Source of the DNA: Alphaproteobacteria bacterium
GTDB lineage: Bacteria; Pseudomonadota; Alphaproteobacteria; UBA11136
Length of the DNA: 61,777 nt
NCBI GenBank assembly: GCA_030739855.1
Contig: JASLYJ010000006.1
Coordinates: 1 to 61,777 of the forward strand
Reading direction: 5' to 3'
The position numbers were made by a program, and so were the translations under genes. The notes under the pieces were generated by a model. It saw nothing but the letters and a program-made list of their open reading frames with translations, ran no database searches and was not told the origin of the DNA. Shown piece by piece: positions 1 through 61,777 of the stretch (its first letter is position 1; each line of letters opens with the position of its first letter).

Positions 1-2
1 TC

Positions 3-86
3 TACAGTTCCGATCAGCTTACGGAAGGCGAACGCTTAATGCGGATGCCTGAACTGAATGCCAAGCAACGCATCTACAAACCTTGA
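3..86 (+). CDS. 3' end of a gene truncated by the window start (…YSSDQLTEGERLMRMPELNAKQRIYKP*), product unknown
   Basis: Frame is open from the window edge to TGA at 84-86. Too short to assign a family. Confidence 0.35.
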   Translation, partial: YSSDQLTEGERLMRMPELNAKQRIYKP

Positions 87-308
87 TTGGGAGAAATCTA
101 AGGCTTGAGTCGGTCCGTGCCAAAAATGTAATCCCCGCCGGATGCTTTATTGTGGCAGGCGATACATCCCTTATCCATTCCCTTTGGGTTCTTCAGTACT
201 GAGCCGTCGGACGCGCACTTAATCCAGAACCGGTCCTGATTGATTGTTTTAATCTCTTAGATATATCGTTAGGGATAGAGGATATAAATGCAACAGGAGT
301 AGCCATCT

Positions 309-473
309 ATGACGTTTATTAAACGCCTTCTGTATTCACTAGTTTTGTTTGTTGGGGGGTGGCTATTTAATTTTATTTTTGACATTCAATTTGCATTGGG
401 CGTTGCCGCTGGTTGGTTCATGCGGGAAGGCTATGACAACATCGCCAGTATGCTTTTCAAGATGATTAATTGA
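309..473 (+). CDS. small (54 aa) hydrophobic putative membrane protein, not in the ORF track
   Basis: AGGAG at 295-299, ATG 309, TGA 471-473. MTFIKRLLYSLVLFVGGWLFNFIFDIQFALGVAAGWFMREGYDNIASMLFKMIN; converges on the regulator. Confidence 0.55.
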   Translation: MTFIKRLLYSLVLFVGGWLFNFIFDIQFALGVAAGWFMREGYDNIASMLFKMIN

Positions 474-493
474 TGAATTAACGATCTTTTTGA

Positions 494-1693
494 CTAAAAC
501 GGCAGGTCTGTGGGGGAAGCCTCGGGTTGAGTTTTTTTACTATTTACGAGCAGCTCCTGGTATAGGCGCAAAGTCTCTGGCGTTGGTTCCATGCCAAAAT
601 CTTTGGTGAGTACATGCCGCCACTTCTCAAACTGAGCCTCCATCAAATCATATCTACCGAGGCGAGCTAGGTATCTTATGAGATTCTGAAGAAAGCTTTC
701 GCGGCATGGTTCACGGAAAAGGACGGTACGGCAAACCTGTGTAGCATCAACCAGATTGCCCTGTTCGGCATAACATCGCGCTAGGCTGTCCATCATTTCC
801 AGGTACATTTCGCACAATCGCTCCCGCTCCTCCGCCCACCAATCCTCATAAGGGTCACCTTCCATAAAGTCTCCACGGTAGAGACTTTTGGCATTTTCGA
901 AGTGCGTTAATGCTTCCGTGATCTTTCCCTTTTTTTCTAGTTCCCTACCTTCGAAGGCGAGTTTCTCGAAGGCCTCCGTGTCAACCCAGACCGCATCGCG
1001 TCTCAGAAGATACGACTTATCGGTTGTTTCCACAGCCTCTTCACTCAGTCCGCCGGCACGCAACTGTTTGCGCAGAAAGCAGATGACGACCTTGAGCCGC
1101 TCCCATCCGGAACGCATGTTGGTATCAGGCCACAGATATTCGATAAGACGCTCGCGGTGGATAGGACGGCCAAGACGGGCGACCAGGCATTTCAATAGCA
1201 TCACTGCCTTTTTGCGTTTCCATTTATCGACGGCCAGGCCTTCGCCGCCGACGGTCAGACAGAAACGCCCAAGCGTGTAGATTCTCAAAGGTGTCGATAC
1301 ATGAGGGTCCCTGCGCGCCAACCCGGAATCGTGGAGAAAAGCCACCGCCACAGCATCGCCATCGAAGCGATGCTTGGCATCGGCCGGTATGACCAGCGTG
1401 CTGATAGCCGCCGCCACCATTTCTCCATTCTTATGGCGGAGCCGGCAGGACTGGGCCGACCAGGTTTCACCACGCAGGAAACACGACATTCCCTCGCATT
1501 CAACAGAGCAGAGGGGCTCGCCGCTGGAATGAACGCCCTGTAGGACCTCACCACAACCAGAGCCGATGACCTCGCTCGGAGAATATCCCAGCAACCCCTC
1601 GGCACCGCTGTTCCAGCCGACAATATGCATGTTCTCGTCAATAGCCATCGCCGCCTCCGACGATAACTGCACAAGATCAACCGCACGGATCAT
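494..1693 (-). CDS. PAS + winged-helix + BTAD (SARP-like) transcriptional regulator
   Basis: N-terminal PAS (AIDENMHIVGWNSGAEGLLGYSPSEVIG), wHTH (LRIYTLGRF…RERLIEYLWPD) and BTAD (LYRGDFMEGDPYEDW…EPCRE…FGMEPTPETLRLY). Confidence 0.85.
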   Translation of the reverse strand: MIRAVDLVQLSSEAAMAIDENMHIVGWNSGAEGLLGYSPSEVIGSGCGEVLQGVHSSGEPLCSVECEGMSCFLRGETWSAQSCRLRHKNGEMVAAAISTLVIPADAKHRFDGDAVAVAFLHDSGLARRDPHVSTPLRIYTLGRFCLTVGGEGLAVDKWKRKKAVMLLKCLVARLGRPIHRERLIEYLWPDTNMRSGWERLKVVICFLRKQLRAGGLSEEAVETTDKSYLLRRDAVWVDTEAFEKLAFEGRELEKKGKITEALTHFENAKSLYRGDFMEGDPYEDWWAEERERLCEMYLEMMDSLARCYAEQGNLVDATQVCRTVLFREPCRESFLQNLIRYLARLGRYDLMEAQFEKWRHVLTKDFGMEPTPETLRLYQELLVNSKKTQPEASPTDLPF

Positions 1694-1699
1694 ACTTGC

Positions 1700-1728
1700 A
1701 CCATAAGATTCGGTTACCCGCTGGTTAC
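1700..1728 (-). promoter_or_regulatory. putative leaderless promoter: -10 TATGGT plus two GTAACC direct repeats with an 11-bp period
   Basis: Minus strand reads GTAACC-AGCGG-GTAACC-GAATCT-TATGGT-GCAAGT-ATG, with no SD sequence. Confidence 0.45.
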
Positions 1729-1897
1729 ATTACGTCTTTCACTTTGCTGGAAGAAGCAAAAAAGACACAGGCGACAATTTCAGGTTATTTTGCGTTCCTT
1801 TCAAAATAGCCACCGTGTAGCTATTCGCGTGAGGCTGAGGACTTGTCGCCTTGGAGGTGATGGAGTAAGACTTTTTCCGCGTGCTGGCCTCACCCAC

Positions 1898-1973
1898 GTC
1901 CCCTTCGTCTAGAGGCCTAGGACACCGGCCTCTCACGCCGGCAACAGGGGTTCGAATCCCCTAGGGGACGCCA
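1898..1973 (+). tRNA. tRNA-Glu (anticodon CTC)
   Basis: Acceptor GTCCCCT/AGGGGAC, anticodon arm CCGGC-CTCTCAC-GCCGG, T arm AGGGG-TTCGAAT-CCCCT, encoded CCA; 76 nt. Confidence 0.96.
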
Positions 1974-2003
1974 ATTATTTCAATGACCTGACTGCCAGAA
2001 CAT

Positions 2004-5787
<3,784 letters not shown>

Positions 5788-5794
5788 CTATTTT

Positions 5795-6703
5795 CTAGAA
5801 CACCCAATCCCAGACCTGGGAAAAATAGGACTTTTCTTCCTCTTCCTTTTCCCCGCCTTCCTTTTTGGTCAGGCTATAACGGTTCTCTACTTCGGACTTG
5901 AGGGTTTCGTATTCCTTAAGAAGACCGTTCTCTTCCAGTAGGGCGTAGGTATCCCGATGCCAGGGATTATCAGGGAAATTATGACCCAGAACAGCAGCTA
6001 CCTTGCGCGCTTCCGTCACCATGCCCAAGGCGAGATAGGCCTCCACCATTCGGTGCAGGGCCTCCGGGATATGGGCGGTGGTCTCGTATTCCTCCACCAC
6101 AGACCGGAACCGATTGGTGGCGGCTAGGTAATTTTCCCGCTGCAGGTAATAGCGGCCGATGGTCATGTTTTTTCCCGCCAGGTGGCTGAGGATTAGGTTG
6201 AGCTTCAGCTCGGCGTTTTTGGCGTATTTGGCGTTAGGGAAGCGGATAACTAACTCCTCGAAGGCCTCTAGTGCCATCTCCGTATTTTTCTGGTCACGCG
6301 AAACGTCGGTGATCCTCTCGTAATAGCACAGCGCCTTGAGATAATAGGCGTAGGGGGTGTCCACATGGCTAGGATGTAGTTGGATGAAGCGATTGAGGAT
6401 AAGAACAGCACCATCATATTCGTTCTTCTTGTAGAAGGCGAAGGCGGCCATGATTTGGCCTTTGGTGGCCCAAGCCGAATATGGATGCTGGCGCTCTACC
6501 TCTTCGAACAGTTCCGCCGCCTCTATGTAGTTTTCGGTCATGAGTTCATTCATGGCCTCATTGTAGAGAGATTCTGCCGACTGTTCTGCGTAGGTGGTTT
6601 CTTCAGTGGTGGTGACCTCACAGGCAGCTAGAAGCCCCCCTAGACCAAGAGAGGCGATAAGGTTAAGAACGGCCTTAAAGGAGTACGTCGGGCGTGGCGT
6701 CAT
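5795..6703 (-). CDS. bamD: outer membrane protein assembly factor BamD (lipoprotein)
   Basis: Lipobox LAAC, EVERQHPYSAWA, FIQLHP…YAYYLKALCYY; canonical lpxC-bamD-recN position. Confidence 0.95.
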   Translation of the reverse strand: MTPRPTYSFKAVLNLIASLGLGGLLAACEVTTTEETTYAEQSAESLYNEAMNELMTENYIEAAELFEEVERQHPYSAWATKGQIMAAFAFYKKNEYDGAVLILNRFIQLHPSHVDTPYAYYLKALCYYERITDVSRDQKNTEMALEAFEELVIRFPNAKYAKNAELKLNLILSHLAGKNMTIGRYYLQRENYLAATNRFRSVVEEYETTAHIPEALHRMVEAYLALGMVTEARKVAAVLGHNFPDNPWHRDTYALLEENGLLKEYETLKSEVENRYSLTKKEGGEKEEEEKSYFSQVWDWVF

Positions 6704-6816
6704 TCTTTATTGTAAACAGGGAGCCGCGATAAAAGCAGTATACCACGAGCGTTGGAGAAGTCGGATAATATCATAAAGTCCGCCGCCCTGGCACGGCATC
6801 ATATGCCCCGGGAGGG

Positions 6817-6847
6817 AAAAACGGCCCCAAGGAGAGGCCGTTTTTTT
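6817..6847 (-). terminator. intrinsic terminator after lpxC, possibly bidirectional
   Basis: AAAAACGGCC…GGCCGTTTTTTT inverted repeat with a T run on each strand. Confidence 0.65.
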
Positions 6848-6881
6848 GTGCGAGCAGAAGGAGGTAAGAGGGGGAGGAATT

Positions 6882-7880
6882 TCAGGCCGAGGCGACCAGT
6901 GCTGTTTCCCTTACGCCCCGCGGCATAGCCATGTCGTCGGGAGGAGGAAAATCGTTGCTTATTTCACAGAGACACCAGGATTCGTCATCGGAGAACAGAG
7001 CTTCAAGAAGGCTGTGGTTAAGGTTATGGCCGGAGCGGATGCCGTGGAAATGGCCAATCAGCGGAGAGCCGGCGAGATAGAGATCGCCGAAGGAATCAAG
7101 AACTTTGTGACGCACGAATTCATCTTTGTAGCGAAGACCGTCTTCGTTGAGAACTTGACCGCCGCTGATGACCACGGCGTTGTCTAGGGACCCACCCAAG
7201 GCTAGTCCAGAATCACGTAGGTCGTCCACTTCATGGAGGAAACCGAAGGTGCGGGCACGGCTGATTTCTGATTTAAAGGCGTCACCGGCGAAATGGAACA
7301 GGTAGTTTTGTCGGGAAATGGCGGCACTATCGAAATCGATTTCCATGTTAATCGAAAAAACATCAAGAGAATCAACCACCGGGGTAAGGGAGGCGAAGCT
7401 ACTGCCTTGGGTCACGGAAACGGATTTGAGCACGCGGATAGCGTGGCGTGGCACATCCTGTTCAACGATTCCCGCACATTCGATGAGAAATACAAAGGGT
7501 GCAGCACTGCCGTCCATGGCGGGAATCTCGCCGCCCTTGATTTCTACCAAGAGATTATCGATGCTGCAGCCCGCCAGTGCCGCCATGAGATGCTCCACTG
7601 TGGAGATGGAGACATCTGTGCCGTCGCTCAGCGCGGTGCATAGCCGGGTATCGGAAATCCGGCTCCAATGGGCAGGGATACAGACATTGCCACCAGCAAT
7701 GTCGCTGCGGCGAAAGACGATGCCGGTATTTGGTTCAGCAGGATGCAGAGTGATAGAGATGTTTTCACCACTATGCAGGGTGATACCGCTGCAATTGATG
7801 GCACTTTTTAGGGTCCGTTGCATGGCAGGCTTGCCACGCGCTTTTTTAAGGGATTTCTTCTTATTTGTGTTTTTTTTCAT
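6882..7880 (-). CDS. lpxC: UDP-3-O-acyl-GlcNAc deacetylase
   Basis: QRTLK, STVEHLMAAL, MDGSA, ARTFGF and VRHKVLD motifs. Start could instead be ATG 7823. Confidence 0.97.
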   Translation of the reverse strand: MKKNTNKKKSLKKARGKPAMQRTLKSAINCSGITLHSGENISITLHPAEPNTGIVFRRSDIAGGNVCIPAHWSRISDTRLCTALSDGTDVSISTVEHLMAALAGCSIDNLLVEIKGGEIPAMDGSAAPFVFLIECAGIVEQDVPRHAIRVLKSVSVTQGSSFASLTPVVDSLDVFSINMEIDFDSAAISRQNYLFHFAGDAFKSEISRARTFGFLHEVDDLRDSGLALGGSLDNAVVISGGQVLNEDGLRYKDEFVRHKVLDSFGDLYLAGSPLIGHFHGIRSGHNLNHSLLEALFSDDESWCLCEISNDFPPPDDMAMPRGVRETALVASA

Positions 7881-8144
7881 TTAAAACGCCTGGCGAGTGA
7901 TTGGTAAAAACGGCGAAAAAAACAGAAGAACAGGAAATAATTTACTGAAAAATACTGAAAGCTTTGTGATTCAATAAAATATTTTCACAATCCTTTACTT
8001 AAAAACCAAAACACCCTGAAGGATATGTATCAGTATCTTCCAGAGCACTCAAATCACTCTTTATTGCATTTTGTTACAACATGAATCTCCACGATTCGCA
8101 CTCCCCGACCCGGAAAAGAGGGCAGCATAATGCCGTGCAAAATG

Positions 8145-9386
8145 TTAAAAACACTCACGTAACCACAAGCTAAGACGGTTGAAAAAACCATCCGGTCTCT
8201 CCATCCAGCCGTGTGCGCTTACGGGCATGGCGGCTGTATTCCGTTTGGCGTAGATCAGAAGGCCTGCGCAGGTGGAAAAGGCGGGCCCTCTAGTGGCTTC
8301 GGCGAGCCCATTTATATGTATCGGTTTCCCGGTGCGAACTTTCTTGTCGAAGATCATAGCTGTAAGATCTTGGATTCCCTGCATCTGGCTGGCACCACCG
8401 GTAAGTACAACCCACTGGCCAGCCACCTTATCGAAGCCGCTTCTCTCCAGAAGGTCGCGTGCCATTTCCAGGATTTCTTCGAGCCGCGGCCGGATAATTC
8501 CGATCAGCAGAGACTTGGGTACATGGTTGGGAAGGGCGTGAACTTCCTCGCCGATGGGTGGGACGTCGATACAGTCGCGATCGTCCATATCTGAAGGGAT
8601 GGCGTTGCCGTAGAGGGCCTTTATGCGCTCGGCATTGGCCATTGTGGTGGACAACCCCCGTGCGATGTCACTAGTCACGTGGTGTCCGCCCAATGGCACG
8701 CTTCCCGTAAAGACAATGTTGCCGTCGAAGAAGACGGAGAGGGAAGTGGTGCCACCACCCATGTCGATACAGGTAACGCCAAGGTCCATTTCATCCTCCA
8801 CCAGACTCGAGAGGCCCGAGGCGTAGGCCGAGAGCACCACGTCCTGGATTTCAAGATGGCAGCGGGAAAGGCAGTTGCTGAGGTTCCGCAGTGCCACGTG
8901 GGTCACGGAAACTAGGTGTATGTTGACACCCAGATGTTCACCGAACATACCGCGTGGGTCGCGGATGCTACGGCTACCGTCTATGGAATAGGTCGTGGGG
9001 ATGGAATGGATGATTTCTCTATCTTTTAGCTGGTGGTTTTTCATCCCGTGCTGAAAGATGCGGCGTAGGTCACCATCACTAATTTCGTGCCCGGCGATAT
9101 CCGTTTCGACGCTAAAATTTTGCGAAAGTGGTTGTCCACCTGAAATATTGACGATGACACTACGGATGGTTTCCTCGGCCATTTTTTCGGCAGTATGTAC
9201 GGCGCTAGCGATAGATTCGGCCGCGACGTCCATATCCACGATGACACCACCGCGAAGGCCGTTAGCAGCGTGATGTCCGATGCCCACCACCCGCGCCCCG
9301 CTCCGGCTGTCGGCATTTTTGCGGGCGACAAAACAGCAGATTTTTGTCGTCCCTACGTCCAGTACTGTGATCAGATCGTTACGCAC
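8145..9386 (-). CDS. ftsA: cell division protein FtsA
   Basis: LDVGTTKIC, IDMGGGTT, VVLTGGASQ and a C-terminal amphipathic helix (FFNRLSLWLRECF). Confidence 0.97.
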   Translation of the reverse strand: MRNDLITVLDVGTTKICCFVARKNADSRSGARVVGIGHHAANGLRGGVIVDMDVAAESIASAVHTAEKMAEETIRSVIVNISGGQPLSQNFSVETDIAGHEISDGDLRRIFQHGMKNHQLKDREIIHSIPTTYSIDGSRSIRDPRGMFGEHLGVNIHLVSVTHVALRNLSNCLSRCHLEIQDVVLSAYASGLSSLVEDEMDLGVTCIDMGGGTTSLSVFFDGNIVFTGSVPLGGHHVTSDIARGLSTTMANAERIKALYGNAIPSDMDDRDCIDVPPIGEEVHALPNHVPKSLLIGIIRPRLEEILEMARDLLERSGFDKVAGQWVVLTGGASQMQGIQDLTAMIFDKKVRTGKPIHINGLAEATRGPAFSTCAGLLIYAKRNTAAMPVSAHGWMERPDGFFNRLSLWLRECF

Positions 9387-9432
9387 ATTTCCCTCGTTTG
9401 CTTGTTCTTTTTTCTATCCACCGTTCTCATTC

Positions 9433-10323
9433 TCATGTATCGCGGCCGCCTTCTTTGCGCCGGTTGCGCAGTTTCCCCATGGCCTCTTCCGAAAGCTGTA
9501 TCACCAACCTGTCGGGAAGGCGCAGATCGATAACCACCACATCGCGGGCGAGAATTTTGTGACGCTGTTCGAGTTTTCGTAGAGTTTCCCAAGCCTGTTT
9601 CTGATTTTCCGTTGGCAGTCGTACAAGAATGCCCGCATCAAGTTGTAGGTCCCAGCGCCGCTCGCTTACACGAATGGCGGCCACGACACGCTTTTGCAGT
9701 TCCGGTCCGCTGGACATGACAGAAAGTAGTTCCTTGGTATGACGAGGTGCGTCGGTGCCGACGATGTAGGGAAGATGTACAAAACGATTCAGTTCATCGT
9801 GGGCCAGAATTACGCCATCCTCATCTACCACCACAAGATGGCCTTCCTTTTGCCACAGAGCTAAGGGGCGGCGTTCGGTGATGTGGATATGGAGAACGCC
9901 GTCGAGGTGACGTTCGATAGCGGCACTCTTGACCCAGCTGATGGTTTTAAGTCTTCTGCGAGCAATCTCCGGATCAAAGGTAATCAGGGCTTGCCCGTAT
10001 TCTATGCCGAGCGTTGCTAGCACTGCCGTGCAGGTGGTCTCGGAGCATCCCTTCACAAGCACATCACGAACAATAAATCCGGCCTCTGCTGAGAGTTCGA
10101 TGGCCCGCCAGCGCAGGGTCTGGCTTAGCTCCACCGCCTGTTGTGAAAGCAACGGCCAGCCTAGTGTGGCCGCTACCGCCACGGGCAGAAACCCGAGCCT
10201 TGCCTTCCACAGAACTGGATGGCGCGTCCGCAGAGGCGCCATGCGCACGGCGTGTCCGGAGGTCGCTTTGTTGCGTCTAGGAAGGAGACGGCGCCACAGG
10301 ATGGATTGTATTAAGTGTCGCAT
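9433..10323 (-). CDS. ftsQ: cell division protein FtsQ/DivIB
   Basis: TM segment plus POTRA (WVKSAAIER…ITERRPLALWQ), RRWDL and IDLRLPDR; lies between ddl and ftsA. Confidence 0.92.
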   Translation of the reverse strand: MRHLIQSILWRRLLPRRNKATSGHAVRMAPLRTRHPVLWKARLGFLPVAVAATLGWPLLSQQAVELSQTLRWRAIELSAEAGFIVRDVLVKGCSETTCTAVLATLGIEYGQALITFDPEIARRRLKTISWVKSAAIERHLDGVLHIHITERRPLALWQKEGHLVVVDEDGVILAHDELNRFVHLPYIVGTDAPRHTKELLSVMSSGPELQKRVVAAIRVSERRWDLQLDAGILVRLPTENQKQAWETLRKLEQRHKILARDVVVIDLRLPDRLVIQLSEEAMGKLRNRRKEGGRDT

Positions 10324-11234
10324 GCAGCTTTCTCCACCATCCATTTCACCAGTTCGTCGAAAGAAATTCCGGCCTTGGCAGCGATTTCCGGCAGCAGCGA
10401 TTTCGGCGTCATGCCGGGTTGGGTGTTGACCTCAAGGATAAATAACTTCGTGGCACCTTCGCCGATGTCGTCATAGCGGAAATCAACCCTGCTCACCCCG
10501 CGACAGCCCAGGGTTTGATGGGCTAGAAGCGCTAGCCGTGTGGCTTCCTTGGTGTCTTTCTTAGGTAGCAGCGCGGGGACGATGTGTTCGGCCATGTGGT
10601 CGTCACTGTATTTGGCCTCGTAATCGTAGAATTCTTGCTTGGGGCGGATTTCTAGAACGCCAAGGGCCTTGTCGTCCATGATGCCTACAGTGAGTTCCCG
10701 TCCGGGGATGTAGGTCTCGGCCATAACTCTGTCACAGTAGGGCCAGGAGGTATGCTCGAAGGGAAGAGACTCGTCATTGTCGGTGACAATGTGCACGCCT
10801 ACACTAGAGCCTTCATTAAGAGGCTTGATAACGTAAGGTCGTTTCATTACGTCGCCGGCCAGCACCTCGTCGCGGTGGACAATCTTGCCCTTGGGGCAGG
10901 GGATGCCGACCTGGGTGAAGAGGCGGTTAGCTACAGGTTTGTTCATGGCTAGGGCCGATGCGAGAACACCGGAATGGGTGTAGGGCAGTGCCATCAGTTC
11001 TAACAGTCCTTGAAGGCAGCCATCTTCCCCGTAGCGGCCGTGCAGGGCGTTAAAGACAACGTCCGGCCTGGGAAATAGCTTGGATAGCAGCGCCTCTACG
11101 TCATGGGTGGCGTCAATGGTGGTGACGCTGTGGCCCGTATTGCGCAGAGATTCGGCCACATTACTGCCGCTGATTAGCGAAATCTCGCGTTCTGCGGACC
11201 GGCCTCCCATGATGACGGCTACATGTTTACTCAT
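10311..11234 (-). CDS. ddl: D-alanine--D-alanine ligase
   Basis: GGRSAEREISL, FNALHGRYGEDG, EGSSVG and LEVNTQPGMT. ATG 11234 overlaps the murB stop. Confidence 0.97.
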   Translation of the reverse strand: MSKHVAVIMGGRSAEREISLISGSNVAESLRNTGHSVTTIDATHDVEALLSKLFPRPDVVFNALHGRYGEDGCLQGLLELMALPYTHSGVLASALAMNKPVANRLFTQVGIPCPKGKIVHRDEVLAGDVMKRPYVIKPLNEGSSVGVHIVTDNDESLPFEHTSWPYCDRVMAETYIPGRELTVGIMDDKALGVLEIRPKQEFYDYEAKYSDDHMAEHIVPALLPKKDTKEATRLALLAHQTLGCRGVSRVDFRYDDIGEGATKLFILEVNTQPGMTPKSLLPEIAAKAGISFDELVKWMVEKAACDT

Positions 11235-12178
11235 GAATGTGTCTCCACATTCACAGGCAGGCCCACGCGGCGGATTTCCCATTTGAGCTCGATGCCGCTA
11301 TGAGCCATGACTCGGTTGCGCACCTCTTCGCCCAGGGCTTCGATGTCCGCTGTACTGGCATCCCCGGTATTGATGAGAAAATTGCTGTGCTTCTCGGAAA
11401 CCATGGCATCGCCTCGTTTCAGGCCCCGGCAGCCGGCTGCATCAATGAGCTTCCACGCTTTGTGCCCTGACGGGTTGACGAAGGTGCTGCCGCCAGTACG
11501 AAAGCCACGGGGCTGGCTGTCGTTACGGGTGGTCTGGATCTCGGTTAGGCGTTTGCTGATCTCAGAGGTTGTGCTCGGCGTGCCCTCCATGGTGGCGTTG
11601 ATGAACACCCAGTTTTCGGGCACGCTGCAGCTGCGGTAGTCGAAGGCGAGATCGTCGATGCTTAGGTGATGCAAGACACCGGCATTGTCTACGGCCTCAG
11701 CGGCAAGAGTGATATCCTTCATCTCCCTGCCGAAGGCTCCGGCGTTCATGCGCAGGGCGCCGCCAATGGTTCCTGGAATACCGCTGAGGAACTCCATGCC
11801 AGTAAGTGACGCCTTGAGGCTGGTCATGGCCACGTTGTAGTCCAGTGCCCCGGCTTCGGCGCGGATGCGGGTATCCGTTACTTCAATCTCCGAAACGGTT
11901 GTGCCCAGCCGGATGACCACGCCGGGGATACCACCGTCGCGTACGAGAATGTTGGAACCCAGGCCCAGAACCATGAAAGGAACATCCGTTGGCTTGTTTT
12001 TGAGGAAGGCGACAAGGTCTTCCTTATCGGCGGGATCGAATAGGACCTCCGCCGCGCCGCCGGTGCGGAACCAGGTCTTTTCACCAAGCGACGCGTTATG
12101 AGTATAGATGCCACGAATCTGGGGCAGGCGTGAGGTCAGACCGTTCTCAAAACTCTTTTTCATGATACTCTGGTTCAT
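11231..12178 (-). CDS. murB: UDP-N-acetylmuramate dehydrogenase
   Basis: TWFRTGGAA, GLGSNILVRDGG, GIPGTIGGALRMNAGA and GGSTFVNP. ATG 12178 overlaps the murC stop. Confidence 0.97.
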   Translation of the reverse strand: MNQSIMKKSFENGLTSRLPQIRGIYTHNASLGEKTWFRTGGAAEVLFDPADKEDLVAFLKNKPTDVPFMVLGLGSNILVRDGGIPGVVIRLGTTVSEIEVTDTRIRAEAGALDYNVAMTSLKASLTGMEFLSGIPGTIGGALRMNAGAFGREMKDITLAAEAVDNAGVLHHLSIDDLAFDYRSCSVPENWVFINATMEGTPSTTSEISKRLTEIQTTRNDSQPRGFRTGGSTFVNPSGHKAWKLIDAAGCRGLKRGDAMVSEKHSNFLINTGDASTADIEALGEEVRNRVMAHSGIELKWEIRRVGLPVNVETHS

Positions 12179-13617
12179 GACTCCCTCGCCGGTGTTCCGG
12201 AGTCGCCTTCGGCAAGCTGCACCATTTCCTCTGGAAGGACGGCGGCCCATCTGGTGCTGCTGCCCGCACCCATGCATATGACCATGTCCCCGGGCTGGGT
12301 GATCTTGGAGACCATCTCCGCTAGTTGGGAAGGATCTTCAAGCGCCAAAACTTCTCTGTGGCCGAAGGCGAACAGCCCTTTGATAAAGGCGTCGCGGTCG
12401 GCGCCTTTTAGAGGGTCCTCACCGGCGGCATAGACCTCCGATACGATCACCGTGTCGGCGTCTTTAAAACAGGTGCAAAATTCCTCGAACAGGTTCAACA
12501 GGCGTGAGTAACGGTGGGGCTGGATCACGGCGACAACCCGGTTCTCGCCACAGACGGAGCGCGCCGCTTGGAGAACGGCGGCGATTTCCACGGGATGATG
12601 GGCGTAGTCATCAATGACAGTGACACCGTTGGTAATACCGGTCTTGGTAAATCGCCGCTTGACCCCGCTAAAGGTGGCTAAGCCCATGCACATGACATCG
12701 GGATCGATGTTCATTCCCTGACCTACCGCCAGCGCCGCCAGGGCATTCTGTACGTTGTACTCGCCTACCATGGGCAGGTGCATGTTCTTCCACGTGGTGT
12801 TGGTTCCGGACGTGCGATTAGTGGAGACTACGTGGAATCGCATACCCTCGGAATCACTTTCCAGATTGACGGCGCGCATGTCGGCCTGTGGGCTAAGCCC
12901 GTAGGTAATAATGCGGCGGCTGGATACCCGGGGGATCAGACTCTGGACTTCCGGGTGGTCGATACACAGCACGGCAAATCCGTAAAAAGGAATATTGCGG
13001 ATGAAGGTCTCAAAGGCCTGGCGCAAGTTGTCGAGAGAACCGTAGAAATCGAGATGCTCGGCATCTATATTTGTGACCACGGCGATGGTGGCCGGTAACT
13101 TGATGAAGGTGCCGTCGGATTCATCGGCTTCCACCACTATCCAATCACCTTCACCAAGGCGAGCATTGGTCCCGTAGGCGTTGATGATGCCGCCGTTGAT
13201 GACCGTGGGGTCGAGGCTGGCGGCATCGAGGATAGCCGCGATCATGGAAGTAGAGGTAGTCTTTCCGTGAGTACCGCCTACGGCAATGGATTTTTTCAAA
13301 CGCATGAGTTCGGCTAGCATTTCTGCGCGGCGCACCACGGGGATCATGGCGGCGCGGGCGGCGGCGAGTTCCGGGTTGTCGGCGTCTACCGCCGAGGACA
13401 CCACAACCATCGAGGCTTCATTTAGGTTTTCCGGGTTGTGTCCTGTCATCACCGGAACCCCCAGGTTGACTAGACGTTTCACGTTGGCGTTTTCCTGGAG
13501 GTCGCTGCCCTGGACTTGGTAACCTAGATTATGCATGACTTCGGCGATGCCGCTCATGCCGATACCGCCGATGCCGACGAAATGTGTGGTACCCAAGGGC
13601 AGGGGAAGGGCCTTCAT
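12175..13617 (-). CDS. murC: UDP-N-acetylmuramate--L-alanine ligase
   Basis: HFVGIGGIGMSGIA, GTHGKTTST, EADESDGTF and DDYAHHP. ATG 13617 follows GGAGG and overlaps the murG stop. Confidence 0.97.
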   Translation of the reverse strand: MKALPLPLGTTHFVGIGGIGMSGIAEVMHNLGYQVQGSDLQENANVKRLVNLGVPVMTGHNPENLNEASMVVVSSAVDADNPELAAARAAMIPVVRRAEMLAELMRLKKSIAVGGTHGKTTSTSMIAAILDAASLDPTVINGGIINAYGTNARLGEGDWIVVEADESDGTFIKLPATIAVVTNIDAEHLDFYGSLDNLRQAFETFIRNIPFYGFAVLCIDHPEVQSLIPRVSSRRIITYGLSPQADMRAVNLESDSEGMRFHVVSTNRTSGTNTTWKNMHLPMVGEYNVQNALAALAVGQGMNIDPDVMCMGLATFSGVKRRFTKTGITNGVTVIDDYAHHPVEIAAVLQAARSVCGENRVVAVIQPHRYSRLLNLFEEFCTCFKDADTVIVSEVYAAGEDPLKGADRDAFIKGLFAFGHREVLALEDPSQLAEMVSKITQPGDMVICMGAGSSTRWAAVLPEEMVQLAEGDSGTPARES

Positions 13618-14774
13618 GCCACCTCCTCCCTTGGGGAAGGGGCCGTGCCACACGATTTCTGGCTCTTGCCATTAGGTGGCAGTAGCGCCCACGCGGCGTC
13701 GGCAAGGCGCGAGGCGGCATCGGGAATCCCTAGCCTGCGGGCCGCTGCCGCTGCCTTTTGTAGCTTTTCGGGGTTTTCAAGGAAGGAACATAGCATTCCG
13801 GCAAGGGCAGAAGCTGTAAAGTCGCACTCGTCAAATACCCAGGCGCCACCACTCGCCTCGATAATGCGCGCATTGGCACTCTGGTGATTATCCATAGCGA
13901 AGGGATAGGGCACAAGGATGGCGGGACGTCCGGCGGCGGTGGTCTCGGCTACGGTGCTGGCACCAGCGCGGCCGATGACGAGATGGGCTCGATGCAGGCG
14001 TCGTGGCATGTCGTTGAAGAAGGGCTTGACGGCGGAGTCCAGGCCCAGTGCTGCGTAAACACCCCTCACTCTTTTTACGTCCTCGGAACGGCATTGATGG
14101 GAAATACGTAGCCGCGCCCGTAAGACTTCCGGCATAATGGCAATGGCATTGGGCAGGACGCACCCAAACACGGCGGCACCCTGGCTCCCGCCGGTGACAA
14201 GGAGGTTTAATGCCTCGTCTTTTCCCAGAGACGGATAGGAGAAGCTGCGAATTTCAGAAATAGTTTGTCGCACCGGGTTACCGGTGCGCATGGTCTTGGC
14301 TATGTCACGCCTGTGTAGCCGTGCTACTTCCTCAAACGAGGTGGCTATGGCTCCCGCCATAGGTGCCAGTAGCCGGTTAGCTCGGCCCAGAACTGCATTT
14401 TGCTCATGGATCAAGGTGGGTAGGCGCAGCCACCGCGCAGCGAGCATGGTGGGGACGCTGGCATAGCTGCCAAAACCTACAACTAGCGAGGGGTTCAACT
14501 CCCGTAATAGACGCCAGGCCTCGACAATGCCGCGTATGATCCTGGCCATGCCGCCAAGTTTTTCCGCGATCCCACCCGACAGCCGTCCAGCACTGACGGT
14601 GTGTGTAGCTACCTCTCCGGGAAGGGCTCCGAATGGGGCGCACCTGTAGTCTGTGACGAGGGCCAGTTTGCAGCCGCGCGTGACCAGCTCTAAAGCCAGC
14701 GCTTCAGCCGGGAAGACGTGACCGCCTGTGCCACCGGTCGCGAGAGCCACTAGGGGGGAGGTCAGAGCATTCAT
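13614..14774 (-). CDS. murG: lipid II GlcNAc transferase MurG
   Basis: GGTGGHVFPA, HEQNAVLGRAN, GGSQGA and RAGAST. Confidence 0.97.
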   Translation of the reverse strand: MNALTSPLVALATGGTGGHVFPAEALALELVTRGCKLALVTDYRCAPFGALPGEVATHTVSAGRLSGGIAEKLGGMARIIRGIVEAWRLLRELNPSLVVGFGSYASVPTMLAARWLRLPTLIHEQNAVLGRANRLLAPMAGAIATSFEEVARLHRRDIAKTMRTGNPVRQTISEIRSFSYPSLGKDEALNLLVTGGSQGAAVFGCVLPNAIAIMPEVLRARLRISHQCRSEDVKRVRGVYAALGLDSAVKPFFNDMPRRLHRAHLVIGRAGASTVAETTAAGRPAILVPYPFAMDNHQSANARIIEASGGAWVFDECDFTASALAGMLCSFLENPEKLQKAAAAARRLGIPDAASRLADAAWALLPPNGKSQKSCGTAPSPREEVA

Positions 14775-15901
14775 GGCGTTTTTCCCAGCCCGGTGCGGCG
14801 CCGGGTTAGCGCCAGAACCATGCCCATGCCAAGCGACAGTGCGGTCAGAGACGAGCCGCCGTAGGAAATAAAGGGCAGGGTCATGCCCTTGGTGGGAATG
14901 AGATGAAGGCTTGAGGCTATGTTGATGACGGCCTGAAGGCCGAACTGGACCAGAAGACCGGTGCCAGCGAGAAGCACAAAGAGGCTATTTTCCTCCGTCA
15001 AGCGGCTAAAACTGCGCACTATGACGAAGACGAATAGGCCGACGATGGCGAGACAGGCCAACAGGCCGAATTCTTCCCCGGCCACGGCGAAAATGAAATC
15101 GGCATGGGCATCGGGCAGGATTTCCTTGATGGTGCCTTCGCCTGGGCCGCGCCCCGTCAGCCCGCCATGCACGAAGGCTTCCATGGATGTGGTAATCTGA
15201 TAGCTATCGCCTGAGGCGGGATCGAGAAAATGGTCGATGCGGCCAGCTACATGGGGAAAGAGGAAATAGCTCGCTACTAGTCCACCGCTGGCCACGACTG
15301 TGAGGACGGCCGCCCAGGCCAAGGGAAGCCCGGCTAAAAAGAACTGGGTGAACCAGACAGCGGAAATAACCACTGCCATACCGAAATCTGGCTGCATCAA
15401 CAACAGGGAGATCACCAACAGTAACAGCCCTCCCACCAGGAAATTACCTGTGGAGACTTTTTCCAAGCGTGTCTGGGCAAACATCCAGGCGGCGATGACG
15501 ACAAAGCTGGGCTTTACGAATTCAGAGGGCTGTAGAGAGAGCCCACTCCAGCCCAGTGAAATCCAGCGCTGCGCGCCGTTGTGCTCTTCACCAAAAAACG
15601 GGGTCATGACAAGAAGGACCATGGAGCCGATGAAAACAACCACCGCTAGGCGGTACACCTCTTTCGGTGAGAGCAGGGACACTGAGGCCAGAATGAAGGC
15701 CGCCGGGAATATCAGGACAAATTGGCGGCGCACGAAATAGAAGGAATCATAACCCAGCTTGTCGGCTACGGACGGGCTTGCCGTCAGGGTGAGAAGTGCA
15801 CCGAAGGCTACGAGGATGGCCAGCGCGCCCAGCGTCCAGCGGTCCACGGTCCACCACCAGCGGCCGATGACGCTTGTATCAGTGCGCGCGAATCCACTCA
15901 T
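14771..15901 (-). CDS. ftsW: SEDS peptidoglycan polymerase FtsW
   Basis: QPSEFVKP, QPDFG, LPDAHADF and PTKGMTLPFISYGGSS. Confidence 0.96.
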   Translation of the reverse strand: MSGFARTDTSVIGRWWWTVDRWTLGALAILVAFGALLTLTASPSVADKLGYDSFYFVRRQFVLIFPAAFILASVSLLSPKEVYRLAVVVFIGSMVLLVMTPFFGEEHNGAQRWISLGWSGLSLQPSEFVKPSFVVIAAWMFAQTRLEKVSTGNFLVGGLLLLVISLLLMQPDFGMAVVISAVWFTQFFLAGLPLAWAAVLTVVASGGLVASYFLFPHVAGRIDHFLDPASGDSYQITTSMEAFVHGGLTGRGPGEGTIKEILPDAHADFIFAVAGEEFGLLACLAIVGLFVFVIVRSFSRLTEENSLFVLLAGTGLLVQFGLQAVINIASSLHLIPTKGMTLPFISYGGSSLTALSLGMGMVLALTRRRTGLGKTP

Positions 15902-17349
15902 GGGGAGGCTTTCTTCTGGTTGAGGCTAGGCGTGGCAACCTCCTCATGGACATCAATGCCGGCACGTTTGTGGACCATGGCCCGGAAGGCGTCGCCACGG
16001 GTCTCGAAATTACGCCATTGATCAAAGGAGGCGCATGCCGGGGAAAACAGGACCACTAGGGTGGTGCCAAACTTTTCTTCGGTCTTTTTTTCCACCAGGG
16101 CCATGTCCATAGCCCTAGCAAGGGCAGTTTCGAGATCACCCGAAAGGGTCACATCAACCTGTCCTTCCAGGGTTTTGGCGAAGGTATCGGCGGCCTCGCC
16201 TATGAGAAAGACATGGCGGATACGTTCGAACCAGGGGACCAGCCCTTCGATGCCGCCCTCTTTGGCCTGGCCACCGGCAATCCAAATAATGTTTTCATAG
16301 CAGTCCAGCGCCCGTGCTGTTGCGCTGGCGTTGGTAGCCTTGCTGTCGTTTATGAAGGCGATGTCGTTGATGTAGGCTACCAGTTCTTGCCGGTGGGGCA
16401 GGCCGGGGAAGCTGTGAATGCCATCGCGGATCTGTGGCATGGCCAACCCAGCCGCACGAGTAGCGGCGAAAGCGGCGGCAGCGTTCTGGGCGTTGTGGAT
16501 TCCGGGTAGGGAGACGGCGGCGGCCATGTTCATGACTCTTTCTTCGCGGCACTCGATATCATTGACTAGCCAGCCGTCTTCTACGTATACGCCACCCGTG
16601 GCCCTGTTGGCTCCGGAAATGGGGATGGTGAGCGCCCCATCCTTGGCCCTAAAGCTTTCGAATAGCTTGCGGGAGCAGGAATCATCAATGCCGATAACGG
16701 CGGTATGTGAAAGTTGTTGGCCGTTAAAAACCCGTTCCTTGGCACTCATATAGCCCCTTAGACTGCCATGACGGTCCATGTGGTCGGGGCTGATATTGAG
16801 CAATATGGCGATGTCGAAGACCATGGTGGAAATAAGCTCCAGCTGATAGGAGGACATCTCCAAAACGTAGTAGCCACCGGGTCCGACTTCTTCCAGAGCC
16901 ACCGATGGTACCCCGAGATTGCCACCTATCTGCACTGTGCGTCTGGCTTGATCTAGAATATGTCCGATGAGTGCGGTGGTGGTGGATTTACCGTTGGTGC
17001 CTGTAACGCCAATGAGAACGCCGCTAGTGCCGGCGCGGGCCAGAAGCTCGGTCTCACCAATGATCTCGCAGTTAGCAGCTCGTGCGCGTGACACTACCGG
17101 ATGGGGTTGTGGCAGGCTGTGGGGGATGCCGGGGCTCAGCACTAGCGCGGTGATGCACGAGAAATCCTCAGTCATAAGATTGGTCAGCGGCATATTTTTG
17201 GCCCTGGCCCGCTGGCGACATGCCTCGTCGTCATCCCAGGCCAGCACATGGGCGCCGCTGTGGGTCAGGGCGCTGGCGGCCGCTTCGCCAGATCTGCCAA
17301 GTCCCATTACAGCTACATTACGTCCTGACATGGGAGGAATGGAGATCAT
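15898..17349 (-). CDS. murD: UDP-MurNAc-L-Ala--D-glutamate ligase
   Basis: GLGRSG, TGTNGKSTTT, EMSSYQL, NDSKATN and SPACASFDQ. Confidence 0.97.
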   Translation of the reverse strand: MISIPPMSGRNVAVMGLGRSGEAAASALTHSGAHVLAWDDDEACRQRARAKNMPLTNLMTEDFSCITALVLSPGIPHSLPQPHPVVSRARAANCEIIGETELLARAGTSGVLIGVTGTNGKSTTTALIGHILDQARRTVQIGGNLGVPSVALEEVGPGGYYVLEMSSYQLELISTMVFDIAILLNISPDHMDRHGSLRGYMSAKERVFNGQQLSHTAVIGIDDSCSRKLFESFRAKDGALTIPISGANRATGGVYVEDGWLVNDIECREERVMNMAAAVSLPGIHNAQNAAAAFAATRAAGLAMPQIRDGIHSFPGLPHRQELVAYINDIAFINDSKATNASATARALDCYENIIWIAGGQAKEGGIEGLVPWFERIRHVFLIGEAADTFAKTLEGQVDVTLSGDLETALARAMDMALVEKKTEEKFGTTLVVLFSPACASFDQWRNFETRGDAFRAMVHKRAGIDVHEEVATPSLNQKKASP

Positions 17350-17355
17350 CTTCCC

Positions 17356-18444
17356 TTACCTCAGTTTCAACGTTGCCAACCCAGCGAGCGCCAGGATGGA
17401 GGCGATAATCCAAAAACGGATGACAATAGTGGATTCGGCCCAGCCCTTCTGCTCGAAATGGTGGTGTAGGGGGGCCATGTGGAAGATACGCCTTCCCGTT
17501 AGCTTGAAAGAGACTACTTGTATGATGACGGAGACGGTTTCGAGTACGAACAGCCCACCGATGATGGCTAGCACCATCTCATGTTTGGTAATAACGCTGA
17601 GCGTACCCAGCGCTCCGCCCATGGAAAGCGATCCCGTATCCCCCATGAAGATCATAGCCGGAGGCGCATTGAACCACAGGAATCCTAGCCCTGCGCCTAC
17701 CAGTGCCCCGCAGAACACGGCCAGTTCGCCGGTACCGATCACATGGTGGATCTGCAGGTAATCGGAAAAGACGGTATTGCCAACGAGATAGGAAATGAGC
17801 GCGAAACAGCTGAATGCGATCATCACTGGTACGATGGCTAGGCCGTCCAGTCCGTCGGTGAGGTTAACAGCGTTGGCTGCGCCAACCACCACGAAGACCG
17901 CCAGCGGCGCGAACATCCATCCGAGATCGAGCAGGAGGTTCTTGAAGAAAGGAATAGAGAGTCCGGTGGCGAGCGAGGGGGCGGCGATATCCGTGATCCA
18001 CAGGACCACAGCTAGAGCAATGACGATCTCCACTGTCAGCTTAACCGCGCCCGGAATTCCGTGGCTGCTCCGCCACCTAAGCTTGAGGAAATCATCGGCC
18101 GCGCCTACAGCACCAAAGCCGAGGGTGATAACGATGACTACCCATACATAGCGGTTTGTAAGATCGGCCCACAATAGGGTGCTCAGGATCACTGCTACGA
18201 GGATGAGGAGGCCGCCCATGGTGGGCGTCCCCTGCTTACGGGTGAGATGGTTCCGGGGCCCATCGTTGCGGATAGGCTGGCCTTCATTCTGGATGTACTT
18301 GAACCATTTGATAATGGCAGGGCCGATGAGGAAGCTGATAATCAGTGCCGTGATCACCGCACCACCGGTGCGGAAGGTGATATATCGGAATAAGTTAAAC
18401 GCACTGATTTGTTCCGCGAAGGGGACGAGAAGGTTATAAAACAT
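17356..18444 (-). CDS. mraY: phospho-N-acetylmuramoyl-pentapeptide transferase
   Basis: [30 protein letters not shown] and MAPLHHHFE. Confidence 0.97.
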
Positions 18445-18453
18445 GGCCTTGCC

Positions 18454-19875
18454 TTATTTTCCATCAACCACTTGCGGTGTGGCTGTATCCATGTCTTTCA
18501 GCGCCGCTACTACGTCGCGCATACGGCTGCTGTAGGACCCCTTAACGGTAATTACATCGCCTGGCTTGAGCGCAGCTTTGACCATGGGGGCCAAGGCGGC
18601 GGCATTCGCGGCGTGGCCACCGCACATCTCCACGGGCAGGGCGTTGCGCAGGTGTTCCATTTCCTTGCCGGCGGTAAACACCAGGTTAATCTTTGCTCTT
18701 TCCAGATCTCGGGCGAGGCATGCATGCATAGGAGCCGAATGTTCCCCAAGCTCTAGCATGTCGCCTAACACGGCGATACGTCGTCCCGTGCCCTTAGGGG
18801 GAGTGCGGGAGAGAACGGAAATGGCAGCACGCATGGAAGCTAGGCTGGCGTTATAGCTCTCATCGAAAAGATAGAAATCGCCGCTGGGCGTGGACAGACA
18901 GTAATGGCAGCCGCGTCCCTCTATGGCCTTTAGGGTGGATAGGGTTTCGGCAGTTTCCTTTACATCTCCATGAAGAGCGTCTACTGCCGCCAGAACGGCG
19001 AGGCTGTTGATAGCCCAGTGGCGTCCCGGCATGTCCAGGCGATAGCTGACGGTGATGCCAGAGACCTTCGCCGTAATGTGGCTGAAGAGGGGCTGGAAGT
19101 CGCACTCCACTAGCCTGGCATCGGCTTCGGGGTGTGCGCCGAAGCCGATGATATGGGTGATGCCCTGTTCACGGGCGGTTTCGGCAAGCACGGGAAAGAA
19201 GGGATTCTCGCGTGGCAGGATGGCGGCACCATTGCTCATGCCTTGGAAGATTTCCGCCTTAGCCTCGGCGATATGGGCGACGGAGGTGAAGAACTCTGAA
19301 TGTACTGGTTCGACGCTGGTAATGACAGCTACGTGTGGGCGTGCCAGCTCCGACAGGGGAGCGATTTCGCCGGGATGATTCATTCCCAGTTCGAACACAC
19401 CGAAGGCGCTGTCCCTAGGCATGCGCGAGAGGCTCAGGGGGACTCCCCACTGGTTATTGAGGTTGCCCATGCTGGCGGCGGTAGGGCCCTGTGGTTCGAG
19501 AGCCAGCCGCAGAGCCTCCTTGGTGCTGGTTTTCCCTACGCTCCCAGTAATGGCGGTGATGCGTGCTGAGGTGCGGTTGCGGGCGGCTCTGGCCAAGTTG
19601 TCTAAACCTTTTTGTGTGTCTTCCACCAGGAGCAGGGGCCGGGTTTCTTTCGCTTCGTCAAGAACGTGGCTTACCATGGCAGCACTGGCCCCGGAGGCGA
19701 AGGCTTTGTCCACAAAGTCATGGCCGTCGAAATTGGGGCCGACGATAGCAATGAAGAGATCATTTTCCTCTAGCGTGCGGCTGTCTATAGAAACGCCGTC
19801 GGCAGTCCACGGTACGGTTGACTGGCCTCCAGTGGCCGTTGCTGCCTCATCATGTTTCCAGAGAAGCGCGGTCAT
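18454..19875 (-). CDS. murF: UDP-MurNAc-tripeptide--D-Ala-D-Ala ligase
   Basis: SIDSRT, ITGSVGKTSTKE, ELGMNHPGEI, DESYNA and LGDMLELG. Confidence 0.97.
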   Translation of the reverse strand: MTALLWKHDEAATATGGQSTVPWTADGVSIDSRTLEENDLFIAIVGPNFDGHDFVDKAFASGASAAMVSHVLDEAKETRPLLLVEDTQKGLDNLARAARNRTSARITAITGSVGKTSTKEALRLALEPQGPTAASMGNLNNQWGVPLSLSRMPRDSAFGVFELGMNHPGEIAPLSELARPHVAVITSVEPVHSEFFTSVAHIAEAKAEIFQGMSNGAAILPRENPFFPVLAETAREQGITHIIGFGAHPEADARLVECDFQPLFSHITAKVSGITVSYRLDMPGRHWAINSLAVLAAVDALHGDVKETAETLSTLKAIEGRGCHYCLSTPSGDFYLFDESYNASLASMRAAISVLSRTPPKGTGRRIAVLGDMLELGEHSAPMHACLARDLERAKINLVFTAGKEMEHLRNALPVEMCGGHAANAAALAPMVKAALKPGDVITVKGSYSSRMRDVVAALKDMDTATPQVVDGK

Positions 19876-21410
19876 GAGGTTCCATCCATTGCTTCAGCGG
19901 TGCTGGTCAGTGTGGCCCGTGCCACAGCGGTGTCGTCAAAATCATATCTTTCATCACCTACGATTTGGCAGGTTTCATGGCCCTTGCCGGCAATCACCAG
20001 AAGGTCCTTAGGCTTTAGGGCGGCGATGGCGGCGGAAATGGCGTCCGCGCGGTCGCCGATCTCGCGGATGGTGTCACCAGTTTTTGTCAAAATTCCGGCA
20101 AGAATCTGCTTGCGGATGGCACCCGGGTCTTCACCGCGCGGATTGTCATCAGTCACAACGACTACGTCGGCGAGGCGTCCAGCCACCTCTCCCATGAGAG
20201 GACGCTTGCCCGCGTCGCGGTTGCCACCGCAACCAAACACCACATGCAAGCGACCTTCCACATGGGCGCGTAGGGAGCGCAGGGCGTTTTCTAGCGCATC
20301 GGGGGTGTGGGCATAATCCACGTAAACGGGGGCACCGTTGGCATGATTGGCGACCCGCTGCATGCGTCCAGGGGCGCCCTCAAGATGGGTGAGCGCTGTC
20401 ACCGCAGCTTCCTCATCACTGCCGCAGGCCAACACTAAGCCCAGGGCGCACAGCGCGTTGCTGGCTTGGAAGTCTCCCGCAAGCGGGAGCAAAACCTGGT
20501 AGGCGTTTTCGCCTATAAACATGGAGAGAATCTGACCGCTGGGGCCTGGTGTCTGGCTTTCAAGGCGGATCTGGTCGCCCTTGCGGCCAAAACCGATGAC
20601 CCTATTGCCGCGTACGGCAGCGATGCGCGCAAGGTCGTGAAATTCTGGCGTATCGGCGTTGAGGACGGCGGTGCCGCCCTCTTCAAGGATGTCCTCGAAT
20701 AGCCGGTGTTTAGTATAAAGATAACTTTCCATATTGCCGTGATAGTCGAGATGGTCGCGGCTGAGATTTGTGAAGGCCGCTGCACGCACATGCACGCCGT
20801 CGAGACGGTATTGGTTCAGCCCGTGACTGGAAGCCTCCATCACCAGGTGGTCCACACCTTGGCTGCAAAGCATGGAAAGCGTTTTGTGGAGTGCCACTGG
20901 GTCTGGTGTAGTCAGCCCCGCACCTGTACCCAAGTCACCGGTATCTACATTGGTGTGCAACCCTAGCGTGCCCAAGCTCGCTGCTTTGTATCCCAGACGA
21001 TCCCAGACCTGCCGTGTGAAGGCAGCTACCGAGGTCTTACCATTTGTGCCGGTGACGGCAGCGATGTGGGAGGGTTGGTGCGGGTGGAAACGGGCCGCCA
21101 TCAGGGAGAAGGCGCGGCGCGGGTTGCTGTCGGTAAGGACAGGTACGTTTGGAACGCTTTTGTCAGCCTCCACATCTTTCCCGGTGAGAATGGCTACGGC
21201 ACCGCGTTTTACAGCTTGGTTGATGAAAGCACTGCCATCGACCTGCGTGCCGGGTAGGGCGGCGAATAGGTCGCCCGGATGTACCTTACGGGAATCGGCG
21301 CATAGTCCGGAGATGTCCGGGTCCGATGTCAAGGCCTGCTGGGTGGTGTCTGTTACGGTCCCCTGAATCAGCTCAGTAAGAAACACGACTTGGTCCCCGG
21401 GGCGCGACAT
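19872..21410 (-). CDS. murE: UDP-MurNAc-dipeptide--meso-DAP ligase
   Basis: VTGTNGKTS, MEASSHGL, NLSRDHLDYH, DYAHTPD and the DAP-specificity motif DNPR. Confidence 0.97.
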   Translation of the reverse strand: MSRPGDQVVFLTELIQGTVTDTTQQALTSDPDISGLCADSRKVHPGDLFAALPGTQVDGSAFINQAVKRGAVAILTGKDVEADKSVPNVPVLTDSNPRRAFSLMAARFHPHQPSHIAAVTGTNGKTSVAAFTRQVWDRLGYKAASLGTLGLHTNVDTGDLGTGAGLTTPDPVALHKTLSMLCSQGVDHLVMEASSHGLNQYRLDGVHVRAAAFTNLSRDHLDYHGNMESYLYTKHRLFEDILEEGGTAVLNADTPEFHDLARIAAVRGNRVIGFGRKGDQIRLESQTPGPSGQILSMFIGENAYQVLLPLAGDFQASNALCALGLVLACGSDEEAAVTALTHLEGAPGRMQRVANHANGAPVYVDYAHTPDALENALRSLRAHVEGRLHVVFGCGGNRDAGKRPLMGEVAGRLADVVVVTDDNPRGEDPGAIRKQILAGILTKTGDTIREIGDRADAISAAIAALKPKDLLVIAGKGHETCQIVGDERYDFDDTAVARATLTSTAEAMDGTS

Positions 21411-23118
21411 CTACAAACATCTTCCTCTGGACTTCTGGGGCGCCTTCATCAATGGGTAGAATCCCAAGCAGGGGGCCTGTCCTGGAGATTACACGGCGTG
21501 CCACAGGTGCGGCGACCCAGCCTCCGGTGGCATACCCATTGGTTTTTTCAGTGCCCTTTGGCTCGTCGAGCATGACGAACAGCACATATCGCGGTGCGGT
21601 CATGGGAAAGGCACTAACGAAGGAGGACAGAAGCGCCTTGGCACTGTAGTCGCCGTCTACCAATTTCTCGGCTGTGCCAGTTTTACCGCCCACGAGATAG
21701 CCATTCACCTTTGCCCTTTTGCCCGTTCCCTTCGCCACCACAACGCGCATGAGGCGGCGAACCTGCTCCGAGATTTCAGGGGAGAGGACGCGCGAACCGG
21801 GTTCCCCCGTTTCCGGAGGGCGTTCGTCTTTGCCTGTTTCCTTCGGGACACGAGGGAACAGGGTCGCCGGATAAAGAATCCCACCATTGACCATGGCTGC
21901 AGCTCCGGTGGCAAGTTGGACTGGGCTGATAGCGAGGCCGTGGCCGTAGGCTACTGTCATGGTGTTGAGTTCGCTCCATGGCGAGGGCACCAACGGTTTG
22001 CCCACTTCTGGTAGTTCGATGGAGGCGGGGCTGAGTAGGCCTAGTTTCCCGAGAAAAGCACGCTGGCCAGTTGTGCCCACGTCACTGGCCATTTTTGCGG
22101 CACCGATATTGGAGGAGTGAATGAGAATTTCAGGAACTGAGAGCCAGCGACCCTGTGGGTGATAGTCACTGATGGCATCGTGGCCCATACCGATCGGCTC
22201 TGTGGCGTCATAGCCGCCATCCAGGCCCACAGTTCCGGATTCCAGTGCCATAGCTGCAGTAAAAATTTTGAAGGTGGAGCCCATCTCATAGACCCCTAAC
22301 GTCGCCCGGTTGAAGAATGCCTCGCCGTCTCTGTTTCGAGGGTTGTTGGGGTCGAAATCTGGCAGCGAGACTAGCGCTAGGACCTCGCCGTTACGGGCGT
22401 CCATCATCAGCCCAGCACTGCCGATAGCCTGGTGGTGCTGATGTGCTCTGGACAGTTCCTCGTGGAGGATGCTCTGGACCCGGATATCGAGAGATAGGCG
22501 AATAGGCTCGGAACTGCTACGCAGTTCCTTGTTCATGAAATGCTCGACCCCGGCCAGGCCGTGGTGGTCGTTGCCGGAGAACCCCAGCACGTGGGCCGTC
22601 AGGTTGCGGTGGGGATAGATCCGTTTTTCCTCATTCTGGAAATCGAGGCCGAGAATGCCGAGGCTGTTGACGGTATATTTCTGGCGTGGTGTCAGGTGAC
22701 GGTAAATCCACACGAACGAGCGATCGGAGGCGAGCCGACTACGGGCAAGTTTTTCTTCAAGGTTGGGCAGGACGCTTTTGAGTTTGTCAACAGCCTCGTC
22801 GATATCGAGAATTTGCTGCGGATGGGCGTAAAGCCAATGAGTGCGTAGGGAAGTGGCCAGCAGAATGCCGTTACGGTCAAGAATGTCGGCGCGTTCCCTT
22901 TTTAAGGTGCCTAGCTCGGTGGCCTGAACCAGGCGGGGCTCGTGGCCATCGTGCATCATAGTCAGACCAATAAGCCGGGCACCAATGACGGTGAAGGTCA
23001 CGAGGAACAGCGCGCCGATCATCAGGAGGCGGTTACGCGCGGTGTCCAACGCCTGTTTGGTAATGCCGTCGAGCGCCTGGCAGCCTTTCGTATATGAAGG
23101 AGGATTCTGTCGTATCAT
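21373..23118 (-). CDS. ftsI: penicillin-binding protein 3 (septal transpeptidase)
   Basis: RADILDRNG and catalytic motifs SxxK (GSTFK), SSN and KTG. Confidence 0.95.
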   Translation of the reverse strand: MIRQNPPSYTKGCQALDGITKQALDTARNRLLMIGALFLVTFTVIGARLIGLTMMHDGHEPRLVQATELGTLKRERADILDRNGILLATSLRTHWLYAHPQQILDIDEAVDKLKSVLPNLEEKLARSRLASDRSFVWIYRHLTPRQKYTVNSLGILGLDFQNEEKRIYPHRNLTAHVLGFSGNDHHGLAGVEHFMNKELRSSSEPIRLSLDIRVQSILHEELSRAHQHHQAIGSAGLMMDARNGEVLALVSLPDFDPNNPRNRDGEAFFNRATLGVYEMGSTFKIFTAAMALESGTVGLDGGYDATEPIGMGHDAISDYHPQGRWLSVPEILIHSSNIGAAKMASDVGTTGQRAFLGKLGLLSPASIELPEVGKPLVPSPWSELNTMTVAYGHGLAISPVQLATGAAAMVNGGILYPATLFPRVPKETGKDERPPETGEPGSRVLSPEISEQVRRLMRVVVAKGTGKRAKVNGYLVGGKTGTAEKLVDGDYSAKALLSSFVSAFPMTAPRYVLFVMLDEPKGTEKTNGYATGGWVAAPVARRVISRTGPLLGILPIDEGAPEVQRKMFVDVAPRGPSRVSY

Positions 23119-23555
23119 GGTGCGCCTCCGGTATTGATCGCGAGTGAGGCTGGGGATGCGTCCTTTTCGGACGCATCCCCAGTGAGCAGGGCCTGTCGGA
23201 CGTCGTGGGACGAGGGGGAGGTTAGGCCCTGCTCGAGACTCTTATTTTCACCAGTCGTTTGCTTCGATGAGGCAGGGTCGTGCCGCCTGGGAAGTTCTTT
23301 AATGGTAGTGATGCGCTCGGCGGAGAACGGAGTGAAGCCCAGAAATTTAGTGTTAAGTTTCTGTAACTGGCGGGGTCGATTGAGGTAGCTCCAATCGGCG
23401 TTGAGAGCGTGAATGGCTTCCTGGTCGTTGAGAATATTGCCGTGAAGCCTTGTCAGTTCTGCTTCCATGATCTGCACTTCGTGTTGTATCTTGAACAGGC
23501 CAAAGCCAAAGATCGCCAAGAGCACGAGGCAAGCAAGAGTCATAGGCCGGATCAT
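23115..23555 (-). CDS. ftsL: cell division protein FtsL (alphaproteobacterial type)
   Basis: N-terminal TM, coiled coil and LNADWSYLNRPRQL motif; its stop overlaps the ftsI start. Confidence 0.85.
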   Translation of the reverse strand: MIRPMTLACLVLLAIFGFGLFKIQHEVQIMEAELTRLHGNILNDQEAIHALNADWSYLNRPRQLQKLNTKFLGFTPFSAERITTIKELPRRHDPASSKQTTGENKSLEQGLTSPSSHDVRQALLTGDASEKDASPASLAINTGGAP

Positions 23556-23588
23556 GGTTTTGAGGCTCCTGTCCCTTACAATCCTTTT

Positions 23589-25259
23589 TTAATTGGCCTG
23601 TCTGCGCAGGAACGTCGGGATTTCCAACAGGTCGTCATCGCTCTGGGACATCGGCATGCGGTCCACGGGGTCCATGCCGCCCAGTCTCGGCTGGATATTG
23701 GGCGGGTTCGATTCTGCGGCCGGCACCGGAGCGGGAGCAAGGACGGGAGCCTCCGCTGGTTTCACTGCCTTGACCTTCTTGTTCTTATTGCGGGCTTCTG
23801 TCAACTTTCTGAACATGCCTCCCGGCCCTTTCCTTTCTCGGCCACCGTTGGCCATGGCTGCAGCGGCGAAGGGATTGACCGGAGTTTCTTTCATCTCACC
23901 TTCTTGTCCTTCGTCGGACGCCTCTACCGGGCGCGGCGAAATGAAAGGAGACCTGCTTTGCTCCCGCAAGGTGGTGGCAAGCCTTTCCACGGGCACGCCA
24001 AGTTCCTCTGCTTTGGATTCGGCCCAAGCTTTCTTCGCGTGCCCCGGAGGTGGGGCGATATCCAACCCGTCATCGCCGGAAGCCGTTTCCTTTCTGACAT
24101 CAGGAGCCGGCGTGATTTTGTCGGCATCCGTTGGCAAGGGAAGAACCACGCTGTCGGTCTTGGCTGCTGCCGTGGGGTTTTCCGCCTTGCGCGGGGGCGT
24201 ATATTTGTCGCCGATGGCAGGCATTTCAGGTACGTTGTTTATCCCTGGATGATCGGTGAGGAGATGCACATTATCGCTACTGGCGGCCACCTCAGCGTCG
24301 ATTCCCGTGGCCACAACCGAAACCCGCATGAGGCCCTCCATGGTGTCCTCAATGGCGGTGCCGAAAATGATATTAGCGCTGGAGTCCACTTCCTCCTTGA
24401 TGCGGTTGGCGGCTTCGTCCACCTCGAACATTTTCATATCCAACCCACCTGTGATGTTAATGAGCACGCCGCGCGCACCCTTCATGGAGGCATCTTGGAG
24501 TAGGGGATTGGAGATAGCAGCTTCGGAAGCTTCCAGAGCACGTTTTTCACCCTCGGCTTCGCCGGTACCCATCTGTGCTTTGCCCATTTCAGTCATCACC
24601 GAACGGATGTCGGCAAAATCGAGATTAATAAGGCCGGGTTTGACCATCAGGTCCGTGACCCCGCGTACGCCACAGTGAAGCACTTCGTCGGCCATATTGA
24701 AGGCCTCGGCGAAGGTGGTATTTTCGTTGGCCACCCGGAATAAGTTTTGGTTGGGGATAATGATCAGGGTATCTACGTATTGCTGAAGTTCCTCAATGCC
24801 GCCTTCGGCGATATACATGCGCGTGGTGCCTTCGAAATCGAATGGTTTGGTGACGACGCCTACGGTGAGGATTCCAAGTTCCCTCGCAGCACGGGCGACG
24901 ACCGGCGCAGAGCCGGTTCCCGTGCCACCGCCCATGCCGGCCGTGATGAAAGCCATATGGGTGCCAGTGAGGTGCTCGATGAGTTCATCGATAGTTTCTT
25001 CCGCCGCGGCTCTGCCAATATCGGGACGCGATCCGGCGCCCAACCCTTTAGTGATGGTAGCCCCAAGCTGGATCTTGCGTCCGGCTTCAGATTGGGCGAG
25101 CGCCTGGGCATCGGTGTTAGAGGCAATGAATTCTACGCCCTGCAGTCCAGAGCGGATCATGTTGTCAATGGCGTTACCGCCAGCACCACCGATACCTACG
25201 ACGGTAATTCTGGGTTTCATTTCGGCTTCCTTAGGAGGAAGGCTCAGATTGATACTCAT
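23589..25259 (-). CDS. ftsZ: cell division protein FtsZ with a long linker, in a non-canonical position
   Basis: GGAGGNA, tubulin signature GGGTGTG, T7 loop NLDFAD and C-terminal peptide [12 protein letters not shown]. Confidence 0.98.
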
Positions 25260-25262
25260 AAT

Positions 25263-26345
25263 TCACTCCTTTTCGTTCTCTCTAGTAGGAAAACATCCTG
25301 TTGATCTTTGTTCCGGATTGATCTCCCAGGCCGGTTCATTCGTGCGGATGGCAGTGCGCATGCGTCCCGAACGGGCACGGGGGTTGACGTCGGTTTCCGC
25401 CTTGTCGGGCGGGACTGCACCTCTTGAGATATTGGTGAAGCTAGGGGCGGGGCTAAAAACGGCAGTATCGGGGAGATGACGCGAGGGCCGCGGCGTAGCG
25501 CCGCTGCGCTGTTTGAGAAACCCCTTCACCCGGCGGTCTTCCAACGAGTGGAAGGAGACTACGGCCAGCGTGCCGCCGGGGCTTAGAATCCGTTCCGCAG
25601 CGGCCAGCCCGCGGTCCAATTCCCCGATCTCGTTATTGACGTGAATACGCAGGGCCTGGAAGGTACGGGTAGCGGGATCAATGCCGTCGCGACTTTTCCG
25701 CACCACACTGCGGACGATGCCAGCGAGTTGGAAGGTGTGGATGATAGGGGACTCGCTGCGTGCTTTGACGATGGCTCTGGCCACATGCAGTGACCGGCGT
25801 TCGCTGCCGTAGTGGTAGATAATATCTGCTAGTTCCTTTTCGTCCATATTATTGACAATGTCCGCTGCGCTTGGCCCCGCGGCATCGTTGCCTTCCATGC
25901 GCATGTCGAGAGGCCCGTTGAAACGGAAGGAAAAACCCCGCTCCGGCTGGTCGAGCTGCATGGAAGATACGCCGAGATCGAAGGTGACTCCCTCTACCCG
26001 AGTCACGCCGTGTTTGGCCAGAAGACTGCCCATATCTCCGAAACATCCGGTGATAAGTTCCAAGCGGTCACCGAATTTGTCCTTCATGGCGGTGCCGGTG
26101 GTAATAGCGTAGGGGTCGCGATCAATGCCCCAGACCGTGCAATCGGCAGCCTCGAGGATGGCGGCGCTGTAGCCGCCCGCGCCGAAGGTGCCGTCCACAT
26201 AGACCCCGCCGTCATGGGGGGTGAAAGCCTTAAGAACTTTGTCCAAAAGGACTGGTTTGTGGATAGCGGGGGGAGGGCAGATGGCGCCGCCGGAGACACT
26301 TGCACAGGCGTGCATGGTGGTCATTGCCGGAGGCGCGAATATCAT
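25263..26345 (-). CDS. rsmH: 16S rRNA m4C1402 methyltransferase
   Basis: HKPVLL, DGTFGAGGYS, DLGVSSMQLD, ATRTFQALRI, SFHSLEDR and NPRARS. Confidence 0.97.
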   Translation of the reverse strand: MIFAPPAMTTMHACASVSGGAICPPPAIHKPVLLDKVLKAFTPHDGGVYVDGTFGAGGYSAAILEAADCTVWGIDRDPYAITTGTAMKDKFGDRLELITGCFGDMGSLLAKHGVTRVEGVTFDLGVSSMQLDQPERGFSFRFNGPLDMRMEGNDAAGPSAADIVNNMDEKELADIIYHYGSERRSLHVARAIVKARSESPIIHTFQLAGIVRSVVRKSRDGIDPATRTFQALRIHVNNEIGELDRGLAAAERILSPGGTLAVVSFHSLEDRRVKGFLKQRSGATPRPSRHLPDTAVFSPAPSFTNISRGAVPPDKAETDVNPRARSGRMRTAIRTNEPAWEINPEQRSTGCFPTRENEKE

Positions 26346-26827
26346 GAACCGCCTCCGGAACTGTTTTTGCCTCTTGGTATGGGCCGTAGCCTCAGGCTAA
26401 TACCCTTGCTTTCTGTTTGTTTGAGAGTGTTCTGGCGGTGGGTTTCGTAATGTTGCGGCTGCCACATCTGGAATGTGGGGCCGAGTCCTGCAAATAGGAC
26501 TTCGTCAGTAATATAAACACGGGAGCCAAGGGGTTTAGGCAGGACGATGCGGCCGGTGTCGTCGAAAGCAAGCTGTTCGGCCTGGGCAAAGATAAGCTGG
26601 GCTAGGTCTAGTTCCTCTGGTGAATACTGGTCGGGTTCGTCGAGGCTGGCTGAGAGCGCTTCCATGCGGTCTATGCCGCAGGCATCAATGGCGCTAAGTT
26701 CGGGAGAGGGGAAGGCGACAATGCCAGCGAAGCTCTGGTTCGCTAGGGCCGAGCGGAAAGGTGCGGGCACCGAAACCCGCCCTTTCTTGTCGACCTTGTT
26801 TACCGTCGTAGACAGAAACAGAGCCAT
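26342..26827 (-). CDS. mraZ: dcw transcriptional repressor MraZ
   Basis: Two DxxGR motifs (VDKKGRVSVP, FDDTGRIVLP); first gene of the dcw cluster. Confidence 0.95.
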   Translation of the reverse strand: MALFLSTTVNKVDKKGRVSVPAPFRSALANQSFAGIVAFPSPELSAIDACGIDRMEALSASLDEPDQYSPEELDLAQLIFAQAEQLAFDDTGRIVLPKPLGSRVYITDEVLFAGLGPTFQMWQPQHYETHRQNTLKQTESKGISLRLRPIPRGKNSSGGGS

Positions 26828-26954
26828 GTACCCCCCAAGTAAAAAAAACCTCTTTTACATGCGCTACACCGCACTCCTCTTATTTCCCCCGGTTTGTTCC
26901 GGATGGCGGCGTGCGGAACTTCGCCCTGTCCCATGGCATCCTTGTGCTATAAGC

Positions 26955-26990
26955 GTGGGATACTATGGGATTGCATGGTATATTATGGGT
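26955..26990. promoter_or_regulatory. MraZ-type binding repeats (four TGG-GA/TA/GT units, 10-bp period)
   Basis: TGGGA at 26956 and 26966, TGGTA at 26976, TGGGT at 26986; about 130-160 bp upstream of mraZ. Confidence 0.7.
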
Positions 26991-27134
26991 AAGAATTAAG
27001 AAGCACAATAAAAAACTGGAAAATTGTTTTTTTACTAGTTGTGGGGTGCTTTTCACTTTCTCCAACAAGGACTGGTGAAAAACTTGAGCTTTCATGCAAG
27101 CATTATTTCCATAGCGGCAAATAAGCTCCCAAGT

Positions 27135-27149
27135 GTTCATTAAATGTTC
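27135..27149. promoter_or_regulatory. alphaproteobacterial LexA (SOS) box GTTC-N7-GTTC
   Basis: GTTC-ATTAAAT-GTTC in the AT-rich rnpB-mraZ intergenic region. Confidence 0.5.
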
Positions 27150-27251
27150 TTGTTTTTTGTTGAGATTTATCTTAGGGAGCTACCTCCCGGGGACGGCAAT
27201 GGAGATGCATAGCTCGTAATCGAGGTAAGTAACTGAGAAAATAAAGAAAAA

Positions 27252-27640
<389 letters not shown>

Positions 27641-27728
27641 GGACTTAGGTAAGCTGTTGGGGTGAAAAGATCAAGACAGGTTACATACGGATCTTTATCA
27701 GGTCGGAATAGTATCAAAAAATAGGGGT

Positions 27729-28547
27729 TTAACTTTCTTGGGCAGCGGCTGCCACGGCGCGAAGCACAGCGAAGGTTCCCGCATCCATTTTCCCTCTCAC
27801 GCCGCTGGGGTGGAAATGGCTCTGAAAGGCGGTAATCACCAAGCGGGTGTGTTCGTCCTCCTCGCCATTGGCGGAGATGTCATAGCCGAAACTTTTGAGC
27901 AGTTTCTGAGCTTCCAGGATATCCGGGCTATTGTCCGTTTTTTTTGGCTGATGGGTTGCGGGCCAGAGGCCGATTCCAGCGGCGGCTAGTCTTGCCCAGT
28001 CGAAAAGCTCTCCGGGGTCCTGTTTGCGTGCCGGAGCCACGTCGGAATGACCGAGAACATTGCGGGCAGGGATGGCGTGTCGCTCCAGGAGATCTCCAGC
28101 CAGACGTTCCAAGGTCAACATCTGGGGTTCGGGAAAGTGGCGGTAGCCAAACTCGGTGCCCGGATTCACCAGCTCAATGCCGATGGAGCGGTCATTTATA
28201 TTGGTTTCGCCCCCCCAAGAGGCAGTTCCGGCATGCCAGGCGCGCTTATTTTCCGCTACCATCCGGTAGATGGTCCCGTCTTCGTCGATAACAAAATGAG
28301 CGCTGACCCTGGCTTTGGGATCACGCATGTGCGCCAGGGCGGAAACGGCATTTTCCATGCCTGTGTAGTGGATAATGAGCATGTCGATGGCCACGCCCCA
28401 GGGCCGCGGTTCGAAATTTGGTGATGGCATATCACGCATGGCCTTGAACCGGATTCCATATTCTGGTGGGGGCGCAGAAACTCCCGGAAATAAAGTACAA
28501 CCCGAAACTAGTACCACGGCAAGGGCCAAGGGAAGAACATGCTTCAT
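27729..28547 (-). CDS. N-acetylmuramoyl-L-alanine amidase (AmiD-like lipoprotein with a peptidoglycan-binding tail)
   Basis: Lipobox VSGC, IIHYT, VSAHF, RAWHAG, SIGIEL, GHSDVAPARKQDPG and AFQSHF. Confidence 0.92.
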   Translation of the reverse strand: MKHVLPLALAVVLVSGCTLFPGVSAPPPEYGIRFKAMRDMPSPNFEPRPWGVAIDMLIIHYTGMENAVSALAHMRDPKARVSAHFVIDEDGTIYRMVAENKRAWHAGTASWGGETNINDRSIGIELVNPGTEFGYRHFPEPQMLTLERLAGDLLERHAIPARNVLGHSDVAPARKQDPGELFDWARLAAAGIGLWPATHQPKKTDNSPDILEAQKLLKSFGYDISANGEEDEHTRLVITAFQSHFHPSGVRGKMDAGTFAVLRAVAAAAQES

Positions 28548-29446
28548 GGCCTTTCCTTTTGTCCCGGTTCTACCGCAATACTTTCCCCCACTTTACCCGT
28601 TCGCATCGAGGCAAAGACGATAACAACCACTCCTATAAGGGTGACGGCGATGCCCAGCGCTATCATCCAGGTAAGTTCTTCGCTCAGCAGAATAATGCCG
28701 CCGAGAATTCCTACCAGCGGCGCTACTAGGGTATAGGGCATCATCTGGCTCATGGGGTATCTGCCCAGTAAATAATACCACACACCGTAGACGGCGATGG
28801 TGGAGACAACCGCCATGTAGGCCACCGCACCGTAGCCCCGCCAGCCGGCTGTCATAAGTGCCGTCCATTGGCCTGATTCGAACATCACGGAAAGGAGGAA
28901 GAGCTGGGGCGCGGCGAACAGGGAGATCCAACCGTTTAGCATAAAGACGTTGATGGGACCAAGCCGCTTGACGGAGATGTTGGAAAAGGCCCAGGCAGCG
29001 GCGGCCAGCACAATCAGCAGCAGGTAGACCACATGACCCTGGAACTCTGCGCGGCTGCCGATGAGGGCCACCCCGGCGAAAGCGATGGCGGTTCCGAGAA
29101 GACTACGTACTGAGGGCCGTTCGTTGAGCAGGACCACAGCTAGAATTACCGCGAAAGGGAGCTGTAGCTGGATCACCACCGCGCCCAGTGCTGCCTCCAC
29201 CTGGGTCAATCCCAAAAAAAGCATGCCGAAATGGAAGAAACCGAGAATCACAGAAATGCGGAAGATCTCCCCAGCCCTACCTTTGATCTGGCGCATGAAG
29301 GGTATCAGCAGCGTTGCCGCCAGCGAGAAACGCAGCGCCAGTATCAGCAAGGGTGGTAGTTCCAGCAGGCCAATTTTGATGGCTACGAAATTCAGGCCCC
29401 AGAAGGCCATGGCCAAGATCATCAGAAGGATGTGGAGAGGTTTCAT
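28544..29446 (-). CDS. EamA/DMT family transporter
   Basis: About 10 hydrophobic segments; WGLNFVAIK…PPLL…RF motif and two EamA repeats. Confidence 0.9.
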   Translation of the reverse strand: MKPLHILLMILAMAFWGLNFVAIKIGLLELPPLLILALRFSLAATLLIPFMRQIKGRAGEIFRISVILGFFHFGMLFLGLTQVEAALGAVVIQLQLPFAVILAVVLLNERPSVRSLLGTAIAFAGVALIGSRAEFQGHVVYLLLIVLAAAAWAFSNISVKRLGPINVFMLNGWISLFAAPQLFLLSVMFESGQWTALMTAGWRGYGAVAYMAVVSTIAVYGVWYYLLGRYPMSQMMPYTLVAPLVGILGGIILLSEELTWMIALGIAVTLIGVVVIVFASMRTGKVGESIAVEPGQKERP

Positions 29447-29528
29447 GCTACCTTATGTATAGGCCTTGGATTTTTTGCGCAGAAGCTGGCATCGATGCTT
29501 TCAACCCCCTGACCAGCTATGAAGCATC

Positions 29529-30995
29529 CTAATCGGCGATAATCTTGACCATTTGCCCAGGGGCGGGTTTCTGTCCCGAGGCAAGTCCGTTTAAGACCTG
29601 GAACCTCTCGAGCCGGAAATCCTCAAAGGGCATTCTGTCGGCTAGCGATCGCAGGCTGTCGCCGGACCCCACCATGATAATCTTGATCCGCCGCGGCAAT
29701 ACCGAGGCCGCTTCCCCCCGCCGCAAACGCCGGAAACTGTACGTGGTGCGACGAAAATCCACCGACCGGCTGTTGGCCTCGCTTACCGGCGCCAGAAAAA
29801 TGAACCGGTAGATGGTCCGGGCATCGAAGGCGATGGCCAGCAGGCGCACATCCATGGTCCCTTTCTGGGTGTTGGTCAGGCTGTGGCCGGTGGCCGCCTG
29901 CATGCCGTTGACGTCAATGGCCTCGGTGTCCTGGAGAAAGTTCGCCCAGCGCGAGGTGAGGTAATAGAGCATGGGCTCGTCGTCCCGGCGTTCGGCGCTG
30001 TCGAAAAGGATGCGTGCTCCGTTTGGCCCCATGGCGGTAACGGCCCGGGCGCTGTTGAAGAGGCGGAATCCGGGCGGCGCTCGGAACCGGAACCCGAGCT
30101 TGGGATGGATGAAATCCCTGCCCTTGATGAAGCCCTGTTCGGGATCGTCGCCGTAAAGCATGCCGTCGATTTTATTGAGGTAAATATCTTTGGCGACGAT
30201 GGGGTCGGTGACGCGGGCGAGGCTGGCGCTGGCGATGGCCCGCTCCACCCGCTCGGCGGTGCGGGGATGGGTGGCGAGCAGGCTGGTGGCCGGGTCCCTG
30301 CCTTCCTCGTTTTTAAGGCTGCGCTGTAAGGCGCCATTGGCCTGGAGCTTGTTCAGGAACGCCGACATGGCATGGGGGGAAAATCTTGCCCTTGAGAGAT
30401 AGCGCACACCCAGCATGTCGGCTTCGAATTCCTGTTCCCGGGAATAACCGCTGAGGTAGAGATTGGCGCCGAGCCCGGCCAGACGGCTGATATGGGGGGT
30501 GTTGGTAAGAACTCCCAACAGGGTAACGCCGAGATTGGCGGCTACGGCCTGGCTGTAACGCTGGGCCGGATGGCGGGCCACCACATGGCCGATTTCGTGG
30601 GCCATGACCCCGGCAAGCTCGGCTTCGTTATCGGCTAGCGCCAGCAACCCCCGGGTTACATAGACAAAGCCGCCGGGGATGGCGAAGGCGTTTACGAGCG
30701 GGCTGTTGAGAACGGTGAAGGTGAAATTAAGGTTCGGGGTTTCCGATGTTCGCACCAATAACTGGCCGATGCTTCCCACATAGCGGGAAAGACCCGGGTC
30801 TTGATAGACGCCGCCGAATTCCTCGAGGATTTTGGGATGCTGTTCCTGCCCGATCCGGAGTTCCTCGGCGGGCGACATGAAGGCGGTGAAACTCTGCTGG
30901 CCGGTGGCGGGATTGACGGTGCATCCTGCGGCAACCATGCACAGTGCTAGAACTGCCAGTCGGGTCGCCAGCCTGGTGAGGAAGGGCTCCGTCAT
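29529..30995 (-). CDS. M48-family Zn metalloprotease lipoprotein with a C-terminal LysM-like domain
   Basis: AGCTVNPATG lipobox, NAFAIPGG, HEIGH, YSREQEFEAD, ATHP and GDSLRSLA…LNGL. Confidence 0.9.
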   Translation of the reverse strand: MTEPFLTRLATRLAVLALCMVAAGCTVNPATGQQSFTAFMSPAEELRIGQEQHPKILEEFGGVYQDPGLSRYVGSIGQLLVRTSETPNLNFTFTVLNSPLVNAFAIPGGFVYVTRGLLALADNEAELAGVMAHEIGHVVARHPAQRYSQAVAANLGVTLLGVLTNTPHISRLAGLGANLYLSGYSREQEFEADMLGVRYLSRARFSPHAMSAFLNKLQANGALQRSLKNEEGRDPATSLLATHPRTAERVERAIASASLARVTDPIVAKDIYLNKIDGMLYGDDPEQGFIKGRDFIHPKLGFRFRAPPGFRLFNSARAVTAMGPNGARILFDSAERRDDEPMLYYLTSRWANFLQDTEAIDVNGMQAATGHSLTNTQKGTMDVRLLAIAFDARTIYRFIFLAPVSEANSRSVDFRRTTYSFRRLRRGEAASVLPRRIKIIMVGSGDSLRSLADRMPFEDFRLERFQVLNGLASGQKPAPGQMVKIIAD

Positions 30996-31090
30996 TGCAG
31001 CGTTTCCGGCGGGGAAGCATCACCCGGGCCATGCTGGCGGATCACTTCGATCTGTTCGGGATGGGTGGCCTCGATCATATGGCCATTATG
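30992..31090 (-). pseudogene. 3' remnant of a thermonuclease (SNase-like)-family gene
   Basis: Frame reads HNGHMIEATHPEQIEVIRQHG…LQ*, with its TGA overlapping the M48 ATG. It resembles the NGPMIEATHPEQIE C-terminus I recall for the nuclease that usually precedes this protease. An in-frame TAA lies upstream at 31097-31099. Confidence 0.6.
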
Positions 31091-31147
31091 TGGCCATTAA
31101 ATGATTTCAGCCAGCCCCGCACGGGCACAGCGCTACGCCTGTGAGTG

Positions 31148-31627
31148 TTATCTTATAAGCTTCAACACGCATCCTCCGAATGCCTCCGTGCCTTTATTGA
31201 AACCCAAATTCTCACACTGGGTCTTTGCTGCGTCTAAGCCCATACTTGGAACGGCTCCACTGTCAGGTCTCCAACCGGAAGGGGCCCCCACTGCTTGGAG
31301 TTGTTGATCGCAGTTATGGCTGGTATACAAAGCTGTTAAATGCCTTGTGCGCTCATCTGCAGCGTCTTTTGCATCCGTGGTGTTTATGTAGGTGGCAACG
31401 AGCCCAGGCCACCAAAAAAGGAACGACGAAACATTCGTCCCTGTTAATCCTTGCTCATGATCGGCTAGCTGCTTGAATGTACCAGCTTCTCGCATAGCGC
31501 TCTTTAAGTCCTGACAAGATAACCGTTCGTCACCGGCTTGGACAGGCGCCACCTCATATGGTGTAGCGCAACCGGCAAGAAGCAGCCAAAGGAAAATAAG
31601 TGAAACTTTGTGATAAAACCCGTGCAT
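31148..31627 (-). CDS. hypothetical lipoprotein
   Basis: AGGAG before ATG 31627; lipobox LAGC; C-terminal Cys pair (QCENLGFNKGTEAFGGCVLKL). Confidence 0.75.
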   Translation of the reverse strand: MHGFYHKVSLIFLWLLLAGCATPYEVAPVQAGDERLSCQDLKSAMREAGTFKQLADHEQGLTGTNVSSFLFWWPGLVATYINTTDAKDAADERTRHLTALYTSHNCDQQLQAVGAPSGWRPDSGAVPSMGLDAAKTQCENLGFNKGTEAFGGCVLKLIR

Positions 31628-31747
31628 AGCCTTCTCCTTGGATGGAACACTCAAGCAGCTTTGCTACCTTGAGTCGACTTCTCCCAGGTGACTCTCAAAT
31701 CGCCTCATAACCGCCCCTCCTCAACGTAATTCTAACGCCGCAAGGCC

Positions 31748-32566
31748 TTAATACAATTTGTATGAGAGACCAACACCAATTTCGGTAGTCGTATTGGCTG
31801 GTTCCCACGCATACCAACTTACCAAACCAGCATAAGTAAGTGTTCCGATCTCAGATTTACCAATATCCCAATGTCTGGCAAATCCGTAGATAGTGGCATT
31901 ATCGCCGAGGTTATAGTCTATGTTGAAGTCTATCCCCCAACCATCAGACTGATCGTTTACAAGGTCATTGAAACCCGCGGAAATGTCGGAGGCGTATGAA
32001 GTCTGTTGTCCATCAAGAAAGAGATTAAACTGACCCTTGATTCTCCATTTATCGAATTTTGAGGGATTATAAATGGCGCCAAGTGGTAGGTAGAGATACT
32101 CTGATTGGCGGTCATAGCTTGAGTGCCCAGTTGAAGATGTTGAACCCCCGCCATCATCGTATAACCAGCGATATCCCAGCCCAACTATTGGAGTGACGTC
32201 TCCAAGCCTATATCCCGCGAATACTTCACCTCTAAATTTATAGTAGTCTTTATCCATTGTGCCTGTGCTAGCACTATCGTAGTTAACCCAACCTCGAGTT
32301 ATTTCAAGCGTATGGAAGAAATTCCACGGGTTACCGGTTGGCCGAGTTTCCCAATCTCTGAGCCCTAAAGAGACGAAAGCGATGTCTGACTCGTCAGACA
32401 TGAAAAAATTTCCGCTATCATCTGTTTCTTCATAGTCGTAATAACTGAGGTCGAACGTAACTTCTTCTGAGTGCACTAAAGAAGACTGAATTATTAAGAC
32501 AAAAAATCCAAATAATCCTATCAATATTGTGTTAGCGCTTGTTGAAATTTTCATCAAATACCCCAC
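31748..32566 (-). CDS. putative outer-membrane beta-barrel protein
   Basis: Signal peptide, aromatic-rich alternating strands and a C-terminal strand EIGVGLSYKLY. Start may be ATG 32554. Confidence 0.75.
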   Translation of the reverse strand: MGYLMKISTSANTILIGLFGFFVLIIQSSLVHSEEVTFDLSYYDYEETDDSGNFFMSDESDIAFVSLGLRDWETRPTGNPWNFFHTLEITRGWVNYDSASTGTMDKDYYKFRGEVFAGYRLGDVTPIVGLGYRWLYDDGGGSTSSTGHSSYDRQSEYLYLPLGAIYNPSKFDKWRIKGQFNLFLDGQQTSYASDISAGFNDLVNDQSDGWGIDFNIDYNLGDNATIYGFARHWDIGKSEIGTLTYAGLVSWYAWEPANTTTEIGVGLSYKLY

Positions 32567-32724
32567 ACTTCATTCGGTCTGAACTTGAGACATGCCTCCG
32601 CCCAGTGTGAGTACACGCAGAAACCGTGGCTCACGCTAAAAGCAAAACGATAGTTGTAGAACTTCTCATTCTGCGTCGAGCACCCCCACAATAACTAGCA
32701 TCACATGGTCACTAAAGACGAACG

Positions 32725-33420
32725 TTAAAAGTTACGTGTGAGACCTACGAGAAGACTGTGGTTTAAGACATCTATATCAAAGCTTGTGCCGTCTACAGCC
32801 GTAAAACCTGGGTCAGAGGTTCCAAAAAGCCGGTATGAAACCCCAGCAGACAACTTTTCAGTAAGTCCGTAATTAATTCCTGCGCCCGCCTGATATGCAA
32901 ATACAGTGTCAGTATCATCGGCCAGAAGGGTTGAAAGGGCGGTCGCGTCATTTACGCTGACCGTCGCGAACCCTAGCCCACCCAAAACGAAAGGGCGTAT
33001 ACGACGGCCGGACTTAGATTTAAGATTAAAGTCCTGGGCGACATTTGCCATGAATCCGAAAGTGCTGGTGTCTCCTGAAAGTGCAGTAGTCGCGGATAAG
33101 GCGGTGCCAAAAATGGTTTGATTAATGCTTACGGTAATATCATCGTAATCATTGTTTCGGTAGGACAATTCTCCTTCAACGCGCAATCCTGAAGACAGTT
33201 CTTTGCCTATTGCCCCCAAAACTAATGGCCCAGTATTAAGAGAGTGCTCAACATCGACAACACCAAAGGTGGAGGAATTAATATCCGAATCCGGGAATAT
33301 ATTGATGCCAGCACCGAGACTGGCGTACCAGCCATCATCTGCGGTAGCCGGCATCGCATAAGCGATTCCAGATATTGCTAACACGCCAATACTCAACATT
33401 TTTTTCATAATGGACACCAT
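32725..33420 (-). CDS. outer-membrane beta-barrel protein (8-stranded OmpA/opacity-like)
   Basis: Signal peptide, GWYASLGAG, GLRVEGELSYR, FAYQAGAGINY and a C-terminal Phe (VGLTRNF). Confidence 0.85.
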   Translation of the reverse strand: MVSIMKKMLSIGVLAISGIAYAMPATADDGWYASLGAGINIFPDSDINSSTFGVVDVEHSLNTGPLVLGAIGKELSSGLRVEGELSYRNNDYDDITVSINQTIFGTALSATTALSGDTSTFGFMANVAQDFNLKSKSGRRIRPFVLGGLGFATVSVNDATALSTLLADDTDTVFAYQAGAGINYGLTEKLSAGVSYRLFGTSDPGFTAVDGTSFDIDVLNHSLLVGLTRNF

Positions 33421-33555
33421 ATGTTGAGGCCATTAAACCGATAATCTCATCTCTGCTACGGTTGTTTATTAGGGCAAAAACGCAAGAAACGAGAAGTTAA
33501 AATCCGGGCCTGCGGACAACTACAACCGGCCTTGTCATTACACAACCTGGCGAAC

Positions 33556-33593
33556 GAGAGAGAGAGTGAGAGAGAGAGAGAGAATGTGTGTGT
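33556..33593. repeat. dinucleotide microsatellite (GA)5-GT-(GA)8-A-(TG)4T
   Basis: Read directly from the sequence. Confidence 0.9.
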
Positions 33594-33907
33594 CGGCTCC
33601 GTCTGCAGTAGACTATAAGTCGGTTACAAAATAGTAACTCTTGGCAGGGTGATGTCTAAGTTTATCAAGGTCTTAGACATTCCCTCTAGGGTGAAAGGCT
33701 TCCAGATTTTACATGATAATGGCGTCCTCCACCCACCTGATATCAGGCTATGCCGGAAAATGGATTCCCGACACCCCACAAAGACGCAAAAGCATTTATA
33801 AGATTTTAAAGAGTGGAAAAGTGCGTCAGACAGTTGGTTTTCTTGACTTATAAAGCGCGTATGCAACTATCAAACTGTGCATTTCTCGCGGCTAAAGGGG
33901 AGGAAGG

Positions 33908-34438
33908 ATGAATACTAAAATTTTGTTTATAGCGTTTGCACTTATCATCACAGCCAGTGCGGCCGTGTTTGTGTACTATTCTGATGTGAACATTTTATCT
34001 GGCACGTTAGAAAAGATGGCTATGCCTGAAGTTCAGTCAGGTGATGCATTCCCTGAAACTGCCATTAGCGAGAATGCTGCCGTAAATCCGCCTGATGTGT
34101 CCACTGTTACCGACACTGTCGAAGTATTTCTTCTGCGGGATGACGGCTCTATAGCAGAAGAGTTCTCTCTGGACATGCGGTGGGTTATTATCTTGCTTTC
34201 GCTAGTGGTGACCGTGACGCTCGTTGCCGTCGTTGCCGTAACAACCTCATTCTGCTTGTATCGACGGAAAAGACTCCTTCCTAAAGATCAACAACAAATA
34301 GACACTCGCACAGCTGACTACAGTTCAATGACTGGTAGCGACCAGAGGTTCGACGAAAAGCAGCACCATGACGATCGCAACGCCTCTGCCTACGGCCCCG
34401 ACCAGAGGCCTGACGAAAAGCAGCGCCAGGACGATTAA
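33908..34438 (+). CDS. hypothetical membrane protein (2 TM) with a duplicated C-terminal motif
   Basis: GGAGG upstream of ATG; two hydrophobic segments; DQRxDEKQxxDD occurs twice. Confidence 0.6.
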   Translation: MNTKILFIAFALIITASAAVFVYYSDVNILSGTLEKMAMPEVQSGDAFPETAISENAAVNPPDVSTVTDTVEVFLLRDDGSIAEEFSLDMRWVIILLSLVVTVTLVAVVAVTTSFCLYRRKRLLPKDQQQIDTRTADYSSMTGSDQRFDEKQHHDDRNASAYGPDQRPDEKQRQDD

Positions 34439-34452
34439 TCCCTGATGCAACA

Positions 34453-35226
34453 TTATTTCGTGTAGCTGCGGCTGGCCGCTACCTTGGCCTGCGCCATCTC
34501 GCGCAGTAGGGCGATGTCCACGGTGTCGAGGACGAAGTGGTATCCCGCCTCAAACAGGGCAGGGGCAGTGCGCCCGGCGGTGGCCATAGTCCCTAGCAGG
34601 GCTCCTGCATTCTTGGCGGCCTCACTTACGCGCGCCATGAGCGCGTCTATTGTGGCGCAGTCGGGGTTGTTGAAGTGGCCGGCGCTGGCCGACAGGTCCA
34701 TGGGTCCCACCAGCAGCATGTCCACGCCTTCCACGGAGGCGATCGCGTCCACAGCATCTACACCTTCCATGGTTTCGATCTGGCAGATGAGAAGAAACTC
34801 CGTTTTAAACCATTCAAGATAGCCACCAATATCCACACCATAACCGGACGCCCGGATTACGGAATGGGCCACCCCACGGATACCTTCGGGAGGGTAGCGA
34901 CAGGCCTTCACGGCGGCCCGGGCCTCGTCGGCGGAACTCACCGCTGGCACCATGACACCCGCGGGCCCGGCATCGAGTGCCCGCTTCAGGTCCACCGGAT
35001 CGTTGGCGGGGACACGAATCAGAGGCGCTGCGCCACCGGCGGTGATGGCTTGAAACTGCTGTACGGCGTTTTGGAAATCGCCGGGGCCGTGTTCCATATC
35101 CGTCATTACGGCGTCGTAGCCGCTTGTGGCCAAAATCTCTGCGGCCACGGGACTACCCATATTGGATAGGCATCCCAGCGCCGGACGGCCGTCTTTCAGC
35201 CGTTTCTTGAATGAAGGTATGGCCAC
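34453..35226 (-). CDS. HpcH/HpaI aldolase family protein
   Basis: GYDAVMTDMEHG, KRALDAG…VMVP, CRYPPEGIRG, QIET and VGPMDLS. Confidence 0.92.
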   Translation of the reverse strand: MAIPSFKKRLKDGRPALGCLSNMGSPVAAEILATSGYDAVMTDMEHGPGDFQNAVQQFQAITAGGAAPLIRVPANDPVDLKRALDAGPAGVMVPAVSSADEARAAVKACRYPPEGIRGVAHSVIRASGYGVDIGGYLEWFKTEFLLICQIETMEGVDAVDAIASVEGVDMLLVGPMDLSASAGHFNNPDCATIDALMARVSEAAKNAGALLGTMATAGRTAPALFEAGYHFVLDTVDIALLREMAQAKVAASRSYTK

Positions 35227-35298
35227 CTGGGGTCCTCTTTACAATTGGGTCTGCAGATATATATCTGGATCGGTGTTGCCTTGGGTTGGCCGAGTGCG

Positions 35299-35472
35299 TT
35301 AGTCCAGGTGTTTGTTATCGTATTTGCAATCCTTGCGCGTGGTTTCGGACTTGTCACGCTGTTTTTGATTCTTTGTACGCCCGTGGTAAATGCGGTTTAC
35401 TCCGGTCTTGCAGGCGGCTTCCTCTTTGGTGCGTTTTTTTCTGAAACGATTGAAATTGACAATTTCGCCCAT
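35299..35472 (-). CDS. DUF4169-family small basic protein (57 aa), not in the ORF track
   Basis: MGEIVNFNRFRKKRTKEEAACKTGVNRIYHGRTKNQK…HLD* matches the family pattern EIVN…RK…NR..HGRTK. Confidence 0.8.
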   Translation of the reverse strand: MGEIVNFNRFRKKRTKEEAACKTGVNRIYHGRTKNQKQRDKSETTRKDCKYDNKHLD

Positions 35473-35637
35473 GAAATCCCTACCCTTGAGAAGTGTATGG
35501 ACCTAGAGTAGCTGGGTAAGTGCTACATTTCCCGTGGTGTTTTTTCTGATTTACGATTTTCCAATTTACGGTGGGCGAACGTAACGTCCCCCACAAGATT
35601 TAACCGTTGTGGCGCGACTGCGCTGGGAGGGTGTCCT

Positions 35638-38600
35638 TTGCGGAAACTGTTAATAGTCCTCTTGGGTCTGATCGCGATCTTCGTGGCCGCTGTTCTCGTG
35701 ATGCCTAGTTTCATCGACTGGAATGAATATAAGGGCACCATCGCCAGCCAAGCCACAAAGATGACGGGCCGTGACGTTTCCATTGGCGGTGACCTCAGGC
35801 TCTCGGTGTTCCCCATCCCTGTCTTGTCGGTCCAAGACCTTCACCTCACCAGTGTGGAAGGCGCGACCGAAGCCGATATGGTGAGCATCAAGGCTCTGAC
35901 CATGCGTGTGGCACTGTGGCCTCTGTTCGCAGGAGAGGTGAAGATAGAATCTATTTCCTTGGTGGAACCGGTCATCCATCTCGAGGTTCTTGAAAACGGC
36001 CTCAATAACTGGACCTTTGCGGCGTTCGAAACCTTCTCTGGAAGGGAGATGGACCCCACAATTCTAGCAATCGAAAACAAGGCAGAGGAGCCAGTGGAGC
36101 GTAGGGAGACGCCCTCCGAGTCCGATCTGGGGGCTGGTTCAGGAGATGAGCCTGGCAAGCCCGATATGATGGTGATGCTCGACCACTTTGCCATCAGAAA
36201 CGGCACCCTTACTTATCGTGATGCTGGTTCCAGGACCTTCGAGAAGATCACGGGCTTCAACGCCAACATCGCCGCCAGATCCCTTAAAGGCCCCTTTGAG
36301 GCTGAGGGGGATATGGTTGTTCGTCACCTTCCTGTGAGCTTTTCTGCAAAGATAGGACCTCTCAACTCTACCCACCCCTTTCCGTTGACACTAGAAGTAG
36401 GCCTTGATCCAGCTAAAATCAGTGCACGGATTAGCGGATCGCTGTCGAAGTTTTCTGCTGACGGGAAATTCACCGGCACTCTTAAGATAGATGGCGACGA
36501 CCTTGGCAAAGCCATTGCCTTCTCGGCTCCTGGTGCCATATCGGCTCTGCCGGGGTTCCTAACCCAAGAGGTGACGATGAACGGTGCATTGACAGCCTCG
36601 GCCAAGGACGTTGCTGTGAACGATTTGTTTCTGCAGTTTGGTGATATCAAAGCCAGTGGGACTGTCGCTGCCGCTCTTTCGCCCTCCCTGCGGACGGATG
36701 CTACCCTTCGTTTCAGCCGGGTCGATCTGGACAAGTGGCTGGCCATGCCAGGAAGGAAGGCAAAAGCAGCGTTGGACTGGAAGGTCGCTCAGGATCGGTC
36801 CAGAGGCGATAAGCCTGCCGTTGTTTCGGAGAAGAAGGAAGGGAAAGATAAGCAAGCGCCACTTGGATTTTCCTTGCCTTCTGGGTTTGCCGCCTCCCTC
36901 AACCTCTCCACCGAAGTGCTGGTTTACAACGGAAAGGTGATCCGCGAGGTGGTGATGAACACGGTCCTGGAGAAAGGGCGTCTGTCGGTAAGCAAGGCCA
37001 CGGCACAGCTCCCCGGTAGCACCAGTTATGCCCTTTCTGGTACTCTTACCGCGAGCAAAGGCCGGCCCGTTTTTGCCGGAAGTTTCAAGGCAGCGTCGAA
37101 GAACCTGCGTGCACTTCTTGACTGGCTGGAAGTCGATATCGACGGTGTTCCCGCCGATCGGTTGCGAGGGCTCAGCCTGTCGGGACAGGTCACAGGGTCA
37201 CGCCAGCAAGTGAACGTCACCTCCCTGGTGGCGCAGCTGGACGCCACCAAAATAACTGGCGGCCTTGCTATTGCCTTACGCGAGCGTCCGGCTTTCGGCC
37301 TCCAACTCAATCTCGACCGCCTCAACCTCAATGCCTATCTGCCCGTTGACGACGAGGCAGGAGAAGGAATTGGTCCGGCCAAAGGCCTCAAAGCAGAAGG
37401 CAAGGGGCGAGGAGACACTGGGGTGGGCGCCAGGGCGCAAAAGCCTACTTCTTTAAAGGTCGATAGCAAGAGGTTGCCGGACGCGCTTTCGGCACTGGGC
37501 GGTTTCGACGCCAATTTCAAGATTGCGGCAGGAACCATCGACTACAATAAAATAGCTATTAAGGGGGTGCGTCTCGATGGAACCCTTCAGGGCGGGAAGC
37601 TGACTCTACGCAATGTCGGGATTAGCAACCTTGCCGGGGCCGGGATAAAAGTCACGGGTTTGGTGGAGAAACTAAGATCTGCGCCGGAGGTGAGTCTTGA
37701 TTTCGACCTCAAGACGAAAAACCTTCCTGAGTTTTTCCGCCTCAGCGGCGGTGAGCCTCCGAAATTTTTCTCCCGCATGGGGAAGGTAACCTTTGCCGGG
37801 CGTGTAAAGGGATCCCTTTCCTCCTTGCAGCTCGATGCCGGTCTCGAAATGGCCGGAGGCAAGGCGACTCTGGCCGGGGTGGTGGAGGACTTGATCCTGC
37901 ACCCCAAGATGAACATGAATGTGGATATGACCCATCCCAGCGTTATCAGACTGGTGCGGGTCTTTATTCCCGATTACCGTCCGGCGGCTGTTAAACTCGG
38001 GGGAGTCAGTTTCCGCGGACAGATGCACGCCGACGCCGACCGCCTTATCCTGTCCAACGTAAACAGCCAGGTGGGCCCCGTGGCTCTTGCCGGCGAGGTC
38101 CAGATCGTTTTTAGCACCGCGCGGCCCCACGTGAAAGCCACCCTTTCAGGAAGCGAAATCATCATCGACTTGTTTCTGCCTGCGGCATCTAAATCGCTGG
38201 GGCTAGCTCCGGGGTGGAGGATGTATTTCATCCCTGCTGCGGCCCAGCACCAACAAGCCGCCCCCACTTCCACCCAAGCCGTGCCGTGGTCAAACGCGCC
38301 CCTTGACCTCTCAGCCCTTTCCGCCTTCGACGCCGATATCAAACTGGTGGCGCCAGCGCTGGCTTACGATAAATACCGCGTGGACAAGCCGCAGCTTGTG
38401 ATGAACCTCAAGGACTCGGTGCTTACTATTTCTCAGCTTTCAGGGAAGATGTTCGAGGGTGATTTCAACATGCAGAGCCGCCTTGTTGCAGCAGAGACGT
38501 CTACTCTTTCCAGTAGAATTTCCGTGGTTAACGCCGATATTAAACGGGCCTTGTTCGCCGCTGGCGACATTGACGTGGCAGATGGAAATTTGCAGTTCAC

Positions 38601-39270
38601 CCTCAATATGGCGACCTCTGGCCGCAGTTCACTGGAAATGATTTCCGCTCTTTCGGGCAAAGGGGTGATGAAAGTCACCGAAGGGGTGGTGGAAGGTTTC
38701 AACCTTACCGCCGTTAGCGAGAAGCTGAAAAATCTAGATAATACCCTGAGCTTCCTCTCCCTTCTTCAGACCTCCATGTCGGGGGGGAAGACCAGGTTCT
38801 CGCGCCTTGATGGCACCTTCGACATCGAAAAGGGCGTGGTCCGTACCAACAATATCCTGCTACTAGCCCAAGCGGGAGAAGGCCGGGCCTCCGGCGTTAT
38901 CGACCTGCCGCGCTGGATGCTGGACATCAAGACCAGCTTTTCTCTCACTGAGCATTCCAAGGCGCCGCCATTCGGCATGCATCTCAGCGGCTCCATAGAC
39001 CAGCCCAGGCGGGTCTTCGACGTCGAACGCCTGCAGGCCTATTTGTTGCAGCGCGGTGTGGGTACCCTGCTGCGCAAGGTCAGCCCCAAGAAGGGAGGTG
39101 AAGGCGGAACGGCGGGACAGATTCTTGATAAAATTCTTGGCAGCGAAGCTGGAACCAAGAGTAATCAAGGCCAGACCGCCCCTCCTCCCACGAAAAAACA
39201 AGAAACTATCAACCCTCTCAAGGAGCCGGAAAAGGTGCTCAAGGAGATTTTGAAGGGAATATTCAAATAG
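35638..39270 (+). CDS. AsmA-family protein (putative lipid-transport bridge)
   Basis: N-terminal TM followed by PSFIDWNEYK…TGRDVSIGGDL; beta-rich repeats; C-terminal AsmA-like region (GGKTRFSRLDGTFDIEKGV); TTG start. Confidence 0.88.
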   Translation: MRKLLIVLLGLIAIFVAAVLVMPSFIDWNEYKGTIASQATKMTGRDVSIGGDLRLSVFPIPVLSVQDLHLTSVEGATEADMVSIKALTMRVALWPLFAGEVKIESISLVEPVIHLEVLENGLNNWTFAAFETFSGREMDPTILAIENKAEEPVERRETPSESDLGAGSGDEPGKPDMMVMLDHFAIRNGTLTYRDAGSRTFEKITGFNANIAARSLKGPFEAEGDMVVRHLPVSFSAKIGPLNSTHPFPLTLEVGLDPAKISARISGSLSKFSADGKFTGTLKIDGDDLGKAIAFSAPGAISALPGFLTQEVTMNGALTASAKDVAVNDLFLQFGDIKASGTVAAALSPSLRTDATLRFSRVDLDKWLAMPGRKAKAALDWKVAQDRSRGDKPAVVSEKKEGKDKQAPLGFSLPSGFAASLNLSTEVLVYNGKVIREVVMNTVLEKGRLSVSKATAQLPGSTSYALSGTLTASKGRPVFAGSFKAASKNLRALLDWLEVDIDGVPADRLRGLSLSGQVTGSRQQVNVTSLVAQLDATKITGGLAIALRERPAFGLQLNLDRLNLNAYLPVDDEAGEGIGPAKGLKAEGKGRGDTGVGARAQKPTSLKVDSKRLPDALSALGGFDANFKIAAGTIDYNKIAIKGVRLDGTLQGGKLTLRNVGISNLAGAGIKVTGLVEKLRSAPEVSLDFDLKTKNLPEFFRLSGGEPPKFFSRMGKVTFAGRVKGSLSSLQLDAGLEMAGGKATLAGVVEDLILHPKMNMNVDMTHPSVIRLVRVFIPDYRPAAVKLGGVSFRGQMHADADRLILSNVNSQVGPVALAGEVQIVFSTARPHVKATLSGSEIIIDLFLPAASKSLGLAPGWRMYFIPAAAQHQQAAPTSTQAVPWSNAPLDLSALSAFDADIKLVAPALAYDKYRVDKPQLVMNLKDSVLTISQLSGKMFEGDFNMQSRLVAAETSTLSSRISVVNADIKRALFAAGDIDVADGNLQFTLNMATSGRSSLEMISALSGKGVMKVTEGVVEGFNLTAVSEKLKNLDNTLSFLSLLQTSMSGGKTRFSRLDGTFDIEKGVVRTNNILLLAQAGEGRASGVIDLPRWMLDIKTSFSLTEHSKAPPFGMHLSGSIDQPRRVFDVERLQAYLLQRGVGTLLRKVSPKKGGEGGTAGQILDKILGSEAGTKSNQGQTAPPPTKKQETINPLKEPEKVLKEILKGIFK

Positions 39271-39284
39271 CCTTAAACAGGCAG

Positions 39285-39521
39285 TCACCGCTGCTGCAAT
39301 TCTTCAAGCACGAAGAGGCGGGTGGCGCTGGAGAGGTTGCCGCTTCGTTCGGCGTCGATGAGGCTAATCAGGCGGTTTCGTGATAGGCCCCGGCGCGTAG
39401 CGATTTTTCCAAGGGCCTCCCAGAAGGAGTCTTCCAGCGATACGCTAGTGCGGTGGCCGGCCACAATCACCGAGTGTTTGTGTATGCGGGCACCGTCGCC
39501 ATCGGTAGGCGGGACGGTCAT
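39285..39521 (-). CDS. ribbon-helix-helix (RHH_4) protein
   Basis: [23 protein letters not shown]…[11 protein letters not shown]. Confidence 0.9.
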
Positions 39522-41152
39522 GATCTGTTGTGAACGGGAGATATAATGTCGGCGAAGAAGTCGTTGCCTTTGTCGTCGATGATGATGAAAGCGGGGAAGT
39601 TCTCTACCTCGATCTTCCAGATGGCCTCCATGCCGAGCTTGGCGAAGTCCAGCACCTCTACCTTGCGGATACAGTCCTGGGCCAGCCGCGCGGCGGGCCC
39701 GCCGATGGAGCCGAGATAGAACCCGCCGTGTTTCTTGCAGGCTTCCTTGACTATGTCGCTGCGGTTGCCCTTGGCCAGCATCACCATGGATCCGCCCAGG
39801 GACTGGAAGAGGCTGACGTAGGAATCCATGCGGCCCGCCGTGGTCGGCCCGAAGGAGCCCGAGGCGTAGCCTTTCGGCGTTTTGGCGGGGCCCGCGTAAT
39901 AAACGATGTGATCACGGAAATAATCCGGCAACTCCCCGCCCGCGTCCACCTGTTCCTTGAGCTTGGCATGGGCGGTGTCGCGGGCCACCACCAGGGGGCC
40001 GGTAAGCGAAAGCCGGGTCTTGATGGGATGCCGGCTCAGCGCCTTGCGGATGTCGTGCATGGGCTGATTGAGGTCGATCTCCACCATCTCGCCGCCCAGA
40101 GCCGCCTCGTCCACCTCGGGTAGGTATTTGGCGGGGTTGGTTTCCAGTTGCTCTAGGAAGACGCCCTGGTCGGTGATCTTGCCCAGGATGTGCCTGTCCG
40201 CCGAACAGGATACGCCGATCCCCACCGGGCAGGAGGCGCCGTGGCGCGGCAGGCGGATGACGCGTACGTCGTGACAGAAATACTTACCGCCGAACTGGGC
40301 GCCGATACCGGTATTGTGGGTGATCTCGTGAATCTGCTGTTCATGTTCCAGGTCACGGAAGGCTTGGCCGTGTTTGCTACCTTTTGTGGGCAAACCGTCG
40401 AGGTAATGGGCACTGGCCAGTTTTACCGTTTGCAGGTTGAGCTCCGCAGAGGTGCCGCCGATGACCACGGCCAGGTGATAGGGCGGGCAGGCGGCGGTGC
40501 CCAGGCCGCGGATTTTATCATCGATGAATTTTAGCAGTGTTTCCGGATTAAGTAGGGCCTTGGTTTCCTGGAAGAGGAAAGTCTTGTTGGCTGAGCCGCC
40601 GCCCTTGGCCATAAATAGAAAATTGTACTCGTTCCCGACTGTGGCGTGGATATCGATTTGTGCCGGCATGTTGTTGCCTGTGTTGATCTCCGAGAACATG
40701 TCGAGCGGCGCGATCTGGCTAAACCGCAAGTTGGATTCATCATAGGTGTGGTGGATGCCCTTGGAGAGGGCAGCCTCATCATGGCCTTCGGTCCAAACCT
40801 GCTGGCCCTTTTTCGCCATGATGATGGCAGTGCCCGTATCCTGGCACATGGGTAGAATCATGCCTGCGGAAATATTCGCGTTCTTCAGCAGTTCCAAGGC
40901 CACGTAGCGGTCATTGTCGGAAGCCTCCGGGTCATCAAGAATCATACTCAACTTTTCCAGATGTTGTGGCCGTAGAAGGTGGGAAACATCGCGGAATGCC
41001 TCCGCTGCGAGAAGTTCCAACGCCGCATCCGCTACTTTGAGGACTTTCCGGCCCTCAAATTTTGCAGTGGCCACATAGTCGCCTGTCAAGCGTCGGAAGG
41101 GCCTTTCGACTTCGCTTAGGGGGAACATTTCATTATAGGCGAAGTCTGACAT
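39518..41152 (-). CDS. class I (Fe-S) fumarate hydratase
   Basis: [29 protein letters not shown] and GPTTAGRMD. Confidence 0.95.
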
Positions 41153-41200
41153 GGGATTATCCAGGAAAAAGGCCGAAAGAAAGGAGACCAGGGACGGGGG

Positions 41201-41713
41201 TCAGCTTTTGCTCGGCCGTCTGCGGAAGGCATCCAAGGCCACCACTTCACCGCTGCCATCAGGCGGGCTTTCCCCGGCTTCCGCATCCGTCTCCTCGGCG
41301 TCGCTACCCCTGATTTCCACGGGGATGGGCTCGGAGCTATCGGTGGAGGACACCTGTAGACTGAATTTTACCGAGGGATCGACGAAGCTGGTAACGGCGG
41401 CAAAGGGAATATGTAGGCATTCGTTAATCTTGTTAAAGCTCAAGGTGACTTCAAAAAAATCTTCTTCTACTTCCAGCCCCCAGAACTGGTGCTCGAGGAT
41501 GATAGTCATTTCCTGAGGGTGCTGTTTAGCCAGATATTCCGGAATGTCTACGTCGGTATGAGCAGTGAGGAAGGTGATGTAGAAATGGTGTTTGCCAGGA
41601 AAGCCGTGTTCAGCGACCAAAATAAGGGAATCGCGGACGACGGAGCGAAGCGCACTTTCGACCATCTTATCGTATTGCAACAATGCTTTCGTCATATCCT
41701 CCGTTCCAATCAT
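41201..41713 (-). CDS. sspB: ClpXP adaptor SspB (alphaproteobacterial type)
   Basis: HHFYITF, YLAKQHPQEMTIILEHQFW, FVDPSVKF and ClpX-binding tail VVALDAFRR; adjacent to ssrA. Confidence 0.92.
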   Translation of the reverse strand: MIGTEDMTKALLQYDKMVESALRSVVRDSLILVAEHGFPGKHHFYITFLTAHTDVDIPEYLAKQHPQEMTIILEHQFWGLEVEEDFFEVTLSFNKINECLHIPFAAVTSFVDPSVKFSLQVSSTDSSEPIPVEIRGSDAEETDAEAGESPPDGSGEVVALDAFRRRPSKS

Positions 41714-41745
41714 GTGGGGCCATTTCTGCAGGGTAAGCCTCGAAA

Positions 41746-42037
41746 GTGGGGGACTTCTGTTGCCCGGTGTCCCCCGGACCGCGCTTACCTAATACTAGGC
41801 AGCGAGTGCGATTTGGTTATCGTTCGCAATTAACGATCGGCCCGATAACGGTGGTACCATGCCGGGCGAAAATCATACCGTTTCCACGCACGTCGATCCT
41901 GTATCGCCCCCACAACAAAGCCTGCCCGTGACACGCAAAGCTGTGGTCGGGGAAATGGTGGAGGCGCCGGGTACTGCCCCCGGGTCCGCAACGGGTAATA
42001 AGCATGACGTTTATCGCCATAGTCGGTTGCCCGACCC
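41746..42037 (-). ncRNA. ssrA: tmRNA, circularly permuted two-piece gene; tag ANDNQIALAA
   Basis: The piece carrying the T arm and CGCCTCCACCA (3' end 41956) comes first. The piece beginning GGGGGCG (41911), with a G3-U70 pair, follows. Tag frame is 41827-41795. Outer ends are approximate. Confidence 0.93.
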
Positions 42038-42212
42038 TCGTAATATAGGCGTATCTCCTTACTATTGAAAGTGCTCCAAGAGCGGAATTTGTGGGTGAAA
42101 TCGAACCGTATAGAAACTTTTCCAATTGGTCGGAATGTGCTCTAGAGGTAAAATCATTTCTCGGGCCATTGCCGAAGCTTACTCCTCACGCCCCTCAAGG
42201 AATAAAACAAAC

Positions 42213-43160
42213 ATGCCTTTGACCCCGGAACAGCAAAAAGATGTGGCACGCATGCGTGCGCAAAGCGTCGAGACTCGCCGCGTCACCGTTCCAGCTTTAG
42301 AGGAAATCCTCTACCAACCATTCGATGTGCTCGATCACGGATTTATCCGTGTCATCGATTACATGGGCGACGACGGGGCGGTGGTGCAGGCGGCCCGTGT
42401 TTCCTACGGCAGGGGCACCAAGAAGGCGAGCGAGGATCGGGGATTGATCCGTTATCTCATCCGCCACCGCCACACCACTCCCTTCGAAATGTGTGAAATC
42501 AAGTTTCACGTTAAGCTACCTATCTTCGTAGCGCGCCAGTGGATCCGCCACCGCACCGCCAACGTCAACGAGTATTCGGCGCGCTACTCTATCCTCGAGA
42601 AGGAATTCTACATCCCGGTGCCCGAACAGATGGCCACGCAGTCGAGCGCTAACCACCAGGGTCGTGGCGAGGCTCTAGAGGGGGAGGAAGCCGCCCGTGC
42701 CTTGGAACTGCTGCGCGAGGATGCCGAGACTTGTTACCGCCATTACGAGGAGATGCTTAACGAGGGCGAGGGGGATAATGTGGTGGACCCTGAGAAGAAA
42801 GGGCTGGCACGCGAACTGGCGCGTATGAATCTGACGCTCAACACCTATACCCAGTGGTACTGGAAGATCGACCTCCACAACCTCATGCATTTCCTTTCCC
42901 TGCGCGCCGATCCCCACGCCCAGTACGAAATTCGCGTCTATGCTGAGGCTATGCTAGACTGTCTGAAGCGTTGGGTGCCGCTGGTTTACGAGGCTTTCAC
43001 CGATTACCGTACAGGTGGAGCTTTTCTCTCGGCGGCAGCCATGAAGGTGGTGAAAGACCTGATTCACGGAAAAGAGCCGACCCAGGAATCCAGCGGCCTT
43101 TCAAAACGCGAATGGCGCGAACTGATGGAACTGTTGGAGCGACCAGACGAGACAGCGTAG
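42213..43160 (+). CDS. thyX: FAD-dependent thymidylate synthase
   Basis: AARVSY, HTTPFE, motif [14 protein letters not shown] and AQYEIR. ATG 42213 is preferred. Confidence 0.96.
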
Positions 43161-43311
43161 CAGCAGACTGAATAGCTGCCACATCAAGACCACGATAAAA
43201 TAACCGGAAGCGCAGCCTACCCTTGTTATCTTTTTGGGGTATGCCGACTCGGTTGGATAGGGCTCCAGGCCCTAAGATAAGAAAACCCGCAATCTAAGAA
43301 AGGTTCCTGCC

Positions 43312-43734
43312 ATGCCCAACGTAACCCTTTCGATGCCACTTCCCGTTTCCGCCAAACAGGTCTGGGATCTAATCGGTGGCTTCAACGCCTTGCCAAATTG
43401 GCATCCCATAGTCGAGCGCAGCGAGGTGGAAGAGGACAAACCCAATCGCACCACCACCCGCAAACTACATCTTGCAGGGGGTGGCACGGTGGTGGAGAGA
43501 CTGACTGAGCAGGACGACGACAAGAAAGTCTATTCCTACGAGATCCTCGAGAGCCCACTTCCGGTGAAGGGCTACAAAGCCACCATACGCGTGCGCGAGA
43601 GCGAAAACGGTAGCGAAGTGGAATGGTCAAGTGATTTTGAGGCGGAGGGCGCGTCTAACGACGACGCCGTTAAGGTCATCCAAGACATTTATAACACCGG
43701 CTTCCAGAACCTGAGAAAGATTTTCGGCGGCTAG
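43312..43734 (+). CDS. SRPBCC (polyketide cyclase/MxaD-like) family protein
   Basis: VWDLIGGFNALPNWHP, YSYEILESPLPVKGY and VEWSSDF. Confidence 0.85.
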   Translation: MPNVTLSMPLPVSAKQVWDLIGGFNALPNWHPIVERSEVEEDKPNRTTTRKLHLAGGGTVVERLTEQDDDKKVYSYEILESPLPVKGYKATIRVRESENGSEVEWSSDFEAEGASNDDAVKVIQDIYNTGFQNLRKIFGG

Positions 43735-43839
43735 GAAGCAGATTCTCACGCTGGTAATTCATAGAGCAGGATCGGAACGGAGTGGGAAAATTCCGTGGTC
43801 GGATTCCCGGTACATCGTTCTCCCTCTTAATCTAGATGT

Positions 43840-44934
43840 TTATTGCACCACGATTTTGGGGACCTGAGCCTCCTCTTCCGCTTCCAGGACCTGTACCTTT
43901 TCCCAGACCTGATCGGCCATGGCGTGGAAGGCTTTTGAATGGGGGTTTTCTGGGTCGGCAGCGGTGATGGGTTTGCCCACGTCACTGGCCTCACGGATGG
44001 TTATGTCGAGAGGAATTTCACCCAGGAAATCCGTTCCCATCTCTTTGGCGGTGGCTTTCGCGCCGCCATGGCTGAAGATGTTGGTGCGCTCGCCGCAATG
44101 GGGGCAGTTGAAATAGCTCATATTCTCGACAATTCCCAGCACTGGCACATCCACTTTGCGGAACATGTTGAGGCCCTTTCTGGCATCCAGCAGGGCGATG
44201 TCTTGGGGTGTGGATACGATGATCGCACCGGTGAGTGGAACCCTCTGGGCCATGGTGAGTTGGGCGTCGCCAGTTCCAGGCGGTAGGTCCACTACCAGAA
44301 TGTCCAACTCACCCCAATTTACGTCGCGCAACAGTTGTTCAATGGCGCTCATGACCATGGGGCCGCGCCAGATCATGGGTGTGTCCTCGGCTACTAGGAA
44401 ACCGATAGACATACATTTAAGCCCATAATTTTTCTTGGGTTCCAAGATATTGCCATCCTCGGATTTGGGGCGTCCGTGTATCCCCAGCATTTTCGGTATA
44501 GAAGGGCCGTAAATATCCGCGTCCAGCAGGCCCACCTTCAACCCTCTGGCGAGCAGTGCCAGGGCGAGGTTGATAGAAACGGTGGACTTGCCGACGCCGC
44601 CCTTACCCGAGGCCACGGCGATGATGGTACGCACATCAGGAATCAGTTCCTTTGTGGGGGGCTGGCGCTGTTGCTGTTGCTGGGAACGCTCGGCGGTGAG
44701 CACCGCCGTTACCGAGAGCACGCCGGGCAGGGCCGCCACAGCTTTTTCGGCGAGTTTACACACGGGCCCAAAGGCTTCGGCCTGTTCGGGCGTAATTTCG
44801 ATGGTGAAACCTACATTGCCGTTGCGAATAACCACACCTGAGACCAGCCCAAGGTCCACCAAATCATTGTCTCCGCCGGGGGCTGTGATTCCCGCAAGGG
44901 CGCCTCGAACCTGCTCTTCTGTGACCTCGGCCAT
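43840..44934 (-). CDS. apbC: Mrp/ApbC Fe-S cluster carrier ATPase
   Basis: SGKGGVGKST, DADIYGPS, WRGPM, DLPPGTGD and ENMSYFNCPHC. Confidence 0.95.
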   Translation of the reverse strand: MAEVTEEQVRGALAGITAPGGDNDLVDLGLVSGVVIRNGNVGFTIEITPEQAEAFGPVCKLAEKAVAALPGVLSVTAVLTAERSQQQQQRQPPTKELIPDVRTIIAVASGKGGVGKSTVSINLALALLARGLKVGLLDADIYGPSIPKMLGIHGRPKSEDGNILEPKKNYGLKCMSIGFLVAEDTPMIWRGPMVMSAIEQLLRDVNWGELDILVVDLPPGTGDAQLTMAQRVPLTGAIIVSTPQDIALLDARKGLNMFRKVDVPVLGIVENMSYFNCPHCGERTNIFSHGGAKATAKEMGTDFLGEIPLDITIREASDVGKPITAADPENPHSKAFHAMADQVWEKVQVLEAEEEAQVPKIVVQ

Positions 44935-44996
44935 GGGTTTCATTCTCCACGTATTTGCCGTAAGCTTACTTTTAAGAATATGATGCGCGCCCCCAA

Positions 44997-45022
44997 TTGA
45001 AATCGGGGCGTTAGTCTCATAT
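44997..45022 (+). promoter_or_regulatory. candidate RpoH-type promoter for hflKC-degP
   Basis: TTGAA at 44997 and CATAT at 45018 (TTG-N18-CATAT). Confidence 0.4.
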
Positions 45023-45153
45023 ATAGCTGATTACTAAGGATTCAAAGTCCTCGGTGCGATAGCGTTCCGGGGTGGCACCAGATCAGGTAGTTTTCCGGCC
45101 CGTGTGTCGTAACGGAAAAGGAACCTACTGAGAACTAAAGAGAGTCAGATCCT

Positions 45154-46275
45154 ATGCCGTGGAAGAATCAAGGAGGCGGTCCTGGTGGTGGAGGTTCTGG
45201 ACCCTGGGGAAGCCGGGGGTCGGGCGGGCCGCAGCCCCCCAATCTTGAGGATATCCTGCGTGAAAGCCAGGACAGATTTCGTAGTTTCCTACCCGGCGGC
45301 GGCGGCCTGCGTAACGTCCTGATCGTCCTTCTGATCGCTGTAGCGGCGTGGCTGTTCAGCGGTATTTACCGGGTAAACACCGATGAACAGGGCCTGGTTT
45401 TGCGTTTCGGTGAATGGGTGCGCACCACCCAGCCGGGATTGCATTATCACCTGCCCAGCCCCATCGAGACTGTGTTCACTCCAAAGGTGACGACGGTCAA
45501 CCGTATCGAGGTCGGATTTCGTTCTCCGCGACAGGGCAGAAAGCCCACCACCATCCGCCAGGTGTCGGAGGAAGGTCTGATGCTGACCGGGGACGAGAAT
45601 ATCGTAGATATAAATTTCACAGTGTTCTGGAGAATCAAGGATGCTGGCAAGTTCCTATTTAACATCCGCAATCCTGAATCCACGATAAAAAGCGTGGCCG
45701 AAAGCGCCATGCGCGACACCACCGGCCAGATGCCTATCGAACAAATTCTCGCCAAACGCCGTGGCGCTGTGGCAGGGGATACCAAGCGGCTATTGCAGGA
45801 AGTTCTCGACGAATATGGAACGGGTGTCGAAATCACGGAAATTCAGCTGCAAAAAGTGGATCCGCCAGAGCAAGTTATTGACGCCTTCCGCGACGTTCAG
45901 CGTGCCAAGGCAGACCAAGAACGCCTACGCAATAATGCAGAAGCCTATCGCAACGATATAATTCCCCGCGCCCGTGGTGAGGCCGCGCAGATTGTCCAGC
46001 AGGCCGAGGCCTACAAACGAGAGGTGGTGGCGCGAGCCGAGGGAGACGGCCAGCGTTTTCTGGCGGTTCATAAGGCCTATTCGAAAGCGAAGGACGTCAC
46101 CACAAAACGCATCTATCTTGAAACCCTGCAAGAGGTGTTCAGTAATATCAACAAGGTGCTGATCGATTCATCGGAGCACAACGCCTCTGGCGTAGTTCCC
46201 TATCTTCCTCTGCCGGAGCTTCAAAAGCGTCGCGCTGTCCCCGCCAAGGAAGCAGTCGAGGGGGGCGGGGAATGA
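45154..46275 (+). CDS. hflK: FtsH modulator HflK
   Basis: MPW…GPWG N-terminus, MLTGDENIVD and VIDAFRDVQRA. Confidence 0.96.
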   Translation: MPWKNQGGGPGGGGSGPWGSRGSGGPQPPNLEDILRESQDRFRSFLPGGGGLRNVLIVLLIAVAAWLFSGIYRVNTDEQGLVLRFGEWVRTTQPGLHYHLPSPIETVFTPKVTTVNRIEVGFRSPRQGRKPTTIRQVSEEGLMLTGDENIVDINFTVFWRIKDAGKFLFNIRNPESTIKSVAESAMRDTTGQMPIEQILAKRRGAVAGDTKRLLQEVLDEYGTGVEITEIQLQKVDPPEQVIDAFRDVQRAKADQERLRNNAEAYRNDIIPRARGEAAQIVQQAEAYKREVVARAEGDGQRFLAVHKAYSKAKDVTTKRIYLETLQEVFSNINKVLIDSSEHNASGVVPYLPLPELQKRRAVPAKEAVEGGGE

Positions 46276-47141
46276 CCAAAGGTCCCGTAATTTCCGGCCT
46301 TGTGATTCTGGCGTTAGCCTTTCTATCGTACAGTGCCCTGTTCACCATTAATCAGGCTGAGCAGGCGCTGGTGCTGCAGTTCGGCGATCCCAAGCGAGTC
46401 ATCACCGAACCCGGGCTAAAGATGAAGTTGCCCTTCATCCAGGAAGTGGCCCGTTACGACAAGCGGGTGCTTGACTACGATGCGCCAGCCGAAGAAGTGA
46501 TCGCTGAGGACCAGAAGCGATTGGTGGTGGATGTTTTCGTCCGTTACCGTATCACCGATCCTCTGAAGTTTCGTCAGACCGTTCGTAGGGAATTGCTTCT
46601 TCGCGACCGTCTGAAATCTATGACCAGTAACGCCATGCGTGGTGTCGTGGGCAAAGTGCAGATGCTTGACCTGCTCTCGGAGAAGCGTACTGGAATCATG
46701 CACGACATCAGGGATGTCATGAACGCGGAGGGCGGATCATTCGGTATCGAGGTAATTGATGTGCGAGCGCGTAGGGCCGATCTGCCCGAGGCCAACAGCG
46801 AGGCTATCTATAATCGTATGAAGAGTGAACGCGAACGCGAGGCTAAAGAGTTTCGCGCCCAAGGCGCCGAGGCTGCACAGCGTATCCGTTCGCTTGCCGA
46901 GCGCAACCGTACAGTGCTCCTGGCCGAAGCCCGCAAGACGGGGGAGATCTTGCGCGGTGAAGGCGATTCGCAGTCCATCAAGATATACGCTGAAGCCTTT
47001 GGCAAGGATGTGGATTTCTTTTCCTTTTACCGTTCCATGGAGGCTTATCGTAAATCACTGAGCGGGGATGGGACCACCATGGTGCTTTCGCCGGACAGCG
47101 AGTTCTTCCGTTATTTCAAGGAATTTTCTGGCAAGAAATAA
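46272..47141 (+). CDS. hflC: FtsH modulator HflC
   Basis: PGLKMKLPFIQ, DQKRLVVD, RMKSEREREA and FFSFYRSMEAY. Confidence 0.96.
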   Translation: MTKGPVISGLVILALAFLSYSALFTINQAEQALVLQFGDPKRVITEPGLKMKLPFIQEVARYDKRVLDYDAPAEEVIAEDQKRLVVDVFVRYRITDPLKFRQTVRRELLLRDRLKSMTSNAMRGVVGKVQMLDLLSEKRTGIMHDIRDVMNAEGGSFGIEVIDVRARRADLPEANSEAIYNRMKSEREREAKEFRAQGAEAAQRIRSLAERNRTVLLAEARKTGEILRGEGDSQSIKIYAEAFGKDVDFFSFYRSMEAYRKSLSGDGTTMVLSPDSEFFRYFKEFSGKK

Positions 47142-47247
47142 ATACGGTTCTTTCCTTGGGATGGTCCCAGTCACGCCTTTTCAGGAAGGCGCTTTTCGGT
47201 TATTCACCGGACAATTCCCCTAGGCCCCATAAGCTAGGTGTAAGGTG

Positions 47248-47433
47248 ATGCAGGATCTCTTCACAGCGCTGGCGCTAATTTTGGTGATCGAGGGCACCCT
47301 GTACACGCTTTTTCCTAATGGGATGAAACGCTTGATCACGGTGGCTCTTGATATTCCCATTGTGACGCTGCGCTGGGCGGGACTGGTCTCGGTAGTTGTG
47401 GGTGTAGTCTTGGTGTGGCTGTTGCGAGGGTAG
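47248..47433 (+). CDS. DUF2065 small membrane protein
   Basis: ALALILVIEGTLYTLFP motif; usual position after hflC. Confidence 0.85.
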   Translation: MQDLFTALALILVIEGTLYTLFPNGMKRLITVALDIPIVTLRWAGLVSVVVGVVLVWLLRG

Positions 47434-47532
47434 GTTCCGCCCGGCTTTCGGGACTATTGGTAAAAGGCAACCCGTGCCATATTTGCACCATATTTATCCG
47501 CCACATGATGCCTTTAATGGGGATAAAAAAGT

Positions 47533-49077
47533 ATGCAAACTAGGAGAAGCCACGTGAAAGGCATAAATACGAGCATGAATTCCATCAACGGAATCACGAG
47601 CCGCGGCCTGATAACTCGGCGCAGATCAAGGCACTATTCTCCATTGACCTCAGCGGTTTTCACGATCGTTTGTGTTGTGTTGTGGTCGGCGGCGGCGATG
47701 GCCCGCGCCGCGCCCGAGAGCTTTGCTGATCTGGCGGAGGAATTCTCGCCGGCGGTGGTCAACGTTTCCAGCACCCAGATGATCGAAGGCGGCGGCGGGC
47801 TGGAGCCCTTTCAGTTTCCTCCCGGCTCGCCCTTCGAGGAATTCTTCCGTGAATTCCGCAAGCGCCAGCAACCCGACCAGCCGCGCAGGGGCATGTCGCT
47901 GGGATCGGGATTCATCATCGACCCGGATGGATATATCGTCACCAACAATCACGTCATCTCCGAGGCCGAGGAAATCACGGTTATCCTTCAGGACAATACG
48001 GAACTCAAGGCCGAGATCGTCGGCCGCGACGCTAAGACCGACCTTGCCCTTCTCAAGGTGGAGGCGAAGAAGAAGCTTTCCGCCATCAAGTGGGGTGATT
48101 CCGATACCGCCCGCGTCGGTGACTGGGTGATGGCCATCGGCAATCCGTTCGGACTGGGCGGTTCGGTGACCGCTGGCATCATCTCGGCGCGCGCCCGTGA
48201 CATCCGATCCGGCCCCTATGATGATTTTATCCAGACCGATGCTTCCATCAACCGTGGCAATTCGGGCGGCCCCCTGTTCAACATGAAGGGCAAGGTGATC
48301 GGCATTAATACCGCCATTTTCTCGCCCTCGGGTGGCAGCGTGGGTATCGGCTTCGCCATTCCATCCGCATTGGCGCAGACGGTGGTTGCCCAGCTTCGCG
48401 AGTTCGGCCAGACTCGCCGCGGGTGGCTGGGCGTGCGTATCCAGGGTGTTACCGAGGAAATCGCCGAAAGCCTCGGCCTCGATGAGCCCGAAGGAGCCCT
48501 TATAGCTAATGTTAATGAGAGTGAACCGGCGCACAAGGCCGGGCTCATGGCCGGGGACGTGATTCTCAGCTTCGACGGCAAGGAGGTGCCCAATGTGCGC
48601 CGCCTGCAGCGCATTGTCGCCGAGACGCCAATTGGCAAGACCGTGAAAATCACGGTCTGGCGTGACGAGGGAGAAAAGACCTTCGACGTCAGCGTCGGCC
48701 AGCTTGAGGAATTCGAGAAAACGGCTGAAACCTCTTCTGGAAAGCCCGGTGGCGGCAAGGGCACCAAAAAGGTGGTCATAAAATCGGTGGGACTGACTCT
48801 GTCAGGCCTTACCCCTGGATTGCGGAGCCGTTTTGATCTTTCCGAAGAGCACCAGGGCGTCCTCGTGGTGGGCGTTGATGAACAGGGCTTTGCCTCAGAA
48901 CGGGGCATGCGCGCGGGGGACCTGATTTTGGAAGTTAGTCAAGAGCCCGTGACTACACCTGAAGAGGTGGTTGCGAAGATCGAGGATTTGATTTTAAAGA
49001 AACGAAAAGCTGTACTCTTCCTTATGGAACGAGGTGGCGACAGACGCTTCATCAGTGTTCCTCTGGCGGAGGACTGA
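47533..49077 (+). CDS. degP: DegP/DegQ (HtrA) serine protease with two PDZ domains
   Basis: GSGFII, VTNNHV, DLALLK and QTDASINRGNSGGPL. The true start is probably downstream of 47533. Confidence 0.93.
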   Translation: MQTRRSHVKGINTSMNSINGITSRGLITRRRSRHYSPLTSAVFTIVCVVLWSAAAMARAAPESFADLAEEFSPAVVNVSSTQMIEGGGGLEPFQFPPGSPFEEFFREFRKRQQPDQPRRGMSLGSGFIIDPDGYIVTNNHVISEAEEITVILQDNTELKAEIVGRDAKTDLALLKVEAKKKLSAIKWGDSDTARVGDWVMAIGNPFGLGGSVTAGIISARARDIRSGPYDDFIQTDASINRGNSGGPLFNMKGKVIGINTAIFSPSGGSVGIGFAIPSALAQTVVAQLREFGQTRRGWLGVRIQGVTEEIAESLGLDEPEGALIANVNESEPAHKAGLMAGDVILSFDGKEVPNVRRLQRIVAETPIGKTVKITVWRDEGEKTFDVSVGQLEEFEKTAETSSGKPGGGKGTKKVVIKSVGLTLSGLTPGLRSRFDLSEEHQGVLVVGVDEQGFASERGMRAGDLILEVSQEPVTTPEEVVAKIEDLILKKRKAVLFLMERGGDRRFISVPLAED

Positions 49078-49138
49078 TTCCCCCGACTTATGGATTTTCG
49101 GTTTTGGAAGCATCCGGATATGATTCTTTTTCTGATTC

Positions 49139-49171
49139 AAAGCAGCGCCATTTTTACGGCGCTGTTTTTTT
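49139..49171 (+). terminator. intrinsic terminator after degP
   Basis: CAGCGCC-N8-GGCGCTG stem followed by T7. Confidence 0.7.
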
Positions 49172-49264
49172 ATTCTGGCTCTCTATCCCGGGCGTCTATT
49201 GGGAGGGATTGGGTGTCTCCGCCACTATGGGTTTTCCCGTGAATAGTGGTAGGTGGGGGGGGCT

Positions 49265-50239
49265 ATGAATACTTCTCTCGTCATCATCTCAGGTCCCACG
49301 GCAAGTGGTAAATCCGACCTTGCCCTGGCTGTAGCTGAAAAGCTCGATGGCACTATCATAAATGCCGACAGTATGCAGGTATACCGTGATCTTGCCATTC
49401 TCACCAACCGCCCTAGCGTGTCCGAGACGGTTCGTGCCGTCCACCAGCTTTATGGCATCCTCGACGGCGCTTCCATCTGTTCGGCCGCACGCTGGCGGAA
49501 AATGGCACTGAAAGAAATTTTCGCCGCGGCGAAACAAGGGCGCTTGCCGATCTGCGTTGGCGGCACCGGTCTCTACCTGCGTACTCTGATACAGGGGCTG
49601 GCAGCCATTCCAGATATTCCAGAATCGGTGCGCCGCGCGGCCCGCGCACGTCACGAGGAACTGGGGGGCAAAGCTTTTCACGCGGAACTAGCGGCCCGCG
49701 ATCCGGGGACGGTGGAGCGGTTGCACATGAACGATCGTCAGCGCCTGATCCGCGCTTGGGAGGTGTTGGAGGCCACAGGGCAGGGTTTGAGCGAATGGCA
49801 GAAACAAGGCACCCCACATGAAGGGCTGGCGGCAGCGGGGGTGCGGCTGGCCATGATTGTCCTCATGCCGCCCCGCGAGGCGCTCTACGGGGCCTGCGAC
49901 ACACGCTTTCACCGGATGATGGAAGACGGCCTTCTGGACGAGGTGCGGGCCCTAGACACACGCGGGCTCGATCCCTCGCTTCCCATCATGAAAGCCGTAG
50001 GGTTGCGGGAATTACTTCGTTATTGCCATGGCGAAACCAGCCTGGAAGAGGCTGTTTTTAGGGCGCAGCTGGTTACCAGGCGCTATGCTAAACGGCAGAT
50101 GACATGGCTCCGCCACCAGCTCGATAGTGGGGAAATGGAAAGCATGGTGATCGAGGCGCTATACGAAAACATCCAACTGCCAGAAGTCTTTTCCTTTCTG
50201 GACCGCTTTTTATTGACCTCAGGGGGGCGAAAAGTCTAG
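49265..50239 (+). CDS. miaA: tRNA dimethylallyltransferase
   Basis: GPTASGKS, INADSMQVY, VGGTGLY and TRRYAKRQMTW. Confidence 0.96.
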   Translation: MNTSLVIISGPTASGKSDLALAVAEKLDGTIINADSMQVYRDLAILTNRPSVSETVRAVHQLYGILDGASICSAARWRKMALKEIFAAAKQGRLPICVGGTGLYLRTLIQGLAAIPDIPESVRRAARARHEELGGKAFHAELAARDPGTVERLHMNDRQRLIRAWEVLEATGQGLSEWQKQGTPHEGLAAAGVRLAMIVLMPPREALYGACDTRFHRMMEDGLLDEVRALDTRGLDPSLPIMKAVGLRELLRYCHGETSLEEAVFRAQLVTRRYAKRQMTWLRHQLDSGEMESMVIEALYENIQLPEVFSFLDRFLLTSGGRKV

Positions 50240-50377
50240 TTTTTCGCCGCTCTACGGGGAATTCTCCTCTTTCTTGGGCTGGTCTCTCAGCATATGCTTA
50301 TGAGGAACTACAAAGGCTGTGCGGGAGCGTGGTGCTGTCCCACACAATAAGCAGGCTGCAGGAAGAAGGAACAAACA

Positions 50378-52135
50378 ATGGCGATTGCCAAATTAACCGG
50401 CGCTGGAATCGTTCTCAAGGTGCTGCGTGATCAGGACGTGGAAGTCATTTTCGGCTATCCTGGTGGCGCCGTGCTGCCCCTGTATGATGAACTGTTCAAG
50501 CAGAACAAGATTCGTCATATCCTGGTGCGCCACGAACAAGGCGCGGTCCACGCGGCAGAGGGATATGCCCGCTCCACTGGTAAGGTCGGCGTGGTGCTGG
50601 TGACGTCAGGACCCGGCGCCACCAATGCTGTAACCGGTCTTGCCGACGCTATGATGGACTCCATTCCTATCGTCTTCCTCAGTGGCCAGGTCCCCACTCA
50701 CATGATTGGTAACGATGCCTTTCAGGAGGCTGATACGGTGGGGATCACCAGACCCTGTACCAAGCAAAATTATCTTGTAAAGGATGTGGCCGATCTCGCC
50801 AACACTATGCACGAGGCATTCTTTGTGGCGCGCAGCGGTCGCCCTGGTCCAGTAGGTGTGGATATCCCTAAGGACGTCCAATTCGCCAAGGCGCTATACG
50901 TGGCCAAGCACACAGTGAGCCGCAAGAGCTACCAGCCCCAGGTGCGGCCGGAACTGGCACATATCAAACAAGCGGTGGAGATTCTGGCCACGGCCAAGCG
51001 TCCCATTTTCTACGCCGGTGGTGGGGTGGTCAATTCCGGCCCCGCAGCTTCCAGGGCGCTGACCGAGCTACTGCACCTGACCGGTTATCCCTGTACCGTG
51101 ACTCTGATGGGGCTGGGGTGCTTCCCTACCACCGATAAGCAATATCTCGGTATGCTTGGTATGCACGGCACTTACGAGGCTAACCTCGCTATGCACGGTT
51201 GCGATGTAATGGTGGCTGTAGGCTCGCGCTTCGACGACCGGGTAACGGGGCGACTTGCCGATTTTGCGCCCAAATCTAAGATTATCCATATCGATATCGA
51301 TCCCTCCTCCATCAACAAGAACGTGGTGGTGGACCTACCCATCGTGGGAGATGTAGGAGCTGTGCTACGCGGCCTGGTGCGAGAATGGAAGGCGCAGAAG
51401 GCGAAACCAAACGCCAAGGCCCTGAAATCCTGGTGGCAGACCATTGACAAATGGCGGGCCCGTAACTGCCTCAGTTATAAGCAGTCCAAAAAGCTCATCA
51501 AACCGCAATACGCGCTGGAGCGCCTGCGCGAGCTGACGCGCAAAAGGGACGTCTATTTCACAACCGAGGTAGGCCAGCATCAAATGTGGGCGGCACAGTT
51601 CCTTGAGTTAACCAAGCCCAACCACTGGATGACGTCGGGCGGGCTTGGTACCATGGGTTACGGCCTGCCGGCAGCCATGGGCGTCCAAATCGCACATCCA
51701 AAATCGCTTGTCATTGATGTGGCCGGCGAGGCCTCAATCATGATGAACATTCAGGAGATGTCCACCATCATGCAGTACCGGCTACCGGTGAAAGTGTTTA
51801 TACTCAACAACCACTACATGGGAATGGTTCGCCAGTGGCAGGAACTCTTGCATGGTGGGCGCTATTCGGAGTCCTATATGGAATCCCTTCCCGACTTTGT
51901 TAAACTGGCGGATTCCTTCGGCGCGCTGGGCCTACGGGCTACCAAGCCCGAGGAGGTGGATGATCTTATCCGTGAGATGATTAAGGAGGATCGCGCGGTT
52001 ATCGCCGATGTGTGCATTGACCCCAATGAGAACTGTTTTCCCATGATTCCCTCGGGTGCTGCACATAACGAGATTCTTTTTGCCCCTGGCGGCGGGGAAG
52101 AGAATGGAAAGGAAGACGGCATGGTTCTGGTATAG
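50378..52135 (+). CDS. ilvI: acetolactate synthase large subunit
   Basis: [31 protein letters not shown] and GMVRQWQ. Confidence 0.95.
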
Positions 52136-52184
52136 GCCTGGTCTCCAGACTGGATTCGGGACCTTTTAAGCGGAGAACAAGGAA

Positions 52185-52700
52185 GTGACTGAAGCAAAAG
52201 AAGATATCAATAAGCACGTCATCGCCGTCCTCGTAGACAATGAGCCTGGTGTTCTGGCTCGTGTGGTGGGCCTGTTTTCGGGGCGTGGCTATAATATCGA
52301 GAGCCTGACCGTGTCCGAGGTGGACCCGGTGGAGATCCTTTCGCGTATTACCATCGTGACCTCAGGAACGGCCATGATCATTGAGCAGATCAAGGCCCAA
52401 CTTGGACGTCTGGTGCCGGTGCATCGGGTTGCCGATCTTACTCTGGAGGGAGACAGCGTGGAACGGGAACTGGCCCTGGTGAAAGTCAAGGGTGGCGGCG
52501 AAAAACGTGTTGAAGCTCTGCGTATCGCCGATATTTTCCGCGCCCGCGTGGTGGATAGCACCACCCGCTCTTTTGTTTTTGAGATGACGGGCTCTAGCGA
52601 CAAGATTGAAGCTTTTATAGATCTCATGACCCCCTTGGGCCTTGTGGATGCCTGCCGCACTGGCGTAGTGGCTATTGCGCGCGGTCCAGAGCCTCTGTAA
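52185..52700 (+). CDS. ilvH: acetolactate synthase small subunit
   Basis: NEPGVLARVVGLFSGRGYNIESL and ERELALVKV. Confidence 0.95.
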   Translation: MTEAKEDINKHVIAVLVDNEPGVLARVVGLFSGRGYNIESLTVSEVDPVEILSRITIVTSGTAMIIEQIKAQLGRLVPVHRVADLTLEGDSVERELALVKVKGGGEKRVEALRIADIFRARVVDSTTRSFVFEMTGSSDKIEAFIDLMTPLGLVDACRTGVVAIARGPEPL

Positions 52701-52754
52701 GTAACTATTCACCGGCACCAGAAGCGCAAAAAAACAAAATGGAATTGGATGTGA

Positions 52755-53786
<1,032 letters not shown>

Positions 53787-53803
53787 GCTTGTAGATTTCA
53801 ACT

Positions 53804-55357
53804 ATGAATATAAAGCCGGATAACAACAGAGTCGTCATATTCGACACCACATTGCGTGATGGCGAACAATCGCCTGGCGCCTCTATGACCTTGGAAGAAA
53901 AACTGCGCATCGCTACCACGCTAGAAGAACTGGGCGTGGATGTGATTGAGGCCGGATTCCCGTTCGCCTCCAAGGGTGATTTCGAGGCGGTGCAGAGTGT
54001 TGCCAAACATTTGAAAACTACTACCGTCTGCGGTCTGGCGCGGGCTACCCGCGGCGATATAAAGCGCGCAGCCGAAGCCTTGAAACCCTCGGACAATAGG
54101 CGCATCCACACCTTCATTTCCACCAGTCCACTGCATATGAAGCACAAGCTGAAGATGGAACCAGACGACGTGCATCAGGCGGTCATTGACAGCGTTACCT
54201 ACGCACGCACTTTCACCGATAATGTGGAATGGTCGTGTGAGGACGCCACCAGGTCCGATCACGACTTTCTATGCCGCTGCATTGAATCGGCCATTGATGC
54301 TGGTGCCGGCACAATTAACATTCCCGACACTGTGGGCTACACCCTGCCTATGGAGTTCAGTAGGCTTATCTCCATGCTGTTCGACCGCGTAACCAACATA
54401 GACAAGGCTGTCATTTCCGTACACTGCCACAACGACCTGGGGCTGGCGGTAGCCAATTCCCTGGCCGCAGTAGACGCCGGCGCCCGCCAGGTGGAATGCA
54501 CTATAAACGGCCTGGGCGAGCGTGCTGGGAACGCCGCCATGGAGGAAATTGTCATGACTCTGCGCACTCGCCATGACATCCTGCCCCTAGCCACCGGAAT
54601 CAACACTGGGCTGATCACGCGGGCTTCACATTTGGTCTCCACCATTACCGGTTTCGTGGTTCAGCCCAACAAGGCCATCGTCGGCACTAACGCTTTCGCC
54701 CATGAGGCTGGGATTCATCAGGACGGCATGCTCAAACATGCCGGCACCTATGAAATCATGACGCCAGAATCCGTAGGGCTGACCAAGTCGAAGCTGGTCT
54801 TGGGTAAGCATTCTGGCCGCCATGCTTTCGTGGAGAAGCTGAAAGAATTGGGCTTTGACTTGGACGATAGTGTCGCGGAAGAGGTCTTTGTCCGCTTCAA
54901 GGAGTTGGCTGACCGTAAGAAAGATATCTTTGAAGAAGACATCATCGCTCTGGTGGATGATCAGGTAGCGCGCGGCGACCAGCGCATCGAATTCGTCTCA
55001 TTACATGTTATCTGTGGGTCCACCGGCCCCCAGAGGGCGACGTTGGAACTGGAAATCGACGGTGAAGTCAAGTCCGCCGAGGCTACTGGCGATGGCCCCG
55101 TGGACGCCACCTTCCAGGCTATTCACAAACTATTCCCTCACGATGCGGTGCTGCAGCTCTATCAGGTGCATGCTGTGACCGAGGGTACTGACGCCCAAGC
55201 CGAGGTAACGGTACGGCTTGAAGAAAACGGCAAATCGGTCAACGGCCAGGGTGCGGACGTAGATACCATGGTGGCCTCGGCGCGGGCCTACGTGAGAGCG
55301 CTCAACAAACTTATCGTTAAGCGTGAAAAGTCTGCTCCGGCGGCGCTTTCCGCTTGA
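53804..55357 (+). CDS. leuA: 2-isopropylmalate synthase
   Basis: DTTLRDGEQ, HCHNDLGLA, GERAGN, HEAGIHQDG and LGKHSGRH. Confidence 0.97.
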   Translation: MNIKPDNNRVVIFDTTLRDGEQSPGASMTLEEKLRIATTLEELGVDVIEAGFPFASKGDFEAVQSVAKHLKTTTVCGLARATRGDIKRAAEALKPSDNRRIHTFISTSPLHMKHKLKMEPDDVHQAVIDSVTYARTFTDNVEWSCEDATRSDHDFLCRCIESAIDAGAGTINIPDTVGYTLPMEFSRLISMLFDRVTNIDKAVISVHCHNDLGLAVANSLAAVDAGARQVECTINGLGERAGNAAMEEIVMTLRTRHDILPLATGINTGLITRASHLVSTITGFVVQPNKAIVGTNAFAHEAGIHQDGMLKHAGTYEIMTPESVGLTKSKLVLGKHSGRHAFVEKLKELGFDLDDSVAEEVFVRFKELADRKKDIFEEDIIALVDDQVARGDQRIEFVSLHVICGSTGPQRATLELEIDGEVKSAEATGDGPVDATFQAIHKLFPHDAVLQLYQVHAVTEGTDAQAEVTVRLEENGKSVNGQGADVDTMVASARAYVRALNKLIVKREKSAPAALSA

Positions 55358-55423
55358 ACCTGCTGGGAATGGATGGCTTTGTGGTGATACATTCGTGACG
55401 GCAGAATCTGGAAAATGAGGTAG

Positions 55424-56470
<1,047 letters not shown>

Positions 56471-56608
56471 TCCGTCTTTTATGGGTTTCTTTATTGTTTC
56501 TTCATTCGTTCATATAATGACCAGATTAATGAATGCTTTAGGAGACTAATATTGCTTTGGTCCGCCGTCTTACTTTTCCGCCTCCTGCTGGAAATCTAAG
56601 GAAAAGAA

Positions 56609-57493
56609 ATGTTGGAACCCCGAAAAAATTCCGTGGCTCACTTGGCCACATCTTTCAAAATTCTGACCCGGCGTTTTACTGACCTGGCTCTTGTGGGTGC
56701 TGCGCTGGGGCTAATGGTTATGGGGCGGGTAGATGTGGCTCTGATTGAACGGGTTCGCGTCACGACGGTGGATGCTGTGGCACCACTCCTTGACGCCTTG
56801 TCCCAGCCGACGGCCACTGTCTCCATAATAATTGACCGGGTACAGAAGCATATCGTCCTCGATCGGGAAATGACCTTTTTAAGACAGGAAAATGACCGTC
56901 TGAAGCACTGGCGTAATGTGGCACTTCATCTTGAGACGAAAAACCAAAAGCTGCAAAAGTTACTCAACTTCACGCCGGATCCTGCACTGAACTATATTTC
57001 GGCCCGTGTCATTGCGGACCCAGGCCGGGTCTTTGTCCGCAGTATGGTCCTTAATTCTGGAAGCAGTAGCGGGGTCAGAGAAGGCCAGGTCGCCATCACC
57101 GGAGACGGACTTTTGGGCCGGGTCGTAAAAGTGGGCTATCAGTCTTCGAGAATTCTTCTGCTCACAGACATCAACTCCCACATCCCTGTTATTACCGAAC
57201 TCTCGCCGTCACGGGCGATCCTTGTCGGGGATAATTCCGACCGACCGCAACTTGCCCATCTTCAGGCTATTACCGAAGTTACCGTGGGCGAACGCATCGT
57301 CACGTCCGGACATGGCGGGGCCTTTCCTCCGGGGATTCCAGTGGGCAAAGTGGTTTCTGCTGCCGAGGGGAACGTCCGCATCCAGCCTTTTGTGGATATG
57401 AGCAACGTGGAATATGTGCGGGTGGTGGAATCCGGCCTCAGCGGCTTTTTGCCCATGAACCCCAATTTTCTGAAGGGAGATAAAAATCCCTGA
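56609..57493 (+). CDS. mreC: rod shape-determining protein MreC
   Basis: TM plus coiled coil, GLLGRV, LLTDINS and VTSGHGGAFPPG. Confidence 0.93.
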   Translation: MLEPRKNSVAHLATSFKILTRRFTDLALVGAALGLMVMGRVDVALIERVRVTTVDAVAPLLDALSQPTATVSIIIDRVQKHIVLDREMTFLRQENDRLKHWRNVALHLETKNQKLQKLLNFTPDPALNYISARVIADPGRVFVRSMVLNSGSSSGVREGQVAITGDGLLGRVVKVGYQSSRILLLTDINSHIPVITELSPSRAILVGDNSDRPQLAHLQAITEVTVGERIVTSGHGGAFPPGIPVGKVVSAAEGNVRIQPFVDMSNVEYVRVVESGLSGFLPMNPNFLKGDKNP

Positions 57494-57996
57494 TGTTTTG
57501 GCAGCGGCTTGATCTTATCGCCCGCAGTGTTTCACCAATGGCGATAACGCTTCTTCTGGTCGTGATTAGCGCCCTGCCGATGCATATCCCTTCATTTGGG
57601 ACGGTATCGCCGATTCTTGCCCTTATAGCGGTTTATTATTGGCCCATCTTCAGGCCCGATTTGATGCCGTCTCTCGCGGTTTTTGGTGCGGGTCTTTTTC
57701 AAGATATTCTCTTCGATACTCCGCTTGGGGCCTTTGCCCTAATTTTCTTGCTGGTCCGTATGTTCATCGTTTCCCAGAGGCGGTTCTTTATTGACAATTC
57801 GTTCGTAGCCATGTGGTTGGGATTTATGTTTGTCACGGCTGGTTCGCTGGCCATAATCTGGCTAATCATCTCCCTGTTTAACGTAGCATTCATTAGCCCT
57901 ACGGCGGTGGCTGTTCAGTTTTTTCTAACTCTTTTCTTGTTCCCCTGTTTCGCGTGGTTATTCTCCCGCGTTCAGCGGACTCTCCTGCGGCAGTGA
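57493..57996 (+). CDS. mreD: rod shape-determining protein MreD
   Basis: Hydrophobic; YYW..FRPDL and GLFQDIL..TPLG; lies between mreC and mrdA. Confidence 0.92.
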   Translation: MFWQRLDLIARSVSPMAITLLLVVISALPMHIPSFGTVSPILALIAVYYWPIFRPDLMPSLAVFGAGLFQDILFDTPLGAFALIFLLVRMFIVSQRRFFIDNSFVAMWLGFMFVTAGSLAIIWLIISLFNVAFISPTAVAVQFFLTLFLFPCFAWLFSRVQRTLLRQ

Positions 57997-58000
57997 TGAT

Positions 58001-59863
58001 ATGCAGCGCGAGCATACCCGGATAAAGGGGTTTTCGCGTCGTGCGGTAGTACTTGGAGGGGGGCAGGCCCTACTTTTATCCGCTCTTGTTGGGCGTCTCT
58101 ACTACCTGCAGATCATCGAATCCAGCCGATACGTCATGTTGGCAGAGGATAACCGTATCAGCCTACGTCTGCTGTCACCACCACGGGGTCGTATCACGGA
58201 TCGCAATGGTGAACTCATGGCACTGAACCGACCTAATTACATCGCGGTCTTGGTTCCGGAACTGGCGCCTGACTTGGAGACGATCCTATCCTCTCTTGAA
58301 GGGATTCTATCTATTTCAGAGCGTGAACACCTGCGCATTTTGCGTGAGGTCAGAAGCAAGCGCAGCTTCGTGCCTCTCACTATCAAGGAGAATCTTAGTT
58401 GGGAAGACGTGGCTAAAATCGAGGTCAACGCGCCGTCCTTGCCGGGGGTTTCCATCGAAGTGGGGCAGAGCCGCTATTATCCCTTTGCCGAGGCAGCAGG
58501 ACACGCGTTGGGTTACGTGGCTGCCGTCTCCAAGGAAGAACAAGGGACCGACCCCCTTCTGAGGCTTCCGGGTTCCCGCATCGGCAAGGACGGTATCGAG
58601 AAGGCCAACGACCTTGCGCTACGGGGCACGGCAGGACACAGACATATCGAAGTTGACGCCCTGGGCCGGGTTATCAGGGAAGTAGATCGGAATGAAGGAC
58701 AGTCGGGGAAAGATCTGGCCCTGACCATTGATTCCGGCCTTCAGAAATTTATTTTCCACCATCTCAAAGACATGAGCGCTATCGCTGTGGTCATGGACGC
58801 GTTAAGTGGGGAAATTTTGGCCATGGTTTCCACGCCTGGCTTCGATCCCAATGCTTTTAACGAGGGGTTGAGCACGGAAGCCTGGCACGATCTTGTCTCC
58901 AACCCCAAGGGGCCACTTATCAACAAATCCATTTCCGGGCAATACATGCCTGGTTCCACCTTCAAGATGATGGTCGCCCTGGCCGCTCTAGAAGACGAGA
59001 TCATCAGCCCCAATCAAAGATTTTTCTGCGGGGGTCATATGGAACTTGGTGACAGCCGATTCCACTGTTGGATGAAGGAAGGACACGGCGCCATGAAGAT
59101 GGTGTCGGCGCTGCAGCAATCCTGCGATGTCTATTTCTTCGAGGTGGCGCTGCGTACCGGCATTAACCGTATTTCCAAGATGGCGCGGCGCTTCGGGCTG
59201 GGGGCCAAGCTGGGGATCGACCTTCCTGGAGAACGCGACGGGCTGATGCCTACCCGTGACTGGAAATTGGCAGTCGAAGGGTCATCCTGGCAGTTGGGGG
59301 AAACACTAAATGCGGGAATTGGCCAGGGATATGTCCTTTCCACGCCTCTGCAACTGGCCGTCATGATGGCCCGGCTCGTTAATGGCGGAGTTGCGGTGGA
59401 ACCCCATGTGATCCGTAATCTGGTGAACGAAGAATCCATTTTGCAACAATCCAGACCCGTCCTTCCATCTCTGGGTATTTCTCCAGCCTCTCTTGCCATT
59501 GTAAAGCAAGGTATGGATGCCGTGGTTAATACGTCCCTAGGTACGGCATTCCGTTCACGGATAATAAAGAAGGGAAAAAAAATGGGTGGTAAGACAGGTA
59601 CCTCTCAAGTGCGTCGCATCAGTGAAAGGGAGCGGGAATCAGGTATTCTCAAGAACATAGAGCGGCCTTGGGAGGAAAGGGACCACGCCCTTTTCGTCGG
59701 TTATGCGCCCACTCAGAAGCCGCGCTTTGTAGTTTCCGTGGTGGTAGAGCATGGAGGCGGCGGATCAAAGGTGGCTGCGCCGCTGGGTAGGGATATCCTC
59801 TTAGAAACCCAACGCCGAGTCGAGGCCTTTCCCGGCAGTGGCGCGCCGCGCCGTGACGGGTAG
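58001..59863 (+). CDS. mrdA: penicillin-binding protein 2
   Basis: PPRGRITDRNG, PGSTFK, SCDVYF, KTGTSQV and DHALFV. Confidence 0.96.
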   Translation: MQREHTRIKGFSRRAVVLGGGQALLLSALVGRLYYLQIIESSRYVMLAEDNRISLRLLSPPRGRITDRNGELMALNRPNYIAVLVPELAPDLETILSSLEGILSISEREHLRILREVRSKRSFVPLTIKENLSWEDVAKIEVNAPSLPGVSIEVGQSRYYPFAEAAGHALGYVAAVSKEEQGTDPLLRLPGSRIGKDGIEKANDLALRGTAGHRHIEVDALGRVIREVDRNEGQSGKDLALTIDSGLQKFIFHHLKDMSAIAVVMDALSGEILAMVSTPGFDPNAFNEGLSTEAWHDLVSNPKGPLINKSISGQYMPGSTFKMMVALAALEDEIISPNQRFFCGGHMELGDSRFHCWMKEGHGAMKMVSALQQSCDVYFFEVALRTGINRISKMARRFGLGAKLGIDLPGERDGLMPTRDWKLAVEGSSWQLGETLNAGIGQGYVLSTPLQLAVMMARLVNGGVAVEPHVIRNLVNEESILQQSRPVLPSLGISPASLAIVKQGMDAVVNTSLGTAFRSRIIKKGKKMGGKTGTSQVRRISERERESGILKNIERPWEERDHALFVGYAPTQKPRFVVSVVVEHGGGGSKVAAPLGRDILLETQRRVEAFPGSGAPRRDG

Positions 59864-61018
59864 GTGAGCATGTCAATCCGGTATACCGATTCTTCTGAAA
59901 TGCGTCTGTCGGAAAAGCTCTGGCAGGTGAACTGGTCCATGATCATGCTGTTGTGCTTTATAGCTGCGATAGGGTTTACCATTCTCTACTCCGCGGCAAA
60001 CGGCAGCCTTGAACCTTGGGCTATGCAGCAGATGATCCGGTTCGCAGTTGGTGTGGTGATTCTGCTTGCCGCGGCCGTGGTGGATATCCGGTTCTGGCTT
60101 CGATCTGCCTACGCTTTCTATTTTCTTTCCTTGTCTCTTCTAGTGGCGATGGAGATCTTTGGCGCCTCTGGCTCGGGTGTGCAACGATGGATTGATACAG
60201 GCTTTTTCCAGTTTCAGCCCTCGGAGATCATGAAGGTGTTCCTAGTTCTGGCTCTAGCACGCTATTTCCACGGCACCGATTCCAAAAATGTAGACAAATC
60301 TATCTATCTTGTGGCTCCTCTGGCGATGACCGCGGTGCCGGCAATACTGATCATGCGCCAGCCCGATCTTGGCACGGCAACTATGCTGTTTGTAATCAGT
60401 GGCGTGATGTTTTTCCTCGCCGGGGTGCGAATCTGGAAAGTCACTCTTCTTGCCCTTGGTGCACTGGCGGCCATTCCCGTGGGATGGCAGTTCCTCCACG
60501 ACTACCAGAAGAAACGCCTTCTGGCGTTCCTCGATCCTGAATCTGACCCTCTGGGTACGGGGTATCACATCATCCAGTCGAAAATTGCTCTGGGCTCGGG
60601 AGGTGTTTTTGGCAAAGGTTTTCTTTTGGGCTCGCAAAGCCACCTCAATTTCCTACCCGAAAAACAAACCGACTTTGTTTTCACCATGCTAGCCGAGGAA
60701 TTCGGCTTTGTCGGCGCCTTTTCCCTGATCGGACTATATATGCTTCTGGTGGTATACGGGTTTTCCATCGCCTTGAAGTCGCGCAGCCATTTTGGGCGTC
60801 TGGCAGCCCTTGGTCTGACCACCACATTTTTTCTATATTTCTTCATTAATATAGCCATGGTGATGGGGGTGATCCCTGTGGCAGGGGTACCGCTACCCTT
60901 GGTTTCCTACGGCGGGACGGCCATGCTGACACTGATGTTCTCGTTTGGCATCATCACGGGGGTCCACGTACACCGTAACCAGCGTATCAGTCAGTATCAG
61001 ACGGGACAGATGGAATAA
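59864..61018 (+). CDS. rodA: rod shape-determining protein RodA
   Basis: QPSEIMK, QPDLGT, FLPEKQTDF and GVPLPLVSYGG. Confidence 0.96.
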   Translation: MSMSIRYTDSSEMRLSEKLWQVNWSMIMLLCFIAAIGFTILYSAANGSLEPWAMQQMIRFAVGVVILLAAAVVDIRFWLRSAYAFYFLSLSLLVAMEIFGASGSGVQRWIDTGFFQFQPSEIMKVFLVLALARYFHGTDSKNVDKSIYLVAPLAMTAVPAILIMRQPDLGTATMLFVISGVMFFLAGVRIWKVTLLALGALAAIPVGWQFLHDYQKKRLLAFLDPESDPLGTGYHIIQSKIALGSGGVFGKGFLLGSQSHLNFLPEKQTDFVFTMLAEEFGFVGAFSLIGLYMLLVVYGFSIALKSRSHFGRLAALGLTTTFFLYFFINIAMVMGVIPVAGVPLPLVSYGGTAMLTLMFSFGIITGVHVHRNQRISQYQTGQME

Positions 61019-61073
61019 GAGACCAATCTCGACAAGACCACGGGGCGGTGTTATACGCCGGGAATCCACTCAT

Positions 61074-61149
<76 letters not shown>

Positions 61150-61160
61150 ATAAAATCAAT

Positions 61161-61192
61161 GGCTTAGCGAGAAATCGCTAGGCCGTTGTTTT
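61161..61192 (+). terminator. hairpin or weak terminator after tRNA-Lys
   Basis: GGCTTAGCGA-GAAA-TCGCTAGGCC followed by GTTGTTTT. Confidence 0.55.
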
Positions 61193-61217
61193 ATCTAGGG
61201 AGCACATAGGGAGCACG

Positions 61218-61325
61218 GGGCAGGGCACCCTTACCACTCCCTATAGGGACATATATGTCGGTGAATGGAAGGATGGCAAAAAACACGGGCAGGGCACCAT
61301 GACCTATGCCGAGTGTATCGCGTAG
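61218..61325 (+). pseudogene. MORN-repeat gene fragment lacking its 5' end
   Basis: Reads GQGTLTTPYRDIYVGEWKDGKKHGQGTMTYAECIA*. No start codon lies between the in-frame TAG at 61179 and the repeat. Confidence 0.7.
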
Positions 61326-61446
61326 GGTTTATTTAGGTTTTTGCACGTTTGTGCAACTGATAGTAGACACTTTATGTGGCTTCGATCAAATTTACACGGC
61401 ACAGATCACGGCTAGAACTCCGTCCCATCGCTTCAATTTTTATCAC

Positions 61447-61776
61447 CTACTCTAAGAACTCACCGTCACGAAACATTCCCTTGAGGACCCCTCCATCGGC
61501 AAAGGTAAAGGTGCCCTGCCCATGCCATTTGCCATCCTTAAATCTACCGACGTATTTAGCCCCATCGGGAGCGGTAGCGGTGCCCTGCCCATGCATTTTG
61601 CCATTCTTCAATCCACCGGAGTATTTAGTTCCATCGGGATAGGTAATGATGCCCTTCCCGTGTGATTTGCCATCCTTCCATTCACCGACGTATTCGTGCC
61701 CACTGGGAGAGATAAAGGTGCCTGCGCAATTGGTCCAAGTTGTTGACACGGTGCTCCCACAGGGAGGCAGGCTCCA
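61447..61776 (-). CDS. MORN-repeat protein, 5' end beyond the window
   Basis: Repeats of YxGxxKxGKxHGxG. Frame stays open upstream of 61749 to the window edge (…WSLPPCGSTVSTTWTNCAGT). Confidence 0.85.
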   Translation of the reverse strand, partial: WSLPPCGSTVSTTWTNCAGTFISPSGHEYVGEWKDGKSHGKGIITYPDGTKYSGGLKNGKMHGQGTATAPDGAKYVGRFKDGKWHGQGTFTFADGGVLKGMFRDGEFLE

Positions 61777-61777
61777 C

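Follow-up and report, generated by a model that had tools for sequence, protein, structure and literature searches.

ftsZ behind rsmH at the head of the dcw cluster of an uncultured marine alphaproteobacterium: a probable move of the native gene within its operon

Main

The order of the dcw cluster is a textbook case of long-fixed gene order, in which no part is more constant than the ftsA-ftsZ pair. For Mycoplasma genitalium, excerpts of two sources describe a minimal division operon that runs mraZ-mraW-MG_223 (ftsA-like)-ftsZ (PMC8475190; PMC12957436). As presented in those excerpts, it resembles the locus reported here in that ftsZ stands close behind mraZ and rsmH (mraW) and the promoter carries repeated MraZ-type boxes, but the closeness in Mycoplasma comes from loss of the intervening genes, and ftsA still lies ahead of ftsZ. 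Compared with this Mollicutes-type minimal operon, the window (the whole stretch of 61,777 nucleotides analysed) retains every gene from ftsL to ftsA, and ftsZ alone has moved.

Canonical dcw clusters of five related genomes (three of the same genus, G001-G003, and two of the sister genus, G004 and G005) share with the window the genes, the strand, the mraZ promoter region and its boxes, the order from ftsL to ftsA and the downstream pair lpxC-bamD. They differ from it in that the window has ftsZ between rsmH and ftsL, lacks the ATGA overlap of rsmH and ftsL, and has a new rsmH tail. The host is a widespread, uncultured marine alphaproteobacterium known from a draft genome of 109 contigs, whose 1.41 Mb at 88% completeness imply a full size of about 1.6 Mb. 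Within the genus this is the smallest genome, against 1.6 Mb (86% complete), 2.0 Mb and 2.5 Mb in the kin.

Gene order and its junctions

On the minus strand the genes run rnpB, mraZ, rsmH, ftsZ, ftsL and ftsI, followed by 11 more cluster genes ending in ftsA and then by lpxC (Table 1). Canonical traits are kept, with mraZ-rsmH at the head and all mur and fts genes sharing one strand and the usual order, and the canonical adjacencies rsmH-ftsL and ftsA-ftsZ are both broken. The start of rsmH is overlapped by mraZ over 4 nt, the rsmH stop codon TGA (25265-25263) lies 3 nt ahead of the ftsZ ATG (25259) in the same frame, the ftsL ATG lies 33 nt beyond the ftsZ stop, and AGGAG precedes both the ftsZ and the ftsL start. 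The preliminary description had reported an intact ftsZ between rsmH and ftsL with gaps of 3 and 33 bp, AGGAG twice and ftsA leading into lpxC, and the ORF map and Pfam searches agree with it.

Table 1 Features of the locus and independent contigs bridging its new junctions
Feature	Position	Strand	Evidence or remark
rnpB (RNase P RNA)	27250..27638	-	Rfam RF00010, 303 bits; directly upstream of mraZ promoter region
Candidate mraZ promoter (TTGTGC, 17 nt, TAATAT), overlapping four boxes	26951..27008	-	Near-identical in five kin
mraZ	26342..26827	-	Pfam MraZ, 1.8e-14
rsmH	25263..26345	-	Pfam Methyltransf_5, 9.5e-87
Moved block, ~1,722 bp	23574..25295	-	Leader and trailer align to ftsA-ftsZ and ftsZ-lpxC spacers of kin
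Former ftsZ leader, 36 nt, with AAAGGAG (ribosome-binding site)	25260-25295	-	DNA alignment to kin
ftsZ	23589-25259	-	556 aa; Pfam Tubulin, 1.8e-48, and FtsZ_C, 1.1e-35
ftsZ trailer, 15 nt	23574-23588	-	12 of 15 positions match kin; reached by 95 of 2000 shuffles
ftsL own Shine-Dalgarno region, GACAGGAGCC	23564-23573	-	Homologous to pre-ftsL stretch of kin; ftsL unit 23115..23573
ftsL-like ORF	23115-23555	-	146 aa; 79.5% identity to ORF at the same place in congener G002; no match in Pfam search
ftsI	21373-23118	-	Pfam
ftsI-murE-murF-mraY-murD-ftsW-murG-murC-murB-ddl-ftsQ-ftsA	8145..23118	-	Pfam; order unchanged
ftsA	8145-9386	-	Pfam
Scar at old site, 264 bp between ftsA and lpxC	7881..8144	-	Alignments to kin; terminator scan
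lpxC	6882..7880	-	Pfam LpxC, 2.6e-104; now directly after ftsA; bamD next
rsmH/ftsZ bridges	24640-25670; 24381-25450; 25140-25363		X6 record 24; X7 record 31; RNA-library X16 record 7
ftsZ/ftsL bridges	23159-24409; 23352-24409		X5 record 16; X7 record 30
ftsA/lpxC bridge	7400-8870		X5 record 9; sole one among the independent contigs listed

An order absent from close relatives, in a draft genome of many contigs, could reflect a chimeric MAG contig with the true place of ftsZ still behind ftsA, and misassembly had been named as a concern when the order was first noted. The junctions were examined on contigs assembled separately from marine metagenome runs that do not belong to the possible source study. 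The stretch is contained in 15 DNA runs, and all three new junctions are bridged by contigs from three further DNA studies and an RNA library with 0-4 differing letters, which supports the junctions. Moreover, the pieces of the ancestral spacers are each present once, the junctions are free of repeats, and a single contig would need three coordinated false joins; an assembly artefact is hardly credible. Scans of genome contigs and metagenome contigs, which may leave out near records, yielded nothing from this species, so support at the population level comes from these runs and bridging contigs.

Origin of the gene and traces of the move

The order ftsA-ftsZ-lpxC is found in all three same-genus genomes and both sister-genus genomes, and rsmH is directly followed by ftsL in all four relatives with a readable junction, three of which are the same-genus genomes, with an ATGA overlap. 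FtsZ is 79-80% identical to its counterparts in the genus and 62% to those of the sister genus, values that run parallel to those of FtsA (82-84% and 64%), LpxC (77-79% and 61-63%), RsmH (72-75% and 59-61%) and MraZ (83% and 69-70%). From these comparisons the new position of ftsZ is derived and the gene is native. The protein exceeds the curated cut-offs (Pfam, 165.8 bits for Tubulin and 122.3 bits for FtsZ_C; NCBIfam TIGR00065, E-value 9.1e-122) and has the tubulin signature GGGTGTG and the conserved C-terminal peptide, which binds membrane anchors such as FtsA; its gene is intact and single-copy in the 88%-complete genome.

A foreign ftsZ inserted behind rsmH, with later loss of the native copy, would be expected to leave the same end state, a single relocated ftsZ and a scar at the old site. 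However, FtsZ is most similar to the proteins of the three congeners and next to those of the sister genus, at identities in step with those of the flanking genes, and both the leader (36 nt) and the trailer (15 nt) show homology to the ftsZ flanks of kin; we consider a foreign source very improbable. The preliminary description had left open whether ftsZ is native or xenologous, and the tracking of neighbouring identities points to a native gene. It had further proposed a move of about 15 kb inside the cluster, which is borne out by a native ftsZ whose old and new sites lie about 15.5 kb apart and by kin that keep the old order; likewise, ftsZ is parted from ftsQA and now lies downstream of the conserved mraZ promoter region, as had been described. 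Its suggestion of a lineage marker stands at the species level and fails beyond it, because all three congeners are canonical.

Remnants of the move are visible at both sites. The last ~11 codons of rsmH (25263-25295) are now encoded by the former ftsZ leader, and the rsmH tail departs from that of kin after EPAW. At the old site, the scar still has the 5' portion of the former spacer between ftsA and ftsZ, including a hairpin (8123-8135), shows a breakpoint near 8095/8096, and contains an invariant 18-nt motif within 8048-8079, as aligned to kin, together with a hairpin that resembles a terminator and has a T run (8001-8046). No Rfam family was found in the scar, its RNA fold is no better than that of shuffles (z -0.53), and folding the alignment across the conserved motif gave no pairs.

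By what route the gene moved can be framed as a copy with later deletion, or a tandem duplication with two deletions, against a single cut-and-paste, and we regard these as about as likely. Tandem duplication-random loss is a way of explaining changed gene order that is familiar from organelle genomes, and a swap of the adjacent blocks ftsL..ftsA and ftsZ is the product that this model gives; here the trailer and the letters ACAGGA also seem to be present at both sides. Unlike in that model, the would-be second copies lack the length and similarity needed for significance: the supposed trailer remnant at the old site is only the exact 6-mer GAATCG, which is reached by 441-572 of 5000 shuffles (not significant). 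Such short, diverged second copies would speak only weakly for copying followed by loss, and no genome with two ftsZ copies, as an intermediate would have, was found.

Expression from the operon head

The reading that we favour, and hold to be likely, is a real, derived intra-operon transposition of the native ftsZ, which is now most likely read from the mraZ promoter. In the ancestor of the species, ftsZ left the ftsA-lpxC gap, carrying its 36-nt leader and 15-nt trailer, and landed between rsmH and ftsL. There the conserved promoter ahead of mraZ would most likely drive it as third cistron, with translation from the strong ribosome-binding site carried along. With this, rsmH acquired an 11-codon tail that now ends 3 nt short of the ftsZ start, ftsL is no longer coupled to rsmH by ATGA but retains its own ribosome-binding site, and the old hairpins and terminator-like element were left at the former site, so that the operon would now end after ftsA. 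The level of FtsZ would depend on closeness to the promoter and on how efficiently the gene is translated, not on signals in ddl-ftsQ-ftsA, and MraZ control of ftsZ and the FtsZ:FtsA ratio may be altered.

Upstream of the operon, mraZ of kin is likewise preceded by the 3' end of rnpB. Four boxes reading (A/C)CCA(T/C) on the minus strand with a 10-nt period (26951-26990) are conserved in five kin, a spacing in agreement with that of the MraZ boxes in PMC12957436. On the opposite strand the boxes read (A/G)TGG(G/T), and since GTGG occurs in only one of the four, we call control of the operon by MraZ through these putative boxes plausible and nothing firmer. In favour of a continuous operon, none of six terminator-like sites within 22900-27800 lies on the coding strand, and RNA structure at the new junctions is not significant against shuffles (z 0.20 and 0.02). 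One RNA-library contig of 224 nt crosses rsmH/ftsZ, although contaminating DNA is possible and the contig cannot show a transcript; the library (X16) has few short contigs on the stretch, with most bins uncovered, and is uninformative on expression levels. A shared transcript would have to yield far more FtsZ than FtsL and FtsI, a point that counts against this reading.

An alternative interpretation is that the move is real but without regulatory consequence, ftsZ having its own promoter (new or pre-existing within rsmH) and the new order having been fixed by drift in a small, shrinking genome. One promoter-like site does lie within rsmH on the coding strand (25846-25819, 9 of 12 matches), and in 9 of 25 reduced genomes of alphaproteobacteria no cluster gene is recognisable beside ftsZ, which argues that small genomes in general have a looser ftsA-ftsZ link. 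However, the rsmH site is no better than chance (two promoter-like sites found against 2.6 expected from shuffles), and all eight moved cases elsewhere are at or beside rsmH, at the operon head, a non-random placement which suggests that position matters; we consider a move without consequence unlikely.

Forward-moved ftsZ in reduced genomes

Among 184 loci selected by FtsZ likeness, none has the gene order of the window, and all 55 loci of a first phylum sample, dominated by a few families, are canonical. Where ftsA is missing upstream of ftsZ, the neighbours are unrelated, namely a short-chain dehydrogenase, a CNNM transporter, Fic or murG-ftsQ, and in no case mraZ or rsmH. Forward-moved ftsZ was found in 6 of 12 genomes of at most 1.3 Mb from a second class of the phylum (taken as Gammaproteobacteria) and in 2 of 25 small alphaproteobacterial genomes; forward moves of ftsZ thus recur in reduced genomes. 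No description of a forward-moved ftsZ was found in the literature searched.

The window follows the forward-moved pattern, with ftsZ among the first genes and the rest of the cluster intact, and its genome of about 1.6 Mb lies outside the range of at most ~1.3 Mb of all eight other cases. Those cases belong to different families and classes and have genomes of 0.9-1.3 Mb; compared with them, the event in the window is young, congeners still having the old order, and its junctions are therefore readable, which makes the window a traceable example of a recurrent move in small genomes. These patterns suggest a rule by which ftsZ tends toward the operon head as genomes shrink, and no paper stating such a rule was found. 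As a tentative joint explanation, which we think less likely than not, shrinking genomes would lose internal promoters and cell-cycle regulators, a position behind the mraZ promoter would secure FtsZ, and the window would hold the youngest event seen so far and the only one whose junctions still show how the gene moved, namely by copy-then-delete. If true, the rule bears on division control in minimal cells and on the design of reduced genomes. The window holds a natural clean swap, comparable with unswapped sister species, and it offers a direct test of whether the amount of FtsZ and the FtsZ:FtsA ratio are governed by operon position.

Seven moved cases were set beside the window (G749, G853, G1055, G712, G913, G119 and G157). 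G749, of the second class (taken as Gammaproteobacteria), has the identical order mraZ-rsmH-ftsZ-ftsL-ftsI, and the alphaproteobacterial G157 has mraZ-rsmH-ftsZ, with ftsZ in the same slot; the rsmH/ftsZ slot was reached independently in these two genomes, and the order is not unique to the window. In the remaining moved cases, ftsZ stands before rsmH or between ftsL and ftsI, or ftsA-ftsZ moved jointly.

Gene order and native origin of ftsZ

Open reading frames and Pfam matches give the order mraZ-rsmH-ftsZ-ftsL-ftsI, with ftsA followed by lpxC, as the preliminary description had it, and the sequence likewise bears out its gaps of 3 bp (rsmH-ftsZ) and 33 bp (ftsZ-ftsL) and an AGGAG 5' of both ftsZ and ftsL. 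The encoded FtsZ is intact, with both Pfam domains, the GGGTGTG signature and the C-terminal peptide. No second ftsZ was found in the genome to which the window belongs, a 1.41-Mb draft of 109 contigs with 88% completeness.

Features of the dcw cluster and its flanks in the window
Feature	Position	Strand	Evidence	Remark
rnpB (RNase P RNA)	27250-27638	-		directly 5' of the mraZ promoter region, same strand; also in kin
mraZ	26342-26827	-	ORF + Pfam
rsmH	25263-26345	-	ORF + Pfam
ftsZ	23589-25259	-	ORF + Pfam
ftsL-like membrane/coiled-coil ORF	23115-23555	-	ORF
ftsI	21373-23118	-	ORF + Pfam
murE, murF, mraY, murD, ftsW, murG, murC, murB, ddl, ftsQ		-	ORFs + Pfam	between ftsI and ftsA, in that order
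ftsA	8145-9386	-	ORF + Pfam
ftsA/lpxC spacer				264 bp
Small GC hairpin, T-rich tail	8123-8135	-		directly 3' of the ftsA stop
Invariant motif	within 8048-8079	-		scar; from the old ftsZ-lpxC spacer
Long hairpin, then T run	8001-8046	-		scar; terminator-like
lpxC	6882-7880	-	ORF + Pfam	followed by bamD, recN, ligA

The reading of this order as a move of ftsZ within the cluster is supported by its kin, which keep the ancestral layout. In each of the five species genomes nearest to the window's, three from its own genus and two from the sister genus, ftsZ lies between ftsA and lpxC, with rsmH and ftsZ ~15.5-17 kb apart on one contig in G001 and G002 (same genus) and G004 (sister genus). ftsL directly follows rsmH in the kin with a readable junction (G001-G004), and the three kin from the same genus share an ATGA in which the rsmH stop overlaps the ftsL start. 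Import of ftsZ from elsewhere is very unlikely given identities that parallel those of neighbouring genes: FtsZ shares 79-80% with genus kin and 62% with the sister genus, compared with 82-84% and 64% for FtsA, 77-79% and 61-63% for LpxC, 72-75% and 59-61% for RsmH, and 83% and 69-70% for MraZ. For every gene, the identity matrices set the window's species apart as the outlier within its genus. Since FtsZ behaves like its neighbours, we read the moved ftsZ as the native gene, without special acceleration.

Junctions in independent marine assemblies

The preliminary description had named misassembly as one result that would overturn its claim. A 2.1-kb stretch spanning both new junctions was present at 0.90-0.99 of sampled words in 15 DNA runs. 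These are marine or seawater metagenomes produced by nine studies, of which one may be the window's source. Separately assembled contigs from three DNA runs (other studies) and one metatranscriptome run were compared with window positions 7400-27000. The rsmH|ftsZ junction was spanned by record 24 of run X6 (24640-25670, 0 differences), record 31 of run X7 (24381-25450, 4 differences) and a 224-nt contig from RNA library X16 (25140-25363, 1 difference); ftsZ|ftsL by record 16 of run X5 (23159-24409) and X7 record 30 (23352-24409); and ftsA|lpxC by X5 record 9 (7400-8870), the sole bridging contig there among the matches listed. An assembly artefact is ruled out, with independent contigs supporting all three junctions. 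Because independent marine contigs bridge the junctions and no loose contig end falls at any of them among the 20 listed of 50, the ftsZ-forward order is a fixed trait in a widespread marine population. Some X6 and X7 contigs touch both 10851-10869 and 26160-26179, with 14 other letters between and long unlike ends; these probably come from another organism with short conserved words in common.

Junction anatomy and route of the move

Alignment to kin delimits a moved block of ~1,722 bp (23574-25295). Its first 36 nt correspond in the alignment to the end of the kin ftsA-ftsZ spacer, AAAGGAG ribosome-binding site included, and 12 of its last 15 nt agree with the letters that immediately follow the kin ftsZ stop, a match reached by 95 of 2,000 shuffles with its correct location left out of account. 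rsmH reads into the former leader, its last ~11 residues are unlike those of all kin, and its stop, in frame with the ftsZ ATG, lies 3 nt 5' of it; ftsL retains its own upstream letters (GACAGGAGCC...ATG) and no longer overlaps rsmH. The ftsA/lpxC spacer at the old site is a scar: ~50 nt from the start of the former ftsA-ftsZ spacer meet, near 8095/8096, the distal portion of the former ftsZ-lpxC spacer.

ACAGGA is present on both sides of the insert, and the kin post-ftsZ letters seemingly stand both 3' of the moved ftsZ and, as GAATCG, in the scar, as expected if ftsZ had first been copied, by itself or within a tandem duplicate of the ftsL..ftsZ stretch, and surplus copies had then been deleted. 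An alternative interpretation is one-step cut-and-paste. Since the second trailer copy is not significant (same score in 441-572 of 5,000 shuffles) and no mobile-element genes were found in the cluster with Pfam, we consider the two routes about equally likely.

An invariant motif, AA(T/C)AAAGAGTGATTTGAG, lies 3' of ftsZ; in the window it was left at the old site and now lies behind ftsA. At 10 of 245 loci (L002-L007, L018, L036, L067 and L115) the 15-mer is matched exactly, and these loci belong to the window's own family or are others of the kin, genome and metagenome samples; the motif region gave no Rfam match and no common fold, and could be a protein-binding site or lpxC promoter region. 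Kin also carry a hairpin, with another stem sequence, at the place of the small hairpin behind ftsA, which in the ancestral layout may have acted as an attenuator between ftsA and ftsZ.

Expression of the moved gene

The region 5' of mraZ is nearly identical in five kin and holds a candidate promoter (TTGTGC, 17 nt, TAATAT) overlapping four boxes with a 10-nt period, which on the other strand read (A/G)TGG(G/T), with GTGG in only one of the four; the excerpt of PMC12957436 describes MraZ operators with the same box period. None of six terminator-like sites within 22900-27800 lies on the coding strand, promoter-like sites are at chance level (2 found, 2.6 expected), with one inside rsmH on the coding strand, and the predicted folding of RNA at the new junctions does not exceed that of shuffled sequences. 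The simplest reading, inferred from sequence, is that the mraZ transcript would carry ftsZ as its third cistron, with ftsZ using a strong ribosome-binding site of its own for translation; the operon would end after ftsA, at the terminator-like hairpin formerly 3' of ftsZ. The X16 contig that spans rsmH|ftsZ hints weakly at co-transcription, as DNA in the RNA library is possible. An excess of FtsZ over FtsL and FtsI is not explained by the third-cistron reading. Regulatory consequences of the move are plausible.

Forward ftsZ in small genomes

Three samples were chosen by FtsZ likeness to the window: ftsA lay directly 5' of ftsZ at 27 of 29 kin loci, 74 of 78 loci from genome_contigs and 60 of 77 from metagenome_contigs, the rest having no readable or recognisable neighbour, and at none did rsmH lie upstream of ftsZ or ftsZ sit forward. 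A phylum sample combined 30 best-match loci with 25 chosen to favour small genomes and a spread of families; ftsA lay directly 5' at 55/55 and ftsZ was forward at none.

Moved genes appeared in samples picked by size and family. Among 40 genomes of ≤1.9 Mb from a second class, picked independently of ftsZ position, 33 had ftsZ in its canonical place and six, from five families, had it moved. The best score to the ftsZ model came from G630, the centre of this class, which we therefore take to be Gammaproteobacteria. All six moved cases fell among the 12 genomes of ≤1.3 Mb and none among the 28 of 1.4-1.9 Mb (sizes rounded); another genome of the class, G764, has ftsZ-lpxC and no recognisable ftsA. 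Moved arrangements comprise mraZ-rsmH-[ftsL]-ftsZ-ftsI...ftsA-lpxC in G853 and G1008, of one genus; the window's order, mraZ-rsmH-ftsZ-ftsL-ftsI, read ORF by ORF in G749 (84% complete); ftsZ-rsmH in G1055 and G712; and rsmH-ftsA-ftsZ-ftsI-murE in the 1.2-Mb G913 (L290, G913:C1:800000-819999), where the ftsA-ftsZ pair moved forward together. A 1.9-Mb genome has an ftsZ match with one in-frame TAG and canonical neighbours (G754:C1:3775-4758).

Of 25 alphaproteobacterial genomes of 0.5-1.3 Mb, 14 had ftsA directly 5' of ftsZ, two had ftsZ moved and nine had ftsZ without a recognisable cluster neighbour. The alphaproteobacterium G119, a 1.2-Mb single contig (L317, G119:C1:495000-514999, locus GC 0.26), reads mraZ-ftsZ-rsmH-...-ddl-ftsQ, and another, G157, reads mraZ-rsmH-ftsZ up to the contig end. 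Two more genomes of the G119 family are among the matches listed for the class. The window's genome (~1.6 Mb) is the smallest in its genus. Its order is not unique on these comparisons and, because its own genus and family retain the old order, its move is an independent event.

A full-text search, with most subscription journals outside it, found no paper on ftsZ between rsmH and ftsL or on forward ftsZ moves in small genomes. A large 2022 survey of the dcw cluster may bear on such moves. The excerpted text of PMC8871954 describes the cluster as generally conserved and enumerates losses, with no such moves in that text. The window holds a variant order of a well-known cluster, and the recurrent pattern of moved ftsZ is apparently undescribed; the main interest of the window's case is as the youngest member of that pattern, with junctions still readable.

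Elsewhere in the window, GC falls to 0.44-0.50 (against ~0.57) at 31000-34000, where an outer-membrane beta-barrel protein is encoded along with two ORFs that match no Pfam family, and a two-piece (permuted) alphaproteobacterial tmRNA gene lies at 41745-42074 on the minus strand.
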